DNA from: an uncultured bacterium | GTDB lineage: Bacteria; Ratteibacteria; UBA8468; B48-G9; DTJG01 | Direction of reading: 5' to 3' | NCBI GenBank assembly: GCA_964609735.1 | Contig: CAZSTE010000001.1 | Coordinates: 5,052-69,051, forward strand | Length of the DNA: 64,000 bases | Shown here: piece after piece, positions 1 through 64,000 of the stretch | Position numbering within the stretch: position 1 is the stretch's first letter | How the letters are laid out: the number at the start of each line of letters is the position of its first letter | The notes under the pieces: generated by a model | Told to the model about the DNA's origin: nothing | Databases searched by the model: none | What the model saw: only the letters and a program-made list of their open reading frames with translations | Program-made: the position numbers and the translations under genes

Positions 1-61
1 CGCATTGTATGCCGGCCGCCTTAAAACCAGAAGGAAAACAAACACCTGTTTTTTGTGGCAT
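1..61 (-). CDS. argJ: ArgJ N-terminal 20 codons. The gene continues off-window to the left; it is the same sequence as the start of argJ at 31393..31453.
   Basis: The reverse complement of 1..61 encodes MPQKTGVCFPSGFKAAGIQC, identical to the start of ORF 30254..31453. Confidence 0.6.
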   Translation of the reverse strand, partial: MPQKTGVCFPSGFKAAGIQC

Positions 62-70
62 ATATTTTTA

Positions 71-754
71 TTAAAATGATAATGAATCACAAATAGCAAG
101 AGCCAGCGACAGGTCTTGCCTTGTGGTAATTTTTATATTTTTCACATCGCCTGTTATTGCGTGAACAGGAAACCCCGCCTTCATACATAAGGATGCATCA
201 TCAGGAAAATCAGCAAGATTTTCTTTGTTAAGTTCAAAAGCATCTTCCAGGATTTTCTTTTTAAAACCCTGTGGGGTCTGGGCAATCTGCAGATTCTTGT
301 CAAAAATTGTTGAAAGAATTTTGTTGTTTTTCACTATTTTTACAGATCCATTAACAGGCGATACAGGCACACATGCTCCATATTCTTGTGTTGTTTTAAC
401 AATAGAAGAAATAAGATGTTCGCTTAAAAATGGTCTTGCTCCATCATGCACAAGAATGGTATCGCATTTTTTTGAGCAATGGCAAAGGCCATTTAACACA
501 GAACGCTCCCTACAATTTCCGCCGGGGACAACAGCAGTAATCTTACTAAAAGATTGTTTCCACATAGAAACCCGACGGGTATTGATGAATCTTTTTTGTG
601 TGACAACAACCATTTCATCTATCAAAGAGCTCATTGAAATTGTTTGCAAACAATATTCAATAACAGGAATGCCTTTTATCAAAAATAATGTTTTCGGGAT
701 CCTGCTTTTGAATCGGGTTCCCTTGCCCGCAGCAACAATAATACACCCTGTCAT
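71..754 (-). CDS. ispD: 2-C-methyl-D-erythritol 4-phosphate cytidylyltransferase
   Basis: 227 aa with an N-terminal IIVAAGKGTRF nucleotide-binding motif typical of IspD. It sits downstream of yacL as in the Bacillus radA-yacL-ispD synteny. Confidence 0.88.
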   Translation of the reverse strand: MTGCIIVAAGKGTRFKSRIPKTLFLIKGIPVIEYCLQTISMSSLIDEMVVVTQKRFINTRRVSMWKQSFSKITAVVPGGNCRERSVLNGLCHCSKKCDTILVHDGARPFLSEHLISSIVKTTQEYGACVPVSPVNGSVKIVKNNKILSTIFDKNLQIAQTPQGFKKKILEDAFELNKENLADFPDDASLCMKAGFPVHAITGDVKNIKITTRQDLSLALAICDSLSF

Positions 755-1722
755 TTTAGCCTGGCGAATATAATACGACCGCTAATGGTTTGTATGGTGC
801 TATCTATTATTGTTTCAACTGTTTTTCCAATATATTTTGCACCATCTTCAATAACAACCATTGTCCCGTCCTCAAGATATCCGACACCCTGGCCGTGTTC
901 TTTACCTTCTTTGATCACCTTAATATTTAATGTTTCTCCGGCCATTAGTTTTGCTTTCATCAGTGTTGCCAGATTATGGAGATTCAATACCTTAATGTTC
1001 TTAACCTCGGCTACCTTGGTAAGATTAAAATCATTTGTTAGAATTTTTGCGCCAAGTGAAGAAGCAAGCTTTACCAGTTTTACATCAACCTCTTCAATGT
1101 CGGGATAGTCAATGTCATAAATCTTCACATCAAGACTATTATCGTTTCGCAATTTGTTCAATGTATCAAGGCCCCTTCTTCCTCGTTGCCGTTTCATTTC
1201 GCTTGAAGAATCTGCCAATTCCTGCAATTCCTTCGTAATGAAGGTTGGGATAATAATTGTTCCCTCAATAAAACCGCTTTTTGCAAGTTCATACACGCGG
1301 CCATCTATTGCAACGCTGCTATCAATGACAATCGCCTTCATCGCGTCTGCTTTGAATTGGTGAAGATAGGGAAAAATAAATCCAAGCTCTCCAACCCCTC
1401 TTATGCCAATCATGATACCAAGATAACTAAAAATAAAGTAAAGAACAAATCGTACACCGTTTTCCTCTCTGGCTGTTGCAAACGGAACAAGCAAAACAAA
1501 ATTGGCAACCAAAATTGCGGTAATCAAACCAATAATAAGTCCAATGACGCCCATGATGAATTTTCTAAAAGGAATTTTTTGTATCAATAATTCCAGGCCA
1601 ACAATTATAAGACTTCCAACAAGTCCAAGTATCACGCCTTCTATTCTGTTTTCAATCCAGAAAACAGAACCCGCGAAGGCGCTTATAAGAACAAAGGTTG
1701 CACGAATAAAATATAAACCCAT
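751..1722 (-). CDS. yacL: YacL-like membrane protein with PIN and TRAM domains
   Basis: 323 aa. About four N-terminal TM helices, a central PIN-like region, and a C-terminal TRAM-like beta segment (GQGVGYLEDGTMVVIEDG). It lies between radA and ispD and overlaps ispD by 4 nt. Confidence 0.75.
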   Translation of the reverse strand: MGLYFIRATFVLISAFAGSVFWIENRIEGVILGLVGSLIIVGLELLIQKIPFRKFIMGVIGLIIGLITAILVANFVLLVPFATAREENGVRFVLYFIFSYLGIMIGIRGVGELGFIFPYLHQFKADAMKAIVIDSSVAIDGRVYELAKSGFIEGTIIIPTFITKELQELADSSSEMKRQRGRRGLDTLNKLRNDNSLDVKIYDIDYPDIEEVDVKLVKLASSLGAKILTNDFNLTKVAEVKNIKVLNLHNLATLMKAKLMAGETLNIKVIKEGKEHGQGVGYLEDGTMVVIEDGAKYIGKTVETIIDSTIQTISGRIIFARLK

Positions 1723-2048
1723 AAAAAACCTCCTTTTTCAAGACCTAACCTAAAACCATCATTTGTTTATTTTCTGGCAGAATACCTCTATAGAAAGAAA
1801 GGAAATGTGATATGGCGTGTAGCGAACCAGAAAAATATCCAACCATCAAGGGAAATTTATTTGGTGGTAATATGTGAATAAAAAAGACATGAGAACAATA
1901 AGGACAACAATTTTATAATGATTATTTTTCTTGATTTTTGCCATCTGATTGTCAAAGAACATCATTGCCTGTTTTTCTCATAAAAATTGTGTGATATCTA
2001 TAAATATGATATCTATAAAATAATATTATTTATTATATCATAATCATA

Positions 2049-3395
2049 TCAGCTTTTAAAAGCCACACCCATAATATCTTCAAGCCGTTTAACCTCTGTT
2101 ATTTTTAAACCCGTAGAAGGTATCTCCTTACATCCTGGTGGAACAAATGCCTTTTTGAAACCAAATCGCGATGCCTCTTTTAACCGCGATGGCATGTGTT
2201 GAACCGGCCTTATTTCACCTGTAAGGGCTATTTCTCCGATAAAAATGCTTTCTGGCAATAAAGCAATATCCTTGTATGATGAAATTGAAGCAACCGCAAT
2301 TGCCAGGTCTACAGCAGGTTCTGTAATTTTGAGACCGCCGGAAACATTAAAATAAACATCCCTGCTGGCAAGGTTCATTTTAAGTTTTTTTTCAAGCACA
2401 GCAAGGACAAGATTGGCCCTGTTATAATCGAGACCTGTAAAATTGCGTCTTGGAACCGCAAGATAGCTTGTTGTAATGAGAGCCTGTATTTCAACAAGGA
2501 TTGTCCGTTTTCCTTCCTGTGTGGGGAAAATAACAAGTCCAGGATACGATGTTGAGATGCTGCTGACAAAAATACGGCTTGAATCAGGCATTTCAACCAA
2601 ACCTGTTTCATCCATTTTAAACACGCCTATTTCTTCTGTAGAACCAAACCTATTTTTCATTCCGCGAAGTATTCTTAGGTTTGATAATCTGTCACCTTCA
2701 AAATAAAGAACAACATCTACCAGGTGTTCAAGAATTTTTGGACCTGCGATATTTCCTTCTTTTGTAATATGGCCTATCAAGAAAACCGAATGGCTTCCTT
2801 TTTTCGCCCATTCTATAAAAAACTGAGCAGCCCGTCTTACCTGAAAGATAGAACCGAAAGGATAGTCAAATTCTGAATCATAAATCATCTGAACAGAATC
2901 CACAATAACAGTATCGGGCATGATTGATTGAAGAGCCTGGTCTATTGTTTCTATTTCATTTTCAGACAGAATAAAAAGAGATTCCGCATTTGTTATCCCA
3001 AGCCTTTCTGCCCGCATTTTAACCTGCTGAGGCGATTCTTCAGCAGAGACATACAGAACCTTTTTACCCTGTTTTGAAAGGCCGGCAGCAACAAGAAGAA
3101 TCAGTGTGGATTTCCCTATGCCGGGTTCTCCAGCAAGAAGCACAACCGCGCCATCAACAATTCCGCCTCCGAGTGTTCTATCCAGTTCTCCGATTGTTGT
3201 TGATATCCGCATGTGATCCAAAATTTTTATATCATTAAGAAGGTGTGGTTTTTGTTTCTCATAGGTGGATAAAGGCTGTTTTGAGGATTCTTCATAGAAA
3301 GAATTCCATGCCCCGCAAGAAGGGCATTTACCAAGCCATCTAACAGAAATATGTCCGCATTCTTGGCATGCGAATATTGTTTTTTCCTTGCTCAT
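2049..3395 (-). CDS. radA: DNA repair protein RadA/Sms
   Basis: 448 aa. N-terminal C4 zinc finger (CQECGHISVRWLGKCPSCGAWN), Walker A GEPGIGKST, and a C-terminal Lon-like domain. Confidence 0.95.
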   Translation of the reverse strand: MSKEKTIFACQECGHISVRWLGKCPSCGAWNSFYEESSKQPLSTYEKQKPHLLNDIKILDHMRISTTIGELDRTLGGGIVDGAVVLLAGEPGIGKSTLILLVAAGLSKQGKKVLYVSAEESPQQVKMRAERLGITNAESLFILSENEIETIDQALQSIMPDTVIVDSVQMIYDSEFDYPFGSIFQVRRAAQFFIEWAKKGSHSVFLIGHITKEGNIAGPKILEHLVDVVLYFEGDRLSNLRILRGMKNRFGSTEEIGVFKMDETGLVEMPDSSRIFVSSISTSYPGLVIFPTQEGKRTILVEIQALITTSYLAVPRRNFTGLDYNRANLVLAVLEKKLKMNLASRDVYFNVSGGLKITEPAVDLAIAVASISSYKDIALLPESIFIGEIALTGEIRPVQHMPSRLKEASRFGFKKAFVPPGCKEIPSTGLKITEVKRLEDIMGVAFKS

Positions 3396-4474
3396 TGCCC
3401 CCTTTCTCTAAACAGAATCTTCCATGGATGGGCTTTGAGGTCCTGAACCATTTCAAAAATCTGATTGTAAAGGTCGTCCTTTGCAATCAGTTTTCCCACT
3501 GTTCCTTTGCCAGAACGAATATCAGATAAAATATCACCAAGTTGGTCACTGGCATACGCGAGTTTTATAAAAGAAACATTAAGATTTGTTGATACATCCT
3601 TTAAGCCAGCGATTGTTTCCCTGATATCTCTTGCGATTTCAGTGTCTGTGATAATGTCTGCAAAAAGACCCTGGTTTTCCAGCTTATCAATGAAGCGGTT
3701 TATCCTATGATTGGTTTGTGTAAATGTTTGAGTTGCAACAGCGAACTGTTCTGCTGCTTGTGAAAGGGTGTTATCCAGTTCAATAAGCGTGTGGTCAAGA
3801 TGGGTAACACTGCTGTTTATCTTATCGCGATTTTCACTGATAAGCGAATTTATTTCCGATGCGGTTGTGTTCCAGTTTAAAGCGAGGCTGTTAAAACTGT
3901 TAATAGTGGTTGATGTTTGGGAGATTAAATTTTTTGTTTCAGAGGCAATCTGTGTAATCTGGGATTTTAATCTTTCATCCTTGGTAATTTCATTCAAAGA
4001 GGCAAGAATGTTGTTTAGGTTTTTAAGGATATCCTCTCCTGTACTAAGGAATCTTTCCATTGGAAGAGGATCCTCGCCTTGAACGATTTCGCCTGGTTGA
4101 ATAATGGGCTGATCATTGAGGTCTGTTGGCAGTATCTCAAGATATTTTTCGCCAATAATCCCATAATTCCGCACAAGAAACCTGCTGTGTTTACCAAGAC
4201 GGATCTTAGGGTTTAATCGAGCAGTGACAATAATCTGTACCTGATTCTTATTCATAACCAAATCAATATTTTTTACCTCGCCAACACGATATCCGCTTAC
4301 CCGCACCGGCGCTCCCGGATCAAGTCCGGCGATATAGGTGTAAACAATCTTTAAATCATATCCTCTTCCCTGTAATAACTTACCCTGTGAAAAAATGAAT
4401 ATAAAAAATACAATCAAACCCAGGAATATAAAAAGTCCAACCTTAAATTGAATATCAGATGCCCTCTTTTTCAT
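3392..4474 (-). CDS. mlaD: MlaD/MCE-family ABC transporter periplasmic component with a long coiled-coil C-terminal extension
   Basis: N-terminal TM helix followed by an MCE domain (VRVSGYRVGEVKNIDL). I placed the start at the ATG of MKKRASD, which has a GGAGAC SD; the track start METY is a TTG. Confidence 0.8.
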   Translation of the reverse strand: MKKRASDIQFKVGLFIFLGLIVFFIFIFSQGKLLQGRGYDLKIVYTYIAGLDPGAPVRVSGYRVGEVKNIDLVMNKNQVQIIVTARLNPKIRLGKHSRFLVRNYGIIGEKYLEILPTDLNDQPIIQPGEIVQGEDPLPMERFLSTGEDILKNLNNILASLNEITKDERLKSQITQIASETKNLISQTSTTINSFNSLALNWNTTASEINSLISENRDKINSSVTHLDHTLIELDNTLSQAAEQFAVATQTFTQTNHRINRFIDKLENQGLFADIITDTEIARDIRETIAGLKDVSTNLNVSFIKLAYASDQLGDILSDIRSGKGTVGKLIAKDDLYNQIFEMVQDLKAHPWKILFRERGQ

Positions 4475-5204
4475 ATAGGTCTCCAATGTTTAAAAAGTAT
4501 CTTACAAACTCATTTCCCGAATTGATAATCTGATCCCATTTTCCTGTTGCGACAATTGTTCCTTCATCAATAACCGCTATATGGTCTGCAAGATTTCTTG
4601 CAATTGCAAGGTCATGTGTTACTATCACATCTGTCGTGCAGAAATCAGAATGAATTTTTTTCATAAGTTTTATAATGCTGGCTGATGTAATCACGTCAAG
4701 CCCCGCTGTGGGTTCATCATAAAAAAGAATCTGTGGTTTGCTGGCAAGCGCGCGCGCAATGCCAACCCTTTTTTTCATTCCGCCGCTTAATTCCTCTGGC
4801 ATTTTTTCGCTAATATCGTCAAGCCCCACTGCTTCAAGGAAGGTTTCTGCTGTTTTGCGTATTTCATTTTCAGGTATATCAGAATGTTCAAGAAGAAAGA
4901 AACCGACATTTTCCCAAACGCTCATTGAATCAAAGAGTGCCGAGGATTGAAATACCATGCCGCTTTTCTTGCGGATATTAAAAAGATGTTTATCATCTAA
5001 TTCGGACATATCCTGTCCAAGGATTTCTACCCTGCCTTTATTCGGTGTGATAAGGCCCAGAAGTGTTTTCAAAAGAACCGTTTTACCAGAACCTGATTGT
5101 CCCAGGATAACCATTGTTTCGCCATCTGACACCTCAAGATCAAGGTCGTGTAATATTTCCTGATTTTTTAATACCACAGAAAGTTTTTTGATGTTTATAA
5201 TCAT
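4455..5204 (-). CDS. mlaF: ABC transporter ATP-binding protein, MlaF-like
   Basis: 249 aa. Walker A GQSGSGKT, ABC signature LSGGMKKRVGIARA, and a Walker B region. Confidence 0.85.
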   Translation of the reverse strand: MIINIKKLSVVLKNQEILHDLDLEVSDGETMVILGQSGSGKTVLLKTLLGLITPNKGRVEILGQDMSELDDKHLFNIRKKSGMVFQSSALFDSMSVWENVGFFLLEHSDIPENEIRKTAETFLEAVGLDDISEKMPEELSGGMKKRVGIARALASKPQILFYDEPTAGLDVITSASIIKLMKKIHSDFCTTDVIVTHDLAIARNLADHIAVIDEGTIVATGKWDQIINSGNEFVRYFLNIGDLYEKEGI

Positions 5205-5205
5205 A

Positions 5206-5988
5206 TTATAAGAAATAAAAAATTGCTGTTAAAACAAAGTTTGCAAGAATAACAAGGAAAAATGCATTAACAACCGCGGATGTGGTGGCATTTCCAACCC
5301 CTTCTGCTCCGCCTGATGTTTTTAAACCTTCAATACATGAAGCGCCAATAATTAAAATGCCAAATATAAATGATTTTGTTATCCCGACAAAGATATCCTT
5401 AAGTTTGATAAATTGAAAACTCTGGTATAGATATACCCCGGGTGCTATATGAACCAGATATACCCCAATAATATAACCGCCAATGATACTGAGTAAATTT
5501 GCCATTAATGTAAGAATGGGGACCATAATCATCGCTGATATTAATCGCGGGGTTACAAGATATGAAATGGGATTAACACCTAAAACCTCAAGAGCATCTA
5601 TTTGTTCTGTGATTTTCATACTTCCTATCTCTGCCGCAACAGATGCGCCAACCCTTCCTGCAACAATCAGCGCAACAATTACAGGCCCTAACTCCCTTAT
5701 CATAGAAACACTGACAATTCCACCCACAAAACTCTCGCCGCCAAATTTTTTCAATGTTACCGCGGTTTCCATAACCATTACCATTCCTGTAAATGTTGAT
5801 ATCGTTCCGACCAGTGGAAATGAGTCAAGGCCGATCTTTGCCATATTTTCAATAATAAGTTTTTTCCTTCGCGCTGTCTGTGAAAATATTTTTTTTGCTG
5901 CGTCCGAAATGAGAATGAAAACCTCTCCAAGGTAGGTGATAATTGCAATAACAAGCGCTCCAAGGGATTTAATAAATCCTGTCATCAT
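5206..5988 (-). CDS. mlaE: ABC transporter permease, MlaE-like
   Basis: 260 aa polytopic membrane protein of the MlaE/YrbE family. It overlaps dnaB by 4 nt. Confidence 0.82.
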   Translation of the reverse strand: MMTGFIKSLGALVIAIITYLGEVFILISDAAKKIFSQTARRKKLIIENMAKIGLDSFPLVGTISTFTGMVMVMETAVTLKKFGGESFVGGIVSVSMIRELGPVIVALIVAGRVGASVAAEIGSMKITEQIDALEVLGVNPISYLVTPRLISAMIMVPILTLMANLLSIIGGYIIGVYLVHIAPGVYLYQSFQFIKLKDIFVGITKSFIFGILIIGASCIEGLKTSGGAEGVGNATTSAVVNAFFLVILANFVLTAIFYFL

Positions 5989-7328
5989 GGTTGTTTTCTG
6001 TAACCTTCAAATCTAAGGCATTCCTTACGAAATGTTAATTTTATCTGATCGGTGGGCCCATTTCTCTGCTTGGCGATAATAATGTCCGCGATTCCTTTTG
6101 TTTCTTCAGAATCATCGTACCGTTCATCCCTATGTAAGAATATTACAACATCTGCATCCTGTTCAATAGAACCGCTTTCTCTGAGGTCTGCAAGAATGGG
6201 TTTTTTATCTTCTCTTCGTTCAATGAGTCTGTTCATCTGGGATAATGCGATAACAGGAATTGATAATTCTTTTGCCATTGCCTTTAATGAGGAAGAAATA
6301 TCAGTAATTTCCTGCTGCCGGTTTTCATACCTGCCCTTGCCTCGCATTAATTGAAGATAATCCACTATGACCATCTGGATATTTTCGCGAGATTTTAATC
6401 TTCGCGATCGTGCCCTGAGTTCAAAGATAGAAAGTGCGGGGGTATCATCAATAAATATGGGTGTTTTTTCAAGGATGCCGGCGGCCTGAATCAATTTACC
6501 CATATCCCTGTCGGAAAGTATACCTTTCCGCATCAGGGAGGAATCAATCTTTGCTTCGCAGCATAACATCCTTTGAACAAGCTGTTCTCGCGACATTTCA
6601 AGGCTGAATATCACAACAGGAATATTCTGTGTGATGGCAAGATTCAAGGCGATATTACAGGCGAAAGCCGTTTTCCCCATGGAAGGCCTGGCGGCTATTA
6701 CTATAAGGTCTGATCTTTGAAAGCCCGATGTTATATTATCAAGGTCCACATAACCGCTTGCCAATCCGGTTACATGGCCCTGTTTTGCATGGATTTTTTC
6801 AAAAAGGTCGAGATTTTCTTTTACCAGCAAAGACAATGGGTAGGCCTCTCGCGAAACCATATGTTCTGAAATATCAAATATCATTGCCTCTGCCTGGTCA
6901 AGAAGTCCATCAACATCCTGGACTCCAGAATGGGCTTCTGCAACAATCTGGGTGGAAACATTGATAAGTTTTCTTAGCACAAAATTATCTCTTACAATCT
7001 TTGCGTAATCTTCAAGATGGGCAGATGTTGGAACAAAATCAAACAGGGATGTTAGATATTCTATGCCGCCGGCTTGTTCAATTTTACTTTTTTTTTTAAG
7101 GTTATCTACAAGGGTAACCAGGTCGCATTTTGCGTTTGTTTCAAAAAATTCCTGCATAACACTGAATATCAATTGATGACGGTTATCGTAAAAAAACTCT
7201 TTTTTTACAATTTCCAAACCCCGTATCAGGGCATCCTCATCAAGCAACATTGATGCGATGAGTGCTTTTTCTGCTTCAATATTTTGAGGGGGTATCTGCT
7301 CTGCAATGGATAGGTTTTTCTTTGTCAT
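5985..7328 (-). CDS. dnaB: Replicative DNA helicase DnaB
   Basis: 447 aa. N-terminal NIEAEKALIASML domain and a RecA-like domain with ARPSMGKTAFACNIA Walker A. Confidence 0.95.
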   Translation of the reverse strand: MTKKNLSIAEQIPPQNIEAEKALIASMLLDEDALIRGLEIVKKEFFYDNRHQLIFSVMQEFFETNAKCDLVTLVDNLKKKSKIEQAGGIEYLTSLFDFVPTSAHLEDYAKIVRDNFVLRKLINVSTQIVAEAHSGVQDVDGLLDQAEAMIFDISEHMVSREAYPLSLLVKENLDLFEKIHAKQGHVTGLASGYVDLDNITSGFQRSDLIVIAARPSMGKTAFACNIALNLAITQNIPVVIFSLEMSREQLVQRMLCCEAKIDSSLMRKGILSDRDMGKLIQAAGILEKTPIFIDDTPALSIFELRARSRRLKSRENIQMVIVDYLQLMRGKGRYENRQQEITDISSSLKAMAKELSIPVIALSQMNRLIERREDKKPILADLRESGSIEQDADVVIFLHRDERYDDSEETKGIADIIIAKQRNGPTDQIKLTFRKECLRFEGYRKQP

Positions 7329-7388
7329 CTATGCCTCGCTATATTTTTCTTCTCATGCAGAATTAAAAACAATTTCGTTTTTACCGGT

Positions 7389-7853
7389 TCAGGTAGCAGC
7401 ATCCTGTTTTTGTACAATCCATACCTTTAATTCTGCGTTTATTTCGCCCATAAGATGGATGGGAACCTTGTAAATGCCGAGTTTTTTGATGGGTTCTTCC
7501 AGGGATATCTGATGTTTATCTATTTGAATATCATGTTGAGATTTTAAAGCATCGGCAATATCTTCTGTAGTAACAGAACCAAAAAGTTTTTCTTCTTCGC
7601 CAGCCTTTGCCTCAATGGTAACTGACAGTTTATTTAATCTGGTTTGGAGCGCTTCTGCTTCTTTCAAAAGTTTTTCTCTTTTTAAGTCCAATGATTTTTT
7701 AATCTGCTCAATCCTTTTTATGTTTTTTTTATCCGCTTCTATGGCGAGTCCTCTTGGGAAAAGATAATTTCTTGCGTATCCATCGCGGACATCGCATATT
7801 TCACCTTCCTGTCCAAGACCTTTTACCTGTTTTGTAAGAATAATTTTCATCAA
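7389..7853 (-). CDS. rplI: 50S ribosomal protein L9
   Basis: 154 aa; [36 protein letters not shown] is the canonical L9 N-domain. Confidence 0.92.
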
Positions 7854-7862
7854 ATATCTCCG

Positions 7863-8120
7863 TTATGTCTGAATATATGGAAGAAGGGCCATATATCTTG
7901 CATGTTTAATAGCTTTTGTAAGCGCCCGTTGATGTCGCGCACAAACACCTGTAAGTTTAGAGGAAAGTATTTTACCCCTTCCGCTCATATAGCGTCTAAT
8001 TTTTCCAATATCCTTATAATCAATTTCGTGAACTTTTTCTTCACAAAATTTACATCCCTTCGCCCGTTTCTTCTTTCTCGGTTTCTGTTGTTTCCGTGTA
8101 TCCCTCATTCTTTGTTCCAT
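7863..8120 (-). CDS. rpsR: 30S ribosomal protein S18
   Basis: [59 protein letters not shown] is the S18 core. I re-picked the start at MEQRM (ATG with an AAGGAG SD), not the track's extended MKIFSFW. Confidence 0.9.
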
Positions 8121-8484
8121 TGTCCATTTCTCCTTGTATGTTAGGAAGTGACCTATCCAAAAACTGAAAATTTTCAACCAGAACTTCCAGTGTTGACCTT
8201 TTTTCGTTATCGGATGTTTCCCACTGCCGATAATTTAAACGACCTTCAACAAAAATTGTAGAACCCTTTTTAAGATATTCTGCACAAATTTCGGCTCTTT
8301 TTCCCCAAACAACCAGATTAACAAAACAGGATTCTTTTTGTTTGTTGCCATCTTTTGCAGTATATTCCCTGTTGATGGCAATGCCAAAACTAGCAACCGC
8401 AGTGCCTGAGGGGGTATATCTGAGTTCGGGATCCCTCGTTAATCGTCCTATCAGAAAAACCTTGTTAAGATTCGGACCGGCCAT
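8050..8484 (-). CDS. ssb: Single-stranded DNA-binding protein
   Basis: 144 aa; [41 protein letters not shown] is the SSB OB fold. The acidic tail ends ...ETGEGM, with no DIPF tip. Confidence 0.85.
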
Positions 8485-8791
8485 TTTTTGTAAATTCCGG
8501 AAATTCTTTTTTCATTAAAATAAGGCTTCTTAATATTTTTTCCCTATGTTTTAATGCTGAATCTATTTTTGTAATTACATCAGGTGCTGCTTCAAAATAA
8601 AAAAGATAATAATATCCCTCGTTTTTCTTTTTTATGGGATAGGTAAGCATACGTTTACCCCATAATTCATGATGTATGATATTTGCGCCAGAATCAGTTA
8701 AAATCTGTGAAATATTATTCACTTCCTCTTCAAGGCTGTTTGGGTCCAGGTCAGGTGCCATAAGAATACAGGCTTCATATTTTCTTATCAT
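8465..8791 (-). CDS. rpsF: 30S ribosomal protein S6
   Basis: MIRKYEACILMAPDLD... S6 fold. Start placed at an ATG with a GGAGGA SD; the track's MEEL extension begins at a GTG. Confidence 0.85.
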   Translation of the reverse strand: MIRKYEACILMAPDLDPNSLEEEVNNISQILTDSGANIIHHELWGKRMLTYPIKKKNEGYYYLFYFEAAPDVITKIDSALKHREKILRSLILMKKEFPEFTKNGRSES

Positions 8792-8885
8792 CAACTCCTC
8801 CACGGTTCAAAATCTTCCAATATTTATATTGTATTTGGATTATACCTGTCTTCAAAAGGATTGTCAAAAATTCTTATCTTGTTTT

Positions 8886-8912
8886 TTGAAAAGAATAATG
8901 ATACCCTATAAT
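8886..8912 (+). promoter_or_regulatory. Candidate sigma70-type promoter (TTGAAA, 15-nt spacer, TATAAT) for the + strand coaC-like operon
   Basis: A hexamer pair read directly in the 265-bp divergent intergenic region between rpsF and the flavoprotein gene. The spacer is 15 nt, shorter than optimal. Confidence 0.3.
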
Positions 8913-9068
8913 CAAATGGCTGATAACAATGATGAAATTTAAAGGTTTATGTAATCTTTATGAAGAAAAAAAGAAACAATATTGTATGAAGATAGTTAAG
9001 CATATTTCAGCTGTTTATCCAGGCAGAGAAACATAATGTAGATTCCCATCAAAAAAGATGAGGTTTTT

Positions 9069-9608
9069 ATGAAGAAAAAGATTGTCATCGGCGTATGCGG
9101 ATCAATCGCTGCGTATAAGGTTGCTTTGTTAATAAGACAGCTACAGGATAAAAATTGGGATATCAAGGTGATTATGACAGAATCAGCCACAAGATTTATT
9201 ACGCCTTTGACATTAGAAACTCTTTCAAAAAATCAGGTTTATATTGATATGTTCAAAAAAGATTCTGCTTGGGAAATATCGCATATTTCCTTGAATGAAT
9301 TTGGGCAGATTTTGCTTGTTATGCCAGCGACAGCCAATATTATTGGAAAGATTGCGTCGGGAATTGCGGATGACCTGCTTTCTTCAACCGTTATGGCTTT
9401 TTCTGGCAGGGTTATTTTTGTGCCCGCGATGAATACGAAAATGTGGGAAAATCCCATTGTTCAGGAGAATGTTGAAAAATTGAAAAAATTTGGATATGGG
9501 TTTATTGGCCCTGAAAAGGGGAAGCTTTCAAATGGAACGATAGGCGCTGGACGGCTATCTGATATAGAAAAAATTATTAAGGTACTGGAAAAGATATCCC
9601 GCCATTAA
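9069..9608 (+). CDS. Standalone HFCD-family flavoprotein (phosphopantothenoylcysteine decarboxylase CoaC-like); no fused CoaB domain
   Basis: 179 aa. KIVIGVCGSIAAYKVALLIRQLQ flavin-binding N-terminus and PATANIIGKIASGIADDLL substrate-clamp region, both typical of CoaC/EpiD-type decarboxylases. Confidence 0.75.
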   Translation: MKKKIVIGVCGSIAAYKVALLIRQLQDKNWDIKVIMTESATRFITPLTLETLSKNQVYIDMFKKDSAWEISHISLNEFGQILLVMPATANIIGKIASGIADDLLSSTVMAFSGRVIFVPAMNTKMWENPIVQENVEKLKKFGYGFIGPEKGKLSNGTIGAGRLSDIEKIIKVLEKISRH

Positions 9609-9649
9609 TACGACGTAAAAATTACTTACTCAACCACCAGGAGGTTAAA

Positions 9650-11014
9650 ATGGGCAGAGCATATTTGCTTGAACCGAACCAGGTAAAACCTGTTGAAACA
9701 AAATACAGAAAAATCACAACAAAGATTCCTGTTCCGGAATCATTGCCTGTGCTTGAAAAACTGAGACAATGGGAACCGCGTTCAATGAGCGGCCAGCCAC
9801 TGGTTGTTTGGCATAAGGCAAAAGGAATAAACGTTTTTGATGCATATGGAAATATATGGCTTGATTTTTCTTCCGGGGTTCTTGTGGCAAACGCAGGACA
9901 TGGAAATCCAAGAATATGCAGGGCAATAAAAGAAATGGCATCAAGGCCATTGCTGCATAATTACTGTTTTCCAAGCGAAATAAGGGCCAATCTTGTTGAA
10001 AAAATAGGCCAAATTTCTCCAGAACCGCTTAAAAAGGTATTTCTTCTCACCACAGGATCAGAAGCCGTTGAATGCGCAATAAAACTGTGCCGAACAGCGG
10101 GAAAACTCATAAACCCTGCGAAAAAAATCATTATTTCTTTTGAAAACGCATTTCATGGACGAACACTCGGCGCTCAGATGATAGGCGGAACCCCGGCACT
10201 TAAGGAGTGGATAGGAAACATTGATCCTGACATGATCCAGGTTCCTTTCCCTGGCGACCCGAGGTTACAGGATAAAGGTTTTGATGTGTTTATTAATACC
10301 CTAAAAGAAAAAGGTGTAAATTTTGATAATATCTGCGGTGTGATATCTGAAACATTTCAGGGTGGTAATGCCGCATTTATGCCTGTTGAATATGCAAAAA
10401 AATTAAGGCAGTTTTGTAATGAACACAAGGCACTTCTGGTTTTTGACGAGATACAGGCGGGTTTTGGAAGAACAGGAAAACTGTGGGGATTCCAGAATTA
10501 TGAAATATTGCCGGATATCTTTACACTTGGAAAGGGTATTTCAAGCGGATTGCCGCTTTCAGCGGTTGTTGGAAGAACAGATATTATGGATTTATATGAA
10601 GCCGGAACCATGACAAGCACCCATACAGGCAATCCCATTTGTTCTGTTGCTGCTTTGAATAGTATCAATTTTATTACAGAGAAAAACTTAATGGCCAATG
10701 CGGAAAAAATGGGAAGGGTTTTTGAAAAGGAACTTGGCAGAATAAAGGATAAATTCCCGGTGGTTGGATTTCTTTGCGGGAAAGGGCTTGTTTGGGCTCT
10801 TAGCATTGTTAGGCCTGGCACTATAGAGCCGGATGGAGACCTTGCATTTGATATAGTAAGACGATGTGTAGAAAAGGGGTTGTTGTTATTTGCTCCTGTT
10901 GGTTTTGGCGGGGCTTCAGTGAAGATTGCGCCACCTCTTATCATTAAAAAGGATGCCATTATTGAAGGTTGTTCTGTGATTGAAGAAGCAATCAGCGAGG
11001 CGTGTTCATCCTAA
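9650..11014 (+). CDS. Class-III PLP-dependent aminotransferase (ornithine/GABA/acetylornithine aminotransferase family)
   Basis: 454 aa. TGSEAVECAIKL and DEIQAGFGRTGKLWGF motifs. Strong SD (CCAGGAGG) upstream. Confidence 0.85.
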   Translation: MGRAYLLEPNQVKPVETKYRKITTKIPVPESLPVLEKLRQWEPRSMSGQPLVVWHKAKGINVFDAYGNIWLDFSSGVLVANAGHGNPRICRAIKEMASRPLLHNYCFPSEIRANLVEKIGQISPEPLKKVFLLTTGSEAVECAIKLCRTAGKLINPAKKIIISFENAFHGRTLGAQMIGGTPALKEWIGNIDPDMIQVPFPGDPRLQDKGFDVFINTLKEKGVNFDNICGVISETFQGGNAAFMPVEYAKKLRQFCNEHKALLVFDEIQAGFGRTGKLWGFQNYEILPDIFTLGKGISSGLPLSAVVGRTDIMDLYEAGTMTSTHTGNPICSVAALNSINFITEKNLMANAEKMGRVFEKELGRIKDKFPVVGFLCGKGLVWALSIVRPGTIEPDGDLAFDIVRRCVEKGLLLFAPVGFGGASVKIAPPLIIKKDAIIEGCSVIEEAISEACSS

Positions 11015-11025
11015 CAGGGAAAATA

Positions 11026-11982
11026 ATGAACGTGGGTTTACTTGGATATAGCGGCAGCGGAAAGACAAGTCTTGTGGCTTTTCTTTCAGGAAAAAGGCAT
11101 GAAAGTTTTGATCCATTAAAACCGTCTGTTGTTACGGTTAAAATATCAGACAGCCGTCTTAAGGTTCTTGCAGAAATGGCAGAAGCGCAAAAAATTACAG
11201 AGTCAGAGATAAATTTTATTGATATAAAAGGGAGTCCTGAATCTGTGGGGTTTGATGAAAAGATTATTGAAATTGCTCTGCAATCAGATGTTATTGCTTT
11301 TGTTATTGGTGCCTTTTCAGAACAAAAAAATCCCTGTGATGAACTTGATTCCCTTTATCTGGAGATGATTTTTCGGGATGATGAACGATTGAAAAATATT
11401 ATGGAAAAGAGACAACAAGAAATTTTACAGGGCAAAAGAAATAAAAATGAGCAGGAAGAGCTTTTGCGCAAGTATAAGACATTTCTTGAACAGGAACGAT
11501 TTCTTTTCTCCATGAATCTTGATGAAAAAGAAAGGGTGTTTCTTGCCTCACTCGGGATGATAACAATAAAAAGAATTTTTGTCATTGCCAACGGCGCCAG
11601 GATGAAAAAACAGATTGAAGAAAAGTGTAAAAATTATAATTTGGAATTATGCCAGATAGATGTGGAAAACCATTCAACAGAAGCTGTTGAAGAGTTCTGG
11701 AGCCAGTTTTTAAAGGCAGCCGGCCTTTTAAGATTTTATACCGTCGGTAGAAAAGAAACAAAGGCGTGGCTTTTGCCAGAAGGAGCCACACTGCTTGATG
11801 CGGCTGCAGCCATTCATACGGATATAGCAAAAGGTTTTGTGAGGGCGGATGTTGTAAGCTACGAAGATTTTATTTCTGCAGGTTCTTTATCTGTCTGTAG
11901 AGAAAAAGGACTTTTACGAAGCGAAGGAAAAACAGGATTGGCAAAGGATGGAGATATTGTCCATATCCATTCAACAATCTAA
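11026..11982 (+). CDS. YchF/Obg-family P-loop protein with a C-terminal TGS domain and degenerate G-motifs
   Basis: The C-terminus KAWLLPEGATLLDAAAAIHTDIAKGFVRADVVSYEDF...DGDIVHI aligns with the YchF TGS domain. The N-terminal P-loop is GYSGSGKTS. The G3 (DIKGSP, not DxxG) and G4 regions are not canonical. Start placed at the ATG of MNVGLL; the track start is a GTG that overlaps the aminotransferase stop. Confidence 0.7.
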   Translation: MNVGLLGYSGSGKTSLVAFLSGKRHESFDPLKPSVVTVKISDSRLKVLAEMAEAQKITESEINFIDIKGSPESVGFDEKIIEIALQSDVIAFVIGAFSEQKNPCDELDSLYLEMIFRDDERLKNIMEKRQQEILQGKRNKNEQEELLRKYKTFLEQERFLFSMNLDEKERVFLASLGMITIKRIFVIANGARMKKQIEEKCKNYNLELCQIDVENHSTEAVEEFWSQFLKAAGLLRFYTVGRKETKAWLLPEGATLLDAAAAIHTDIAKGFVRADVVSYEDFISAGSLSVCREKGLLRSEGKTGLAKDGDIVHIHSTI

Positions 11983-12007
11983 CAATAGGTAATTACAGCG
12001 CAAAATA

Positions 12008-12658
12008 TTATAACCAGTTTTGTTGTTTCCAATAGCGATATTCTTCCTGCCAATCTTTCTTTCTCGCCATTACAATATGTTTGAAATGTTGTTTGCTTTG
12101 TTCTATAATCCTCATCTGTCCTTTGAAAATTTTTTTCTTCTGGATTGCTTCTTGAAGTTTTTTCCCCAAAAGGACTGCGATTTTCTTTTTCTCGTCCGCC
12201 AGCGGCACCCTGGAGAATACACCGCCAACAAACTGTGAACCGCAACTAAAAGCATAATGTTTAATGTAATCAATAACAGGTTTATCGTATCCGCTTCCAG
12301 AAGAGACAACGCCAACTGCGTATTTGCCCAACAATCTTTTACAATGTAGAAAATGGGTTGAACGGTCAAAAAGCGCCTTCATGGACGCGGTAACACAATT
12401 GATATAATTAGGACTGGCAAGTATTAAGCCATCTGCCTCAAGCATCCTGTTCATTATAAACGAAACATCGTCTTTCAATGGGCAGTCCATTATCCTGCTG
12501 TGGCATCGTTCGCAATGTATACAAAATTTTATGTTACAATCGCAAAGATGTATGATTTCACAATCGGCATTATTGCATCCTTTCAAAATCTCACCCGCAA
12601 GCGCAAATGTCTGACTTTTATTTTTTCTTGGGCTGGCTGAAATAAGAAGTATTTTCAT
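12008..12658 (-). CDS. Iron-sulfur flavoprotein (Isf-like, NADPH-dependent FMN reductase fold)
   Basis: 216 aa. MKILLISASPRKNKSQT flavodoxin-like N-terminus plus a compact cysteine cluster (CDCNIKFCIHCERC). Confidence 0.72.
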   Translation of the reverse strand: MKILLISASPRKNKSQTFALAGEILKGCNNADCEIIHLCDCNIKFCIHCERCHSRIMDCPLKDDVSFIMNRMLEADGLILASPNYINCVTASMKALFDRSTHFLHCKRLLGKYAVGVVSSGSGYDKPVIDYIKHYAFSCGSQFVGGVFSRVPLADEKKKIAVLLGKKLQEAIQKKKIFKGQMRIIEQSKQHFKHIVMARKKDWQEEYRYWKQQNWL

Positions 12659-12690
12659 TTTTCATTCTCCCTTTTTATACAAAAATATTA

Positions 12691-14040
12691 CTAAACCGAC
12701 TGTATTTTTTCTCCTCGCACATAAACAGAATCTATTTTAAGTTTATATCTTCCCTGTTTTTCTTCAATATTTCCAACAACAATATCGGCGTATTTGCCAT
12801 TTTTTAATTCCCCTGTATTAAGATTTTCCCCATGGTTTTTCTTTATCATTTTTGCGATATTTGTTGAACAACACATGCTTGTCATACACAGGGCCTTTTC
12901 AAAATTAATTGCAGGATGATGTTTATGCCAGATTCCTGGCATTGGTTTTGCGAGATACGAAAGGAGATTTGAGAAAACCTTATCCATGGTTGCAACGCTT
13001 CCAAAAAGGGTAAAAGGTCCCTTGTCTGTTACATAAACATATTCATAGTTTTTGTCTACAGTGCCTTTTATTCCATCACAGGTAAAGTTTTTTATACCCT
13101 TTGATTGGCTTACAAAAATTGCATCGGTTATGGCCATAATTGAAGAAGGATTTTTTCTCGCAAATATTTCTCTTATATACCAAGGCGCCACATGATATCC
13201 ATCAATAATCACCTCCAGCATGATATCAAGGGTAAGCGCTGCTTCCAGAGCGCCCCCGCCAAAAAAATTTTTGTATATGTTTCCTGTGGGTCCGTTAAGA
13301 AAATGGATAAAATATTTAAGTCCAGCTGCCACGGCGGTTTCAAATTGTTGATATGTGGCGGCGGTATGGCCGGCGCCGACTGAAACGCCTTTGGATACAA
13401 GATATTCAATAAATTTAAATGATTTTTTGCCATATTCAGGGGCGACATTTACCAGTTTTGCCAGACCTGTTTCATTGATGTCATCAAAAATATGTTTATC
13501 CGGCTGGAAGACATATCGCGGATTCATCGCTCCCTGATTTAAAGGATTGATAAATGTGCCTTCTATCATCGCTCCTTCATAAAATTTAGCCTCCCACGAA
13601 TCTTTATTGGATTTTATAAAGTTTTCAAGCTGTCTTAAACAAAATTTTATTTTTTTTATGGGTATTGCTGTTGTTGAGCCATATAGTTTTGTTACGCCTG
13701 TTGAAGCGCGCAGATGAGCCCATCTTTTAAGTTCTTCCTGATATATCCCACTGGATGATTCAAACCGTTTTTTTGAAGGATTATATCTACCACGATAAAA
13801 AGAAAAAAGCCCGGCTCCATGGGTATGAAGTTCAATAAAACCGGGGAAAACATATTTCCCTTTAAGGTCGATAGCGTCCTTGACTTTTCCTGGTTTTGTT
13901 TTTTCAATATAAATATATTCTCCATTGATAACGATATCAAGCCCTTTTTTTAAGCCGAATTCTGTGCACAAGATTCCATTTGTAAGACGCATCATATCTC
14001 CAAATAAAAATTTAAAAAATGGCTGTTTATATTCAATCAA
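12691..14040 (-). CDS. Amidohydrolase-superfamily protein (NagA/dihydroorotase-like metal-dependent hydrolase)
   Basis: 449 aa with a PGFIELHTHGAG metal-binding HxH motif near the N-terminus. Confidence 0.65.
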   Translation of the reverse strand: MIEYKQPFFKFLFGDMMRLTNGILCTEFGLKKGLDIVINGEYIYIEKTKPGKVKDAIDLKGKYVFPGFIELHTHGAGLFSFYRGRYNPSKKRFESSSGIYQEELKRWAHLRASTGVTKLYGSTTAIPIKKIKFCLRQLENFIKSNKDSWEAKFYEGAMIEGTFINPLNQGAMNPRYVFQPDKHIFDDINETGLAKLVNVAPEYGKKSFKFIEYLVSKGVSVGAGHTAATYQQFETAVAAGLKYFIHFLNGPTGNIYKNFFGGGALEAALTLDIMLEVIIDGYHVAPWYIREIFARKNPSSIMAITDAIFVSQSKGIKNFTCDGIKGTVDKNYEYVYVTDKGPFTLFGSVATMDKVFSNLLSYLAKPMPGIWHKHHPAINFEKALCMTSMCCSTNIAKMIKKNHGENLNTGELKNGKYADIVVGNIEEKQGRYKLKIDSVYVRGEKIQSV

Positions 14041-14157
14041 AAATTGTCTGGTTTGTAAAATGATAAATAAAAAAGATTTTCCTGTAAAATCCAGCGCTTT
14101 TTATAAAAGGTCTAAAATTATATAAAATATAAAATAAAGGATAAAACATAAGACAAA

Positions 14158-14802
14158 ATGAGTATTTTTGCGATTGCGATTACATCTTTTATTGTGGCTT
14201 TTTCAGGAGCGATAAGCCCGGGCCCATTGCTTGCGGTAACCATTAACAGTTCTTTTACAAACGGCGCAAAGGCAGGACCCCTTTTAATCACAGGGCATTC
14301 CATTCTGGAGTTATTGTTGGTTGTTTTGCTTGTTGCCGGTCTTGGAAAATATATAAGAGAGCCTGTTTTTATAAACCTTTTCAGCATTATGGGAGGGGGT
14401 ATTCTTATATGGATGGCTTTTAATACGATACAGCCCTTTGTTAATGTGGGACAATTGGAGATTCACCAAAAAAATCGTGGTGGTTTTATTTCAAGTGGAA
14501 TTTTTGTAAGTTTGGCTAATCCCTACTGGATTATATGGTGGGCAACAATTGGGCTTACCTATCTTTCACTCGCGGCGCCAAGAGGATTTGCTGGATTTGC
14601 AGCCTTTTTTATCGGGCATATTTCCGCAGATTTTTTGTGGTACAGTATTGCTTCTTTTTCAATAGGCAGAGGAAAATACAAAATAACGCCGCGCATCTAC
14701 CGGCGTATTTCTGCTTTCTGCGCGGTATTTCTTGCGGTGTTTGGCGTATTGTTTATATTAAAAGGAATGATCTACAATATGGCTATTGTGTCTGTTGAAT
14801 AA
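14158..14802 (+). CDS. LysE/RhtB-family amino-acid exporter
   Basis: 214 aa with six TM helices; the N-terminus AISPGPLLAVTI is typical of LysE-type translocators. Confidence 0.8.
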   Translation: MSIFAIAITSFIVAFSGAISPGPLLAVTINSSFTNGAKAGPLLITGHSILELLLVVLLVAGLGKYIREPVFINLFSIMGGGILIWMAFNTIQPFVNVGQLEIHQKNRGGFISSGIFVSLANPYWIIWWATIGLTYLSLAAPRGFAGFAAFFIGHISADFLWYSIASFSIGRGKYKITPRIYRRISAFCAVFLAVFGVLFILKGMIYNMAIVSVE

Positions 14803-15967
14803 TGTATTCCACACTTTTTTTAAACCACCAGAGATATTTGTTTAATTCCGGACTATTGAAATTATCCACAAATGGCTGGCCATATTTATTCATTTCTGTT
14901 CCGCAGATTACAGGGATATTCATTCTGATGCAGGTTGAAAGAAAGATATCAAGATTCGTTACCTTTATTGCCTTTTCTTTCGGGTCTTTGATATTCCAGT
15001 TTCTCTCAGGGATAATGTTGACAATGTTTATTCCTGTTGAAGATAGAAACTGAAGAAATTGTTCAGGGTCTTTTTCTCCTTCGTTTGTGCCATCAAGCCA
15101 ATTACCAATCACAATCCCGCTGCCTTTCATTGCCATATCTACAAACTCATCAATTGTTGGAAATGTTTTTGGTTCTGGTTTAACATAGCCCGGGCCTCCG
15201 TTTTTTACAAGCACAGAACGTATCTTTTCCATAAAATCGCCCATGTTTTCTTTTTTCATTGTTGCAACCGCATTGGGAGATATCTTCAATATGTCAGCCC
15301 AAAAGGCATCAGATGATATATCAGGAATTTTTTCAGATTTTTCAATATACGCTTTTATGATGTGTCTTTCAGTGGGATTATTTGAGGGTGTTAACGGATA
15401 AACATCGGTTTGGTAATCAATCACAACAGGAAAAAGAAAATTGTTGAGTTTTTCAACCACCTTCTTGTTTCTGTCTTCGGCAATCTGGCGAAGTTTTTTA
15501 TATATTTTTCCTGCATCGGAATTTTTATCGGGAACCCTGTTAAATCCAAATCCGTTTATATAATATACGCCTGGTTCGCCTGGAGAATTTATTACGGCCT
15601 GGGACAATGATGGCACATAAACCCGGGTTTCAATCCCGACAATGGCCGGCACCCCAAAAAGTTTTGACGAAAGTAGTGTTTCTTCAACAGCTTCAAGCGT
15701 ATCAAAATCAACAATACCGATATGTGTCAATCCGATTTTGTATGCCTCAAGGGTGATTCTTGAAGGGGACCAGTTTTTATAGTTGAATGAATGAAAGGAG
15801 TGTATATGCATGTTATCATAGGGATATTGTTGACCCTTTTGAATTTTGTTGTTTTTGATAAGCTCGGCAACATTAAAAATGGCCTCATGCCTTTTTTTTA
15901 CATCAAAATGGGAAAGTGTATCAATCATATTTTCCATTCCGCACCTTTTTATATAATTTTTGTTCAA
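14783..15967 (-). CDS. PHP-domain metal-dependent phosphoesterase with a ~200-aa insertion
   Basis: HIHSFHSFN...ITLEAYKIGLTHIGIVDFDT is the N-terminal PHP motif set, and ICGTEMN is the C-terminal PHP motif. It overlaps the upstream transglutaminase-like gene. Confidence 0.62.
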   Translation of the reverse strand: MNKNYIKRCGMENMIDTLSHFDVKKRHEAIFNVAELIKNNKIQKGQQYPYDNMHIHSFHSFNYKNWSPSRITLEAYKIGLTHIGIVDFDTLEAVEETLLSSKLFGVPAIVGIETRVYVPSLSQAVINSPGEPGVYYINGFGFNRVPDKNSDAGKIYKKLRQIAEDRNKKVVEKLNNFLFPVVIDYQTDVYPLTPSNNPTERHIIKAYIEKSEKIPDISSDAFWADILKISPNAVATMKKENMGDFMEKIRSVLVKNGGPGYVKPEPKTFPTIDEFVDMAMKGSGIVIGNWLDGTNEGEKDPEQFLQFLSSTGINIVNIIPERNWNIKDPKEKAIKVTNLDIFLSTCIRMNIPVICGTEMNKYGQPFVDNFNSPELNKYLWWFKKSVEYIIQQTQ

Positions 15968-16574
15968 TAAATAGATTTGCTCTTTGGATAAGAGGGTCTG
16001 TCCAGAATCTTACCTGCGATAGATAAAGGTCAATATTTGAATATAATCCCTGGTCTTCAATAAGCCAATCCTGTGCCATTTGAACAGGCGTTTTTTTATC
16101 CCATGGCGTATGTTGCCATATTGCGGAATTTTTATAGAAGGTTGTGTAAATTTCTTTATCCACCGTTGTGTCAAGGGATAGCCAGTTATTGTTGATGAAC
16201 ACCTTTGCAAAAACATGAACAGTGTGGTTATTGACCATTTCAAAAATATCATCCGGAAGCAATGGCTTAAGGATTTCTTTTTTTATAAGATACACGCCAT
16301 ATCCCGCAGGAATCCCACAACCGCGCAGAAGGGCTATCTGAAGATTTGCTTTATTAAAACAGTTGCCTGTTTTTTTCTTCAATGTTTCAGAGGCGTATCT
16401 CCATGGGTAATCAAATCTATATTTGATTGTGTCCCTGACAAAATTAAATATGTCTGCAATGGCCTCGAGCATGCTTAAATATCTGTAATTTTTACAAAAA
16501 TCCGTTATTGGTTGCGACCAGCAATCACAATATTTTGTCTGTTTAATATATTCTTCTGACACATAATTTTTCAT
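15921..16574 (-). CDS. Transglutaminase-like cysteine-protease-fold protein
   Basis: 217 aa; TGNCFNKANLQIALLRGCGIPAGY matches the transglutaminase-like core (catalytic Cys in GNC). Confidence 0.7.
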   Translation of the reverse strand: MKNYVSEEYIKQTKYCDCWSQPITDFCKNYRYLSMLEAIADIFNFVRDTIKYRFDYPWRYASETLKKKTGNCFNKANLQIALLRGCGIPAGYGVYLIKKEILKPLLPDDIFEMVNNHTVHVFAKVFINNNWLSLDTTVDKEIYTTFYKNSAIWQHTPWDKKTPVQMAQDWLIEDQGLYSNIDLYLSQVRFWTDPLIQRANLFIEQKLYKKVRNGKYD

Positions 16575-16639
16575 ATTTTCTTTGATTGGTTGTATAATAA
16601 TTATAGGTTATTTATAAATATTTTACACAAGGATGATGT

Positions 16640-17005
16640 ATGCGCAAAATAATAATGCAGTGTGGGATTTTCATGACAACATTTTTTTTATGCGGCTGCG
16701 CGCATTATTCAACAAATAATAATTTTTTTGAAGATCTGGAATTCCGAATGGATTTTGCCATGGAGCATGATGAATTTCCACCAGATGTGAGGCAGGCGAT
16801 TGTTGAAGGAAAAATTTTGCCTGGGATGAATCAGGATTTGATAAGAACAATATTTGGCGATCCAGAGGAAACATACATGTCAGAAACAGAAATGTTTGAG
16901 ATGTGGTACTATGAAAATTTTACTTTTGGTTTTGATAAAAACGGCAACCTTGTCACAATCTTTGAATCAGACAATATAAAACACAAAAAACAATTGTCCA
17001 GGTAA
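16640..17005 (+). CDS. Small secreted protein, possible lipoprotein, unknown function
   Basis: 121 aa with signal peptide MRKIIMQCGIFMTTFFLCGC; the lipobox LCGC is atypical. AAGGATGA SD upstream. Confidence 0.5.
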   Translation: MRKIIMQCGIFMTTFFLCGCAHYSTNNNFFEDLEFRMDFAMEHDEFPPDVRQAIVEGKILPGMNQDLIRTIFGDPEETYMSETEMFEMWYYENFTFGFDKNGNLVTIFESDNIKHKKQLSR

Positions 17006-17037
17006 TCTTCGACTGCGAATAATTACCATTTTTTAAT

Positions 17038-18180
17038 TTATTTTTTTATGTTTGGGTCGGTTTGAATCTGCGGATGTAGTGTTTTTTTGTTTCTTGATTT
17101 TTCTATCATTTCACCAATAAATTTATCATACTCATCCCTATCAACAGGTGTTTCAACTGTTTTGTTTTTTAATCCCGAAAGCAGGCAGGCGTTTATAAAC
17201 TCAACAGATTTTAGCCCTTCAATTCCTGGGGCTATGAGCGATTCTCCATCGGTTATAGCCCGGCAGAAATTTTTTATGATTGTTCCGTGGCTTGCGTCTG
17301 TTTCAGGAATGTTTATCTGCTGTTCTGTTACCTCGGGAGATGCCCACATGCTTTTGTTTGTAACAGTAAATTCACTTATCGGGATAGATGTTGAGAAAAA
17401 TTTTAATTGAGTATCAGTAAGAATCATCTTGCCCTTGTCTCCAGCAATTTCAAGGTAAGAAATGCAGGGAACCTCATTGGTGCTTGTGTAATAATACCCC
17501 CAGGCGCCATTTTCATATTCAAGGAAAACACTTACCTCGTCTTCAACCTCTATATTATGAAGGCGGGTTCTTACTTTTGCCTGGAATTTCTTTGGCAATC
17601 CTGCAAGCATAATAAAGATATCAATCATATGCGGGGCCTGATTGATTAACACCCCGCCGCCTTCTCCTTTCCATGTCGCCCGCCATAAACCGCTATCGTA
17701 ATATGCCTGAGAACGATACCATGGGTTAGAAAGAAGTGTTCTTTTAATTTCGCCAAGCCTGCCATCCGCAATAATCTGTTTTGCGGCAATAAACAGCCCT
17801 CTGTTTCTCATTTGATACATAACAGCAAATACCCTGCCTGTTTTTTTTGCCGCCTCAACCATCGCATCTGCCTGTTTCACGGTAACCGCTATTGGTTTTT
17901 CGCTCAGGACATGAAGGCCTTTTTCCATTGCATAAACAGCGATTTCAGGATGAAAATAATGAGGGGTGGCGATAATTACTGCCTCTGTTATTCCGCTATC
18001 AATAAGTTTTCTATGGTCTGTAAAATATTTAACCGCGTGTTGTTCAGCCACCTGTTTTGCTCTTGTTTCTTCAGTATCGCAAACTGCCACAAGTTCTGCT
18101 TCTTCAATCTGTTTTATAACGTTTGCATGGGCCTGGCCCATTCCTCCGATCCCTATAATACCTATCTTAACCTTTTTCAT
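17038..18180 (-). CDS. Gfo/Idh/MocA-family NAD(P)-dependent oxidoreductase
   Basis: KIGIIGIGGMGQAHA Rossmann motif plus a C-terminal GFO-type alpha/beta domain. Start re-picked at the ATG of MKKVKIG, which has a GGAGA SD. Confidence 0.85.
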   Translation of the reverse strand: MKKVKIGIIGIGGMGQAHANVIKQIEEAELVAVCDTEETRAKQVAEQHAVKYFTDHRKLIDSGITEAVIIATPHYFHPEIAVYAMEKGLHVLSEKPIAVTVKQADAMVEAAKKTGRVFAVMYQMRNRGLFIAAKQIIADGRLGEIKRTLLSNPWYRSQAYYDSGLWRATWKGEGGGVLINQAPHMIDIFIMLAGLPKKFQAKVRTRLHNIEVEDEVSVFLEYENGAWGYYYTSTNEVPCISYLEIAGDKGKMILTDTQLKFFSTSIPISEFTVTNKSMWASPEVTEQQINIPETDASHGTIIKNFCRAITDGESLIAPGIEGLKSVEFINACLLSGLKNKTVETPVDRDEYDKFIGEMIEKSRNKKTLHPQIQTDPNIKK

Positions 18181-18425
18181 TATTGTCTCCATTCTTTTTA
18201 TAAAAATTGAATAATATTTAATTATAACAAAAATTATTCTAAAATCCATTGGCATCCATTTTGGGTGGGAATTGATTTTGTTTGACATTATTTTATAATA
18301 AGCGGTATAATATTTTTATAAATACAAAAACCGCATTAACATGATTGAAACTTTTTTAAATCAATTTCATCTAAATTAACTGACAATTTAGAATTTCTAC
18401 CTATTTTCATAAAAAGGAGGATGGC

Positions 18426-18725
18426 ATGGCAGAATTCAAAATAAAGCCGCTGGGCGACAGAGTGGTGGTAAAACCAATGGAGCCCGAAGAAAAAACAAAG
18501 GGAGGAATAATCCTGCCGGATACTGCAAAAGAAAAACCGCAGGAAGGCAAGATTGTCGCTGTTGGAAAGGGCCGTCTTGATGAAGAAGGAAAACATATTA
18601 AGATGGAAGTAAAAGTTGATGATATTGTTTTGTATGGGAAATATGCAGGAACAGAAATTACCGTTGATAACGAAACCTATATGATCCTCCGCGAGGAGGA
18701 CATCCTTGGTATTGTAATAAAATAA
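18426..18725 (+). CDS. groES: Co-chaperonin GroES
   Basis: 99 aa; [52 protein letters not shown]. Confidence 0.95.
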
Positions 18726-18740
18726 CAACAGGAGGAAAAT

Positions 18741-20366
18741 ATGGCCAAGCAGATGATTTTTGGTGAAGAAGCCCGAAGAGAAATGCTACGTGGAATGGAA
18801 ATAGTTGCTGAAGCGTTAAAACCCACACTCGGTCCAAAAGGAAGGTGCGCTGTTATTGAAAAGAAGTTTGGTTCGCCAACGGTTATCAATGATGGTGTAA
18901 CAATTGCAAAAGAGGTTGAGCTGGAAGAACCCTATCAGAACCTTGGCGCGCAATTGTTAAGAGAGGTTGCTTCCAAAACCAATGATATTGCCGGCGATGG
19001 AACCACAACAGCAACCCTTCTTGCCCTTTCAATTGCAAGAGAAGGTTTTAAAAATGTTGCAGCTGGCGCGAATCCTGTTCATTTAAGACATGGAATTGAA
19101 AAAGCCGCAAAGGCGGTTGTTGACAAGCTGAAGAAGATGAGCCAGCCCATAAAAGATAAGAATGAAATACAACAGGTTGCAGCGATTGCCGCAGCAAATG
19201 ATTCTGAGATTGGAAAGATAATCGCAGATGCTATGGAAAAGGTTGGGAATGAAGGAGTTATTACTGTCGAGGAAGCAAAAGGAACAGAGACAGAGCTTAA
19301 GGTCGTTGAAGGTATGCAGTTTGACCGCGGTTATCTATCCCCTTATTTTGTTACTGATTCTGAAAGAATGGAAGCAGTCCTTGAAGATGCATATATCCTT
19401 ATCCATGACAAAAAGATTTCAGCAATTAAGGATTTGCTTTCAATCCTTGAAAAAATCGCCCAGAGCGGAAGACCTCTTCTTATCATAGCGGAAGATGTTG
19501 AGGGTGAAGCCCTGGCCACGCTTGTTGTTAATAAACTCAGGGGAACCCTTGCATGCTGTGCCGTTAAAGCGCCAGGCTTCGGAGATAGAAGAAAGGCAAT
19601 GCTGGAGGATATTGGAATTTTAACAGGCGGCACTGTTATTGCGGAAGAGCTGGGAATGAAACTTGAAAATGTTGATATCAGCATGCTTGGCAGGGCAAAA
19701 AGAATCGTTGTTGATAAAGAAAACACAACCATTGTTGAAGGTGCTGGTAAGAAATCAGACATTGAAGGAAGAATAAATCAGATAAAAAAGGAAATTGAAA
19801 AATCAACCTCTGACTATGATAAGGAAAAACTTCAGGAACGGCTCGCAAAACTCGCTGGCGGTGTTGCTGTTGTTAATGTTGGAGCCCCAACTGAAGCAGA
19901 TATGAAAGAAAGAAAAGCCCGTGTTGAAGATGCATTAAGTGCTACAAGGGCCGCAGTGCAGGAAGGCATTATTCCTGGAGGAGGTGTGGCGTTGCTTAAA
20001 TGCCAGGCTGAGATAGACAAGGTTGAATTTGTTGATGAGGATGAAAAAACCGGCGGTAAGATTGTTTACAAGGCATTGGAAACGCCGTTGAGACAGATTG
20101 CAGAAAATTCAGGGATGGACGGAGCAGTTGTTGTTGATAAGGTAAAATCTTCTGGAAAAGACAGTTTTGGATTTAATGCTGAAAAAGACCAGTTTGAAGA
20201 CCTTGTCAAGGCCGGTATTATTGATCCAACAAAGGTTGCAAGGACCGCCCTTGAAAACGCGGTAAGTGTTGCAGCGTTGCTATTGACAACAGAAACCCTT
20301 ATAACTGAAAAACCGGAAAAGAAAGAAAAAATGCCTCCGGCTCCACCGGCATATCCTGAATATTAA
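18741..20366 (+). CDS. groEL: Chaperonin GroEL
   Basis: 541 aa with the canonical GroEL sequence ([12 protein letters not shown]). The C-terminus is [10 protein letters not shown] and lacks the GGM repeat. Confidence 0.97.
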
Positions 20367-20377
20367 TAAGCACATTC

Positions 20378-20410
20378 AAGGCCCCGCCTGCAGGCGGGGC
20401 CTTGCCTTTT
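20378..20410 (+). terminator. Rho-independent terminator of groESL
   Basis: Perfect 11-bp GC-rich stem AAGGCCCCGCC / GGCGGGGCCTT with a tgca loop, followed by gccTTTTcc. It starts 12 nt after the groEL stop. Confidence 0.6.
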
Positions 20411-20686
20411 CCTATGGAACGATGGCATTATATGATAAGGGGAAATGTTCAAGGTGTTGGATTTCGCTGGTATGCAACAGATATAGCAAGAAAATGCCGG
20501 GTATACGGCTGGGTGAAGAATCTACCTGATGGGGCAGTGGAAATTGTTGCAGAGGCTGAGTCAAATGTTCTTGAGTCCTTTACAGAAAAAATAAAAACCG
20601 GTTATCTCGGTTCAAATATTTCCTCTATGGATATTAAAAAAGAGCCGGCCACAGGAGAATTTAGCCAGTTTCAGATTTTGTTTTGA
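20402..20686 (+). CDS. acyP: Acylphosphatase
   Basis: IRGNVQGVGFRWYA and GWVKNLPDGAVE acylphosphatase signature motifs. The true start may be MERW at about 20414. Confidence 0.8.
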   Translation: MPFPMERWHYMIRGNVQGVGFRWYATDIARKCRVYGWVKNLPDGAVEIVAEAESNVLESFTEKIKTGYLGSNISSMDIKKEPATGEFSQFQILF

Positions 20687-20698
20687 AATAGGGTTATT

Positions 20699-21094
20699 AT
20701 GCCGGAAAAACAAAAGCAATATAAGGATTTGGCAAAAGCAGGACTGGATGAAAAACTTCCTGAAATTTCGTGGTTTACAAATCTTCATAAAAATTACACA
20801 ATCACAATAGTCATACCTGAATACACCTCGGTTTGTCCTAAATCAGGGAACCCTGATTTTGGCAAAATAACGATTCAGTATCAACCAAAAGAAAGAATTA
20901 TTGAATTAAAGTCCCTTAAAGAGTATATTTTTTCTTATAGGAATCTTGGAATATTTTATGAAAATGCGGTTAACCGCATTCTGAAAGACATTGTTTCTTC
21001 AATAAAGCCTATCTGGATTTCTGTAAAAGGTGAATTTACACCACGCGGGGGTATTTGTTCAATTGTTGAAAGTCGCTGGCCTGTAAAGAAATAA
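20699..21094 (+). CDS. queF: NADPH-dependent 7-cyano-7-deazaguanine reductase (unimodular QueF)
   Basis: 131 aa with the QueF motif EYTSVCPKSGNPDFG and a C-terminal GEFTPRGGI. Confidence 0.85.
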   Translation: MPEKQKQYKDLAKAGLDEKLPEISWFTNLHKNYTITIVIPEYTSVCPKSGNPDFGKITIQYQPKERIIELKSLKEYIFSYRNLGIFYENAVNRILKDIVSSIKPIWISVKGEFTPRGGICSIVESRWPVKK

Positions 21095-21146
21095 ACCAAC
21101 ATGAGCAATTTCAGCCATAAAAATAATATGACAAACAGGCATCATC

Positions 21147-21947
21147 TTATTGATTTAGATATTCTTTTAACACCCTGATATCATGGGGAAGTACAACATC
21201 TGCTGGCCATGCGGCAATGTATTCGCCTGAAAGATAACCCTGATAGTTTATGCCTTTTAACAAGTTAATTGCAATATTGTATGGAATTTCGCCTTTTCCC
21301 ATAAGTGCAAGTGTAACATTTCTTTTTTCATCGTATATTCCGTCGTGCACATGGCAGTGTTCTATTAAACCATTAAGATGGTCAAATGCCTGTTGTATTG
21401 TCATGTTTTGCGTATAGGGATGCATAATGTCCCAGTTGATTTTAATAAATGGATTGTTGACAATTTTTACAGTTTTTGCTGCGATATCGGCTCTTGAAAA
21501 AAAATCATGTGTTTCAAGGCATACAAAAATCTGATTTTTTTCAGCATATTCAGAAATATCGCCAAGACACGTAGAAACAATGTTTATTACATCCTCTACC
21601 GACATTTCTCCATCAGGGCCTCCGCCAAAAACCCTTATTCTTTTTGTGCCAATATCACATGCCAGATCAATAAATGCCTTTGTCAAATCTGTGTTTTCTT
21701 TTCTTTTCTTCTCATCCGCAGAACAGTAACATATTGATGTGGCAAGACACGCGCACTCTATTCCGCTATCAGAAAACATGTTTTTTATTTCATTTCGCTG
21801 GGGTTGCGAGCAGCTAAGCTCGATACCATGGCGATGGTGTGCCTGAGCCCGTGGTTCAACGCCCTCATATCCATATTTTTCTGCATATCCTACCATTTCT
21901 TGAAGCGTTGCTTCAGGACAGGAAAAACTCATAAATGCAAATTTCAT
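21147..21947 (-). CDS. Sugar-phosphate isomerase/epimerase (xylose-isomerase-like TIM barrel)
   Basis: 266 aa; general similarity to AP-endonuclease-2 / xylose-isomerase-like TIM barrels (MKFAFMSF...GYEGVE...IRVFGGG). Confidence 0.65.
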   Translation of the reverse strand: MKFAFMSFSCPEATLQEMVGYAEKYGYEGVEPRAQAHHRHGIELSCSQPQRNEIKNMFSDSGIECACLATSICYCSADEKKRKENTDLTKAFIDLACDIGTKRIRVFGGGPDGEMSVEDVINIVSTCLGDISEYAEKNQIFVCLETHDFFSRADIAAKTVKIVNNPFIKINWDIMHPYTQNMTIQQAFDHLNGLIEHCHVHDGIYDEKRNVTLALMGKGEIPYNIAINLLKGINYQGYLSGEYIAAWPADVVLPHDIRVLKEYLNQ

Positions 21948-21986
21948 GTTTCCTCCTTGGTGGTGAATATGGAAACAGCTAACATG

Positions 21987-23954
21987 TTACCCAATCAGTA
22001 TTCCGCAAAAGGAATGTGAAGGTAAATCCCTGATGCGTATGGTTTTATTTTTTATTTCCGCTGATTTCCAAGATGTTTCAGGAATTTTAAGAATATGCAT
22101 CTCGGCATTTTTTGGGAGATCAAGTTTTTTTGTGTCTATCACAATTTCGCCGCTTATCTTTTTTGTATCGTGAAGATTTGTAACAATCAAAAGTGCCTTT
22201 CCTTTGTCTGATTGCCATAAAGCCGGAAACATCCAATATTCCTTGCAATACACTGCATCTGTTGGGCAGTAGGCGGGGTTGTGAAGTTTTATGATATTTC
22301 CAGGCAATTCCAGCATGGTATTCCACAATGGCTTTATATATGAAGATGCCCTTGAAAATGGAATATTGGGTTCCAATACAGGATGTCCTGTCATTCCCAA
22401 TGCAGCGCAGATTGCTGTTGCTTTTTTGCTGGAAAATTCAGCCCTGTCTTTAAGATTTCCCGCAATTAAATGCGCTCCTGAACAATCCAGGCATGAAAAA
22501 TATGCTGTGCTTTCAGGCTGTGTAAGAAGTTCATCATGTCGTATGGATAATTCCCCGCATAATGCGACATCAAGACAACTCTGGCTTAAACCAAAAGGAA
22601 ACCCTGTATGTCCAATGATTACCCCATATTTACCTACTCTTTTACGCATGGCTTTTAGGTACATAAAATATCCATATGAGGACCAATGAAGCAAACTGGT
22701 TTTTGTAAACCCCATGGCATGAGGAGAATTCCAGTCAGGATAAAATCCATCCCAATCTTTTTGCATATAATCCTCAAACCAGCTTTGGTACATCTGGTAT
22801 TGTTCACATCCCCTGATATATGTTAAAACCCGCATATTACGTTGATGGCATCTGTCAAGAAAAGCCCTGAACCATTTAGGATCCTTAACAACATAGTCAG
22901 CAGGCGGTTCACAATTTGTTCCTGGGTTTTTCATCCAGAATTGATGGATAATCATTACATTGGCTCCAAGATTTGCAACCTCGTCAACCCTTTTTATGTC
23001 AGGATTCCCGCAAAATAACTGTGGCGCCTGACATGCGACCTGTTTGATGGGCATCAAAATCCAGGGCCACTCCTTTCCAATAGTTGCATAAGGATACATA
23101 CAATGTGCCACCCTGCAGCCAAGCACATTATTTCTATAAACAGGGTCAACATTTTTTCCGCTTTGGGTTTTTGATGTGAGAAACAGCATGCCCCATTTGT
23201 TTCTGTACCTAATCGGTTCGTTCAATCTTATCTGCGCCTGATTTAATAAATGCCAGTGAAGCGCCCATTGGTTTCCTTCCTTTCCAGCACTGCTCATTGT
23301 ATATTCGCGGGGCGCATCATTAAACGATATCCATTCATCAAGAACAAATTCAATCTTGTTGCTAAAAAACTTTGTTTTTTCCCAGCCAAGGTCTATTGAA
23401 ACAAGGGGCCATAATTCTTTTTGAGAGATTGTTTCGTTCATCTGTTTATAAAGGTCAAGTCCATAAAAAACATGGGTTGTTGAATAATCCCTTTTATACC
23501 ATGGGTTTCTTGTAAAATAACCCCATCGCGCCGACCTGGCGGTTTCAACATCAAGAAAAACATTCATTGATATTTCATTAATCGTAAAACCCTTTTTTCT
23601 TTCTGTATCAATAACCTGTTCACAAAAGACGGCGCCTTCGCTAAATATCTCGTATGTTTGTGTGATTTTTATGGAATCATTTGCAAGACCTGCCTTATTC
23701 TGGATAACAATTTTTTCAGAATCAGCCGATTCAACAATAAGTTTTGATTTTACGTCCGATAGATTGTATATCCTATTGTTTACAATAAATCTCAAACCGC
23801 AGATTGTATGAGAATCTGAAAGAAGCGGATGTGATTCCATTTCATCCTTACAGAAAAAATCAACTATTTCGCCACCTCTGTTTGCATCCCATGTGAGCCG
23901 ACCTGACCCTGTTTCAACAGTAATTTTATTTCTTTCCCTGCGAATCGTTAACAT
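21987..23954 (-). CDS. Conserved hypothetical 655-aa protein with no signal peptide, possibly a glycoside-hydrolase-like TIM barrel
   Basis: Long ORF with a strong start context. The functional assignment is a guess from composition and Trp/Tyr-rich barrel-like segments only. Confidence 0.45.
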   Translation of the reverse strand: MLTIRRERNKITVETGSGRLTWDANRGGEIVDFFCKDEMESHPLLSDSHTICGLRFIVNNRIYNLSDVKSKLIVESADSEKIVIQNKAGLANDSIKITQTYEIFSEGAVFCEQVIDTERKKGFTINEISMNVFLDVETARSARWGYFTRNPWYKRDYSTTHVFYGLDLYKQMNETISQKELWPLVSIDLGWEKTKFFSNKIEFVLDEWISFNDAPREYTMSSAGKEGNQWALHWHLLNQAQIRLNEPIRYRNKWGMLFLTSKTQSGKNVDPVYRNNVLGCRVAHCMYPYATIGKEWPWILMPIKQVACQAPQLFCGNPDIKRVDEVANLGANVMIIHQFWMKNPGTNCEPPADYVVKDPKWFRAFLDRCHQRNMRVLTYIRGCEQYQMYQSWFEDYMQKDWDGFYPDWNSPHAMGFTKTSLLHWSSYGYFMYLKAMRKRVGKYGVIIGHTGFPFGLSQSCLDVALCGELSIRHDELLTQPESTAYFSCLDCSGAHLIAGNLKDRAEFSSKKATAICAALGMTGHPVLEPNIPFSRASSYIKPLWNTMLELPGNIIKLHNPAYCPTDAVYCKEYWMFPALWQSDKGKALLIVTNLHDTKKISGEIVIDTKKLDLPKNAEMHILKIPETSWKSAEIKNKTIRIRDLPSHSFCGILIG

Positions 23955-24029
23955 ATAAAAACTCCTTGGTAAATTTTTGGATTAATAAGGATTAAATTAA
24001 AAACGATGATACATCAAAACATTTAATAT

Positions 24030-24054
24030 GTCCAATATATTGGGCATATTGGAC
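24030..24054. promoter_or_regulatory. Nested palindrome GTCCAATAT-attgggc-ATATTGGAC containing the self-complementary CCAATATATTGG, a candidate operator
   Basis: Read directly in the 179-bp intergenic region about 75 bp upstream of the 655-aa gene start. Confidence 0.3.
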
Positions 24055-24133
24055 TGTTTAACAGTGTTGTAATAAGGTGTTATGATATTTTTTGGTTGCA
24101 TTGTGGAATATTCTCGTAAAAACAATCTTTTTA

Positions 24134-25105
24134 TCAGTCCTTCAAAACAATGTTGTCCATAAGTTCTTTATTGTTTATACACCAATCAATTGTTTTTTTA
24201 AGCCCTTCTTCAAGAGAAAAAACAGGCCTCCATCCAAGAATTTTATTTGCCTTTGAAATATCCGCCCAGGTTGCCTGCATATCGCACTGTGGCAATGGCT
24301 TGTTTGTAATTTTTGCGTTCTTTCCAAGGTATTTTTCTATCAGGGATATTGTTTCATTTATTGTGTAGGGATGATTCCCGCCAAGGTTGATTATTTCAAA
24401 TCCGACATTTTTCAATCCGAGAAGTGTTCCTCTTGCAATGTCTTCAACAAATGTAAAATCTCTGCTTTGATTTCCATCGCCATAAACAGGTATTTCTTTT
24501 TCTTCATTTATTAATTTTATAAACTTAAAGATGCTTAAATCAGGCCTGCCCGCAGGCCCATAAACGGTAAAATACCTGAAAATTGTAATATCCATTCCAT
24601 AAAGATAATGATATGTGTAACAGATAAGTTCTGCTGCTTTTTTTGAGGCTGCATAGGGTGATATGGGGGTGTTAACAGGAAGATTCTCAGAAAATGGCAT
24701 ATCCTGGCCGGCATACAGGGAGGAGGTTGAAGCAAGGATAAATTTTTTTATCTTGAAACGTTCAGCAAGCGCCAAAAGATTAAGATTTCCACAGACATTT
24801 GTTTCAAAATATATATGAGGATTTTCAATGCTTGCCCTCACGCCTGCCCGCGCTGCAAGATTAATAATTGCCTCAGGGCTTTTTTCAAAAAAAAGCTTTT
24901 CAAGTTCATTTTTGTTTCTAATGTCAATCTGCTTGAATTCAAAACCCCTGATTTTTTTCAGGTCATCAAGCCGCCATTGTTTTAACCTTATATCATAATA
25001 ATCATTGATATCATCAATTCCTATAACATCATACCCTGAGTTCAAAGCCATCTTTACCGTCTGCCAACCAATAAATCCAGCACATCCTGTTATAAGTAGT
25101 TTCAT
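24134..25105 (-). CDS. NAD-dependent nucleotide-sugar epimerase/dehydratase (GalE/UDP-glucuronate epimerase family)
   Basis: LITGCAGFIGWQ Rossmann motif and YAASK catalytic YxxxK. Confidence 0.85.
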   Translation of the reverse strand: MKLLITGCAGFIGWQTVKMALNSGYDVIGIDDINDYYDIRLKQWRLDDLKKIRGFEFKQIDIRNKNELEKLFFEKSPEAIINLAARAGVRASIENPHIYFETNVCGNLNLLALAERFKIKKFILASTSSLYAGQDMPFSENLPVNTPISPYAASKKAAELICYTYHYLYGMDITIFRYFTVYGPAGRPDLSIFKFIKLINEEKEIPVYGDGNQSRDFTFVEDIARGTLLGLKNVGFEIINLGGNHPYTINETISLIEKYLGKNAKITNKPLPQCDMQATWADISKANKILGWRPVFSLEEGLKKTIDWCINNKELMDNIVLKD

Positions 25106-26490
25106 TATAGGGTCACACCCATTCCATAATCCGCAATATCTGCTTTTATGGATTTTTTTTCATAAAGAATCTGTTTTAGCGTTTCAAGAGCGCCATCCTC
25201 GCCATGCACAAGAAATGTGTTGGAAGGCGTATTTTCCACTGGCGAAAGCCACCAGAGTATTTCATTCTGGTCAGCATGGGAGGAAAACCCATTAATCTGA
25301 ATAACATTTGCTTTTACTTCTCGATATTCTCCAAGAATTCTTACCTGTTTTTTGCCGCTTATAATTTCTTTGCCCAATGTCCCATTTGCTTGATAGCCAA
25401 TAAACATAATGGTGCTTTCTGGCCTGCTGATATTGGTGATAAGATGATGTTTTATTCTACCACCGGTGCACATTCCAGATCCGGCAATAATGATTACAGA
25501 ACCCTTTACATGATTAATGGATTTTGATTCTTCAACGCTTTCTGTTGGTCTGAGATGCGACATTTCAAAAGGATTATCATATTGGGTCTGCAGGGACGGG
25601 CTTAAAAAATCTATATATTGTTTGAAGACCTCTGTAATTCTGATTGCCATAGGGCTATCAAGAAATATCCATAGATGCGGAATTCGATCATGCGCGAGTA
25701 AATGTTTTAGACAATATAAGAATTCCTGGGTTCTTTCTATGGCAAAACTTGGAACAACAATATTGCCACCTTTATTTGCTGTTTCTGTGATGGTTTCTGC
25801 GATGGTTTCATACGCTAAAGAATCCGCTTCATGGATTCGGTTGCCATAGGTTGATTCCATCACAAGATGGTCAATATGTGAGAATCGTTCAGGTTCCGGC
25901 AGAACATGCCTGTTTGGTCTTCCAAGGTCTCCTGTAAAAACAAGATTTTGGCCGGAAATGATATCCCTAAATTCCAATATTGTTGAACCAAGAATATGCC
26001 CTGCATTATGACAGATGAGATTCAGGCCTTTTTCTATCTGAAAGGAATCATCATAAGGAATTTCTTCAAACCTGTCAAAAACATCATATGCCTGGTCTAT
26101 TGTAAAAAGAGGTACAACAGGATGTTCTGGAACAATCCCTGTGCGCTGGTGCCTTTGTATTTTCTTTTCTGAGTCCTCCTGATAAATCTTGGCTGCATCA
26201 AGAAGCACAATCTTTGTTATTTCAATTGTTGGCGCTGTGGCATAGATTTTGCCCTTAAATCCATCCCTTACAAGGCATGGGAGAAATCCGCAGTGGTCAA
26301 GATGCGCGTGCGTAAGAAATATCGCCTTAATAGTGGATGGTTCCACAGGAAATTTTTCCCAGTTTCTTGAAAGAAGCTGTCTTTCTTGATATATTCCGCA
26401 GTCAATAAGAAAATTTTTCTCATTATATGTGAGAAGATGCTTTGATCCTGTAACATTTCTGCTTGCGCCCAGGAATCTGATTGAAAACAT
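25105..26490 (-). CDS. MBL-fold metallo-hydrolase with a beta-CASP domain (RNA-metabolising CPSF/RNase J-like)
   Basis: 461 aa with HAHLDHCG metallo-beta-lactamase motif 2 and beta-CASP-like spacing. Its stop overlaps the epimerase start. Confidence 0.78.
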   Translation of the reverse strand: MFSIRFLGASRNVTGSKHLLTYNEKNFLIDCGIYQERQLLSRNWEKFPVEPSTIKAIFLTHAHLDHCGFLPCLVRDGFKGKIYATAPTIEITKIVLLDAAKIYQEDSEKKIQRHQRTGIVPEHPVVPLFTIDQAYDVFDRFEEIPYDDSFQIEKGLNLICHNAGHILGSTILEFRDIISGQNLVFTGDLGRPNRHVLPEPERFSHIDHLVMESTYGNRIHEADSLAYETIAETITETANKGGNIVVPSFAIERTQEFLYCLKHLLAHDRIPHLWIFLDSPMAIRITEVFKQYIDFLSPSLQTQYDNPFEMSHLRPTESVEESKSINHVKGSVIIIAGSGMCTGGRIKHHLITNISRPESTIMFIGYQANGTLGKEIISGKKQVRILGEYREVKANVIQINGFSSHADQNEILWWLSPVENTPSNTFLVHGEDGALETLKQILYEKKSIKADIADYGMGVTL

Positions 26491-26492
26491 TT

Positions 26493-29091
26493 TTATTTTT
26501 CCTTGAACATATCAACAAGTATTTCGCTATAAGGTTTTGATGGTTTGGATATTTGTCCTTTTTCATCAGCCCAGACAACCCAGTAGTAAAGTTTTATGCC
26601 CGGCCGCAATCCATATATATGCTCCCCACTTTTTGCGCCATTTGGGGTCATATTGATTGCGCCTCTTCCATCAGCATATGGTCCAACCCAGATAAAATAT
26701 CTGGATGCCTGTTTCATTTCCTTGAAATAAACAAAAACATTTGTTCCATCCGCACCCCAGGAAGGCGGTTGGAGTTTGATGATTGCGCTTGGTTCATAGA
26801 TACCGGTTTTCTGCATCTGGGCAATTGGATTTGGGAGATCCGGTATATCCTTTGGTTTTGGCATTTTTATTTTACTTAATGCGATTGCTTTTTCTATTGC
26901 GTCTTCAGGACATTTGTATTCAGCATACATCTTGCCAAAACATACAATATCAGAAGAAACAGGTTGGACATCATTCACATAAAGAATATGTGTTCTTTGT
27001 TCCACAATAATATTTTCAAGTTTCAATGGTAGATCAACAATCCCATCGCCATCCGCATAGCGCCACCATGTTGTTCCATATTTTCTGAAGTTATCATAGC
27101 CTTCATTGCCGGGTAGTTCAAATGTGATATATCTCCATCCATCAAAATTAAAATAACTCCAGGAATGAACATCATCGCAATTCCACTGGTCCTTTGTTCC
27201 GATGCTTAGCCATCGTTCACCCTTGGCATCTCTAAGACAATAAACAACTCTGCCCCAATCGCTTGCCCCCTTTACCCATAGTCCTATTGCTGATGGAGCG
27301 CCTGGAAGCATAACGGGATGACTTGGTTCAAGGATTGCATACCACGGCATAAGTTGATGAATTTTTTCCTGTTTTTCCAGTTTTGAAACAAGAATATTTC
27401 CAAAAATTTCATCTGTTTGGATTGAGGAAGTAAATCGTCCTTTATATCTAAATGTATCAAAATTATTGGTTTCATAAATCATGTTTCTGTTTTCACTATA
27501 TTTCCACGAGCCATCTCCTAAATCCGCAACAGGAATTGCATTTTCCGCAGGTTTTAAATCAGAATGGGTTGGAGTTCCGGCTTCAACATTTACAATCTCG
27601 TTTTTTGTTGCGATATAGGTTACAGATGAATCAATGATAATGGTAATCTTTTTATCAGTGGTGTTGAAAATGGTTGTATTATTCATAACATCGGTTACAG
27701 GTATTTCTCCGTCATGCGCGAATGTAAGCGAAACAGGTCTTTGGCCCCTTATCGTCCACAAGGTATAGATGTTTCCTTTTGTGCCTTTAAATTTTAGACA
27801 GAAGCTTGTAAGGGAACCTGTGGAAAGCCATTTTTCAAATGTGGCATTATTCAATTTATCAGTCATTGTTGCATATGCCGCGTATGCCGGTTTTGGATCG
27901 CAGTATGGAATTCTTCTGAATATGCCGCAACCACCATAGTGTTCGGCGCCATAATCATTGCCGCAATCAAACGCAAACCATCCAGAATAAAATTTTTTAA
28001 CCCCGTATGCCATGCTGATGAGCGTCCATCTATTGTAAATATCCATCTGTTCTTTCCAGGAGCATGCACCTATTTCTGTTGGAACAAAAATACCTTCACA
28101 ATATCGTAGGTCTGGTTCTGGAATTCCTGCCTTTTCGTATTCTTTTCGTAACTCATAAAGCCTGTGCACACTGATCTGATGAAGCTGTTGTTCGGGTAAT
28201 CTTTCAAATCCGCATATATCAAGTCCAGAGCCGTCTATCAGTTTTTTTGGGAATCCTGCCCGCAGAAGTGGAACAATAAAAAGCGGATCTCCCCACGGAA
28301 TCAAAATTTTTAATTCTGGCCAGGTTTCTCTGATTGCTTCCGCAGCGCATTTTGCTGTTACAAAATGCATCCTTATTCGTTTAATCTCATCATCTGTTGG
28401 TTGATATGGCTCTTCTCCCCAGTATTCCGGATAATTTCCGGCTGTCATTCTGTTGCTGATGGATGGCTCAGGAAAGAAAAAGACATTATCCGGTCTATAA
28501 TTTTCTGGAACAGCGTTACGGACCCTTGTGTATGTTTCAATAACCTTCTTTTTATAATCATCATACATCGTCTGGTTGTATGGTTGTTCCGCTGCCCATT
28601 CCTGTGGATTTACATCCCATGCGCCAGCAGGAATTCGTGCCCAATGGTTTTTCACGTATTCGTTGTTTTCCGCGCCCTGTGGCAAACCGATGCTTGTTCG
28701 TGCGCCAGCCATTGTCATCAAACGGATGTGATGGTCTGCTTTTGGAGTATAAAGCGCGCCATGATAACTCCAGTATCCAAAAAGTGTGGATTTGCCATCC
28801 CATTTTTCTGTTCTTGTATCCGGGGCGAGTAACACAAATGAACGGGTTTCACTCCATACATTATCATCTATTTGAAGACTTGCGATAATCTGATACCAGC
28901 CATAACGTTTTGCTGGGATGCTTAATTTAATGTTTTCAGAGTCTTGCTTTGCAACACGGATATCCTTTTCAATGACGATGTTATCTTGTTTATCATAACT
29001 TGCCGCTGAAAGCTTAAGTTTTCCGATTATGTCATTTTTCCAGCTTGAAATCCTCACCGTATAAGAGGGTGTTTCCGGGGATGTCCATACA
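26493..29091 (-). pseudogene. 3' fragment (codons ~489-1353) of the giant secreted-protein gene, truncated at the duplication junction with no start codon or signal peptide
   Basis: The translation is identical to the C-terminal 854 aa of ORF 57885..61946. The in-frame upstream sequence hits a TAA stop just beyond the junction. The track start is an internal GTG (Val in the full-length gene). Confidence 0.65.
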
Positions 29092-29133
29092 GTTTAAATC
29101 TGGCGTTTAAGTGGAACACTCTTTCCATGGGAT

Positions 29134-31453
<2,320 letters not shown>

Positions 31454-31462
31454 ATATTTTTA

Positions 31463-32146
31463 TTAAAATGATAATGAATCACAAATAGCAAGAGCCAGCG
31501 ACAGGTCTTGCCTTGTGGTAATTTTTATATTTTTCACATCGCCTGTTATTGCGTGAACAGGAAACCCCGCCTTCATACATAAGGATGCATCATCAGGAAA
31601 ATCAGCAAGATTTTCTTTGTTAAGTTCAAAAGCATCTTCCAGGATTTTCTTTTTAAAACCCTGTGGGGTCTGGGCAATCTGCAGATTCTTGTCAAAAATT
31701 GTTGAAAGAATTTTGTTGTTTTTCACTATTTTTACAGATCCATTAACAGGCGATACAGGCACACATGCTCCATATTCTTGTGTTGTTTTAACAATAGAAG
31801 AAATAAGATGTTCGCTTAAAAATGGTCTTGCTCCATCATGCACAAGAATGGTATCGCATTTTTTTGAGCAATGGCAAAGGCCATTTAACACAGAACGCTC
31901 CCTACAATTTCCGCCGGGGACAACAGCAGTAATCTTACTAAAAGATTGTTTCCACATAGAAACCCGACGGGTATTGATGAATCTTTTTTGTGTGACAACA
32001 ACCATTTCATCTATCAAAGAGCTCATTGAAATTGTTTGCAAACAATATTCAATAACAGGAATGCCTTTTATCAAAAATAATGTTTTCGGGATCCTGCTTT
32101 TGAATCGGGTTCCCTTGCCCGCAGCAACAATAATACACCCTGTCAT
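31463..32146 (-). CDS. ispD: IspD (repeat copy 2, identical to 71..754)
   Basis: Identical translation at offset +31392. Confidence 0.88.
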   Translation of the reverse strand: MTGCIIVAAGKGTRFKSRIPKTLFLIKGIPVIEYCLQTISMSSLIDEMVVVTQKRFINTRRVSMWKQSFSKITAVVPGGNCRERSVLNGLCHCSKKCDTILVHDGARPFLSEHLISSIVKTTQEYGACVPVSPVNGSVKIVKNNKILSTIFDKNLQIAQTPQGFKKKILEDAFELNKENLADFPDDASLCMKAGFPVHAITGDVKNIKITTRQDLSLALAICDSLSF

Positions 32147-33114
32147 TTTAGCCTGGCGAATATAATACGACCGCTAATGGTTTGTATGGTGCTATCTATT
32201 ATTGTTTCAACTGTTTTTCCAATATATTTTGCACCATCTTCAATAACAACCATTGTCCCGTCCTCAAGATATCCGACACCCTGGCCGTGTTCTTTACCTT
32301 CTTTGATCACCTTAATATTTAATGTTTCTCCGGCCATTAGTTTTGCTTTCATCAGTGTTGCCAGATTATGGAGATTCAATACCTTAATGTTCTTAACCTC
32401 GGCTACCTTGGTAAGATTAAAATCATTTGTTAGAATTTTTGCGCCAAGTGAAGAAGCAAGCTTTACCAGTTTTACATCAACCTCTTCAATGTCGGGATAG
32501 TCAATGTCATAAATCTTCACATCAAGACTATTATCGTTTCGCAATTTGTTCAATGTATCAAGGCCCCTTCTTCCTCGTTGCCGTTTCATTTCGCTTGAAG
32601 AATCTGCCAATTCCTGCAATTCCTTCGTAATGAAGGTTGGGATAATAATTGTTCCCTCAATAAAACCGCTTTTTGCAAGTTCATACACGCGGCCATCTAT
32701 TGCAACGCTGCTATCAATGACAATCGCCTTCATCGCGTCTGCTTTGAATTGGTGAAGATAGGGAAAAATAAATCCAAGCTCTCCAACCCCTCTTATGCCA
32801 ATCATGATACCAAGATAACTAAAAATAAAGTAAAGAACAAATCGTACACCGTTTTCCTCTCTGGCTGTTGCAAACGGAACAAGCAAAACAAAATTGGCAA
32901 CCAAAATTGCGGTAATCAAACCAATAATAAGTCCAATGACGCCCATGATGAATTTTCTAAAAGGAATTTTTTGTATCAATAATTCCAGGCCAACAATTAT
33001 AAGACTTCCAACAAGTCCAAGTATCACGCCTTCTATTCTGTTTTCAATCCAGAAAACAGAACCCGCGAAGGCGCTTATAAGAACAAAGGTTGCACGAATA
33101 AAATATAAACCCAT
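32143..33114 (-). CDS. yacL: YacL-like PIN/TRAM membrane protein (copy 2)
   Basis: Identical to 751..1722. Confidence 0.75.
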   Translation of the reverse strand: MGLYFIRATFVLISAFAGSVFWIENRIEGVILGLVGSLIIVGLELLIQKIPFRKFIMGVIGLIIGLITAILVANFVLLVPFATAREENGVRFVLYFIFSYLGIMIGIRGVGELGFIFPYLHQFKADAMKAIVIDSSVAIDGRVYELAKSGFIEGTIIIPTFITKELQELADSSSEMKRQRGRRGLDTLNKLRNDNSLDVKIYDIDYPDIEEVDVKLVKLASSLGAKILTNDFNLTKVAEVKNIKVLNLHNLATLMKAKLMAGETLNIKVIKEGKEHGQGVGYLEDGTMVVIEDGAKYIGKTVETIIDSTIQTISGRIIFARLK

Positions 33115-33440
33115 AAAAAACCTCCTTTTTCAAGACCTAACCTAAAACCATCATTTGTTTATTTTCTGGCAGAATACCTCTATAGAAAGAAAGGAAATGT
33201 GATATGGCGTGTAGCGAACCAGAAAAATATCCAACCATCAAGGGAAATTTATTTGGTGGTAATATGTGAATAAAAAAGACATGAGAACAATAAGGACAAC
33301 AATTTTATAATGATTATTTTTCTTGATTTTTGCCATCTGATTGTCAAAGAACATCATTGCCTGTTTTTCTCATAAAAATTGTGTGATATCTATAAATATG
33401 ATATCTATAAAATAATATTATTTATTATATCATAATCATA

Positions 33441-34787
33441 TCAGCTTTTAAAAGCCACACCCATAATATCTTCAAGCCGTTTAACCTCTGTTATTTTTAA
33501 ACCCGTAGAAGGTATCTCCTTACATCCTGGTGGAACAAATGCCTTTTTGAAACCAAATCGCGATGCCTCTTTTAACCGCGATGGCATGTGTTGAACCGGC
33601 CTTATTTCACCTGTAAGGGCTATTTCTCCGATAAAAATGCTTTCTGGCAATAAAGCAATATCCTTGTATGATGAAATTGAAGCAACCGCAATTGCCAGGT
33701 CTACAGCAGGTTCTGTAATTTTGAGACCGCCGGAAACATTAAAATAAACATCCCTGCTGGCAAGGTTCATTTTAAGTTTTTTTTCAAGCACAGCAAGGAC
33801 AAGATTGGCCCTGTTATAATCGAGACCTGTAAAATTGCGTCTTGGAACCGCAAGATAGCTTGTTGTAATGAGAGCCTGTATTTCAACAAGGATTGTCCGT
33901 TTTCCTTCCTGTGTGGGGAAAATAACAAGTCCAGGATACGATGTTGAGATGCTGCTGACAAAAATACGGCTTGAATCAGGCATTTCAACCAAACCTGTTT
34001 CATCCATTTTAAACACGCCTATTTCTTCTGTAGAACCAAACCTATTTTTCATTCCGCGAAGTATTCTTAGGTTTGATAATCTGTCACCTTCAAAATAAAG
34101 AACAACATCTACCAGGTGTTCAAGAATTTTTGGACCTGCGATATTTCCTTCTTTTGTAATATGGCCTATCAAGAAAACCGAATGGCTTCCTTTTTTCGCC
34201 CATTCTATAAAAAACTGAGCAGCCCGTCTTACCTGAAAGATAGAACCGAAAGGATAGTCAAATTCTGAATCATAAATCATCTGAACAGAATCCACAATAA
34301 CAGTATCGGGCATGATTGATTGAAGAGCCTGGTCTATTGTTTCTATTTCATTTTCAGACAGAATAAAAAGAGATTCCGCATTTGTTATCCCAAGCCTTTC
34401 TGCCCGCATTTTAACCTGCTGAGGCGATTCTTCAGCAGAGACATACAGAACCTTTTTACCCTGTTTTGAAAGGCCGGCAGCAACAAGAAGAATCAGTGTG
34501 GATTTCCCTATGCCGGGTTCTCCAGCAAGAAGCACAACCGCGCCATCAACAATTCCGCCTCCGAGTGTTCTATCCAGTTCTCCGATTGTTGTTGATATCC
34601 GCATGTGATCCAAAATTTTTATATCATTAAGAAGGTGTGGTTTTTGTTTCTCATAGGTGGATAAAGGCTGTTTTGAGGATTCTTCATAGAAAGAATTCCA
34701 TGCCCCGCAAGAAGGGCATTTACCAAGCCATCTAACAGAAATATGTCCGCATTCTTGGCATGCGAATATTGTTTTTTCCTTGCTCAT
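33441..34787 (-). CDS. radA: RadA/Sms (copy 2)
   Basis: Identical to 2049..3395. Confidence 0.95.
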   Translation of the reverse strand: MSKEKTIFACQECGHISVRWLGKCPSCGAWNSFYEESSKQPLSTYEKQKPHLLNDIKILDHMRISTTIGELDRTLGGGIVDGAVVLLAGEPGIGKSTLILLVAAGLSKQGKKVLYVSAEESPQQVKMRAERLGITNAESLFILSENEIETIDQALQSIMPDTVIVDSVQMIYDSEFDYPFGSIFQVRRAAQFFIEWAKKGSHSVFLIGHITKEGNIAGPKILEHLVDVVLYFEGDRLSNLRILRGMKNRFGSTEEIGVFKMDETGLVEMPDSSRIFVSSISTSYPGLVIFPTQEGKRTILVEIQALITTSYLAVPRRNFTGLDYNRANLVLAVLEKKLKMNLASRDVYFNVSGGLKITEPAVDLAIAVASISSYKDIALLPESIFIGEIALTGEIRPVQHMPSRLKEASRFGFKKAFVPPGCKEIPSTGLKITEVKRLEDIMGVAFKS

Positions 34788-35866
34788 TGCCCCCTTTCTC
34801 TAAACAGAATCTTCCATGGATGGGCTTTGAGGTCCTGAACCATTTCAAAAATCTGATTGTAAAGGTCGTCCTTTGCAATCAGTTTTCCCACTGTTCCTTT
34901 GCCAGAACGAATATCAGATAAAATATCACCAAGTTGGTCACTGGCATACGCGAGTTTTATAAAAGAAACATTAAGATTTGTTGATACATCCTTTAAGCCA
35001 GCGATTGTTTCCCTGATATCTCTTGCGATTTCAGTGTCTGTGATAATGTCTGCAAAAAGACCCTGGTTTTCCAGCTTATCAATGAAGCGGTTTATCCTAT
35101 GATTGGTTTGTGTAAATGTTTGAGTTGCAACAGCGAACTGTTCTGCTGCTTGTGAAAGGGTGTTATCCAGTTCAATAAGCGTGTGGTCAAGATGGGTAAC
35201 ACTGCTGTTTATCTTATCGCGATTTTCACTGATAAGCGAATTTATTTCCGATGCGGTTGTGTTCCAGTTTAAAGCGAGGCTGTTAAAACTGTTAATAGTG
35301 GTTGATGTTTGGGAGATTAAATTTTTTGTTTCAGAGGCAATCTGTGTAATCTGGGATTTTAATCTTTCATCCTTGGTAATTTCATTCAAAGAGGCAAGAA
35401 TGTTGTTTAGGTTTTTAAGGATATCCTCTCCTGTACTAAGGAATCTTTCCATTGGAAGAGGATCCTCGCCTTGAACGATTTCGCCTGGTTGAATAATGGG
35501 CTGATCATTGAGGTCTGTTGGCAGTATCTCAAGATATTTTTCGCCAATAATCCCATAATTCCGCACAAGAAACCTGCTGTGTTTACCAAGACGGATCTTA
35601 GGGTTTAATCGAGCAGTGACAATAATCTGTACCTGATTCTTATTCATAACCAAATCAATATTTTTTACCTCGCCAACACGATATCCGCTTACCCGCACCG
35701 GCGCTCCCGGATCAAGTCCGGCGATATAGGTGTAAACAATCTTTAAATCATATCCTCTTCCCTGTAATAACTTACCCTGTGAAAAAATGAATATAAAAAA
35801 TACAATCAAACCCAGGAATATAAAAAGTCCAACCTTAAATTGAATATCAGATGCCCTCTTTTTCAT
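34784..35866 (-). CDS. mlaD: MlaD/MCE protein (copy 2)
   Basis: Identical to 3392..4474. Confidence 0.8.
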   Translation of the reverse strand: MKKRASDIQFKVGLFIFLGLIVFFIFIFSQGKLLQGRGYDLKIVYTYIAGLDPGAPVRVSGYRVGEVKNIDLVMNKNQVQIIVTARLNPKIRLGKHSRFLVRNYGIIGEKYLEILPTDLNDQPIIQPGEIVQGEDPLPMERFLSTGEDILKNLNNILASLNEITKDERLKSQITQIASETKNLISQTSTTINSFNSLALNWNTTASEINSLISENRDKINSSVTHLDHTLIELDNTLSQAAEQFAVATQTFTQTNHRINRFIDKLENQGLFADIITDTEIARDIRETIAGLKDVSTNLNVSFIKLAYASDQLGDILSDIRSGKGTVGKLIAKDDLYNQIFEMVQDLKAHPWKILFRERGQ

Positions 35867-36596
35867 ATAGGTCTCCAATGTTTAAAAAGTATCTTACAAA
35901 CTCATTTCCCGAATTGATAATCTGATCCCATTTTCCTGTTGCGACAATTGTTCCTTCATCAATAACCGCTATATGGTCTGCAAGATTTCTTGCAATTGCA
36001 AGGTCATGTGTTACTATCACATCTGTCGTGCAGAAATCAGAATGAATTTTTTTCATAAGTTTTATAATGCTGGCTGATGTAATCACGTCAAGCCCCGCTG
36101 TGGGTTCATCATAAAAAAGAATCTGTGGTTTGCTGGCAAGCGCGCGCGCAATGCCAACCCTTTTTTTCATTCCGCCGCTTAATTCCTCTGGCATTTTTTC
36201 GCTAATATCGTCAAGCCCCACTGCTTCAAGGAAGGTTTCTGCTGTTTTGCGTATTTCATTTTCAGGTATATCAGAATGTTCAAGAAGAAAGAAACCGACA
36301 TTTTCCCAAACGCTCATTGAATCAAAGAGTGCCGAGGATTGAAATACCATGCCGCTTTTCTTGCGGATATTAAAAAGATGTTTATCATCTAATTCGGACA
36401 TATCCTGTCCAAGGATTTCTACCCTGCCTTTATTCGGTGTGATAAGGCCCAGAAGTGTTTTCAAAAGAACCGTTTTACCAGAACCTGATTGTCCCAGGAT
36501 AACCATTGTTTCGCCATCTGACACCTCAAGATCAAGGTCGTGTAATATTTCCTGATTTTTTAATACCACAGAAAGTTTTTTGATGTTTATAATCAT
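35847..36596 (-). CDS. mlaF: MlaF-like ABC ATPase (copy 2)
   Basis: Identical to 4455..5204. Confidence 0.85.
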   Translation of the reverse strand: MIINIKKLSVVLKNQEILHDLDLEVSDGETMVILGQSGSGKTVLLKTLLGLITPNKGRVEILGQDMSELDDKHLFNIRKKSGMVFQSSALFDSMSVWENVGFFLLEHSDIPENEIRKTAETFLEAVGLDDISEKMPEELSGGMKKRVGIARALASKPQILFYDEPTAGLDVITSASIIKLMKKIHSDFCTTDVIVTHDLAIARNLADHIAVIDEGTIVATGKWDQIINSGNEFVRYFLNIGDLYEKEGI

Positions 36597-36597
36597 A

Positions 36598-37380
36598 TTA
36601 TAAGAAATAAAAAATTGCTGTTAAAACAAAGTTTGCAAGAATAACAAGGAAAAATGCATTAACAACCGCGGATGTGGTGGCATTTCCAACCCCTTCTGCT
36701 CCGCCTGATGTTTTTAAACCTTCAATACATGAAGCGCCAATAATTAAAATGCCAAATATAAATGATTTTGTTATCCCGACAAAGATATCCTTAAGTTTGA
36801 TAAATTGAAAACTCTGGTATAGATATACCCCGGGTGCTATATGAACCAGATATACCCCAATAATATAACCGCCAATGATACTGAGTAAATTTGCCATTAA
36901 TGTAAGAATGGGGACCATAATCATCGCTGATATTAATCGCGGGGTTACAAGATATGAAATGGGATTAACACCTAAAACCTCAAGAGCATCTATTTGTTCT
37001 GTGATTTTCATACTTCCTATCTCTGCCGCAACAGATGCGCCAACCCTTCCTGCAACAATCAGCGCAACAATTACAGGCCCTAACTCCCTTATCATAGAAA
37101 CACTGACAATTCCACCCACAAAACTCTCGCCGCCAAATTTTTTCAATGTTACCGCGGTTTCCATAACCATTACCATTCCTGTAAATGTTGATATCGTTCC
37201 GACCAGTGGAAATGAGTCAAGGCCGATCTTTGCCATATTTTCAATAATAAGTTTTTTCCTTCGCGCTGTCTGTGAAAATATTTTTTTTGCTGCGTCCGAA
37301 ATGAGAATGAAAACCTCTCCAAGGTAGGTGATAATTGCAATAACAAGCGCTCCAAGGGATTTAATAAATCCTGTCATCAT
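36598..37380 (-). CDS. mlaE: MlaE-like permease (copy 2)
   Basis: Identical to 5206..5988. Confidence 0.82.
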   Translation of the reverse strand: MMTGFIKSLGALVIAIITYLGEVFILISDAAKKIFSQTARRKKLIIENMAKIGLDSFPLVGTISTFTGMVMVMETAVTLKKFGGESFVGGIVSVSMIRELGPVIVALIVAGRVGASVAAEIGSMKITEQIDALEVLGVNPISYLVTPRLISAMIMVPILTLMANLLSIIGGYIIGVYLVHIAPGVYLYQSFQFIKLKDIFVGITKSFIFGILIIGASCIEGLKTSGGAEGVGNATTSAVVNAFFLVILANFVLTAIFYFL

Positions 37381-38720
37381 GGTTGTTTTCTGTAACCTTC
37401 AAATCTAAGGCATTCCTTACGAAATGTTAATTTTATCTGATCGGTGGGCCCATTTCTCTGCTTGGCGATAATAATGTCCGCGATTCCTTTTGTTTCTTCA
37501 GAATCATCGTACCGTTCATCCCTATGTAAGAATATTACAACATCTGCATCCTGTTCAATAGAACCGCTTTCTCTGAGGTCTGCAAGAATGGGTTTTTTAT
37601 CTTCTCTTCGTTCAATGAGTCTGTTCATCTGGGATAATGCGATAACAGGAATTGATAATTCTTTTGCCATTGCCTTTAATGAGGAAGAAATATCAGTAAT
37701 TTCCTGCTGCCGGTTTTCATACCTGCCCTTGCCTCGCATTAATTGAAGATAATCCACTATGACCATCTGGATATTTTCGCGAGATTTTAATCTTCGCGAT
37801 CGTGCCCTGAGTTCAAAGATAGAAAGTGCGGGGGTATCATCAATAAATATGGGTGTTTTTTCAAGGATGCCGGCGGCCTGAATCAATTTACCCATATCCC
37901 TGTCGGAAAGTATACCTTTCCGCATCAGGGAGGAATCAATCTTTGCTTCGCAGCATAACATCCTTTGAACAAGCTGTTCTCGCGACATTTCAAGGCTGAA
38001 TATCACAACAGGAATATTCTGTGTGATGGCAAGATTCAAGGCGATATTACAGGCGAAAGCCGTTTTCCCCATGGAAGGCCTGGCGGCTATTACTATAAGG
38101 TCTGATCTTTGAAAGCCCGATGTTATATTATCAAGGTCCACATAACCGCTTGCCAATCCGGTTACATGGCCCTGTTTTGCATGGATTTTTTCAAAAAGGT
38201 CGAGATTTTCTTTTACCAGCAAAGACAATGGGTAGGCCTCTCGCGAAACCATATGTTCTGAAATATCAAATATCATTGCCTCTGCCTGGTCAAGAAGTCC
38301 ATCAACATCCTGGACTCCAGAATGGGCTTCTGCAACAATCTGGGTGGAAACATTGATAAGTTTTCTTAGCACAAAATTATCTCTTACAATCTTTGCGTAA
38401 TCTTCAAGATGGGCAGATGTTGGAACAAAATCAAACAGGGATGTTAGATATTCTATGCCGCCGGCTTGTTCAATTTTACTTTTTTTTTTAAGGTTATCTA
38501 CAAGGGTAACCAGGTCGCATTTTGCGTTTGTTTCAAAAAATTCCTGCATAACACTGAATATCAATTGATGACGGTTATCGTAAAAAAACTCTTTTTTTAC
38601 AATTTCCAAACCCCGTATCAGGGCATCCTCATCAAGCAACATTGATGCGATGAGTGCTTTTTCTGCTTCAATATTTTGAGGGGGTATCTGCTCTGCAATG
38701 GATAGGTTTTTCTTTGTCAT
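37377..38720 (-). CDS. dnaB: DnaB helicase (copy 2)
   Basis: Identical to 5985..7328. Confidence 0.95.
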   Translation of the reverse strand: MTKKNLSIAEQIPPQNIEAEKALIASMLLDEDALIRGLEIVKKEFFYDNRHQLIFSVMQEFFETNAKCDLVTLVDNLKKKSKIEQAGGIEYLTSLFDFVPTSAHLEDYAKIVRDNFVLRKLINVSTQIVAEAHSGVQDVDGLLDQAEAMIFDISEHMVSREAYPLSLLVKENLDLFEKIHAKQGHVTGLASGYVDLDNITSGFQRSDLIVIAARPSMGKTAFACNIALNLAITQNIPVVIFSLEMSREQLVQRMLCCEAKIDSSLMRKGILSDRDMGKLIQAAGILEKTPIFIDDTPALSIFELRARSRRLKSRENIQMVIVDYLQLMRGKGRYENRQQEITDISSSLKAMAKELSIPVIALSQMNRLIERREDKKPILADLRESGSIEQDADVVIFLHRDERYDDSEETKGIADIIIAKQRNGPTDQIKLTFRKECLRFEGYRKQP

Positions 38721-38780
38721 CTATGCCTCGCTATATTTTTCTTCTCATGCAGAATTAAAAACAATTTCGTTTTTACCGGT

Positions 38781-39245
38781 TCAGGTAGCAGCATCCTGTT
38801 TTTGTACAATCCATACCTTTAATTCTGCGTTTATTTCGCCCATAAGATGGATGGGAACCTTGTAAATGCCGAGTTTTTTGATGGGTTCTTCCAGGGATAT
38901 CTGATGTTTATCTATTTGAATATCATGTTGAGATTTTAAAGCATCGGCAATATCTTCTGTAGTAACAGAACCAAAAAGTTTTTCTTCTTCGCCAGCCTTT
39001 GCCTCAATGGTAACTGACAGTTTATTTAATCTGGTTTGGAGCGCTTCTGCTTCTTTCAAAAGTTTTTCTCTTTTTAAGTCCAATGATTTTTTAATCTGCT
39101 CAATCCTTTTTATGTTTTTTTTATCCGCTTCTATGGCGAGTCCTCTTGGGAAAAGATAATTTCTTGCGTATCCATCGCGGACATCGCATATTTCACCTTC
39201 CTGTCCAAGACCTTTTACCTGTTTTGTAAGAATAATTTTCATCAA
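38781..39245 (-). CDS. rplI: Ribosomal protein L9 (copy 2)
   Basis: Identical to 7389..7853. Confidence 0.92.
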
Positions 39246-39254
39246 ATATCTCCG

Positions 39255-39512
39255 TTATGTCTGAATATATGGAAGAAGGGCCATATATCTTGCATGTTTA
39301 ATAGCTTTTGTAAGCGCCCGTTGATGTCGCGCACAAACACCTGTAAGTTTAGAGGAAAGTATTTTACCCCTTCCGCTCATATAGCGTCTAATTTTTCCAA
39401 TATCCTTATAATCAATTTCGTGAACTTTTTCTTCACAAAATTTACATCCCTTCGCCCGTTTCTTCTTTCTCGGTTTCTGTTGTTTCCGTGTATCCCTCAT
39501 TCTTTGTTCCAT
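39255..39512 (-). CDS. rpsR: Ribosomal protein S18 (copy 2)
   Basis: Identical to 7863..8120. Confidence 0.9.
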
Positions 39513-39876
39513 TGTCCATTTCTCCTTGTATGTTAGGAAGTGACCTATCCAAAAACTGAAAATTTTCAACCAGAACTTCCAGTGTTGACCTTTTTTCGTT
39601 ATCGGATGTTTCCCACTGCCGATAATTTAAACGACCTTCAACAAAAATTGTAGAACCCTTTTTAAGATATTCTGCACAAATTTCGGCTCTTTTTCCCCAA
39701 ACAACCAGATTAACAAAACAGGATTCTTTTTGTTTGTTGCCATCTTTTGCAGTATATTCCCTGTTGATGGCAATGCCAAAACTAGCAACCGCAGTGCCTG
39801 AGGGGGTATATCTGAGTTCGGGATCCCTCGTTAATCGTCCTATCAGAAAAACCTTGTTAAGATTCGGACCGGCCAT
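39442..39876 (-). CDS. ssb: SSB (copy 2)
   Basis: Identical to 8050..8484. Confidence 0.85.
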
Positions 39877-40183
39877 TTTTTGTAAATTCCGGAAATTCTT
39901 TTTTCATTAAAATAAGGCTTCTTAATATTTTTTCCCTATGTTTTAATGCTGAATCTATTTTTGTAATTACATCAGGTGCTGCTTCAAAATAAAAAAGATA
40001 ATAATATCCCTCGTTTTTCTTTTTTATGGGATAGGTAAGCATACGTTTACCCCATAATTCATGATGTATGATATTTGCGCCAGAATCAGTTAAAATCTGT
40101 GAAATATTATTCACTTCCTCTTCAAGGCTGTTTGGGTCCAGGTCAGGTGCCATAAGAATACAGGCTTCATATTTTCTTATCAT
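39857..40183 (-). CDS. rpsF: Ribosomal protein S6 (copy 2)
   Basis: Identical to 8465..8791. Confidence 0.85.
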   Translation of the reverse strand: MIRKYEACILMAPDLDPNSLEEEVNNISQILTDSGANIIHHELWGKRMLTYPIKKKNEGYYYLFYFEAAPDVITKIDSALKHREKILRSLILMKKEFPEFTKNGRSES

Positions 40184-40460
40184 CAACTCCTCCACGGTTC
40201 AAAATCTTCCAATATTTATATTGTATTTGGATTATACCTGTCTTCAAAAGGATTGTCAAAAATTCTTATCTTGTTTTTTGAAAAGAATAATGATACCCTA
40301 TAATCAAATGGCTGATAACAATGATGAAATTTAAAGGTTTATGTAATCTTTATGAAGAAAAAAAGAAACAATATTGTATGAAGATAGTTAAGCATATTTC
40401 AGCTGTTTATCCAGGCAGAGAAACATAATGTAGATTCCCATCAAAAAAGATGAGGTTTTT

Positions 40461-41000
40461 ATGAAGAAAAAGATTGTCATCGGCGTATGCGGATCAATCG
40501 CTGCGTATAAGGTTGCTTTGTTAATAAGACAGCTACAGGATAAAAATTGGGATATCAAGGTGATTATGACAGAATCAGCCACAAGATTTATTACGCCTTT
40601 GACATTAGAAACTCTTTCAAAAAATCAGGTTTATATTGATATGTTCAAAAAAGATTCTGCTTGGGAAATATCGCATATTTCCTTGAATGAATTTGGGCAG
40701 ATTTTGCTTGTTATGCCAGCGACAGCCAATATTATTGGAAAGATTGCGTCGGGAATTGCGGATGACCTGCTTTCTTCAACCGTTATGGCTTTTTCTGGCA
40801 GGGTTATTTTTGTGCCCGCGATGAATACGAAAATGTGGGAAAATCCCATTGTTCAGGAGAATGTTGAAAAATTGAAAAAATTTGGATATGGGTTTATTGG
40901 CCCTGAAAAGGGGAAGCTTTCAAATGGAACGATAGGCGCTGGACGGCTATCTGATATAGAAAAAATTATTAAGGTACTGGAAAAGATATCCCGCCATTAA
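40461..41000 (+). CDS. Standalone CoaC-like HFCD flavoprotein (copy 2)
   Basis: Identical to 9069..9608. Confidence 0.75.
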   Translation: MKKKIVIGVCGSIAAYKVALLIRQLQDKNWDIKVIMTESATRFITPLTLETLSKNQVYIDMFKKDSAWEISHISLNEFGQILLVMPATANIIGKIASGIADDLLSSTVMAFSGRVIFVPAMNTKMWENPIVQENVEKLKKFGYGFIGPEKGKLSNGTIGAGRLSDIEKIIKVLEKISRH

Positions 41001-41041
41001 TACGACGTAAAAATTACTTACTCAACCACCAGGAGGTTAAA

Positions 41042-42406
41042 ATGGGCAGAGCATATTTGCTTGAACCGAACCAGGTAAAACCTGTTGAAACAAAATACAG
41101 AAAAATCACAACAAAGATTCCTGTTCCGGAATCATTGCCTGTGCTTGAAAAACTGAGACAATGGGAACCGCGTTCAATGAGCGGCCAGCCACTGGTTGTT
41201 TGGCATAAGGCAAAAGGAATAAACGTTTTTGATGCATATGGAAATATATGGCTTGATTTTTCTTCCGGGGTTCTTGTGGCAAACGCAGGACATGGAAATC
41301 CAAGAATATGCAGGGCAATAAAAGAAATGGCATCAAGGCCATTGCTGCATAATTACTGTTTTCCAAGCGAAATAAGGGCCAATCTTGTTGAAAAAATAGG
41401 CCAAATTTCTCCAGAACCGCTTAAAAAGGTATTTCTTCTCACCACAGGATCAGAAGCCGTTGAATGCGCAATAAAACTGTGCCGAACAGCGGGAAAACTC
41501 ATAAACCCTGCGAAAAAAATCATTATTTCTTTTGAAAACGCATTTCATGGACGAACACTCGGCGCTCAGATGATAGGCGGAACCCCGGCACTTAAGGAGT
41601 GGATAGGAAACATTGATCCTGACATGATCCAGGTTCCTTTCCCTGGCGACCCGAGGTTACAGGATAAAGGTTTTGATGTGTTTATTAATACCCTAAAAGA
41701 AAAAGGTGTAAATTTTGATAATATCTGCGGTGTGATATCTGAAACATTTCAGGGTGGTAATGCCGCATTTATGCCTGTTGAATATGCAAAAAAATTAAGG
41801 CAGTTTTGTAATGAACACAAGGCACTTCTGGTTTTTGACGAGATACAGGCGGGTTTTGGAAGAACAGGAAAACTGTGGGGATTCCAGAATTATGAAATAT
41901 TGCCGGATATCTTTACACTTGGAAAGGGTATTTCAAGCGGATTGCCGCTTTCAGCGGTTGTTGGAAGAACAGATATTATGGATTTATATGAAGCCGGAAC
42001 CATGACAAGCACCCATACAGGCAATCCCATTTGTTCTGTTGCTGCTTTGAATAGTATCAATTTTATTACAGAGAAAAACTTAATGGCCAATGCGGAAAAA
42101 ATGGGAAGGGTTTTTGAAAAGGAACTTGGCAGAATAAAGGATAAATTCCCGGTGGTTGGATTTCTTTGCGGGAAAGGGCTTGTTTGGGCTCTTAGCATTG
42201 TTAGGCCTGGCACTATAGAGCCGGATGGAGACCTTGCATTTGATATAGTAAGACGATGTGTAGAAAAGGGGTTGTTGTTATTTGCTCCTGTTGGTTTTGG
42301 CGGGGCTTCAGTGAAGATTGCGCCACCTCTTATCATTAAAAAGGATGCCATTATTGAAGGTTGTTCTGTGATTGAAGAAGCAATCAGCGAGGCGTGTTCA
42401 TCCTAA
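41042..42406 (+). CDS. Class-III aminotransferase (copy 2)
   Basis: Identical to 9650..11014. Confidence 0.85.
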   Translation: MGRAYLLEPNQVKPVETKYRKITTKIPVPESLPVLEKLRQWEPRSMSGQPLVVWHKAKGINVFDAYGNIWLDFSSGVLVANAGHGNPRICRAIKEMASRPLLHNYCFPSEIRANLVEKIGQISPEPLKKVFLLTTGSEAVECAIKLCRTAGKLINPAKKIIISFENAFHGRTLGAQMIGGTPALKEWIGNIDPDMIQVPFPGDPRLQDKGFDVFINTLKEKGVNFDNICGVISETFQGGNAAFMPVEYAKKLRQFCNEHKALLVFDEIQAGFGRTGKLWGFQNYEILPDIFTLGKGISSGLPLSAVVGRTDIMDLYEAGTMTSTHTGNPICSVAALNSINFITEKNLMANAEKMGRVFEKELGRIKDKFPVVGFLCGKGLVWALSIVRPGTIEPDGDLAFDIVRRCVEKGLLLFAPVGFGGASVKIAPPLIIKKDAIIEGCSVIEEAISEACSS

Positions 42407-42417
42407 CAGGGAAAATA

Positions 42418-43374
42418 ATGAACGTGGGTTTACTTGGATATAGCGGCAGCGGAAAGACAAGTCTTGTGGCTTTTCTTTCAGGAAAAAGGCATGAAAGTTT
42501 TGATCCATTAAAACCGTCTGTTGTTACGGTTAAAATATCAGACAGCCGTCTTAAGGTTCTTGCAGAAATGGCAGAAGCGCAAAAAATTACAGAGTCAGAG
42601 ATAAATTTTATTGATATAAAAGGGAGTCCTGAATCTGTGGGGTTTGATGAAAAGATTATTGAAATTGCTCTGCAATCAGATGTTATTGCTTTTGTTATTG
42701 GTGCCTTTTCAGAACAAAAAAATCCCTGTGATGAACTTGATTCCCTTTATCTGGAGATGATTTTTCGGGATGATGAACGATTGAAAAATATTATGGAAAA
42801 GAGACAACAAGAAATTTTACAGGGCAAAAGAAATAAAAATGAGCAGGAAGAGCTTTTGCGCAAGTATAAGACATTTCTTGAACAGGAACGATTTCTTTTC
42901 TCCATGAATCTTGATGAAAAAGAAAGGGTGTTTCTTGCCTCACTCGGGATGATAACAATAAAAAGAATTTTTGTCATTGCCAACGGCGCCAGGATGAAAA
43001 AACAGATTGAAGAAAAGTGTAAAAATTATAATTTGGAATTATGCCAGATAGATGTGGAAAACCATTCAACAGAAGCTGTTGAAGAGTTCTGGAGCCAGTT
43101 TTTAAAGGCAGCCGGCCTTTTAAGATTTTATACCGTCGGTAGAAAAGAAACAAAGGCGTGGCTTTTGCCAGAAGGAGCCACACTGCTTGATGCGGCTGCA
43201 GCCATTCATACGGATATAGCAAAAGGTTTTGTGAGGGCGGATGTTGTAAGCTACGAAGATTTTATTTCTGCAGGTTCTTTATCTGTCTGTAGAGAAAAAG
43301 GACTTTTACGAAGCGAAGGAAAAACAGGATTGGCAAAGGATGGAGATATTGTCCATATCCATTCAACAATCTAA
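42418..43374 (+). CDS. Degenerate YchF-like TGS-domain protein (copy 2)
   Basis: Identical to 11026..11982. Confidence 0.7.
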   Translation: MNVGLLGYSGSGKTSLVAFLSGKRHESFDPLKPSVVTVKISDSRLKVLAEMAEAQKITESEINFIDIKGSPESVGFDEKIIEIALQSDVIAFVIGAFSEQKNPCDELDSLYLEMIFRDDERLKNIMEKRQQEILQGKRNKNEQEELLRKYKTFLEQERFLFSMNLDEKERVFLASLGMITIKRIFVIANGARMKKQIEEKCKNYNLELCQIDVENHSTEAVEEFWSQFLKAAGLLRFYTVGRKETKAWLLPEGATLLDAAAAIHTDIAKGFVRADVVSYEDFISAGSLSVCREKGLLRSEGKTGLAKDGDIVHIHSTI

Positions 43375-43399
43375 CAATAGGTAATTACAGCGCAAAATA

Positions 43400-44050
43400 T
43401 TATAACCAGTTTTGTTGTTTCCAATAGCGATATTCTTCCTGCCAATCTTTCTTTCTCGCCATTACAATATGTTTGAAATGTTGTTTGCTTTGTTCTATAA
43501 TCCTCATCTGTCCTTTGAAAATTTTTTTCTTCTGGATTGCTTCTTGAAGTTTTTTCCCCAAAAGGACTGCGATTTTCTTTTTCTCGTCCGCCAGCGGCAC
43601 CCTGGAGAATACACCGCCAACAAACTGTGAACCGCAACTAAAAGCATAATGTTTAATGTAATCAATAACAGGTTTATCGTATCCGCTTCCAGAAGAGACA
43701 ACGCCAACTGCGTATTTGCCCAACAATCTTTTACAATGTAGAAAATGGGTTGAACGGTCAAAAAGCGCCTTCATGGACGCGGTAACACAATTGATATAAT
43801 TAGGACTGGCAAGTATTAAGCCATCTGCCTCAAGCATCCTGTTCATTATAAACGAAACATCGTCTTTCAATGGGCAGTCCATTATCCTGCTGTGGCATCG
43901 TTCGCAATGTATACAAAATTTTATGTTACAATCGCAAAGATGTATGATTTCACAATCGGCATTATTGCATCCTTTCAAAATCTCACCCGCAAGCGCAAAT
44001 GTCTGACTTTTATTTTTTCTTGGGCTGGCTGAAATAAGAAGTATTTTCAT
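43400..44050 (-). CDS. Isf-like iron-sulfur flavoprotein (copy 2)
   Basis: Identical to 12008..12658. Confidence 0.72.
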   Translation of the reverse strand: MKILLISASPRKNKSQTFALAGEILKGCNNADCEIIHLCDCNIKFCIHCERCHSRIMDCPLKDDVSFIMNRMLEADGLILASPNYINCVTASMKALFDRSTHFLHCKRLLGKYAVGVVSSGSGYDKPVIDYIKHYAFSCGSQFVGGVFSRVPLADEKKKIAVLLGKKLQEAIQKKKIFKGQMRIIEQSKQHFKHIVMARKKDWQEEYRYWKQQNWL

Positions 44051-44082
44051 TTTTCATTCTCCCTTTTTATACAAAAATATTA

Positions 44083-45432
44083 CTAAACCGACTGTATTTT
44101 TTCTCCTCGCACATAAACAGAATCTATTTTAAGTTTATATCTTCCCTGTTTTTCTTCAATATTTCCAACAACAATATCGGCGTATTTGCCATTTTTTAAT
44201 TCCCCTGTATTAAGATTTTCCCCATGGTTTTTCTTTATCATTTTTGCGATATTTGTTGAACAACACATGCTTGTCATACACAGGGCCTTTTCAAAATTAA
44301 TTGCAGGATGATGTTTATGCCAGATTCCTGGCATTGGTTTTGCGAGATACGAAAGGAGATTTGAGAAAACCTTATCCATGGTTGCAACGCTTCCAAAAAG
44401 GGTAAAAGGTCCCTTGTCTGTTACATAAACATATTCATAGTTTTTGTCTACAGTGCCTTTTATTCCATCACAGGTAAAGTTTTTTATACCCTTTGATTGG
44501 CTTACAAAAATTGCATCGGTTATGGCCATAATTGAAGAAGGATTTTTTCTCGCAAATATTTCTCTTATATACCAAGGCGCCACATGATATCCATCAATAA
44601 TCACCTCCAGCATGATATCAAGGGTAAGCGCTGCTTCCAGAGCGCCCCCGCCAAAAAAATTTTTGTATATGTTTCCTGTGGGTCCGTTAAGAAAATGGAT
44701 AAAATATTTAAGTCCAGCTGCCACGGCGGTTTCAAATTGTTGATATGTGGCGGCGGTATGGCCGGCGCCGACTGAAACGCCTTTGGATACAAGATATTCA
44801 ATAAATTTAAATGATTTTTTGCCATATTCAGGGGCGACATTTACCAGTTTTGCCAGACCTGTTTCATTGATGTCATCAAAAATATGTTTATCCGGCTGGA
44901 AGACATATCGCGGATTCATCGCTCCCTGATTTAAAGGATTGATAAATGTGCCTTCTATCATCGCTCCTTCATAAAATTTAGCCTCCCACGAATCTTTATT
45001 GGATTTTATAAAGTTTTCAAGCTGTCTTAAACAAAATTTTATTTTTTTTATGGGTATTGCTGTTGTTGAGCCATATAGTTTTGTTACGCCTGTTGAAGCG
45101 CGCAGATGAGCCCATCTTTTAAGTTCTTCCTGATATATCCCACTGGATGATTCAAACCGTTTTTTTGAAGGATTATATCTACCACGATAAAAAGAAAAAA
45201 GCCCGGCTCCATGGGTATGAAGTTCAATAAAACCGGGGAAAACATATTTCCCTTTAAGGTCGATAGCGTCCTTGACTTTTCCTGGTTTTGTTTTTTCAAT
45301 ATAAATATATTCTCCATTGATAACGATATCAAGCCCTTTTTTTAAGCCGAATTCTGTGCACAAGATTCCATTTGTAAGACGCATCATATCTCCAAATAAA
45401 AATTTAAAAAATGGCTGTTTATATTCAATCAA
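44083..45432 (-). CDS. Amidohydrolase-superfamily protein (copy 2)
   Basis: Identical to 12691..14040. Confidence 0.65.
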   Translation of the reverse strand: MIEYKQPFFKFLFGDMMRLTNGILCTEFGLKKGLDIVINGEYIYIEKTKPGKVKDAIDLKGKYVFPGFIELHTHGAGLFSFYRGRYNPSKKRFESSSGIYQEELKRWAHLRASTGVTKLYGSTTAIPIKKIKFCLRQLENFIKSNKDSWEAKFYEGAMIEGTFINPLNQGAMNPRYVFQPDKHIFDDINETGLAKLVNVAPEYGKKSFKFIEYLVSKGVSVGAGHTAATYQQFETAVAAGLKYFIHFLNGPTGNIYKNFFGGGALEAALTLDIMLEVIIDGYHVAPWYIREIFARKNPSSIMAITDAIFVSQSKGIKNFTCDGIKGTVDKNYEYVYVTDKGPFTLFGSVATMDKVFSNLLSYLAKPMPGIWHKHHPAINFEKALCMTSMCCSTNIAKMIKKNHGENLNTGELKNGKYADIVVGNIEEKQGRYKLKIDSVYVRGEKIQSV

Positions 45433-45549
45433 AAATTGTCTGGTTTGTAAAATGATAAATAAAAAAGATTTTCCTGTAAAATCCAGCGCTTTTTATAAAA
45501 GGTCTAAAATTATATAAAATATAAAATAAAGGATAAAACATAAGACAAA

Positions 45550-46194
45550 ATGAGTATTTTTGCGATTGCGATTACATCTTTTATTGTGGCTTTTTCAGGA
45601 GCGATAAGCCCGGGCCCATTGCTTGCGGTAACCATTAACAGTTCTTTTACAAACGGCGCAAAGGCAGGACCCCTTTTAATCACAGGGCATTCCATTCTGG
45701 AGTTATTGTTGGTTGTTTTGCTTGTTGCCGGTCTTGGAAAATATATAAGAGAGCCTGTTTTTATAAACCTTTTCAGCATTATGGGAGGGGGTATTCTTAT
45801 ATGGATGGCTTTTAATACGATACAGCCCTTTGTTAATGTGGGACAATTGGAGATTCACCAAAAAAATCGTGGTGGTTTTATTTCAAGTGGAATTTTTGTA
45901 AGTTTGGCTAATCCCTACTGGATTATATGGTGGGCAACAATTGGGCTTACCTATCTTTCACTCGCGGCGCCAAGAGGATTTGCTGGATTTGCAGCCTTTT
46001 TTATCGGGCATATTTCCGCAGATTTTTTGTGGTACAGTATTGCTTCTTTTTCAATAGGCAGAGGAAAATACAAAATAACGCCGCGCATCTACCGGCGTAT
46101 TTCTGCTTTCTGCGCGGTATTTCTTGCGGTGTTTGGCGTATTGTTTATATTAAAAGGAATGATCTACAATATGGCTATTGTGTCTGTTGAATAA
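45550..46194 (+). CDS. LysE-family exporter (copy 2)
   Basis: Identical to 14158..14802. Confidence 0.8.
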   Translation: MSIFAIAITSFIVAFSGAISPGPLLAVTINSSFTNGAKAGPLLITGHSILELLLVVLLVAGLGKYIREPVFINLFSIMGGGILIWMAFNTIQPFVNVGQLEIHQKNRGGFISSGIFVSLANPYWIIWWATIGLTYLSLAAPRGFAGFAAFFIGHISADFLWYSIASFSIGRGKYKITPRIYRRISAFCAVFLAVFGVLFILKGMIYNMAIVSVE

Positions 46195-47359
46195 TGTATT
46201 CCACACTTTTTTTAAACCACCAGAGATATTTGTTTAATTCCGGACTATTGAAATTATCCACAAATGGCTGGCCATATTTATTCATTTCTGTTCCGCAGAT
46301 TACAGGGATATTCATTCTGATGCAGGTTGAAAGAAAGATATCAAGATTCGTTACCTTTATTGCCTTTTCTTTCGGGTCTTTGATATTCCAGTTTCTCTCA
46401 GGGATAATGTTGACAATGTTTATTCCTGTTGAAGATAGAAACTGAAGAAATTGTTCAGGGTCTTTTTCTCCTTCGTTTGTGCCATCAAGCCAATTACCAA
46501 TCACAATCCCGCTGCCTTTCATTGCCATATCTACAAACTCATCAATTGTTGGAAATGTTTTTGGTTCTGGTTTAACATAGCCCGGGCCTCCGTTTTTTAC
46601 AAGCACAGAACGTATCTTTTCCATAAAATCGCCCATGTTTTCTTTTTTCATTGTTGCAACCGCATTGGGAGATATCTTCAATATGTCAGCCCAAAAGGCA
46701 TCAGATGATATATCAGGAATTTTTTCAGATTTTTCAATATACGCTTTTATGATGTGTCTTTCAGTGGGATTATTTGAGGGTGTTAACGGATAAACATCGG
46801 TTTGGTAATCAATCACAACAGGAAAAAGAAAATTGTTGAGTTTTTCAACCACCTTCTTGTTTCTGTCTTCGGCAATCTGGCGAAGTTTTTTATATATTTT
46901 TCCTGCATCGGAATTTTTATCGGGAACCCTGTTAAATCCAAATCCGTTTATATAATATACGCCTGGTTCGCCTGGAGAATTTATTACGGCCTGGGACAAT
47001 GATGGCACATAAACCCGGGTTTCAATCCCGACAATGGCCGGCACCCCAAAAAGTTTTGACGAAAGTAGTGTTTCTTCAACAGCTTCAAGCGTATCAAAAT
47101 CAACAATACCGATATGTGTCAATCCGATTTTGTATGCCTCAAGGGTGATTCTTGAAGGGGACCAGTTTTTATAGTTGAATGAATGAAAGGAGTGTATATG
47201 CATGTTATCATAGGGATATTGTTGACCCTTTTGAATTTTGTTGTTTTTGATAAGCTCGGCAACATTAAAAATGGCCTCATGCCTTTTTTTTACATCAAAA
47301 TGGGAAAGTGTATCAATCATATTTTCCATTCCGCACCTTTTTATATAATTTTTGTTCAA
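46175..47359 (-). CDS. PHP-domain phosphoesterase (copy 2)
   Basis: Identical to 14783..15967. Confidence 0.62.
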   Translation of the reverse strand: MNKNYIKRCGMENMIDTLSHFDVKKRHEAIFNVAELIKNNKIQKGQQYPYDNMHIHSFHSFNYKNWSPSRITLEAYKIGLTHIGIVDFDTLEAVEETLLSSKLFGVPAIVGIETRVYVPSLSQAVINSPGEPGVYYINGFGFNRVPDKNSDAGKIYKKLRQIAEDRNKKVVEKLNNFLFPVVIDYQTDVYPLTPSNNPTERHIIKAYIEKSEKIPDISSDAFWADILKISPNAVATMKKENMGDFMEKIRSVLVKNGGPGYVKPEPKTFPTIDEFVDMAMKGSGIVIGNWLDGTNEGEKDPEQFLQFLSSTGINIVNIIPERNWNIKDPKEKAIKVTNLDIFLSTCIRMNIPVICGTEMNKYGQPFVDNFNSPELNKYLWWFKKSVEYIIQQTQ

Positions 47360-47966
47360 TAAATAGATTTGCTCTTTGGATAAGAGGGTCTGTCCAGAAT
47401 CTTACCTGCGATAGATAAAGGTCAATATTTGAATATAATCCCTGGTCTTCAATAAGCCAATCCTGTGCCATTTGAACAGGCGTTTTTTTATCCCATGGCG
47501 TATGTTGCCATATTGCGGAATTTTTATAGAAGGTTGTGTAAATTTCTTTATCCACCGTTGTGTCAAGGGATAGCCAGTTATTGTTGATGAACACCTTTGC
47601 AAAAACATGAACAGTGTGGTTATTGACCATTTCAAAAATATCATCCGGAAGCAATGGCTTAAGGATTTCTTTTTTTATAAGATACACGCCATATCCCGCA
47701 GGAATCCCACAACCGCGCAGAAGGGCTATCTGAAGATTTGCTTTATTAAAACAGTTGCCTGTTTTTTTCTTCAATGTTTCAGAGGCGTATCTCCATGGGT
47801 AATCAAATCTATATTTGATTGTGTCCCTGACAAAATTAAATATGTCTGCAATGGCCTCGAGCATGCTTAAATATCTGTAATTTTTACAAAAATCCGTTAT
47901 TGGTTGCGACCAGCAATCACAATATTTTGTCTGTTTAATATATTCTTCTGACACATAATTTTTCAT
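47313..47966 (-). CDS. Transglutaminase-like protein (copy 2)
   Basis: Identical to 15921..16574. Confidence 0.7.
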   Translation of the reverse strand: MKNYVSEEYIKQTKYCDCWSQPITDFCKNYRYLSMLEAIADIFNFVRDTIKYRFDYPWRYASETLKKKTGNCFNKANLQIALLRGCGIPAGYGVYLIKKEILKPLLPDDIFEMVNNHTVHVFAKVFINNNWLSLDTTVDKEIYTTFYKNSAIWQHTPWDKKTPVQMAQDWLIEDQGLYSNIDLYLSQVRFWTDPLIQRANLFIEQKLYKKVRNGKYD

Positions 47967-48031
47967 ATTTTCTTTGATTGGTTGTATAATAATTATAGGT
48001 TATTTATAAATATTTTACACAAGGATGATGT

Positions 48032-48397
48032 ATGCGCAAAATAATAATGCAGTGTGGGATTTTCATGACAACATTTTTTTTATGCGGCTGCGCGCATTAT
48101 TCAACAAATAATAATTTTTTTGAAGATCTGGAATTCCGAATGGATTTTGCCATGGAGCATGATGAATTTCCACCAGATGTGAGGCAGGCGATTGTTGAAG
48201 GAAAAATTTTGCCTGGGATGAATCAGGATTTGATAAGAACAATATTTGGCGATCCAGAGGAAACATACATGTCAGAAACAGAAATGTTTGAGATGTGGTA
48301 CTATGAAAATTTTACTTTTGGTTTTGATAAAAACGGCAACCTTGTCACAATCTTTGAATCAGACAATATAAAACACAAAAAACAATTGTCCAGGTAA
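48032..48397 (+). CDS. Small secreted/lipoprotein candidate (copy 2)
   Basis: Identical to 16640..17005. Confidence 0.5.
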   Translation: MRKIIMQCGIFMTTFFLCGCAHYSTNNNFFEDLEFRMDFAMEHDEFPPDVRQAIVEGKILPGMNQDLIRTIFGDPEETYMSETEMFEMWYYENFTFGFDKNGNLVTIFESDNIKHKKQLSR

Positions 48398-48429
48398 TCT
48401 TCGACTGCGAATAATTACCATTTTTTAAT

Positions 48430-49572
48430 TTATTTTTTTATGTTTGGGTCGGTTTGAATCTGCGGATGTAGTGTTTTTTTGTTTCTTGATTTTTCTATCA
48501 TTTCACCAATAAATTTATCATACTCATCCCTATCAACAGGTGTTTCAACTGTTTTGTTTTTTAATCCCGAAAGCAGGCAGGCGTTTATAAACTCAACAGA
48601 TTTTAGCCCTTCAATTCCTGGGGCTATGAGCGATTCTCCATCGGTTATAGCCCGGCAGAAATTTTTTATGATTGTTCCGTGGCTTGCGTCTGTTTCAGGA
48701 ATGTTTATCTGCTGTTCTGTTACCTCGGGAGATGCCCACATGCTTTTGTTTGTAACAGTAAATTCACTTATCGGGATAGATGTTGAGAAAAATTTTAATT
48801 GAGTATCAGTAAGAATCATCTTGCCCTTGTCTCCAGCAATTTCAAGGTAAGAAATGCAGGGAACCTCATTGGTGCTTGTGTAATAATACCCCCAGGCGCC
48901 ATTTTCATATTCAAGGAAAACACTTACCTCGTCTTCAACCTCTATATTATGAAGGCGGGTTCTTACTTTTGCCTGGAATTTCTTTGGCAATCCTGCAAGC
49001 ATAATAAAGATATCAATCATATGCGGGGCCTGATTGATTAACACCCCGCCGCCTTCTCCTTTCCATGTCGCCCGCCATAAACCGCTATCGTAATATGCCT
49101 GAGAACGATACCATGGGTTAGAAAGAAGTGTTCTTTTAATTTCGCCAAGCCTGCCATCCGCAATAATCTGTTTTGCGGCAATAAACAGCCCTCTGTTTCT
49201 CATTTGATACATAACAGCAAATACCCTGCCTGTTTTTTTTGCCGCCTCAACCATCGCATCTGCCTGTTTCACGGTAACCGCTATTGGTTTTTCGCTCAGG
49301 ACATGAAGGCCTTTTTCCATTGCATAAACAGCGATTTCAGGATGAAAATAATGAGGGGTGGCGATAATTACTGCCTCTGTTATTCCGCTATCAATAAGTT
49401 TTCTATGGTCTGTAAAATATTTAACCGCGTGTTGTTCAGCCACCTGTTTTGCTCTTGTTTCTTCAGTATCGCAAACTGCCACAAGTTCTGCTTCTTCAAT
49501 CTGTTTTATAACGTTTGCATGGGCCTGGCCCATTCCTCCGATCCCTATAATACCTATCTTAACCTTTTTCAT
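48430..49572 (-). CDS. Gfo/Idh/MocA oxidoreductase (copy 2)
   Basis: Identical to 17038..18180. Confidence 0.85.
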   Translation of the reverse strand: MKKVKIGIIGIGGMGQAHANVIKQIEEAELVAVCDTEETRAKQVAEQHAVKYFTDHRKLIDSGITEAVIIATPHYFHPEIAVYAMEKGLHVLSEKPIAVTVKQADAMVEAAKKTGRVFAVMYQMRNRGLFIAAKQIIADGRLGEIKRTLLSNPWYRSQAYYDSGLWRATWKGEGGGVLINQAPHMIDIFIMLAGLPKKFQAKVRTRLHNIEVEDEVSVFLEYENGAWGYYYTSTNEVPCISYLEIAGDKGKMILTDTQLKFFSTSIPISEFTVTNKSMWASPEVTEQQINIPETDASHGTIIKNFCRAITDGESLIAPGIEGLKSVEFINACLLSGLKNKTVETPVDRDEYDKFIGEMIEKSRNKKTLHPQIQTDPNIKK

Positions 49573-49817
49573 TATTGTCTCCATTCTTTTTATAAAAATT
49601 GAATAATATTTAATTATAACAAAAATTATTCTAAAATCCATTGGCATCCATTTTGGGTGGGAATTGATTTTGTTTGACATTATTTTATAATAAGCGGTAT
49701 AATATTTTTATAAATACAAAAACCGCATTAACATGATTGAAACTTTTTTAAATCAATTTCATCTAAATTAACTGACAATTTAGAATTTCTACCTATTTTC
49801 ATAAAAAGGAGGATGGC

Positions 49818-50117
49818 ATGGCAGAATTCAAAATAAAGCCGCTGGGCGACAGAGTGGTGGTAAAACCAATGGAGCCCGAAGAAAAAACAAAGGGAGGAAT
49901 AATCCTGCCGGATACTGCAAAAGAAAAACCGCAGGAAGGCAAGATTGTCGCTGTTGGAAAGGGCCGTCTTGATGAAGAAGGAAAACATATTAAGATGGAA
50001 GTAAAAGTTGATGATATTGTTTTGTATGGGAAATATGCAGGAACAGAAATTACCGTTGATAACGAAACCTATATGATCCTCCGCGAGGAGGACATCCTTG
50101 GTATTGTAATAAAATAA
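49818..50117 (+). CDS. groES: GroES (copy 2)
   Basis: Identical to 18426..18725. Confidence 0.95.
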
Positions 50118-50132
50118 CAACAGGAGGAAAAT

Positions 50133-51758
50133 ATGGCCAAGCAGATGATTTTTGGTGAAGAAGCCCGAAGAGAAATGCTACGTGGAATGGAAATAGTTGC
50201 TGAAGCGTTAAAACCCACACTCGGTCCAAAAGGAAGGTGCGCTGTTATTGAAAAGAAGTTTGGTTCGCCAACGGTTATCAATGATGGTGTAACAATTGCA
50301 AAAGAGGTTGAGCTGGAAGAACCCTATCAGAACCTTGGCGCGCAATTGTTAAGAGAGGTTGCTTCCAAAACCAATGATATTGCCGGCGATGGAACCACAA
50401 CAGCAACCCTTCTTGCCCTTTCAATTGCAAGAGAAGGTTTTAAAAATGTTGCAGCTGGCGCGAATCCTGTTCATTTAAGACATGGAATTGAAAAAGCCGC
50501 AAAGGCGGTTGTTGACAAGCTGAAGAAGATGAGCCAGCCCATAAAAGATAAGAATGAAATACAACAGGTTGCAGCGATTGCCGCAGCAAATGATTCTGAG
50601 ATTGGAAAGATAATCGCAGATGCTATGGAAAAGGTTGGGAATGAAGGAGTTATTACTGTCGAGGAAGCAAAAGGAACAGAGACAGAGCTTAAGGTCGTTG
50701 AAGGTATGCAGTTTGACCGCGGTTATCTATCCCCTTATTTTGTTACTGATTCTGAAAGAATGGAAGCAGTCCTTGAAGATGCATATATCCTTATCCATGA
50801 CAAAAAGATTTCAGCAATTAAGGATTTGCTTTCAATCCTTGAAAAAATCGCCCAGAGCGGAAGACCTCTTCTTATCATAGCGGAAGATGTTGAGGGTGAA
50901 GCCCTGGCCACGCTTGTTGTTAATAAACTCAGGGGAACCCTTGCATGCTGTGCCGTTAAAGCGCCAGGCTTCGGAGATAGAAGAAAGGCAATGCTGGAGG
51001 ATATTGGAATTTTAACAGGCGGCACTGTTATTGCGGAAGAGCTGGGAATGAAACTTGAAAATGTTGATATCAGCATGCTTGGCAGGGCAAAAAGAATCGT
51101 TGTTGATAAAGAAAACACAACCATTGTTGAAGGTGCTGGTAAGAAATCAGACATTGAAGGAAGAATAAATCAGATAAAAAAGGAAATTGAAAAATCAACC
51201 TCTGACTATGATAAGGAAAAACTTCAGGAACGGCTCGCAAAACTCGCTGGCGGTGTTGCTGTTGTTAATGTTGGAGCCCCAACTGAAGCAGATATGAAAG
51301 AAAGAAAAGCCCGTGTTGAAGATGCATTAAGTGCTACAAGGGCCGCAGTGCAGGAAGGCATTATTCCTGGAGGAGGTGTGGCGTTGCTTAAATGCCAGGC
51401 TGAGATAGACAAGGTTGAATTTGTTGATGAGGATGAAAAAACCGGCGGTAAGATTGTTTACAAGGCATTGGAAACGCCGTTGAGACAGATTGCAGAAAAT
51501 TCAGGGATGGACGGAGCAGTTGTTGTTGATAAGGTAAAATCTTCTGGAAAAGACAGTTTTGGATTTAATGCTGAAAAAGACCAGTTTGAAGACCTTGTCA
51601 AGGCCGGTATTATTGATCCAACAAAGGTTGCAAGGACCGCCCTTGAAAACGCGGTAAGTGTTGCAGCGTTGCTATTGACAACAGAAACCCTTATAACTGA
51701 AAAACCGGAAAAGAAAGAAAAAATGCCTCCGGCTCCACCGGCATATCCTGAATATTAA
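50133..51758 (+). CDS. groEL: GroEL (copy 2)
   Basis: Identical to 18741..20366. Confidence 0.97.
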
Positions 51759-51769
51759 TAAGCACATTC

Positions 51770-51802
51770 AAGGCCCCGCCTGCAGGCGGGGCCTTGCCTT
51801 TT
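51770..51802 (+). terminator. groESL terminator hairpin (copy 2)
   Basis: Identical to 20378..20410. Confidence 0.6.
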
Positions 51803-52078
51803 CCTATGGAACGATGGCATTATATGATAAGGGGAAATGTTCAAGGTGTTGGATTTCGCTGGTATGCAACAGATATAGCAAGAAAATGCCGGGTATACGG
51901 CTGGGTGAAGAATCTACCTGATGGGGCAGTGGAAATTGTTGCAGAGGCTGAGTCAAATGTTCTTGAGTCCTTTACAGAAAAAATAAAAACCGGTTATCTC
52001 GGTTCAAATATTTCCTCTATGGATATTAAAAAAGAGCCGGCCACAGGAGAATTTAGCCAGTTTCAGATTTTGTTTTGA
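51794..52078 (+). CDS. acyP: Acylphosphatase (copy 2)
   Basis: Identical to 20402..20686. Confidence 0.8.
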   Translation: MPFPMERWHYMIRGNVQGVGFRWYATDIARKCRVYGWVKNLPDGAVEIVAEAESNVLESFTEKIKTGYLGSNISSMDIKKEPATGEFSQFQILF

Positions 52079-52090
52079 AATAGGGTTATT

Positions 52091-52486
52091 ATGCCGGAAA
52101 AACAAAAGCAATATAAGGATTTGGCAAAAGCAGGACTGGATGAAAAACTTCCTGAAATTTCGTGGTTTACAAATCTTCATAAAAATTACACAATCACAAT
52201 AGTCATACCTGAATACACCTCGGTTTGTCCTAAATCAGGGAACCCTGATTTTGGCAAAATAACGATTCAGTATCAACCAAAAGAAAGAATTATTGAATTA
52301 AAGTCCCTTAAAGAGTATATTTTTTCTTATAGGAATCTTGGAATATTTTATGAAAATGCGGTTAACCGCATTCTGAAAGACATTGTTTCTTCAATAAAGC
52401 CTATCTGGATTTCTGTAAAAGGTGAATTTACACCACGCGGGGGTATTTGTTCAATTGTTGAAAGTCGCTGGCCTGTAAAGAAATAA
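52091..52486 (+). CDS. queF: QueF (copy 2)
   Basis: Identical to 20699..21094. Confidence 0.85.
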   Translation: MPEKQKQYKDLAKAGLDEKLPEISWFTNLHKNYTITIVIPEYTSVCPKSGNPDFGKITIQYQPKERIIELKSLKEYIFSYRNLGIFYENAVNRILKDIVSSIKPIWISVKGEFTPRGGICSIVESRWPVKK

Positions 52487-52538
52487 ACCAACATGAGCAA
52501 TTTCAGCCATAAAAATAATATGACAAACAGGCATCATC

Positions 52539-53339
52539 TTATTGATTTAGATATTCTTTTAACACCCTGATATCATGGGGAAGTACAACATCTGCTGGCC
52601 ATGCGGCAATGTATTCGCCTGAAAGATAACCCTGATAGTTTATGCCTTTTAACAAGTTAATTGCAATATTGTATGGAATTTCGCCTTTTCCCATAAGTGC
52701 AAGTGTAACATTTCTTTTTTCATCGTATATTCCGTCGTGCACATGGCAGTGTTCTATTAAACCATTAAGATGGTCAAATGCCTGTTGTATTGTCATGTTT
52801 TGCGTATAGGGATGCATAATGTCCCAGTTGATTTTAATAAATGGATTGTTGACAATTTTTACAGTTTTTGCTGCGATATCGGCTCTTGAAAAAAAATCAT
52901 GTGTTTCAAGGCATACAAAAATCTGATTTTTTTCAGCATATTCAGAAATATCGCCAAGACACGTAGAAACAATGTTTATTACATCCTCTACCGACATTTC
53001 TCCATCAGGGCCTCCGCCAAAAACCCTTATTCTTTTTGTGCCAATATCACATGCCAGATCAATAAATGCCTTTGTCAAATCTGTGTTTTCTTTTCTTTTC
53101 TTCTCATCCGCAGAACAGTAACATATTGATGTGGCAAGACACGCGCACTCTATTCCGCTATCAGAAAACATGTTTTTTATTTCATTTCGCTGGGGTTGCG
53201 AGCAGCTAAGCTCGATACCATGGCGATGGTGTGCCTGAGCCCGTGGTTCAACGCCCTCATATCCATATTTTTCTGCATATCCTACCATTTCTTGAAGCGT
53301 TGCTTCAGGACAGGAAAAACTCATAAATGCAAATTTCAT
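52539..53339 (-). CDS. Sugar-phosphate isomerase/epimerase (copy 2)
   Basis: Identical to 21147..21947. Confidence 0.65.
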   Translation of the reverse strand: MKFAFMSFSCPEATLQEMVGYAEKYGYEGVEPRAQAHHRHGIELSCSQPQRNEIKNMFSDSGIECACLATSICYCSADEKKRKENTDLTKAFIDLACDIGTKRIRVFGGGPDGEMSVEDVINIVSTCLGDISEYAEKNQIFVCLETHDFFSRADIAAKTVKIVNNPFIKINWDIMHPYTQNMTIQQAFDHLNGLIEHCHVHDGIYDEKRNVTLALMGKGEIPYNIAINLLKGINYQGYLSGEYIAAWPADVVLPHDIRVLKEYLNQ

Positions 53340-53378
53340 GTTTCCTCCTTGGTGGTGAATATGGAAACAGCTAACATG

Positions 53379-55346
53379 TTACCCAATCAGTATTCCGCAA
53401 AAGGAATGTGAAGGTAAATCCCTGATGCGTATGGTTTTATTTTTTATTTCCGCTGATTTCCAAGATGTTTCAGGAATTTTAAGAATATGCATCTCGGCAT
53501 TTTTTGGGAGATCAAGTTTTTTTGTGTCTATCACAATTTCGCCGCTTATCTTTTTTGTATCGTGAAGATTTGTAACAATCAAAAGTGCCTTTCCTTTGTC
53601 TGATTGCCATAAAGCCGGAAACATCCAATATTCCTTGCAATACACTGCATCTGTTGGGCAGTAGGCGGGGTTGTGAAGTTTTATGATATTTCCAGGCAAT
53701 TCCAGCATGGTATTCCACAATGGCTTTATATATGAAGATGCCCTTGAAAATGGAATATTGGGTTCCAATACAGGATGTCCTGTCATTCCCAATGCAGCGC
53801 AGATTGCTGTTGCTTTTTTGCTGGAAAATTCAGCCCTGTCTTTAAGATTTCCCGCAATTAAATGCGCTCCTGAACAATCCAGGCATGAAAAATATGCTGT
53901 GCTTTCAGGCTGTGTAAGAAGTTCATCATGTCGTATGGATAATTCCCCGCATAATGCGACATCAAGACAACTCTGGCTTAAACCAAAAGGAAACCCTGTA
54001 TGTCCAATGATTACCCCATATTTACCTACTCTTTTACGCATGGCTTTTAGGTACATAAAATATCCATATGAGGACCAATGAAGCAAACTGGTTTTTGTAA
54101 ACCCCATGGCATGAGGAGAATTCCAGTCAGGATAAAATCCATCCCAATCTTTTTGCATATAATCCTCAAACCAGCTTTGGTACATCTGGTATTGTTCACA
54201 TCCCCTGATATATGTTAAAACCCGCATATTACGTTGATGGCATCTGTCAAGAAAAGCCCTGAACCATTTAGGATCCTTAACAACATAGTCAGCAGGCGGT
54301 TCACAATTTGTTCCTGGGTTTTTCATCCAGAATTGATGGATAATCATTACATTGGCTCCAAGATTTGCAACCTCGTCAACCCTTTTTATGTCAGGATTCC
54401 CGCAAAATAACTGTGGCGCCTGACATGCGACCTGTTTGATGGGCATCAAAATCCAGGGCCACTCCTTTCCAATAGTTGCATAAGGATACATACAATGTGC
54501 CACCCTGCAGCCAAGCACATTATTTCTATAAACAGGGTCAACATTTTTTCCGCTTTGGGTTTTTGATGTGAGAAACAGCATGCCCCATTTGTTTCTGTAC
54601 CTAATCGGTTCGTTCAATCTTATCTGCGCCTGATTTAATAAATGCCAGTGAAGCGCCCATTGGTTTCCTTCCTTTCCAGCACTGCTCATTGTATATTCGC
54701 GGGGCGCATCATTAAACGATATCCATTCATCAAGAACAAATTCAATCTTGTTGCTAAAAAACTTTGTTTTTTCCCAGCCAAGGTCTATTGAAACAAGGGG
54801 CCATAATTCTTTTTGAGAGATTGTTTCGTTCATCTGTTTATAAAGGTCAAGTCCATAAAAAACATGGGTTGTTGAATAATCCCTTTTATACCATGGGTTT
54901 CTTGTAAAATAACCCCATCGCGCCGACCTGGCGGTTTCAACATCAAGAAAAACATTCATTGATATTTCATTAATCGTAAAACCCTTTTTTCTTTCTGTAT
55001 CAATAACCTGTTCACAAAAGACGGCGCCTTCGCTAAATATCTCGTATGTTTGTGTGATTTTTATGGAATCATTTGCAAGACCTGCCTTATTCTGGATAAC
55101 AATTTTTTCAGAATCAGCCGATTCAACAATAAGTTTTGATTTTACGTCCGATAGATTGTATATCCTATTGTTTACAATAAATCTCAAACCGCAGATTGTA
55201 TGAGAATCTGAAAGAAGCGGATGTGATTCCATTTCATCCTTACAGAAAAAATCAACTATTTCGCCACCTCTGTTTGCATCCCATGTGAGCCGACCTGACC
55301 CTGTTTCAACAGTAATTTTATTTCTTTCCCTGCGAATCGTTAACAT
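53379..55346 (-). CDS. Conserved hypothetical 655-aa protein (copy 2)
   Basis: Identical to 21987..23954. Confidence 0.45.
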   Translation of the reverse strand: MLTIRRERNKITVETGSGRLTWDANRGGEIVDFFCKDEMESHPLLSDSHTICGLRFIVNNRIYNLSDVKSKLIVESADSEKIVIQNKAGLANDSIKITQTYEIFSEGAVFCEQVIDTERKKGFTINEISMNVFLDVETARSARWGYFTRNPWYKRDYSTTHVFYGLDLYKQMNETISQKELWPLVSIDLGWEKTKFFSNKIEFVLDEWISFNDAPREYTMSSAGKEGNQWALHWHLLNQAQIRLNEPIRYRNKWGMLFLTSKTQSGKNVDPVYRNNVLGCRVAHCMYPYATIGKEWPWILMPIKQVACQAPQLFCGNPDIKRVDEVANLGANVMIIHQFWMKNPGTNCEPPADYVVKDPKWFRAFLDRCHQRNMRVLTYIRGCEQYQMYQSWFEDYMQKDWDGFYPDWNSPHAMGFTKTSLLHWSSYGYFMYLKAMRKRVGKYGVIIGHTGFPFGLSQSCLDVALCGELSIRHDELLTQPESTAYFSCLDCSGAHLIAGNLKDRAEFSSKKATAICAALGMTGHPVLEPNIPFSRASSYIKPLWNTMLELPGNIIKLHNPAYCPTDAVYCKEYWMFPALWQSDKGKALLIVTNLHDTKKISGEIVIDTKKLDLPKNAEMHILKIPETSWKSAEIKNKTIRIRDLPSHSFCGILIG

Positions 55347-55421
55347 ATAAAAACTCCTTGGTAAATTTTTGGATTAATAAGGATTAAATTAAAAACGATG
55401 ATACATCAAAACATTTAATAT

Positions 55422-55446
55422 GTCCAATATATTGGGCATATTGGAC
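55422..55446. promoter_or_regulatory. Nested palindrome operator candidate (copy 2)
   Basis: Identical to 24030..24054. Confidence 0.3.
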
Positions 55447-55525
55447 TGTTTAACAGTGTTGTAATAAGGTGTTATGATATTTTTTGGTTGCATTGTGGAA
55501 TATTCTCGTAAAAACAATCTTTTTA

Positions 55526-56497
55526 TCAGTCCTTCAAAACAATGTTGTCCATAAGTTCTTTATTGTTTATACACCAATCAATTGTTTTTTTAAGCCCTTC
55601 TTCAAGAGAAAAAACAGGCCTCCATCCAAGAATTTTATTTGCCTTTGAAATATCCGCCCAGGTTGCCTGCATATCGCACTGTGGCAATGGCTTGTTTGTA
55701 ATTTTTGCGTTCTTTCCAAGGTATTTTTCTATCAGGGATATTGTTTCATTTATTGTGTAGGGATGATTCCCGCCAAGGTTGATTATTTCAAATCCGACAT
55801 TTTTCAATCCGAGAAGTGTTCCTCTTGCAATGTCTTCAACAAATGTAAAATCTCTGCTTTGATTTCCATCGCCATAAACAGGTATTTCTTTTTCTTCATT
55901 TATTAATTTTATAAACTTAAAGATGCTTAAATCAGGCCTGCCCGCAGGCCCATAAACGGTAAAATACCTGAAAATTGTAATATCCATTCCATAAAGATAA
56001 TGATATGTGTAACAGATAAGTTCTGCTGCTTTTTTTGAGGCTGCATAGGGTGATATGGGGGTGTTAACAGGAAGATTCTCAGAAAATGGCATATCCTGGC
56101 CGGCATACAGGGAGGAGGTTGAAGCAAGGATAAATTTTTTTATCTTGAAACGTTCAGCAAGCGCCAAAAGATTAAGATTTCCACAGACATTTGTTTCAAA
56201 ATATATATGAGGATTTTCAATGCTTGCCCTCACGCCTGCCCGCGCTGCAAGATTAATAATTGCCTCAGGGCTTTTTTCAAAAAAAAGCTTTTCAAGTTCA
56301 TTTTTGTTTCTAATGTCAATCTGCTTGAATTCAAAACCCCTGATTTTTTTCAGGTCATCAAGCCGCCATTGTTTTAACCTTATATCATAATAATCATTGA
56401 TATCATCAATTCCTATAACATCATACCCTGAGTTCAAAGCCATCTTTACCGTCTGCCAACCAATAAATCCAGCACATCCTGTTATAAGTAGTTTCAT
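55526..56497 (-). CDS. NAD-dependent epimerase/dehydratase (copy 2)
   Basis: Identical to 24134..25105. Confidence 0.85.
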   Translation of the reverse strand: MKLLITGCAGFIGWQTVKMALNSGYDVIGIDDINDYYDIRLKQWRLDDLKKIRGFEFKQIDIRNKNELEKLFFEKSPEAIINLAARAGVRASIENPHIYFETNVCGNLNLLALAERFKIKKFILASTSSLYAGQDMPFSENLPVNTPISPYAASKKAAELICYTYHYLYGMDITIFRYFTVYGPAGRPDLSIFKFIKLINEEKEIPVYGDGNQSRDFTFVEDIARGTLLGLKNVGFEIINLGGNHPYTINETISLIEKYLGKNAKITNKPLPQCDMQATWADISKANKILGWRPVFSLEEGLKKTIDWCINNKELMDNIVLKD

Positions 56498-57882
56498 TAT
56501 AGGGTCACACCCATTCCATAATCCGCAATATCTGCTTTTATGGATTTTTTTTCATAAAGAATCTGTTTTAGCGTTTCAAGAGCGCCATCCTCGCCATGCA
56601 CAAGAAATGTGTTGGAAGGCGTATTTTCCACTGGCGAAAGCCACCAGAGTATTTCATTCTGGTCAGCATGGGAGGAAAACCCATTAATCTGAATAACATT
56701 TGCTTTTACTTCTCGATATTCTCCAAGAATTCTTACCTGTTTTTTGCCGCTTATAATTTCTTTGCCCAATGTCCCATTTGCTTGATAGCCAATAAACATA
56801 ATGGTGCTTTCTGGCCTGCTGATATTGGTGATAAGATGATGTTTTATTCTACCACCGGTGCACATTCCAGATCCGGCAATAATGATTACAGAACCCTTTA
56901 CATGATTAATGGATTTTGATTCTTCAACGCTTTCTGTTGGTCTGAGATGCGACATTTCAAAAGGATTATCATATTGGGTCTGCAGGGACGGGCTTAAAAA
57001 ATCTATATATTGTTTGAAGACCTCTGTAATTCTGATTGCCATAGGGCTATCAAGAAATATCCATAGATGCGGAATTCGATCATGCGCGAGTAAATGTTTT
57101 AGACAATATAAGAATTCCTGGGTTCTTTCTATGGCAAAACTTGGAACAACAATATTGCCACCTTTATTTGCTGTTTCTGTGATGGTTTCTGCGATGGTTT
57201 CATACGCTAAAGAATCCGCTTCATGGATTCGGTTGCCATAGGTTGATTCCATCACAAGATGGTCAATATGTGAGAATCGTTCAGGTTCCGGCAGAACATG
57301 CCTGTTTGGTCTTCCAAGGTCTCCTGTAAAAACAAGATTTTGGCCGGAAATGATATCCCTAAATTCCAATATTGTTGAACCAAGAATATGCCCTGCATTA
57401 TGACAGATGAGATTCAGGCCTTTTTCTATCTGAAAGGAATCATCATAAGGAATTTCTTCAAACCTGTCAAAAACATCATATGCCTGGTCTATTGTAAAAA
57501 GAGGTACAACAGGATGTTCTGGAACAATCCCTGTGCGCTGGTGCCTTTGTATTTTCTTTTCTGAGTCCTCCTGATAAATCTTGGCTGCATCAAGAAGCAC
57601 AATCTTTGTTATTTCAATTGTTGGCGCTGTGGCATAGATTTTGCCCTTAAATCCATCCCTTACAAGGCATGGGAGAAATCCGCAGTGGTCAAGATGCGCG
57701 TGCGTAAGAAATATCGCCTTAATAGTGGATGGTTCCACAGGAAATTTTTCCCAGTTTCTTGAAAGAAGCTGTCTTTCTTGATATATTCCGCAGTCAATAA
57801 GAAAATTTTTCTCATTATATGTGAGAAGATGCTTTGATCCTGTAACATTTCTGCTTGCGCCCAGGAATCTGATTGAAAACAT
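56497..57882 (-). CDS. beta-CASP MBL-fold hydrolase (copy 2)
   Basis: Identical to 25105..26490. Confidence 0.78.
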   Translation of the reverse strand: MFSIRFLGASRNVTGSKHLLTYNEKNFLIDCGIYQERQLLSRNWEKFPVEPSTIKAIFLTHAHLDHCGFLPCLVRDGFKGKIYATAPTIEITKIVLLDAAKIYQEDSEKKIQRHQRTGIVPEHPVVPLFTIDQAYDVFDRFEEIPYDDSFQIEKGLNLICHNAGHILGSTILEFRDIISGQNLVFTGDLGRPNRHVLPEPERFSHIDHLVMESTYGNRIHEADSLAYETIAETITETANKGGNIVVPSFAIERTQEFLYCLKHLLAHDRIPHLWIFLDSPMAIRITEVFKQYIDFLSPSLQTQYDNPFEMSHLRPTESVEESKSINHVKGSVIIIAGSGMCTGGRIKHHLITNISRPESTIMFIGYQANGTLGKEIISGKKQVRILGEYREVKANVIQINGFSSHADQNEILWWLSPVENTPSNTFLVHGEDGALETLKQILYEKKSIKADIADYGMGVTL

Positions 57883-57884
57883 TT

Positions 57885-60800
57885 TTATTTTTCCTTGAAC
57901 ATATCAACAAGTATTTCGCTATAAGGTTTTGATGGTTTGGATATTTGTCCTTTTTCATCAGCCCAGACAACCCAGTAGTAAAGTTTTATGCCCGGCCGCA
58001 ATCCATATATATGCTCCCCACTTTTTGCGCCATTTGGGGTCATATTGATTGCGCCTCTTCCATCAGCATATGGTCCAACCCAGATAAAATATCTGGATGC
58101 CTGTTTCATTTCCTTGAAATAAACAAAAACATTTGTTCCATCCGCACCCCAGGAAGGCGGTTGGAGTTTGATGATTGCGCTTGGTTCATAGATACCGGTT
58201 TTCTGCATCTGGGCAATTGGATTTGGGAGATCCGGTATATCCTTTGGTTTTGGCATTTTTATTTTACTTAATGCGATTGCTTTTTCTATTGCGTCTTCAG
58301 GACATTTGTATTCAGCATACATCTTGCCAAAACATACAATATCAGAAGAAACAGGTTGGACATCATTCACATAAAGAATATGTGTTCTTTGTTCCACAAT
58401 AATATTTTCAAGTTTCAATGGTAGATCAACAATCCCATCGCCATCCGCATAGCGCCACCATGTTGTTCCATATTTTCTGAAGTTATCATAGCCTTCATTG
58501 CCGGGTAGTTCAAATGTGATATATCTCCATCCATCAAAATTAAAATAACTCCAGGAATGAACATCATCGCAATTCCACTGGTCCTTTGTTCCGATGCTTA
58601 GCCATCGTTCACCCTTGGCATCTCTAAGACAATAAACAACTCTGCCCCAATCGCTTGCCCCCTTTACCCATAGTCCTATTGCTGATGGAGCGCCTGGAAG
58701 CATAACGGGATGACTTGGTTCAAGGATTGCATACCACGGCATAAGTTGATGAATTTTTTCCTGTTTTTCCAGTTTTGAAACAAGAATATTTCCAAAAATT
58801 TCATCTGTTTGGATTGAGGAAGTAAATCGTCCTTTATATCTAAATGTATCAAAATTATTGGTTTCATAAATCATGTTTCTGTTTTCACTATATTTCCACG
58901 AGCCATCTCCTAAATCCGCAACAGGAATTGCATTTTCCGCAGGTTTTAAATCAGAATGGGTTGGAGTTCCGGCTTCAACATTTACAATCTCGTTTTTTGT
59001 TGCGATATAGGTTACAGATGAATCAATGATAATGGTAATCTTTTTATCAGTGGTGTTGAAAATGGTTGTATTATTCATAACATCGGTTACAGGTATTTCT
59101 CCGTCATGCGCGAATGTAAGCGAAACAGGTCTTTGGCCCCTTATCGTCCACAAGGTATAGATGTTTCCTTTTGTGCCTTTAAATTTTAGACAGAAGCTTG
59201 TAAGGGAACCTGTGGAAAGCCATTTTTCAAATGTGGCATTATTCAATTTATCAGTCATTGTTGCATATGCCGCGTATGCCGGTTTTGGATCGCAGTATGG
59301 AATTCTTCTGAATATGCCGCAACCACCATAGTGTTCGGCGCCATAATCATTGCCGCAATCAAACGCAAACCATCCAGAATAAAATTTTTTAACCCCGTAT
59401 GCCATGCTGATGAGCGTCCATCTATTGTAAATATCCATCTGTTCTTTCCAGGAGCATGCACCTATTTCTGTTGGAACAAAAATACCTTCACAATATCGTA
59501 GGTCTGGTTCTGGAATTCCTGCCTTTTCGTATTCTTTTCGTAACTCATAAAGCCTGTGCACACTGATCTGATGAAGCTGTTGTTCGGGTAATCTTTCAAA
59601 TCCGCATATATCAAGTCCAGAGCCGTCTATCAGTTTTTTTGGGAATCCTGCCCGCAGAAGTGGAACAATAAAAAGCGGATCTCCCCACGGAATCAAAATT
59701 TTTAATTCTGGCCAGGTTTCTCTGATTGCTTCCGCAGCGCATTTTGCTGTTACAAAATGCATCCTTATTCGTTTAATCTCATCATCTGTTGGTTGATATG
59801 GCTCTTCTCCCCAGTATTCCGGATAATTTCCGGCTGTCATTCTGTTGCTGATGGATGGCTCAGGAAAGAAAAAGACATTATCCGGTCTATAATTTTCTGG
59901 AACAGCGTTACGGACCCTTGTGTATGTTTCAATAACCTTCTTTTTATAATCATCATACATCGTCTGGTTGTATGGTTGTTCCGCTGCCCATTCCTGTGGA
60001 TTTACATCCCATGCGCCAGCAGGAATTCGTGCCCAATGGTTTTTCACGTATTCGTTGTTTTCCGCGCCCTGTGGCAAACCGATGCTTGTTCGTGCGCCAG
60101 CCATTGTCATCAAACGGATGTGATGGTCTGCTTTTGGAGTATAAAGCGCGCCATGATAACTCCAGTATCCAAAAAGTGTGGATTTGCCATCCCATTTTTC
60201 TGTTCTTGTATCCGGGGCGAGTAACACAAATGAACGGGTTTCACTCCATACATTATCATCTATTTGAAGACTTGCGATAATCTGATACCAGCCATAACGT
60301 TTTGCTGGGATGCTTAATTTAATGTTTTCAGAGTCTTGCTTTGCAACACGGATATCCTTTTCAATGACGATGTTATCTTGTTTATCATAACTTGCCGCTG
60401 AAAGCTTAAGTTTTCCGATTATGTCATTTTTCCAGCTTGAAATCCTCACCGTATAAGAGGGTGTTTCCGGGGATGTCCATACATGACCGAATCTGTCAGG
60501 ATTTATTGAAAAATCAAATCCGCTTTTTCCTAGTGTTACAGCATAAACATGCACAGACGACGGAAGTCCTGCCTGATGCCAACCATATATAATCGGGTCA
60601 GGATACGACCTAAATTGAACAACCTTTTTTGTTAGTTCAAGTTCAAAAATATCAAGGTCTGAAAAAGAAGATAGTTTTCCCTTATCAAGGGGAATTTTTA
60701 CCAGCCAAAGGTTTGCCTCTTTTCCGTTTGAAAGAAGTACAGGGAATTGCGTGGATGTACTGGCAGTTTTTGTGAAAAGGGGCACCTCTGTTTCAAAATT

Positions 60801-61946
60801 TTGCGCATATCCAGCGCCCGGCCTATAAAACATTGCCGTAAGAATCGGCTTTGAATCCTGTCTGCCGTCTGCCGCGGCAAGAACATAAAGGCAATCATAG
60901 CTATCAAACGGTATTCTTAATTGAATTCTTGCAGGGTCTCTATTTGAAGAACCTGCAAACGCCTGCTGATTAACAGGGAAATATCCCTCAAGTGTTCCTT
61001 CTCTATAAAGAGATTTGCTTATATCAAGATGGTCAAATCCTTCAATATTGGTGCAGGGAGATATAAAAGGAATTCCTGAAATGTTTATGATGGCGTCCGC
61101 AGATTCAAACGGGATTACAAAGGTTTTATCCGTTATTGTTTTACCCTGCGCGTATCCTGCTATTCTGACCGGATAAAAATCAGGTATTTCTTCCTCGGCT
61201 GTTGTGAGAGAAAAACCTGTCATTTGAACATCCTGGCTTAACATAAAAGCGACCAGGCCTTCTTTTGGGAAATCCCCGTTTTTTTTATAGGCAATCAATC
61301 TGTCATCAACCCAGCACCACACAGAATTTTCTCTTAAAACCATTCTTACCTCAATCCATTTTGAATTGTGATCGGGCAAGGGTGCCATATCCTTTTCTAT
61401 CTGTATTCTGTAATCCTCAGGCCATCCTGGAAGTATTTTTGGGTATGCCTTCAATAGATATGTAAAATCATTTGAAAAAGAAGGTGTCCAATCCATATTC
61501 TTTCCAATTTCATTATTATCATAAAGATATTTGCCTGAATTTCTTACAGAGCAAGAAACCCTTTCAGGATATCCTGGATTGTCTGTTGTGGTAATGAATA
61601 GCATCAAACCAGTATCATTGATATCTTTTTTCCCAAGATAAAAATATGCGTAGGCTGAATTGTTAACAGTTGTGCGGAGTTTTATAAGTGCCCGCATTTC
61701 GATGGGGGTATTAAAATTTTCTTTGCCGACCAGCAGGCATGTTGGCGTTGACGCGGTAATAATAGGCATATTGCGTAATGTTTCTTTTTCAACAACAAAA
61801 TCTCCGGTTTGTTTGGTCCAGTTGGTTTCAAACGCCGAAACAAAATCCGCAGAATCTATAAAATTTTGATTTTGCGCGCAGAGAAGTGATGTGAAAAACA
61901 ATGTACCCAAAAACATCACAGCAGAAAAAATCCCGCTTTTCTTCAT
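57885..61946 (-). CDS. Giant (1353-aa) secreted protein of unknown function; full-length copy with N-terminal signal peptide
   Basis: MKKSGIFSAVMFLGTLFFTSLLCAQNQ is a signal peptide with a probable LCA/QNQ cleavage site. It is a multi-domain, Trp/Tyr/Gly-rich protein with no catalytic motif I recognise. The C-terminal 854 aa equal the fragment at 26493..29057. Confidence 0.6.
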   Translation of the reverse strand: MKKSGIFSAVMFLGTLFFTSLLCAQNQNFIDSADFVSAFETNWTKQTGDFVVEKETLRNMPIITASTPTCLLVGKENFNTPIEMRALIKLRTTVNNSAYAYFYLGKKDINDTGLMLFITTTDNPGYPERVSCSVRNSGKYLYDNNEIGKNMDWTPSFSNDFTYLLKAYPKILPGWPEDYRIQIEKDMAPLPDHNSKWIEVRMVLRENSVWCWVDDRLIAYKKNGDFPKEGLVAFMLSQDVQMTGFSLTTAEEEIPDFYPVRIAGYAQGKTITDKTFVIPFESADAIINISGIPFISPCTNIEGFDHLDISKSLYREGTLEGYFPVNQQAFAGSSNRDPARIQLRIPFDSYDCLYVLAAADGRQDSKPILTAMFYRPGAGYAQNFETEVPLFTKTASTSTQFPVLLSNGKEANLWLVKIPLDKGKLSSFSDLDIFELELTKKVVQFRSYPDPIIYGWHQAGLPSSVHVYAVTLGKSGFDFSINPDRFGHVWTSPETPSYTVRISSWKNDIIGKLKLSAASYDKQDNIVIEKDIRVAKQDSENIKLSIPAKRYGWYQIIASLQIDDNVWSETRSFVLLAPDTRTEKWDGKSTLFGYWSYHGALYTPKADHHIRLMTMAGARTSIGLPQGAENNEYVKNHWARIPAGAWDVNPQEWAAEQPYNQTMYDDYKKKVIETYTRVRNAVPENYRPDNVFFFPEPSISNRMTAGNYPEYWGEEPYQPTDDEIKRIRMHFVTAKCAAEAIRETWPELKILIPWGDPLFIVPLLRAGFPKKLIDGSGLDICGFERLPEQQLHQISVHRLYELRKEYEKAGIPEPDLRYCEGIFVPTEIGACSWKEQMDIYNRWTLISMAYGVKKFYSGWFAFDCGNDYGAEHYGGCGIFRRIPYCDPKPAYAAYATMTDKLNNATFEKWLSTGSLTSFCLKFKGTKGNIYTLWTIRGQRPVSLTFAHDGEIPVTDVMNNTTIFNTTDKKITIIIDSSVTYIATKNEIVNVEAGTPTHSDLKPAENAIPVADLGDGSWKYSENRNMIYETNNFDTFRYKGRFTSSIQTDEIFGNILVSKLEKQEKIHQLMPWYAILEPSHPVMLPGAPSAIGLWVKGASDWGRVVYCLRDAKGERWLSIGTKDQWNCDDVHSWSYFNFDGWRYITFELPGNEGYDNFRKYGTTWWRYADGDGIVDLPLKLENIIVEQRTHILYVNDVQPVSSDIVCFGKMYAEYKCPEDAIEKAIALSKIKMPKPKDIPDLPNPIAQMQKTGIYEPSAIIKLQPPSWGADGTNVFVYFKEMKQASRYFIWVGPYADGRGAINMTPNGAKSGEHIYGLRPGIKLYYWVVWADEKGQISKPSKPYSEILVDMFKEK

Positions 61947-62083
61947 TAATATCCTCCTTCTATAAGGTATCCAACCTAACCCTAAAATTTTTATTTTCTT
62001 AATGAACTAAGATATTATATAACAAAATGTGTAAGATAAACATTATTTCTAAATGTCTAAAAAATGCATAAAAAGAGGTTGCT

Positions 62084-63016
62084 ATGAAATACCCGGCGGT
62101 TATTACAGTGGGAGAATTACTTGTTGAAATAATGAGAAAGGGTATAGATGTATCATTTCTTGAGCCTGGAATTTTTCTTGGACCATATCCCAGTGGAGCG
62201 CCTGGCATCTTTATTTCAGCGGTAAGCCGTGTAAGCAGAGCAAGGGTAAGCGCAGGTATTGTTTCTGTTTGTGGCAGGGATGATTTTGGAAGGGCTGTTG
62301 TTGGGAGGCTTAAAAAAGATAAGGTTGATACCTGTCGCGTTCGTCAAATTAAAGATGCAACAGGTGTTGCTTTTGTACGATATCTTTCCGATGGCAACAG
62401 AGAATTCATATTTCACATAGGAGCAGCCGGTTGTATTAAGCCGCAGGATATTAAAAAAAATTATTTTTCAAAAATTAGGGTTTTACATATTACAGGAAGT
62501 TCCCTATTTACAAGCCAATCATGTTTTTCTGCCTGCAAGAAGGCACTGAAAATTGCCATAAAAAACAGGGCTACAATTAGTTTTGATCCTAATATTAGAA
62601 AAGAAATGGTGCTATTCAGTCAAAATATCGCAAAAATAAATATTTTTCTGAAACAGGCAAAAATTCTTTTTACCACAGAGGAAGAAATTTTTATTTTATT
62701 CGGCAACAGACCAATGCACACCATTGTAGAAAAACTTTTTGATAACGGAACAGAAATTATCATTGTCAAAAAAGGAGAAAAAGGTTCTGAAATATTTTCA
62801 AACCAAGGGATGATAAAAATTCCTCCATTGAGGGTGGATGTTGTTGATCCAACAGGAGCAGGGGATACCTATGCGGGAGCGTTTATTGCCTGTTATTGTA
62901 TGGGAAACCAGATTGCTGAATGCGGCAAAATTGCAGGAATAGCCGCATCCTTAAAATGCACAAAACAGGGTCCAATGAGCATTCCTGAATATAAAGATAT
63001 TGAAAAATATTTTTAA
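62084..63016 (+). CDS. PfkB-family carbohydrate kinase (ribokinase/fructokinase/KDG-kinase-like)
   Basis: 310 aa with the C-terminal DPTGAGDTYAGAFI anion-hole motif and an N-terminal VGELLVE. AGAGG SD upstream. Confidence 0.85.
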   Translation: MKYPAVITVGELLVEIMRKGIDVSFLEPGIFLGPYPSGAPGIFISAVSRVSRARVSAGIVSVCGRDDFGRAVVGRLKKDKVDTCRVRQIKDATGVAFVRYLSDGNREFIFHIGAAGCIKPQDIKKNYFSKIRVLHITGSSLFTSQSCFSACKKALKIAIKNRATISFDPNIRKEMVLFSQNIAKINIFLKQAKILFTTEEEIFILFGNRPMHTIVEKLFDNGTEIIIVKKGEKGSEIFSNQGMIKIPPLRVDVVDPTGAGDTYAGAFIACYCMGNQIAECGKIAGIAASLKCTKQGPMSIPEYKDIEKYF

Positions 63017-63228
63017 TCCAGGCCTATGGCTTTCCTTAAAACCAAAATTACATCTGCAATATCTATCTTTCCATCAAAGTTCATATCAGCGGAAGAAAAA
63101 TCCTTTTCATTAAGTCCAACTGCTTGTCTCAAACATAAAATTACATCTGAAATATCTATTGCTTCATCCTCGTTTATATCGCCTTTTTCTACTGGTTCCA
63201 CTTTTATTTTAGTAACCATATATTCCAT
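63013..63228 (-). CDS. Mini-protein made of a single type-I dockerin module (two Ca-binding F-hand repeats) with no catalytic or carrier domain
   Basis: DINEDEAIDISDVILCLRQAVGL and DMNFDGKIDIADVILVLRKAIGL both fit DxNxDxxIDxxDhhhhh. It overlaps the kinase stop by 4 nt. The SD is weak and there is no signal peptide. Confidence 0.55.
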   Translation of the reverse strand: MEYMVTKIKVEPVEKGDINEDEAIDISDVILCLRQAVGLNEKDFSSADMNFDGKIDIADVILVLRKAIGLD

Positions 63229-63636
63229 TTATTATCATCAAGCTGAGTCACCCCTGCCCCTATATACCCGCCATCTGTTGTTTGTTGCACTGAATATGCT
63301 ATACCGTTTCCACTAAGGCCAAATATCTTTTTTCATTCAATCACTGGTTTTTCACCGGTTTGAGCATTGATGTGGTTTACTGGAAAAAAAACCCCAGCGC
63401 TGAAAAAACAAGAGATATTTTGAAAAAAGATTTCCAAACTTTTGGTTTCATTTATGCGTCCTTTTTAACTTTCTTCCTACTCCACCTCTGCCTATTAAAC
63501 GGAAACAATCTTTTATCCTGTGGCAACTCTTTTTTATATGCGTAAGCCTCTATTTCATTATAAAACACCTCTGGAATCCCTGTTTTTCTTTTGCTCTGTT
63601 TCCTCATTTTTTTCGATAAGATTTGCCAGAATGGAA

Positions 63637-63667
63637 AAAGGGGAATATCCTACCCCTTTATTTTTTC
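63637..63667. terminator. Possible bidirectional terminator (AAAGGGG, 9-nt loop, CCCCTTT, then ATTTTTT)
   Basis: A hairpin spanning the stop of the - strand URO-D-like gene. The stem is short and the loop long, so the call is weak. Confidence 0.25.
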
Positions 63668-64000
63668 GCAGGCTTCAGAGATTTTTTGAAGATAATAAAG
63701 AAAATTATTCAGGGAAACATCCGGAGGTACTGCATGGTCGGCATGGGCGATATAACCGCCTTCTTCCATTAACGGGAAAATCCGATTGATTTCCTCATCA
63801 ATTGCTTTCTCGCCGTGCGCGAGCGCTCTTTTATCAACCCCACCCCATATTCTCAAATCCTTCCCGTATTTTTTTCTTACCTCTATCACGTCCATTCCTG
63901 CCTGAACCTCAAAGGGATAAAGAAAATTTAATCCTGCATCCAGCCACACGGGAATAAGAGAATCAATATACCCATCGCTATCAAGTCCTATAAAGCGTAC
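63650..64000 (-). CDS. C-terminal part of a uroporphyrinogen-decarboxylase (URO-D)-family protein (HemE/MtaA-like); the N-terminus lies off-window
   Basis: ...GGYIAHADHAVPPDVSLNNFLYYL resembles URO-D family C-termini. The reading frame stays open to the window edge; the track's M is a GTG. Confidence 0.55.
   Translation of the reverse strand, partial: VRFIGLDSDGYIDSLIPVWLDAGLNFLYPFEVQAGMDVIEVRKKYGKDLRIWGGVDKRALAHGEKAIDEEINRIFPLMEEGGYIAHADHAVPPDVSLNNFLYYLQKISEACEKIKG

Follow-up and report, generated by a model that had tools for sequence, protein, structure and literature searches.

A probable exported glycosidase-like protein of 1353 residues in a tightly packed, lineage-specific gene trio of an uncultured Ratteibacteria bacterium

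Exported glycosidases of families GH39 (5jvk and PslG, 5bx9) and GH30 (XynC, 3kl0, and Xyn30D, 4qaw) consist of a barrel followed by a beta-sandwich, with a conserved Glu at the C-terminal end of strand 4 and another at that of strand 7; in most families of clan GH-A, the acid/base Glu is preceded by an Asn, giving the N-E-P motif. GH2 enzymes, of the beta-galactosidase, beta-glucuronidase and beta-mannosidase type, combine a jelly roll, an Ig-like domain, a GH-A barrel and further beta-sandwiches. Amongst the beta-CASP proteins, TTHA0252 has experimental support as an RNase with an effect on global mRNA levels in Thermus, acting as a 5'-3' exo-RNase and probably as an endo-RNase too (PMC4229858). 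The window analysed here, a 64,000 nt stretch from an uncultured bacterium related to MAGs that carry the labels Omnitrophota, Ratteibacteria or TA06, contains three neighbouring genes with resemblances to these systems. We think it likely that they are functionally unrelated, though tightly packed and co-oriented, and that the largest encodes an exported, GH-A-type glycosidase-like protein; the arrangement of the trio is specific to this lineage and stands in a gene-dense genome, with no new system or shared pathway.

57885..61946, minus strand: large gene, 1353 aa (ORF and full-length homologues)
56497..57882, minus strand: beta-CASP metallo-beta-lactamase (MBL) RNase gene, 461 aa (Pfam, PDB 2dkf and motifs)
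55526..56497, minus strand: extended-SDR nucleotide-sugar epimerase/dehydratase-family gene, 323 aa (Pfam, PDB and motifs)

The coordinates and junctions of these ORFs are exactly as an earlier note on this DNA described them, with a 2 nt gap between the large and beta-CASP genes (...GAA AAA TAA AA ATG...) and a 1 nt stop/start overlap between the beta-CASP and SDR genes (...CTA TAATG AAA...). A Shine-Dalgarno sequence, GGAGGA, lies 7 nt 5' of the large gene's ATG, and the 1353 aa ORF is a genuine gene, since it has 279 full-length homologues with identities of up to 99%. A terminator search of both junctions gave no match in either which, together with the gap and the overlap, suggests that the trio is probably co-transcribed in the source genome. 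Such tight packing is the norm there: 12 of the 21 same-strand gene pairs in the window are no more than 10 nt apart and seven overlap, the tightly packed pairs including the clearly unrelated mlaE/dnaB, radA/mlaD and ispD/PIN-TRAM.

Part of the trio is present a second time, within a 29,091 bp exact direct repeat in which positions 1..29091 of the window are 100% identical to 31393..60483.

24134..29091, minus strand: duplicate copy of the SDR gene, beta-CASP gene and 3' part of the large gene (identical repeat, ORFs)
24134..25105, minus strand: duplicate SDR gene (ORF in the repeat)
25105..26490, minus strand: duplicate beta-CASP gene (ORF in the repeat)
26493..29091, minus strand: 3' part of the large gene, 2599 nt beginning with the last base of codon 488
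29091..29092, no strand: repeat junction, between an internal position in the large gene and nt 37 of uvrB

The 3' copy of the large gene, already noticed in the earlier reading, is therefore real, and is the end of this repeat. The junction is out of frame and without microhomology, and the uvrB gene found there sits 5 nt downstream of dnaJ; the native dnaJ-uvrB arrangement is seen in one relative (L093), and a native, intact large gene in another (L081).

The 461 aa protein matches the Pfam Beta-Casp (1.6e-36) and RMMBL (4.8e-15) models and TTHA0252 itself (PDB 2dkf, 2.7e-83). Its motifs are complete, comprising D30, H61xH63xD65H66, H165, D188, E212 (motif A), H405 (B) and H429 (C), which agrees with its previous description as an RNA-type beta-CASP protein and identifies it as of the TTHA0252/CPSF-73 type. 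Assignment to the RNase J type was rejected, CPSF-73 and TTHA0252 being closest, as was Cas14, with a score of 383 bits against a cut-off of 800. The protein has no signal peptide, and its family is a very large, housekeeping one, with more than 8000 matches and with unrelated gene contexts; it would be a cytoplasmic ribonuclease of the TTHA0252 type, participating in general RNA turnover.

The suggestion that the 323 aa protein is an epimerase is borne out at the level of the SDR superfamily, as it matches Pfam Epimerase at 1.4e-56 and has both GxxGxxG and YxxxK motifs; its scores fall under the NCBIfam equivalog cut-offs for GalE and RmlB. The best PDB matches are 5u4q and 6zl6 ('Epimerase domain-containing protein'), the latter full-length at 1.7e-58, which we take to be the UDP-glucuronic acid 4-epimerase of Bacillus cereus, an enzyme of the glycan-biosynthesis type. 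The protein would function in the cytoplasm as an NAD-dependent, nucleotide-sugar epimerase-like SDR.

The 1353 aa protein had been noted as lacking any motif tied to a known enzyme family, and it indeed has no match in Pfam or NCBIfam, nor amongst PDB sequences using either the single sequence or a 48-sequence profile. Of its reported Trp/Tyr/Gly-rich composition, the enrichment of Trp (2.9%) and Tyr (5.2%) holds, but Gly (6.7%) is not enriched. The family is conserved over its full length and forms around 555 clusters at 50% identity, and amongst the matches listed the source genomes are of uncultured PVC or Omnitrophota-type bacteria and frequently encode several paralogues each. It is unannotated with respect to Pfam, NCBIfam and PDB sequences, and is probably an unclassified, glycosidase-like family, although it may already bear a GH number; one distant member carries a CBM_4_9 domain at its N terminus, providing a link to carbohydrates. 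The n-, h- and c-regions of the signal peptide proposed earlier can be read from the translation, and a crude criterion recognises a hydrophobic N-terminal stretch in 40 of 48 homologues; export is predicted to occur via Sec.

The large protein was modelled with AlphaFold (AF2) as an N-part (pLDDT 91.4, pTM 0.91) and a C-part (pLDDT 87.8, pTM 0.85), with Foldseek used for fold searches and DSSP for boundaries. In the models, a lectin-like domain is followed by a jelly roll, an Ig-like domain, a (beta/alpha)8 barrel and three beta-sandwiches.

61875..61946, minus strand: predicted Sec signal peptide, residues 1-24, MKKSGIFSAVMFLGTLFFTSLLCA, followed by QN (read from translation)
61203..61853, minus strand: ConA-like jelly roll (DUF1080/3-keto-disaccharide-hydrolase-like, CBM66-like), residues ~32-248 (AF2 N-part, Foldseek)
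60498..61178, minus strand: jelly roll resembling the GH2 N-terminal sugar-binding domain, residues ~257-483 (Foldseek; DSSP boundaries)
60219..60482, minus strand: Ig-like beta-sandwich, residues ~489-576 (DSSP, all-beta at segment positions 466-553 of the N-part model)
59244..60179, minus strand: (beta/alpha)8 barrel, residues ~590-901 (AF2 C-part model, Foldseek)
58971..59234, minus strand: beta-sandwich packed after the barrel, GH30/GH39-like, residues ~905-992 (DSSP, C-part model)
58311..58928, minus strand: very highly conserved beta jelly roll, residues ~1007-1212 (conservation profile, DSSP)
57912..58175, minus strand: FN3-like C-terminal domain, residues ~1258-1345 (DSSP; FN3 Foldseek matches)

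The ConA-like domain resembles BT3469 (4jqt, 1.3e-7) and CBM66 (4b1m, TMt 0.62), and has a faint match to PF06439 (E = 0.13; 12.8 bits against a cut-off of 26.8). Searches with the N-part also retrieved GH2 structures (8u01, 5t99, 8dhl, 5uj6, 3cmg and 9bey) which, judging from the domain order, appear to correspond to the second jelly roll; taken with the C-part results, they point to a GH2-type succession of jelly roll, Ig-like domain and barrel. The top matches to the C-part were GH39 (5jvk, 1.1e-11), GH30 (4qaw and 3kl0), PslG (5bx9, 1.8e-9) and GH5 (5g56), with E values of 1e-11 to 1e-7 and TM(target) of 0.5-0.59, and the GH30 and GH39 alignments span 440-460 columns, covering the barrel plus the sandwich. 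A weak match, to FlaA1 (9cyn, TMt 0.55), seems attributable to the third jelly roll, where column identity is 82-89% over residues 1081-1200. The barrel, at 75-94%, is amongst the most conserved regions, and a conserved tail, LVDxFKEK, follows the FN3-like domain. The initial guess of a multi-domain, carbohydrate-active exoprotein is thus supported by the models and their fold matches, which give a clan GH-A-like barrel accompanied by lectin- and CBM-like beta domains.

Two Glu residues of the barrel are invariant in 120 sequences. Glu696 is found in the motif FFFPEPS, just past strand VFFF (strand 4), and Glu820 in RYCEG, at the end of strand LRYCE (strand 7), with two barrel strands separating them; in the predicted structure this spacing corresponds to the 4/7 positions known from clan GH-A, which would make Glu696 the candidate acid/base and Glu820 the candidate nucleophile. 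The Asn expected ahead of the putative acid/base is absent from the family, being replaced by Pro, Gly or Ala, and in the C-part model the prediction is poor for the loop with the highest conservation (residues 866-884); both observations count against the catalytic assignment. The missing Asn would also suit a non-enzymatic surface adhesin or glycan-binding protein that retains a GH-like scaffold, as would the facts that all but one or two of the seven domains are of beta-sandwich or lectin-like type and that, the barrel aside, conservation is highest in the C-terminal jelly roll. However, we regard such a role as unlikely, given that both Glu residues are retained across several phyla, that the conservation of the barrel is typical of active enzymes and that pseudo-enzymes usually lose their catalytic residues. 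The protein is most likely a Sec-exported retaining glycosidase from an as yet unannotated family with the clan GH-A architecture; its N-terminal lectin-like module, GH2-like jelly roll and Ig-like domain would precede the catalytic core, with the three C-terminal beta-sandwich domains probably shaping or extending the substrate-binding site. Its hydrolase activity is suggested by these models.

The co-directional trio was found in only six of 80 genome loci, all from close relatives in which the large protein is at least 68% identical; the spacing is the same in all six, and the outer flanks differ from those of the window. This constancy, and the tight, terminator-free junctions, might be taken to indicate a genuine, undescribed three-gene system, coupling the beta-CASP nuclease to the exported protein through post-transcriptional control of mRNA or as a nuclease/effector pair. 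Such a system is very improbable and its existence is largely refuted by the gene order survey. In a sister clade (L085, L086 and L094) the large gene and the beta-CASP/SDR pair are in convergent orientation, therefore co-transcription of the trio is not required, whilst a Ratteibacteria relative (L087) has the pair without the large gene. Neither partner accompanies the large gene at around 70 other loci of its family, across which no recurrent neighbour was found, and four beta-CASP homologues of ~50% identity have neither the large gene nor the SDR gene beside them. The housekeeping character of the beta-CASP family, a score far under the Cas14 cut-off and the general tightness of packing in this genome also weigh against it. 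Hence the earlier view of the three genes as an unusual functional unit is not upheld: their adjacency is not conserved in relatives, although sequence searches do not place the large protein in a well-characterised family.

Within a clade of 58-80% identity, the large gene nevertheless stays beside the pair through the inversion whilst the outer flanks differ, which mildly favours a degree of selective linkage. One form this could take is a PslG/psl-style exopolysaccharide locus, with the beta-CASP RNase as a bystander: the cytoplasmic epimerase would supply the nucleotide-sugar precursor for a glycan made by the organism itself, and the exported hydrolase would act on that glycan by trimming or releasing it. 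The presence of PslG amongst the best fold matches, the presumed role in glycan biosynthesis of 6zl6, closest to the SDR amongst the named PDB entries, and the adjacency of the large and SDR genes in both orientations (at least 58% identity) are consistent with this, as is an SGNH/GDSL esterase gene following the SDR in relatives. We nonetheless consider it unlikely, as neither the window nor the relatives' loci examined have a gene for a glycosyltransferase, flippase or polymerase close by, the ~70 family loci without an SDR and the solitary pair in L087 speak against it, and several paralogues per genome better suit nutrient acquisition.

Functionally unrelated neighbours therefore remain the favoured explanation, and each product has its own closest relatives. 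The SDR resembles 6zl6 and related extended SDRs over its full length and in its motifs, but differs from GalE and RmlB in falling under their equivalog cut-offs. The beta-CASP protein is of the same length class as TTHA0252 of Thermus thermophilus, with the same MBL, beta-CASP and RMMBL composition and all catalytic motifs, differing by an insertion of ~35 residues (~105-141). The N-terminal domain of the large protein has the jelly-roll fold of the DUF1080/3-keto-disaccharide hydrolase-like BT3469 and of CBM66, but here it is one accessory domain in a far larger protein, and its PF06439 score is far under the cut-off. In relation to GH39 and GH30, the order of barrel and sandwich, predicted export and the conserved Glu residues on strands 4 and 7 of the predicted model are shared; however, sequence identity amounts to just 8-16%, none of the Pfam GH models is matched, Pro, Gly or Ala takes the place of the clan's Asn, and the protein has four additional domains and roughly three times the size. 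It lacks a Pfam GH2 match, has a barrel closest to those of GH39 and GH30 and carries an extra ConA-like domain in front, but in its predicted assembly of jelly roll, Ig-like domain, GH-A barrel and further beta-sandwiches it resembles the GH2 enzymes.

Three open reading frames (ORFs) lie on the reverse strand, exactly where the earlier note had placed them:

57885..61946, - strand: large gene, ORF of 1353 aa
56497..57882, - strand: beta-CASP gene, ORF of 461 aa
55526..56497, - strand: SDR gene, ORF of 323 aa

A 2-nt gap separates the large gene from the beta-CASP gene (GAA AAA TAA AA ATG), and the beta-CASP and SDR genes overlap by a single nucleotide (TAATG). A GGAGGA ribosome-binding site is present upstream of the large gene; a promoter and terminator scan gave counts near or below the shuffled expectation. 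The large ORF is a real gene, whose product has 279 homologs, nearly all of them full length, with identities ranging from 99% down to about 47%; all are unnamed or annotated as 'hypothetical', and none has a precomputed Pfam domain.

The earlier note treated these genes as an operon joining a secreted protein to a nuclease and a sugar epimerase, but gene order in relatives does not bear out a functional unit. Eighty genome loci encoding members of the large-protein family, all from MAGs, were taken with 10-kb flanks and searched by tblastn with the neighbouring genes of the window. Only six of them (L001, L003, L004, L005, L006 and L021), all close relatives, have the large gene followed, after an identical 2-nt gap, by beta-CASP and then SDR; these six are precisely the loci whose large protein shares 68% identity or more with the query, excepting L002, where the contig ends within the large gene. 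The outer flanks are alike among these six, with a flavodoxin gene upstream and GDSL/SGNH hydrolase and sugar-phosphate genes downstream, and differ from those of the window. At L001, L004, L005, L006 and L021, the GDSL/SGNH hydrolase gene follows the SDR gene on the same strand, and genes for another SDR, a ribulose-phosphate 3-epimerase and a DeoC/LacD aldolase are on the opposite strand. The window instead has a 655-aa ORF (53379..55346, -), 179 nt downstream of the SDR gene and on the same strand, followed by a xylose-isomerase-like TIM-barrel gene (52539..53339); hence the downstream flank has been replaced. The 655-aa ORF has no match in Pfam, NCBIfam or the PDB sequences and no obvious signal peptide; an ORF 21% identical to it lies near a large-gene paralog in a Victivallaceae MAG (L079:16928-18529).

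In a sister clade, in which the large protein is 58-60% and the beta-CASP protein 58% identical to those of the window, the flavodoxin gene is followed by the large gene, which is convergent with SDR and beta-CASP genes on the other strand. A Ratteibacteria-labelled contig (beta-CASP 54% identical) has the beta-CASP/SDR pair in the same upstream context, the large gene being absent. Both partners are missing at the loci of four beta-CASP homologs of about 50% identity, and neither the beta-CASP nor the SDR gene was found within reach of a 57% identical large-protein homolog or at about 70 other loci. All-against-all clustering of the 455 neighbouring ORFs from the 80 loci revealed no recurrent partner, nor did Pfam counts over the 138 nearest neighbours, in which the highest were PhyH (four) and AraC/LacI-type regulators (three). 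No conserved three-gene operon or system was thus detected among the loci surveyed. Tight spacing is also common in the window, which has a coding density of about 93%: 12 of 21 same-strand gene pairs are no more than 10 nt apart, with seven overlapping, and unrelated housekeeping genes are chained across 29134..39245 (-), at 4 nt for argJ/dnaJ and -4 nt for each of ispD/PIN-TRAM, radA/mlaD and mlaE/dnaB. As the trio is confined to close relatives, and such chaining is general in the window, the arrangement is a lineage-specific gene order and not a system. Co-transcription of the three genes in the window is likely, but not required. The sole residual point for a linkage is that the adjacency of the large gene to the beta-CASP and SDR genes survives an inversion within the clade. 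One carrier of the three-gene block, L001 (DYKA01000007.1; 77-82% identity), is labelled 'Vermiphilus sp.' (Dependentiae), the others being labelled Omnitrophota, Ratteibacteria or TA06; the taxonomic bin labels are inconsistent.

A second, 3' copy of the large gene had been noticed previously; it is real, but forms one end of a larger repeat. Positions 1..29091 and 31393..60483 are a 100% identical direct repeat of 29,091 bp, with a period of 31,392 bp, which accounts for the truncated copy. Both copies of the repeat include the final 2599 nt of the large gene and the whole of the beta-CASP and SDR genes, along with dnaB, groEL, radA, the mla genes and others. At the junction 29091|29092, nucleotide 37 of uvrB meets the large gene at the third base of its codon 488, out of frame and without microhomology. 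Other assemblies have the native joints alone, those of the same population (99.8-99.9% identity) having the large gene intact in contig L081 and uvrB 5 nt after dnaJ in contig L093. This A-B-A'-C layout would be expected if a 31,392-bp unit had been duplicated in tandem, with its first copy starting to the left of the window; an assembly artefact would explain it equally well. A duplication, if real, would be very recent. An exact 39-mer spanning the repeat junction had no match in metagenome contigs, and neither did a native-junction control, though L081, a contig from a JGI sample, carries that sequence; the lack of a match there therefore carries little weight. On either explanation, the reading of the three genes is unaffected. 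In four independent contigs from the same population (L081, L082, L083 and L084), the sequence runs out within the large gene: near codon 28, near codon 514 and, twice, 29 codons before the stop. These seemingly recurrent breaks hint at strain variation or paralog-induced tangles in the assembly graph.

The suggestion that the beta-CASP gene encodes an RNA-type nuclease stood up to examination of its motifs. The protein has Pfam Beta-Casp (125.9 bits) and RMMBL (55.7 bits) domains, both above the cut-off, and a complete CPSF-73/TTHA0252 motif set, comprising MBL motifs 1-4 (D30, H61-H63-D65-H66, H165 and D188) and beta-CASP motifs A (E212), B (H405) and C (H429). Motif C is a His in the RNA-metabolising beta-CASP nucleases and a Val in the DNA-specific SNM1/Artemis group. 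Other assignments were rejected on NCBIfam-type equivalog scores: for RNase J, the match to TIGR00649 was 24 bits against a cut-off of 400, and that to RNase J1 was 20.7 against 820; for Cas14, and with it type VII CRISPR, 383 bits against 800, covering model positions 3-425 of 612 and missing the C-terminal part; and for aCPSF1, 288 against 580, covering positions 177-620 of 631. The extra domains of these last two models are C-terminal in Cas14 and N-terminal KH domains in aCPSF1. Among solved structures, the best match is to Thermus TTHA0252 (2.7e-83), with Cas14, archaeal CPSF and CPSF-73 next in order. The family is very large, with at least 8000 candidates, and the protein in the window has no signal peptide. 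TTHA0252 is a 5'-3' exo-RNase, disruption of which changes global mRNA levels (PMC4229858).

The SDR gene encodes an extended SDR with both the GxxGxxG and YxxxK motifs, which is a member of the Pfam Epimerase family (PF01370, 192 bits). It scored 173.4 bits with the GalE equivalog TIGR01179, against a cut-off of 262.3, and was also below the RmlB equivalog cut-off in NCBIfam. The solved structures nearest to it are 5u4q and 6zl6, the latter of which we take to be a UDP-glucuronate 4-epimerase.

The large protein was matched by no Pfam family when searched whole; when divided into six segments and searched at E values up to 10, only a faint match to DUF1080 (E = 0.13) was found. There were no NCBIfam matches, and nothing below E = 0.2 among the PDB sequences, whether with phmmer and the single protein or with a 48-sequence profile. 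By sequence it therefore falls in none of the glycoside hydrolase (GH) families covered by Pfam models or represented in the PDB, and literature searches found nothing specific on a described family matching it. The N-terminus has the appearance of a Sec-type signal peptide, with a comparable hydrophobic stretch at the start of most homologs.

Structures were predicted with AF2 for two overlapping pieces of the protein, using an alignment of 120 sequences in each case: residues 24-600 (pLDDT 91.4, pTM 0.91) and 561-1353 (pLDDT 87.8, pTM 0.85). The C-terminal piece opens with a (beta/alpha)8 barrel, the strands and helices of which alternate over residues 590-901, and continues with beta-sandwiches. 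In Foldseek searches of the PDB, this piece matched clan GH-A enzymes of the barrel-plus-sandwich type: GH39 5jvk (1.1e-11), GH30 Xyn30D and XynC (1e-10 to 1e-7) and PslG 5bx9 (1.8e-9), with further matches to GH5 CtXyl5A and to GH157. The modelled barrel accordingly has the clan GH-A fold. The N-terminal piece matched the sugar-binding and Ig domains found at the N-terminus of several GH2 enzymes, as well as CBM66, DUF1080-type BT3469 and the lectin-like half of botulinum Hc. The predicted plan is hence a signal peptide, ConA-like module, jelly roll, Ig-like domain, barrel, beta-sandwich, very conserved jelly roll and FN3-like domain; this order is GH2-like, but the barrel resembles those of GH39 and GH30. 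The earlier guess of a multi-domain carbohydrate-active exoprotein is thus upheld as far as a GH-like fold is concerned, but no family could be assigned by sequence.

Two glutamates stand out as candidate catalytic residues, both being invariant in 120 of 120 homologs. In the model, Glu696 (FFFPEPS) lies just after the barrel strand VFFF, and Glu820 (RYCEG) is at the end of strand LRYCE, three strands further on, with two strands between. Clan GH-A is defined by an acid/base Glu and a nucleophile Glu at the C-terminal ends of strands 4 and 7, respectively, to which these residues would correspond by position only. In GH1, GH2, GH5, GH10 and GH39, an Asn directly precedes the acid/base Glu (the N-E-P/S motif); here the equivalent is P-E-P, with G-E-P, G-E-S or A-E-P in paralogs. 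We read the large protein as a putative exported retaining glycosidase of an unannotated GH-A-like family, with both its catalytic residues and its activity predicted from the model. It is probably a new family-level member of the GH-A-like enzymes, set apart as such by Pfam, NCBIfam and PDB sequences only. A more elaborate reading would have it found an unclassified GH family in which the missing N-E-P Asn and the near-invariant extra C-terminal jelly roll suggest an unusual substrate or mechanism, and would take the adjacency to the beta-CASP and SDR genes, kept through the inversion, as a functional link, such as the remodelling of a self-made glycan with a precursor supplied by the SDR; we consider this combination improbable.

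Several further features of the large protein were observed. Residues 866-884 (59295..59351, -), GNxYGxEHYGGCGIxRRIP, form a block with 91-94% column identity, among the most conserved in the family, yet are the worst-predicted part of the barrel, with pLDDT below 50; this may reflect a mobile loop at the active site, or else a site for metal binding or a disulfide bond, which AF2 is unable to position. The jelly roll at residues ~1007-1212 (58311..58928, -) is as conserved as the barrel or more so, with 82-89% column identity over residues 1081-1200 and invariant Asp, Asn, Trp and Gly residues at many positions; its sole fold match, a weak one, was to the spirochaete sheath protein FlaA1. Almost no variation is seen across the family in the C-terminal tail LVDxFKEK (residues 1346-1353; 57888..57911, -), even in genomes without a closely following gene. 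In the window, the stretch encoding this tail includes AAGGA, a possible ribosome-binding site for the beta-CASP gene.

Mean column identity is 51% over the whole length of the large protein, and about 50% is maintained across phyla over all seven domains. The aligned MAGs are labelled Omnitrophota, Planctomycetota, Verrucomicrobiota, Lentisphaerota and Kiritimatiellia, the listed family members being from uncultured bacteria of PVC or Omnitrophota type. To look for a bridge to a named GH family, a profile of the barrel alone was run in an exhaustive HMMER search, which gave 555 clusters at 50% identity with E values of 1e-3 or less. Ten distant family members from this search had no Pfam GH domain; one of the ten carries an N-terminal CBM_4_9 domain (Pfam), which supports a carbohydrate link for the family. 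Many genomes have several paralogs: single Verrucomicrobia MAGs have four to six, at 40-63% identity to the query, such as JACQHZ01 (L009, L016, L018, L019, L040 and L044) and JAHFSY01 (L010, L011, L012 and L042). Such expansion is typical of substrate-diversified CAZymes.

As the secreted giant protein, RNase and epimerase do not form a unit, there is no new system here. The analysis leaves a sizeable and strongly conserved family, of about 555 clusters, without Pfam or NCBIfam annotation or a solved relative, the predicted fold of which points to a clan GH-A glycoside hydrolase. The carbon metabolism of Omnitrophota, Planctomycetota, Verrucomicrobiota and Lentisphaerota has been deduced almost entirely from annotation; biochemical confirmation would add a carbohydrate-active family to these phyla and improve the counting of CAZymes in metagenomes from groundwater, lakes and digesters, a useful but incremental gain. 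The main value lies in annotating CAZymes in uncultured lineages of the PVC group and the Omnitrophota. Amongst known proteins, the nuclease is closest to TTHA0252 and the SDR to UDP-sugar 4-epimerases, whilst the nearest counterparts of the large protein are the GH39/GH30-type enzymes of clan GH-A, combined with the domain plan of GH2.
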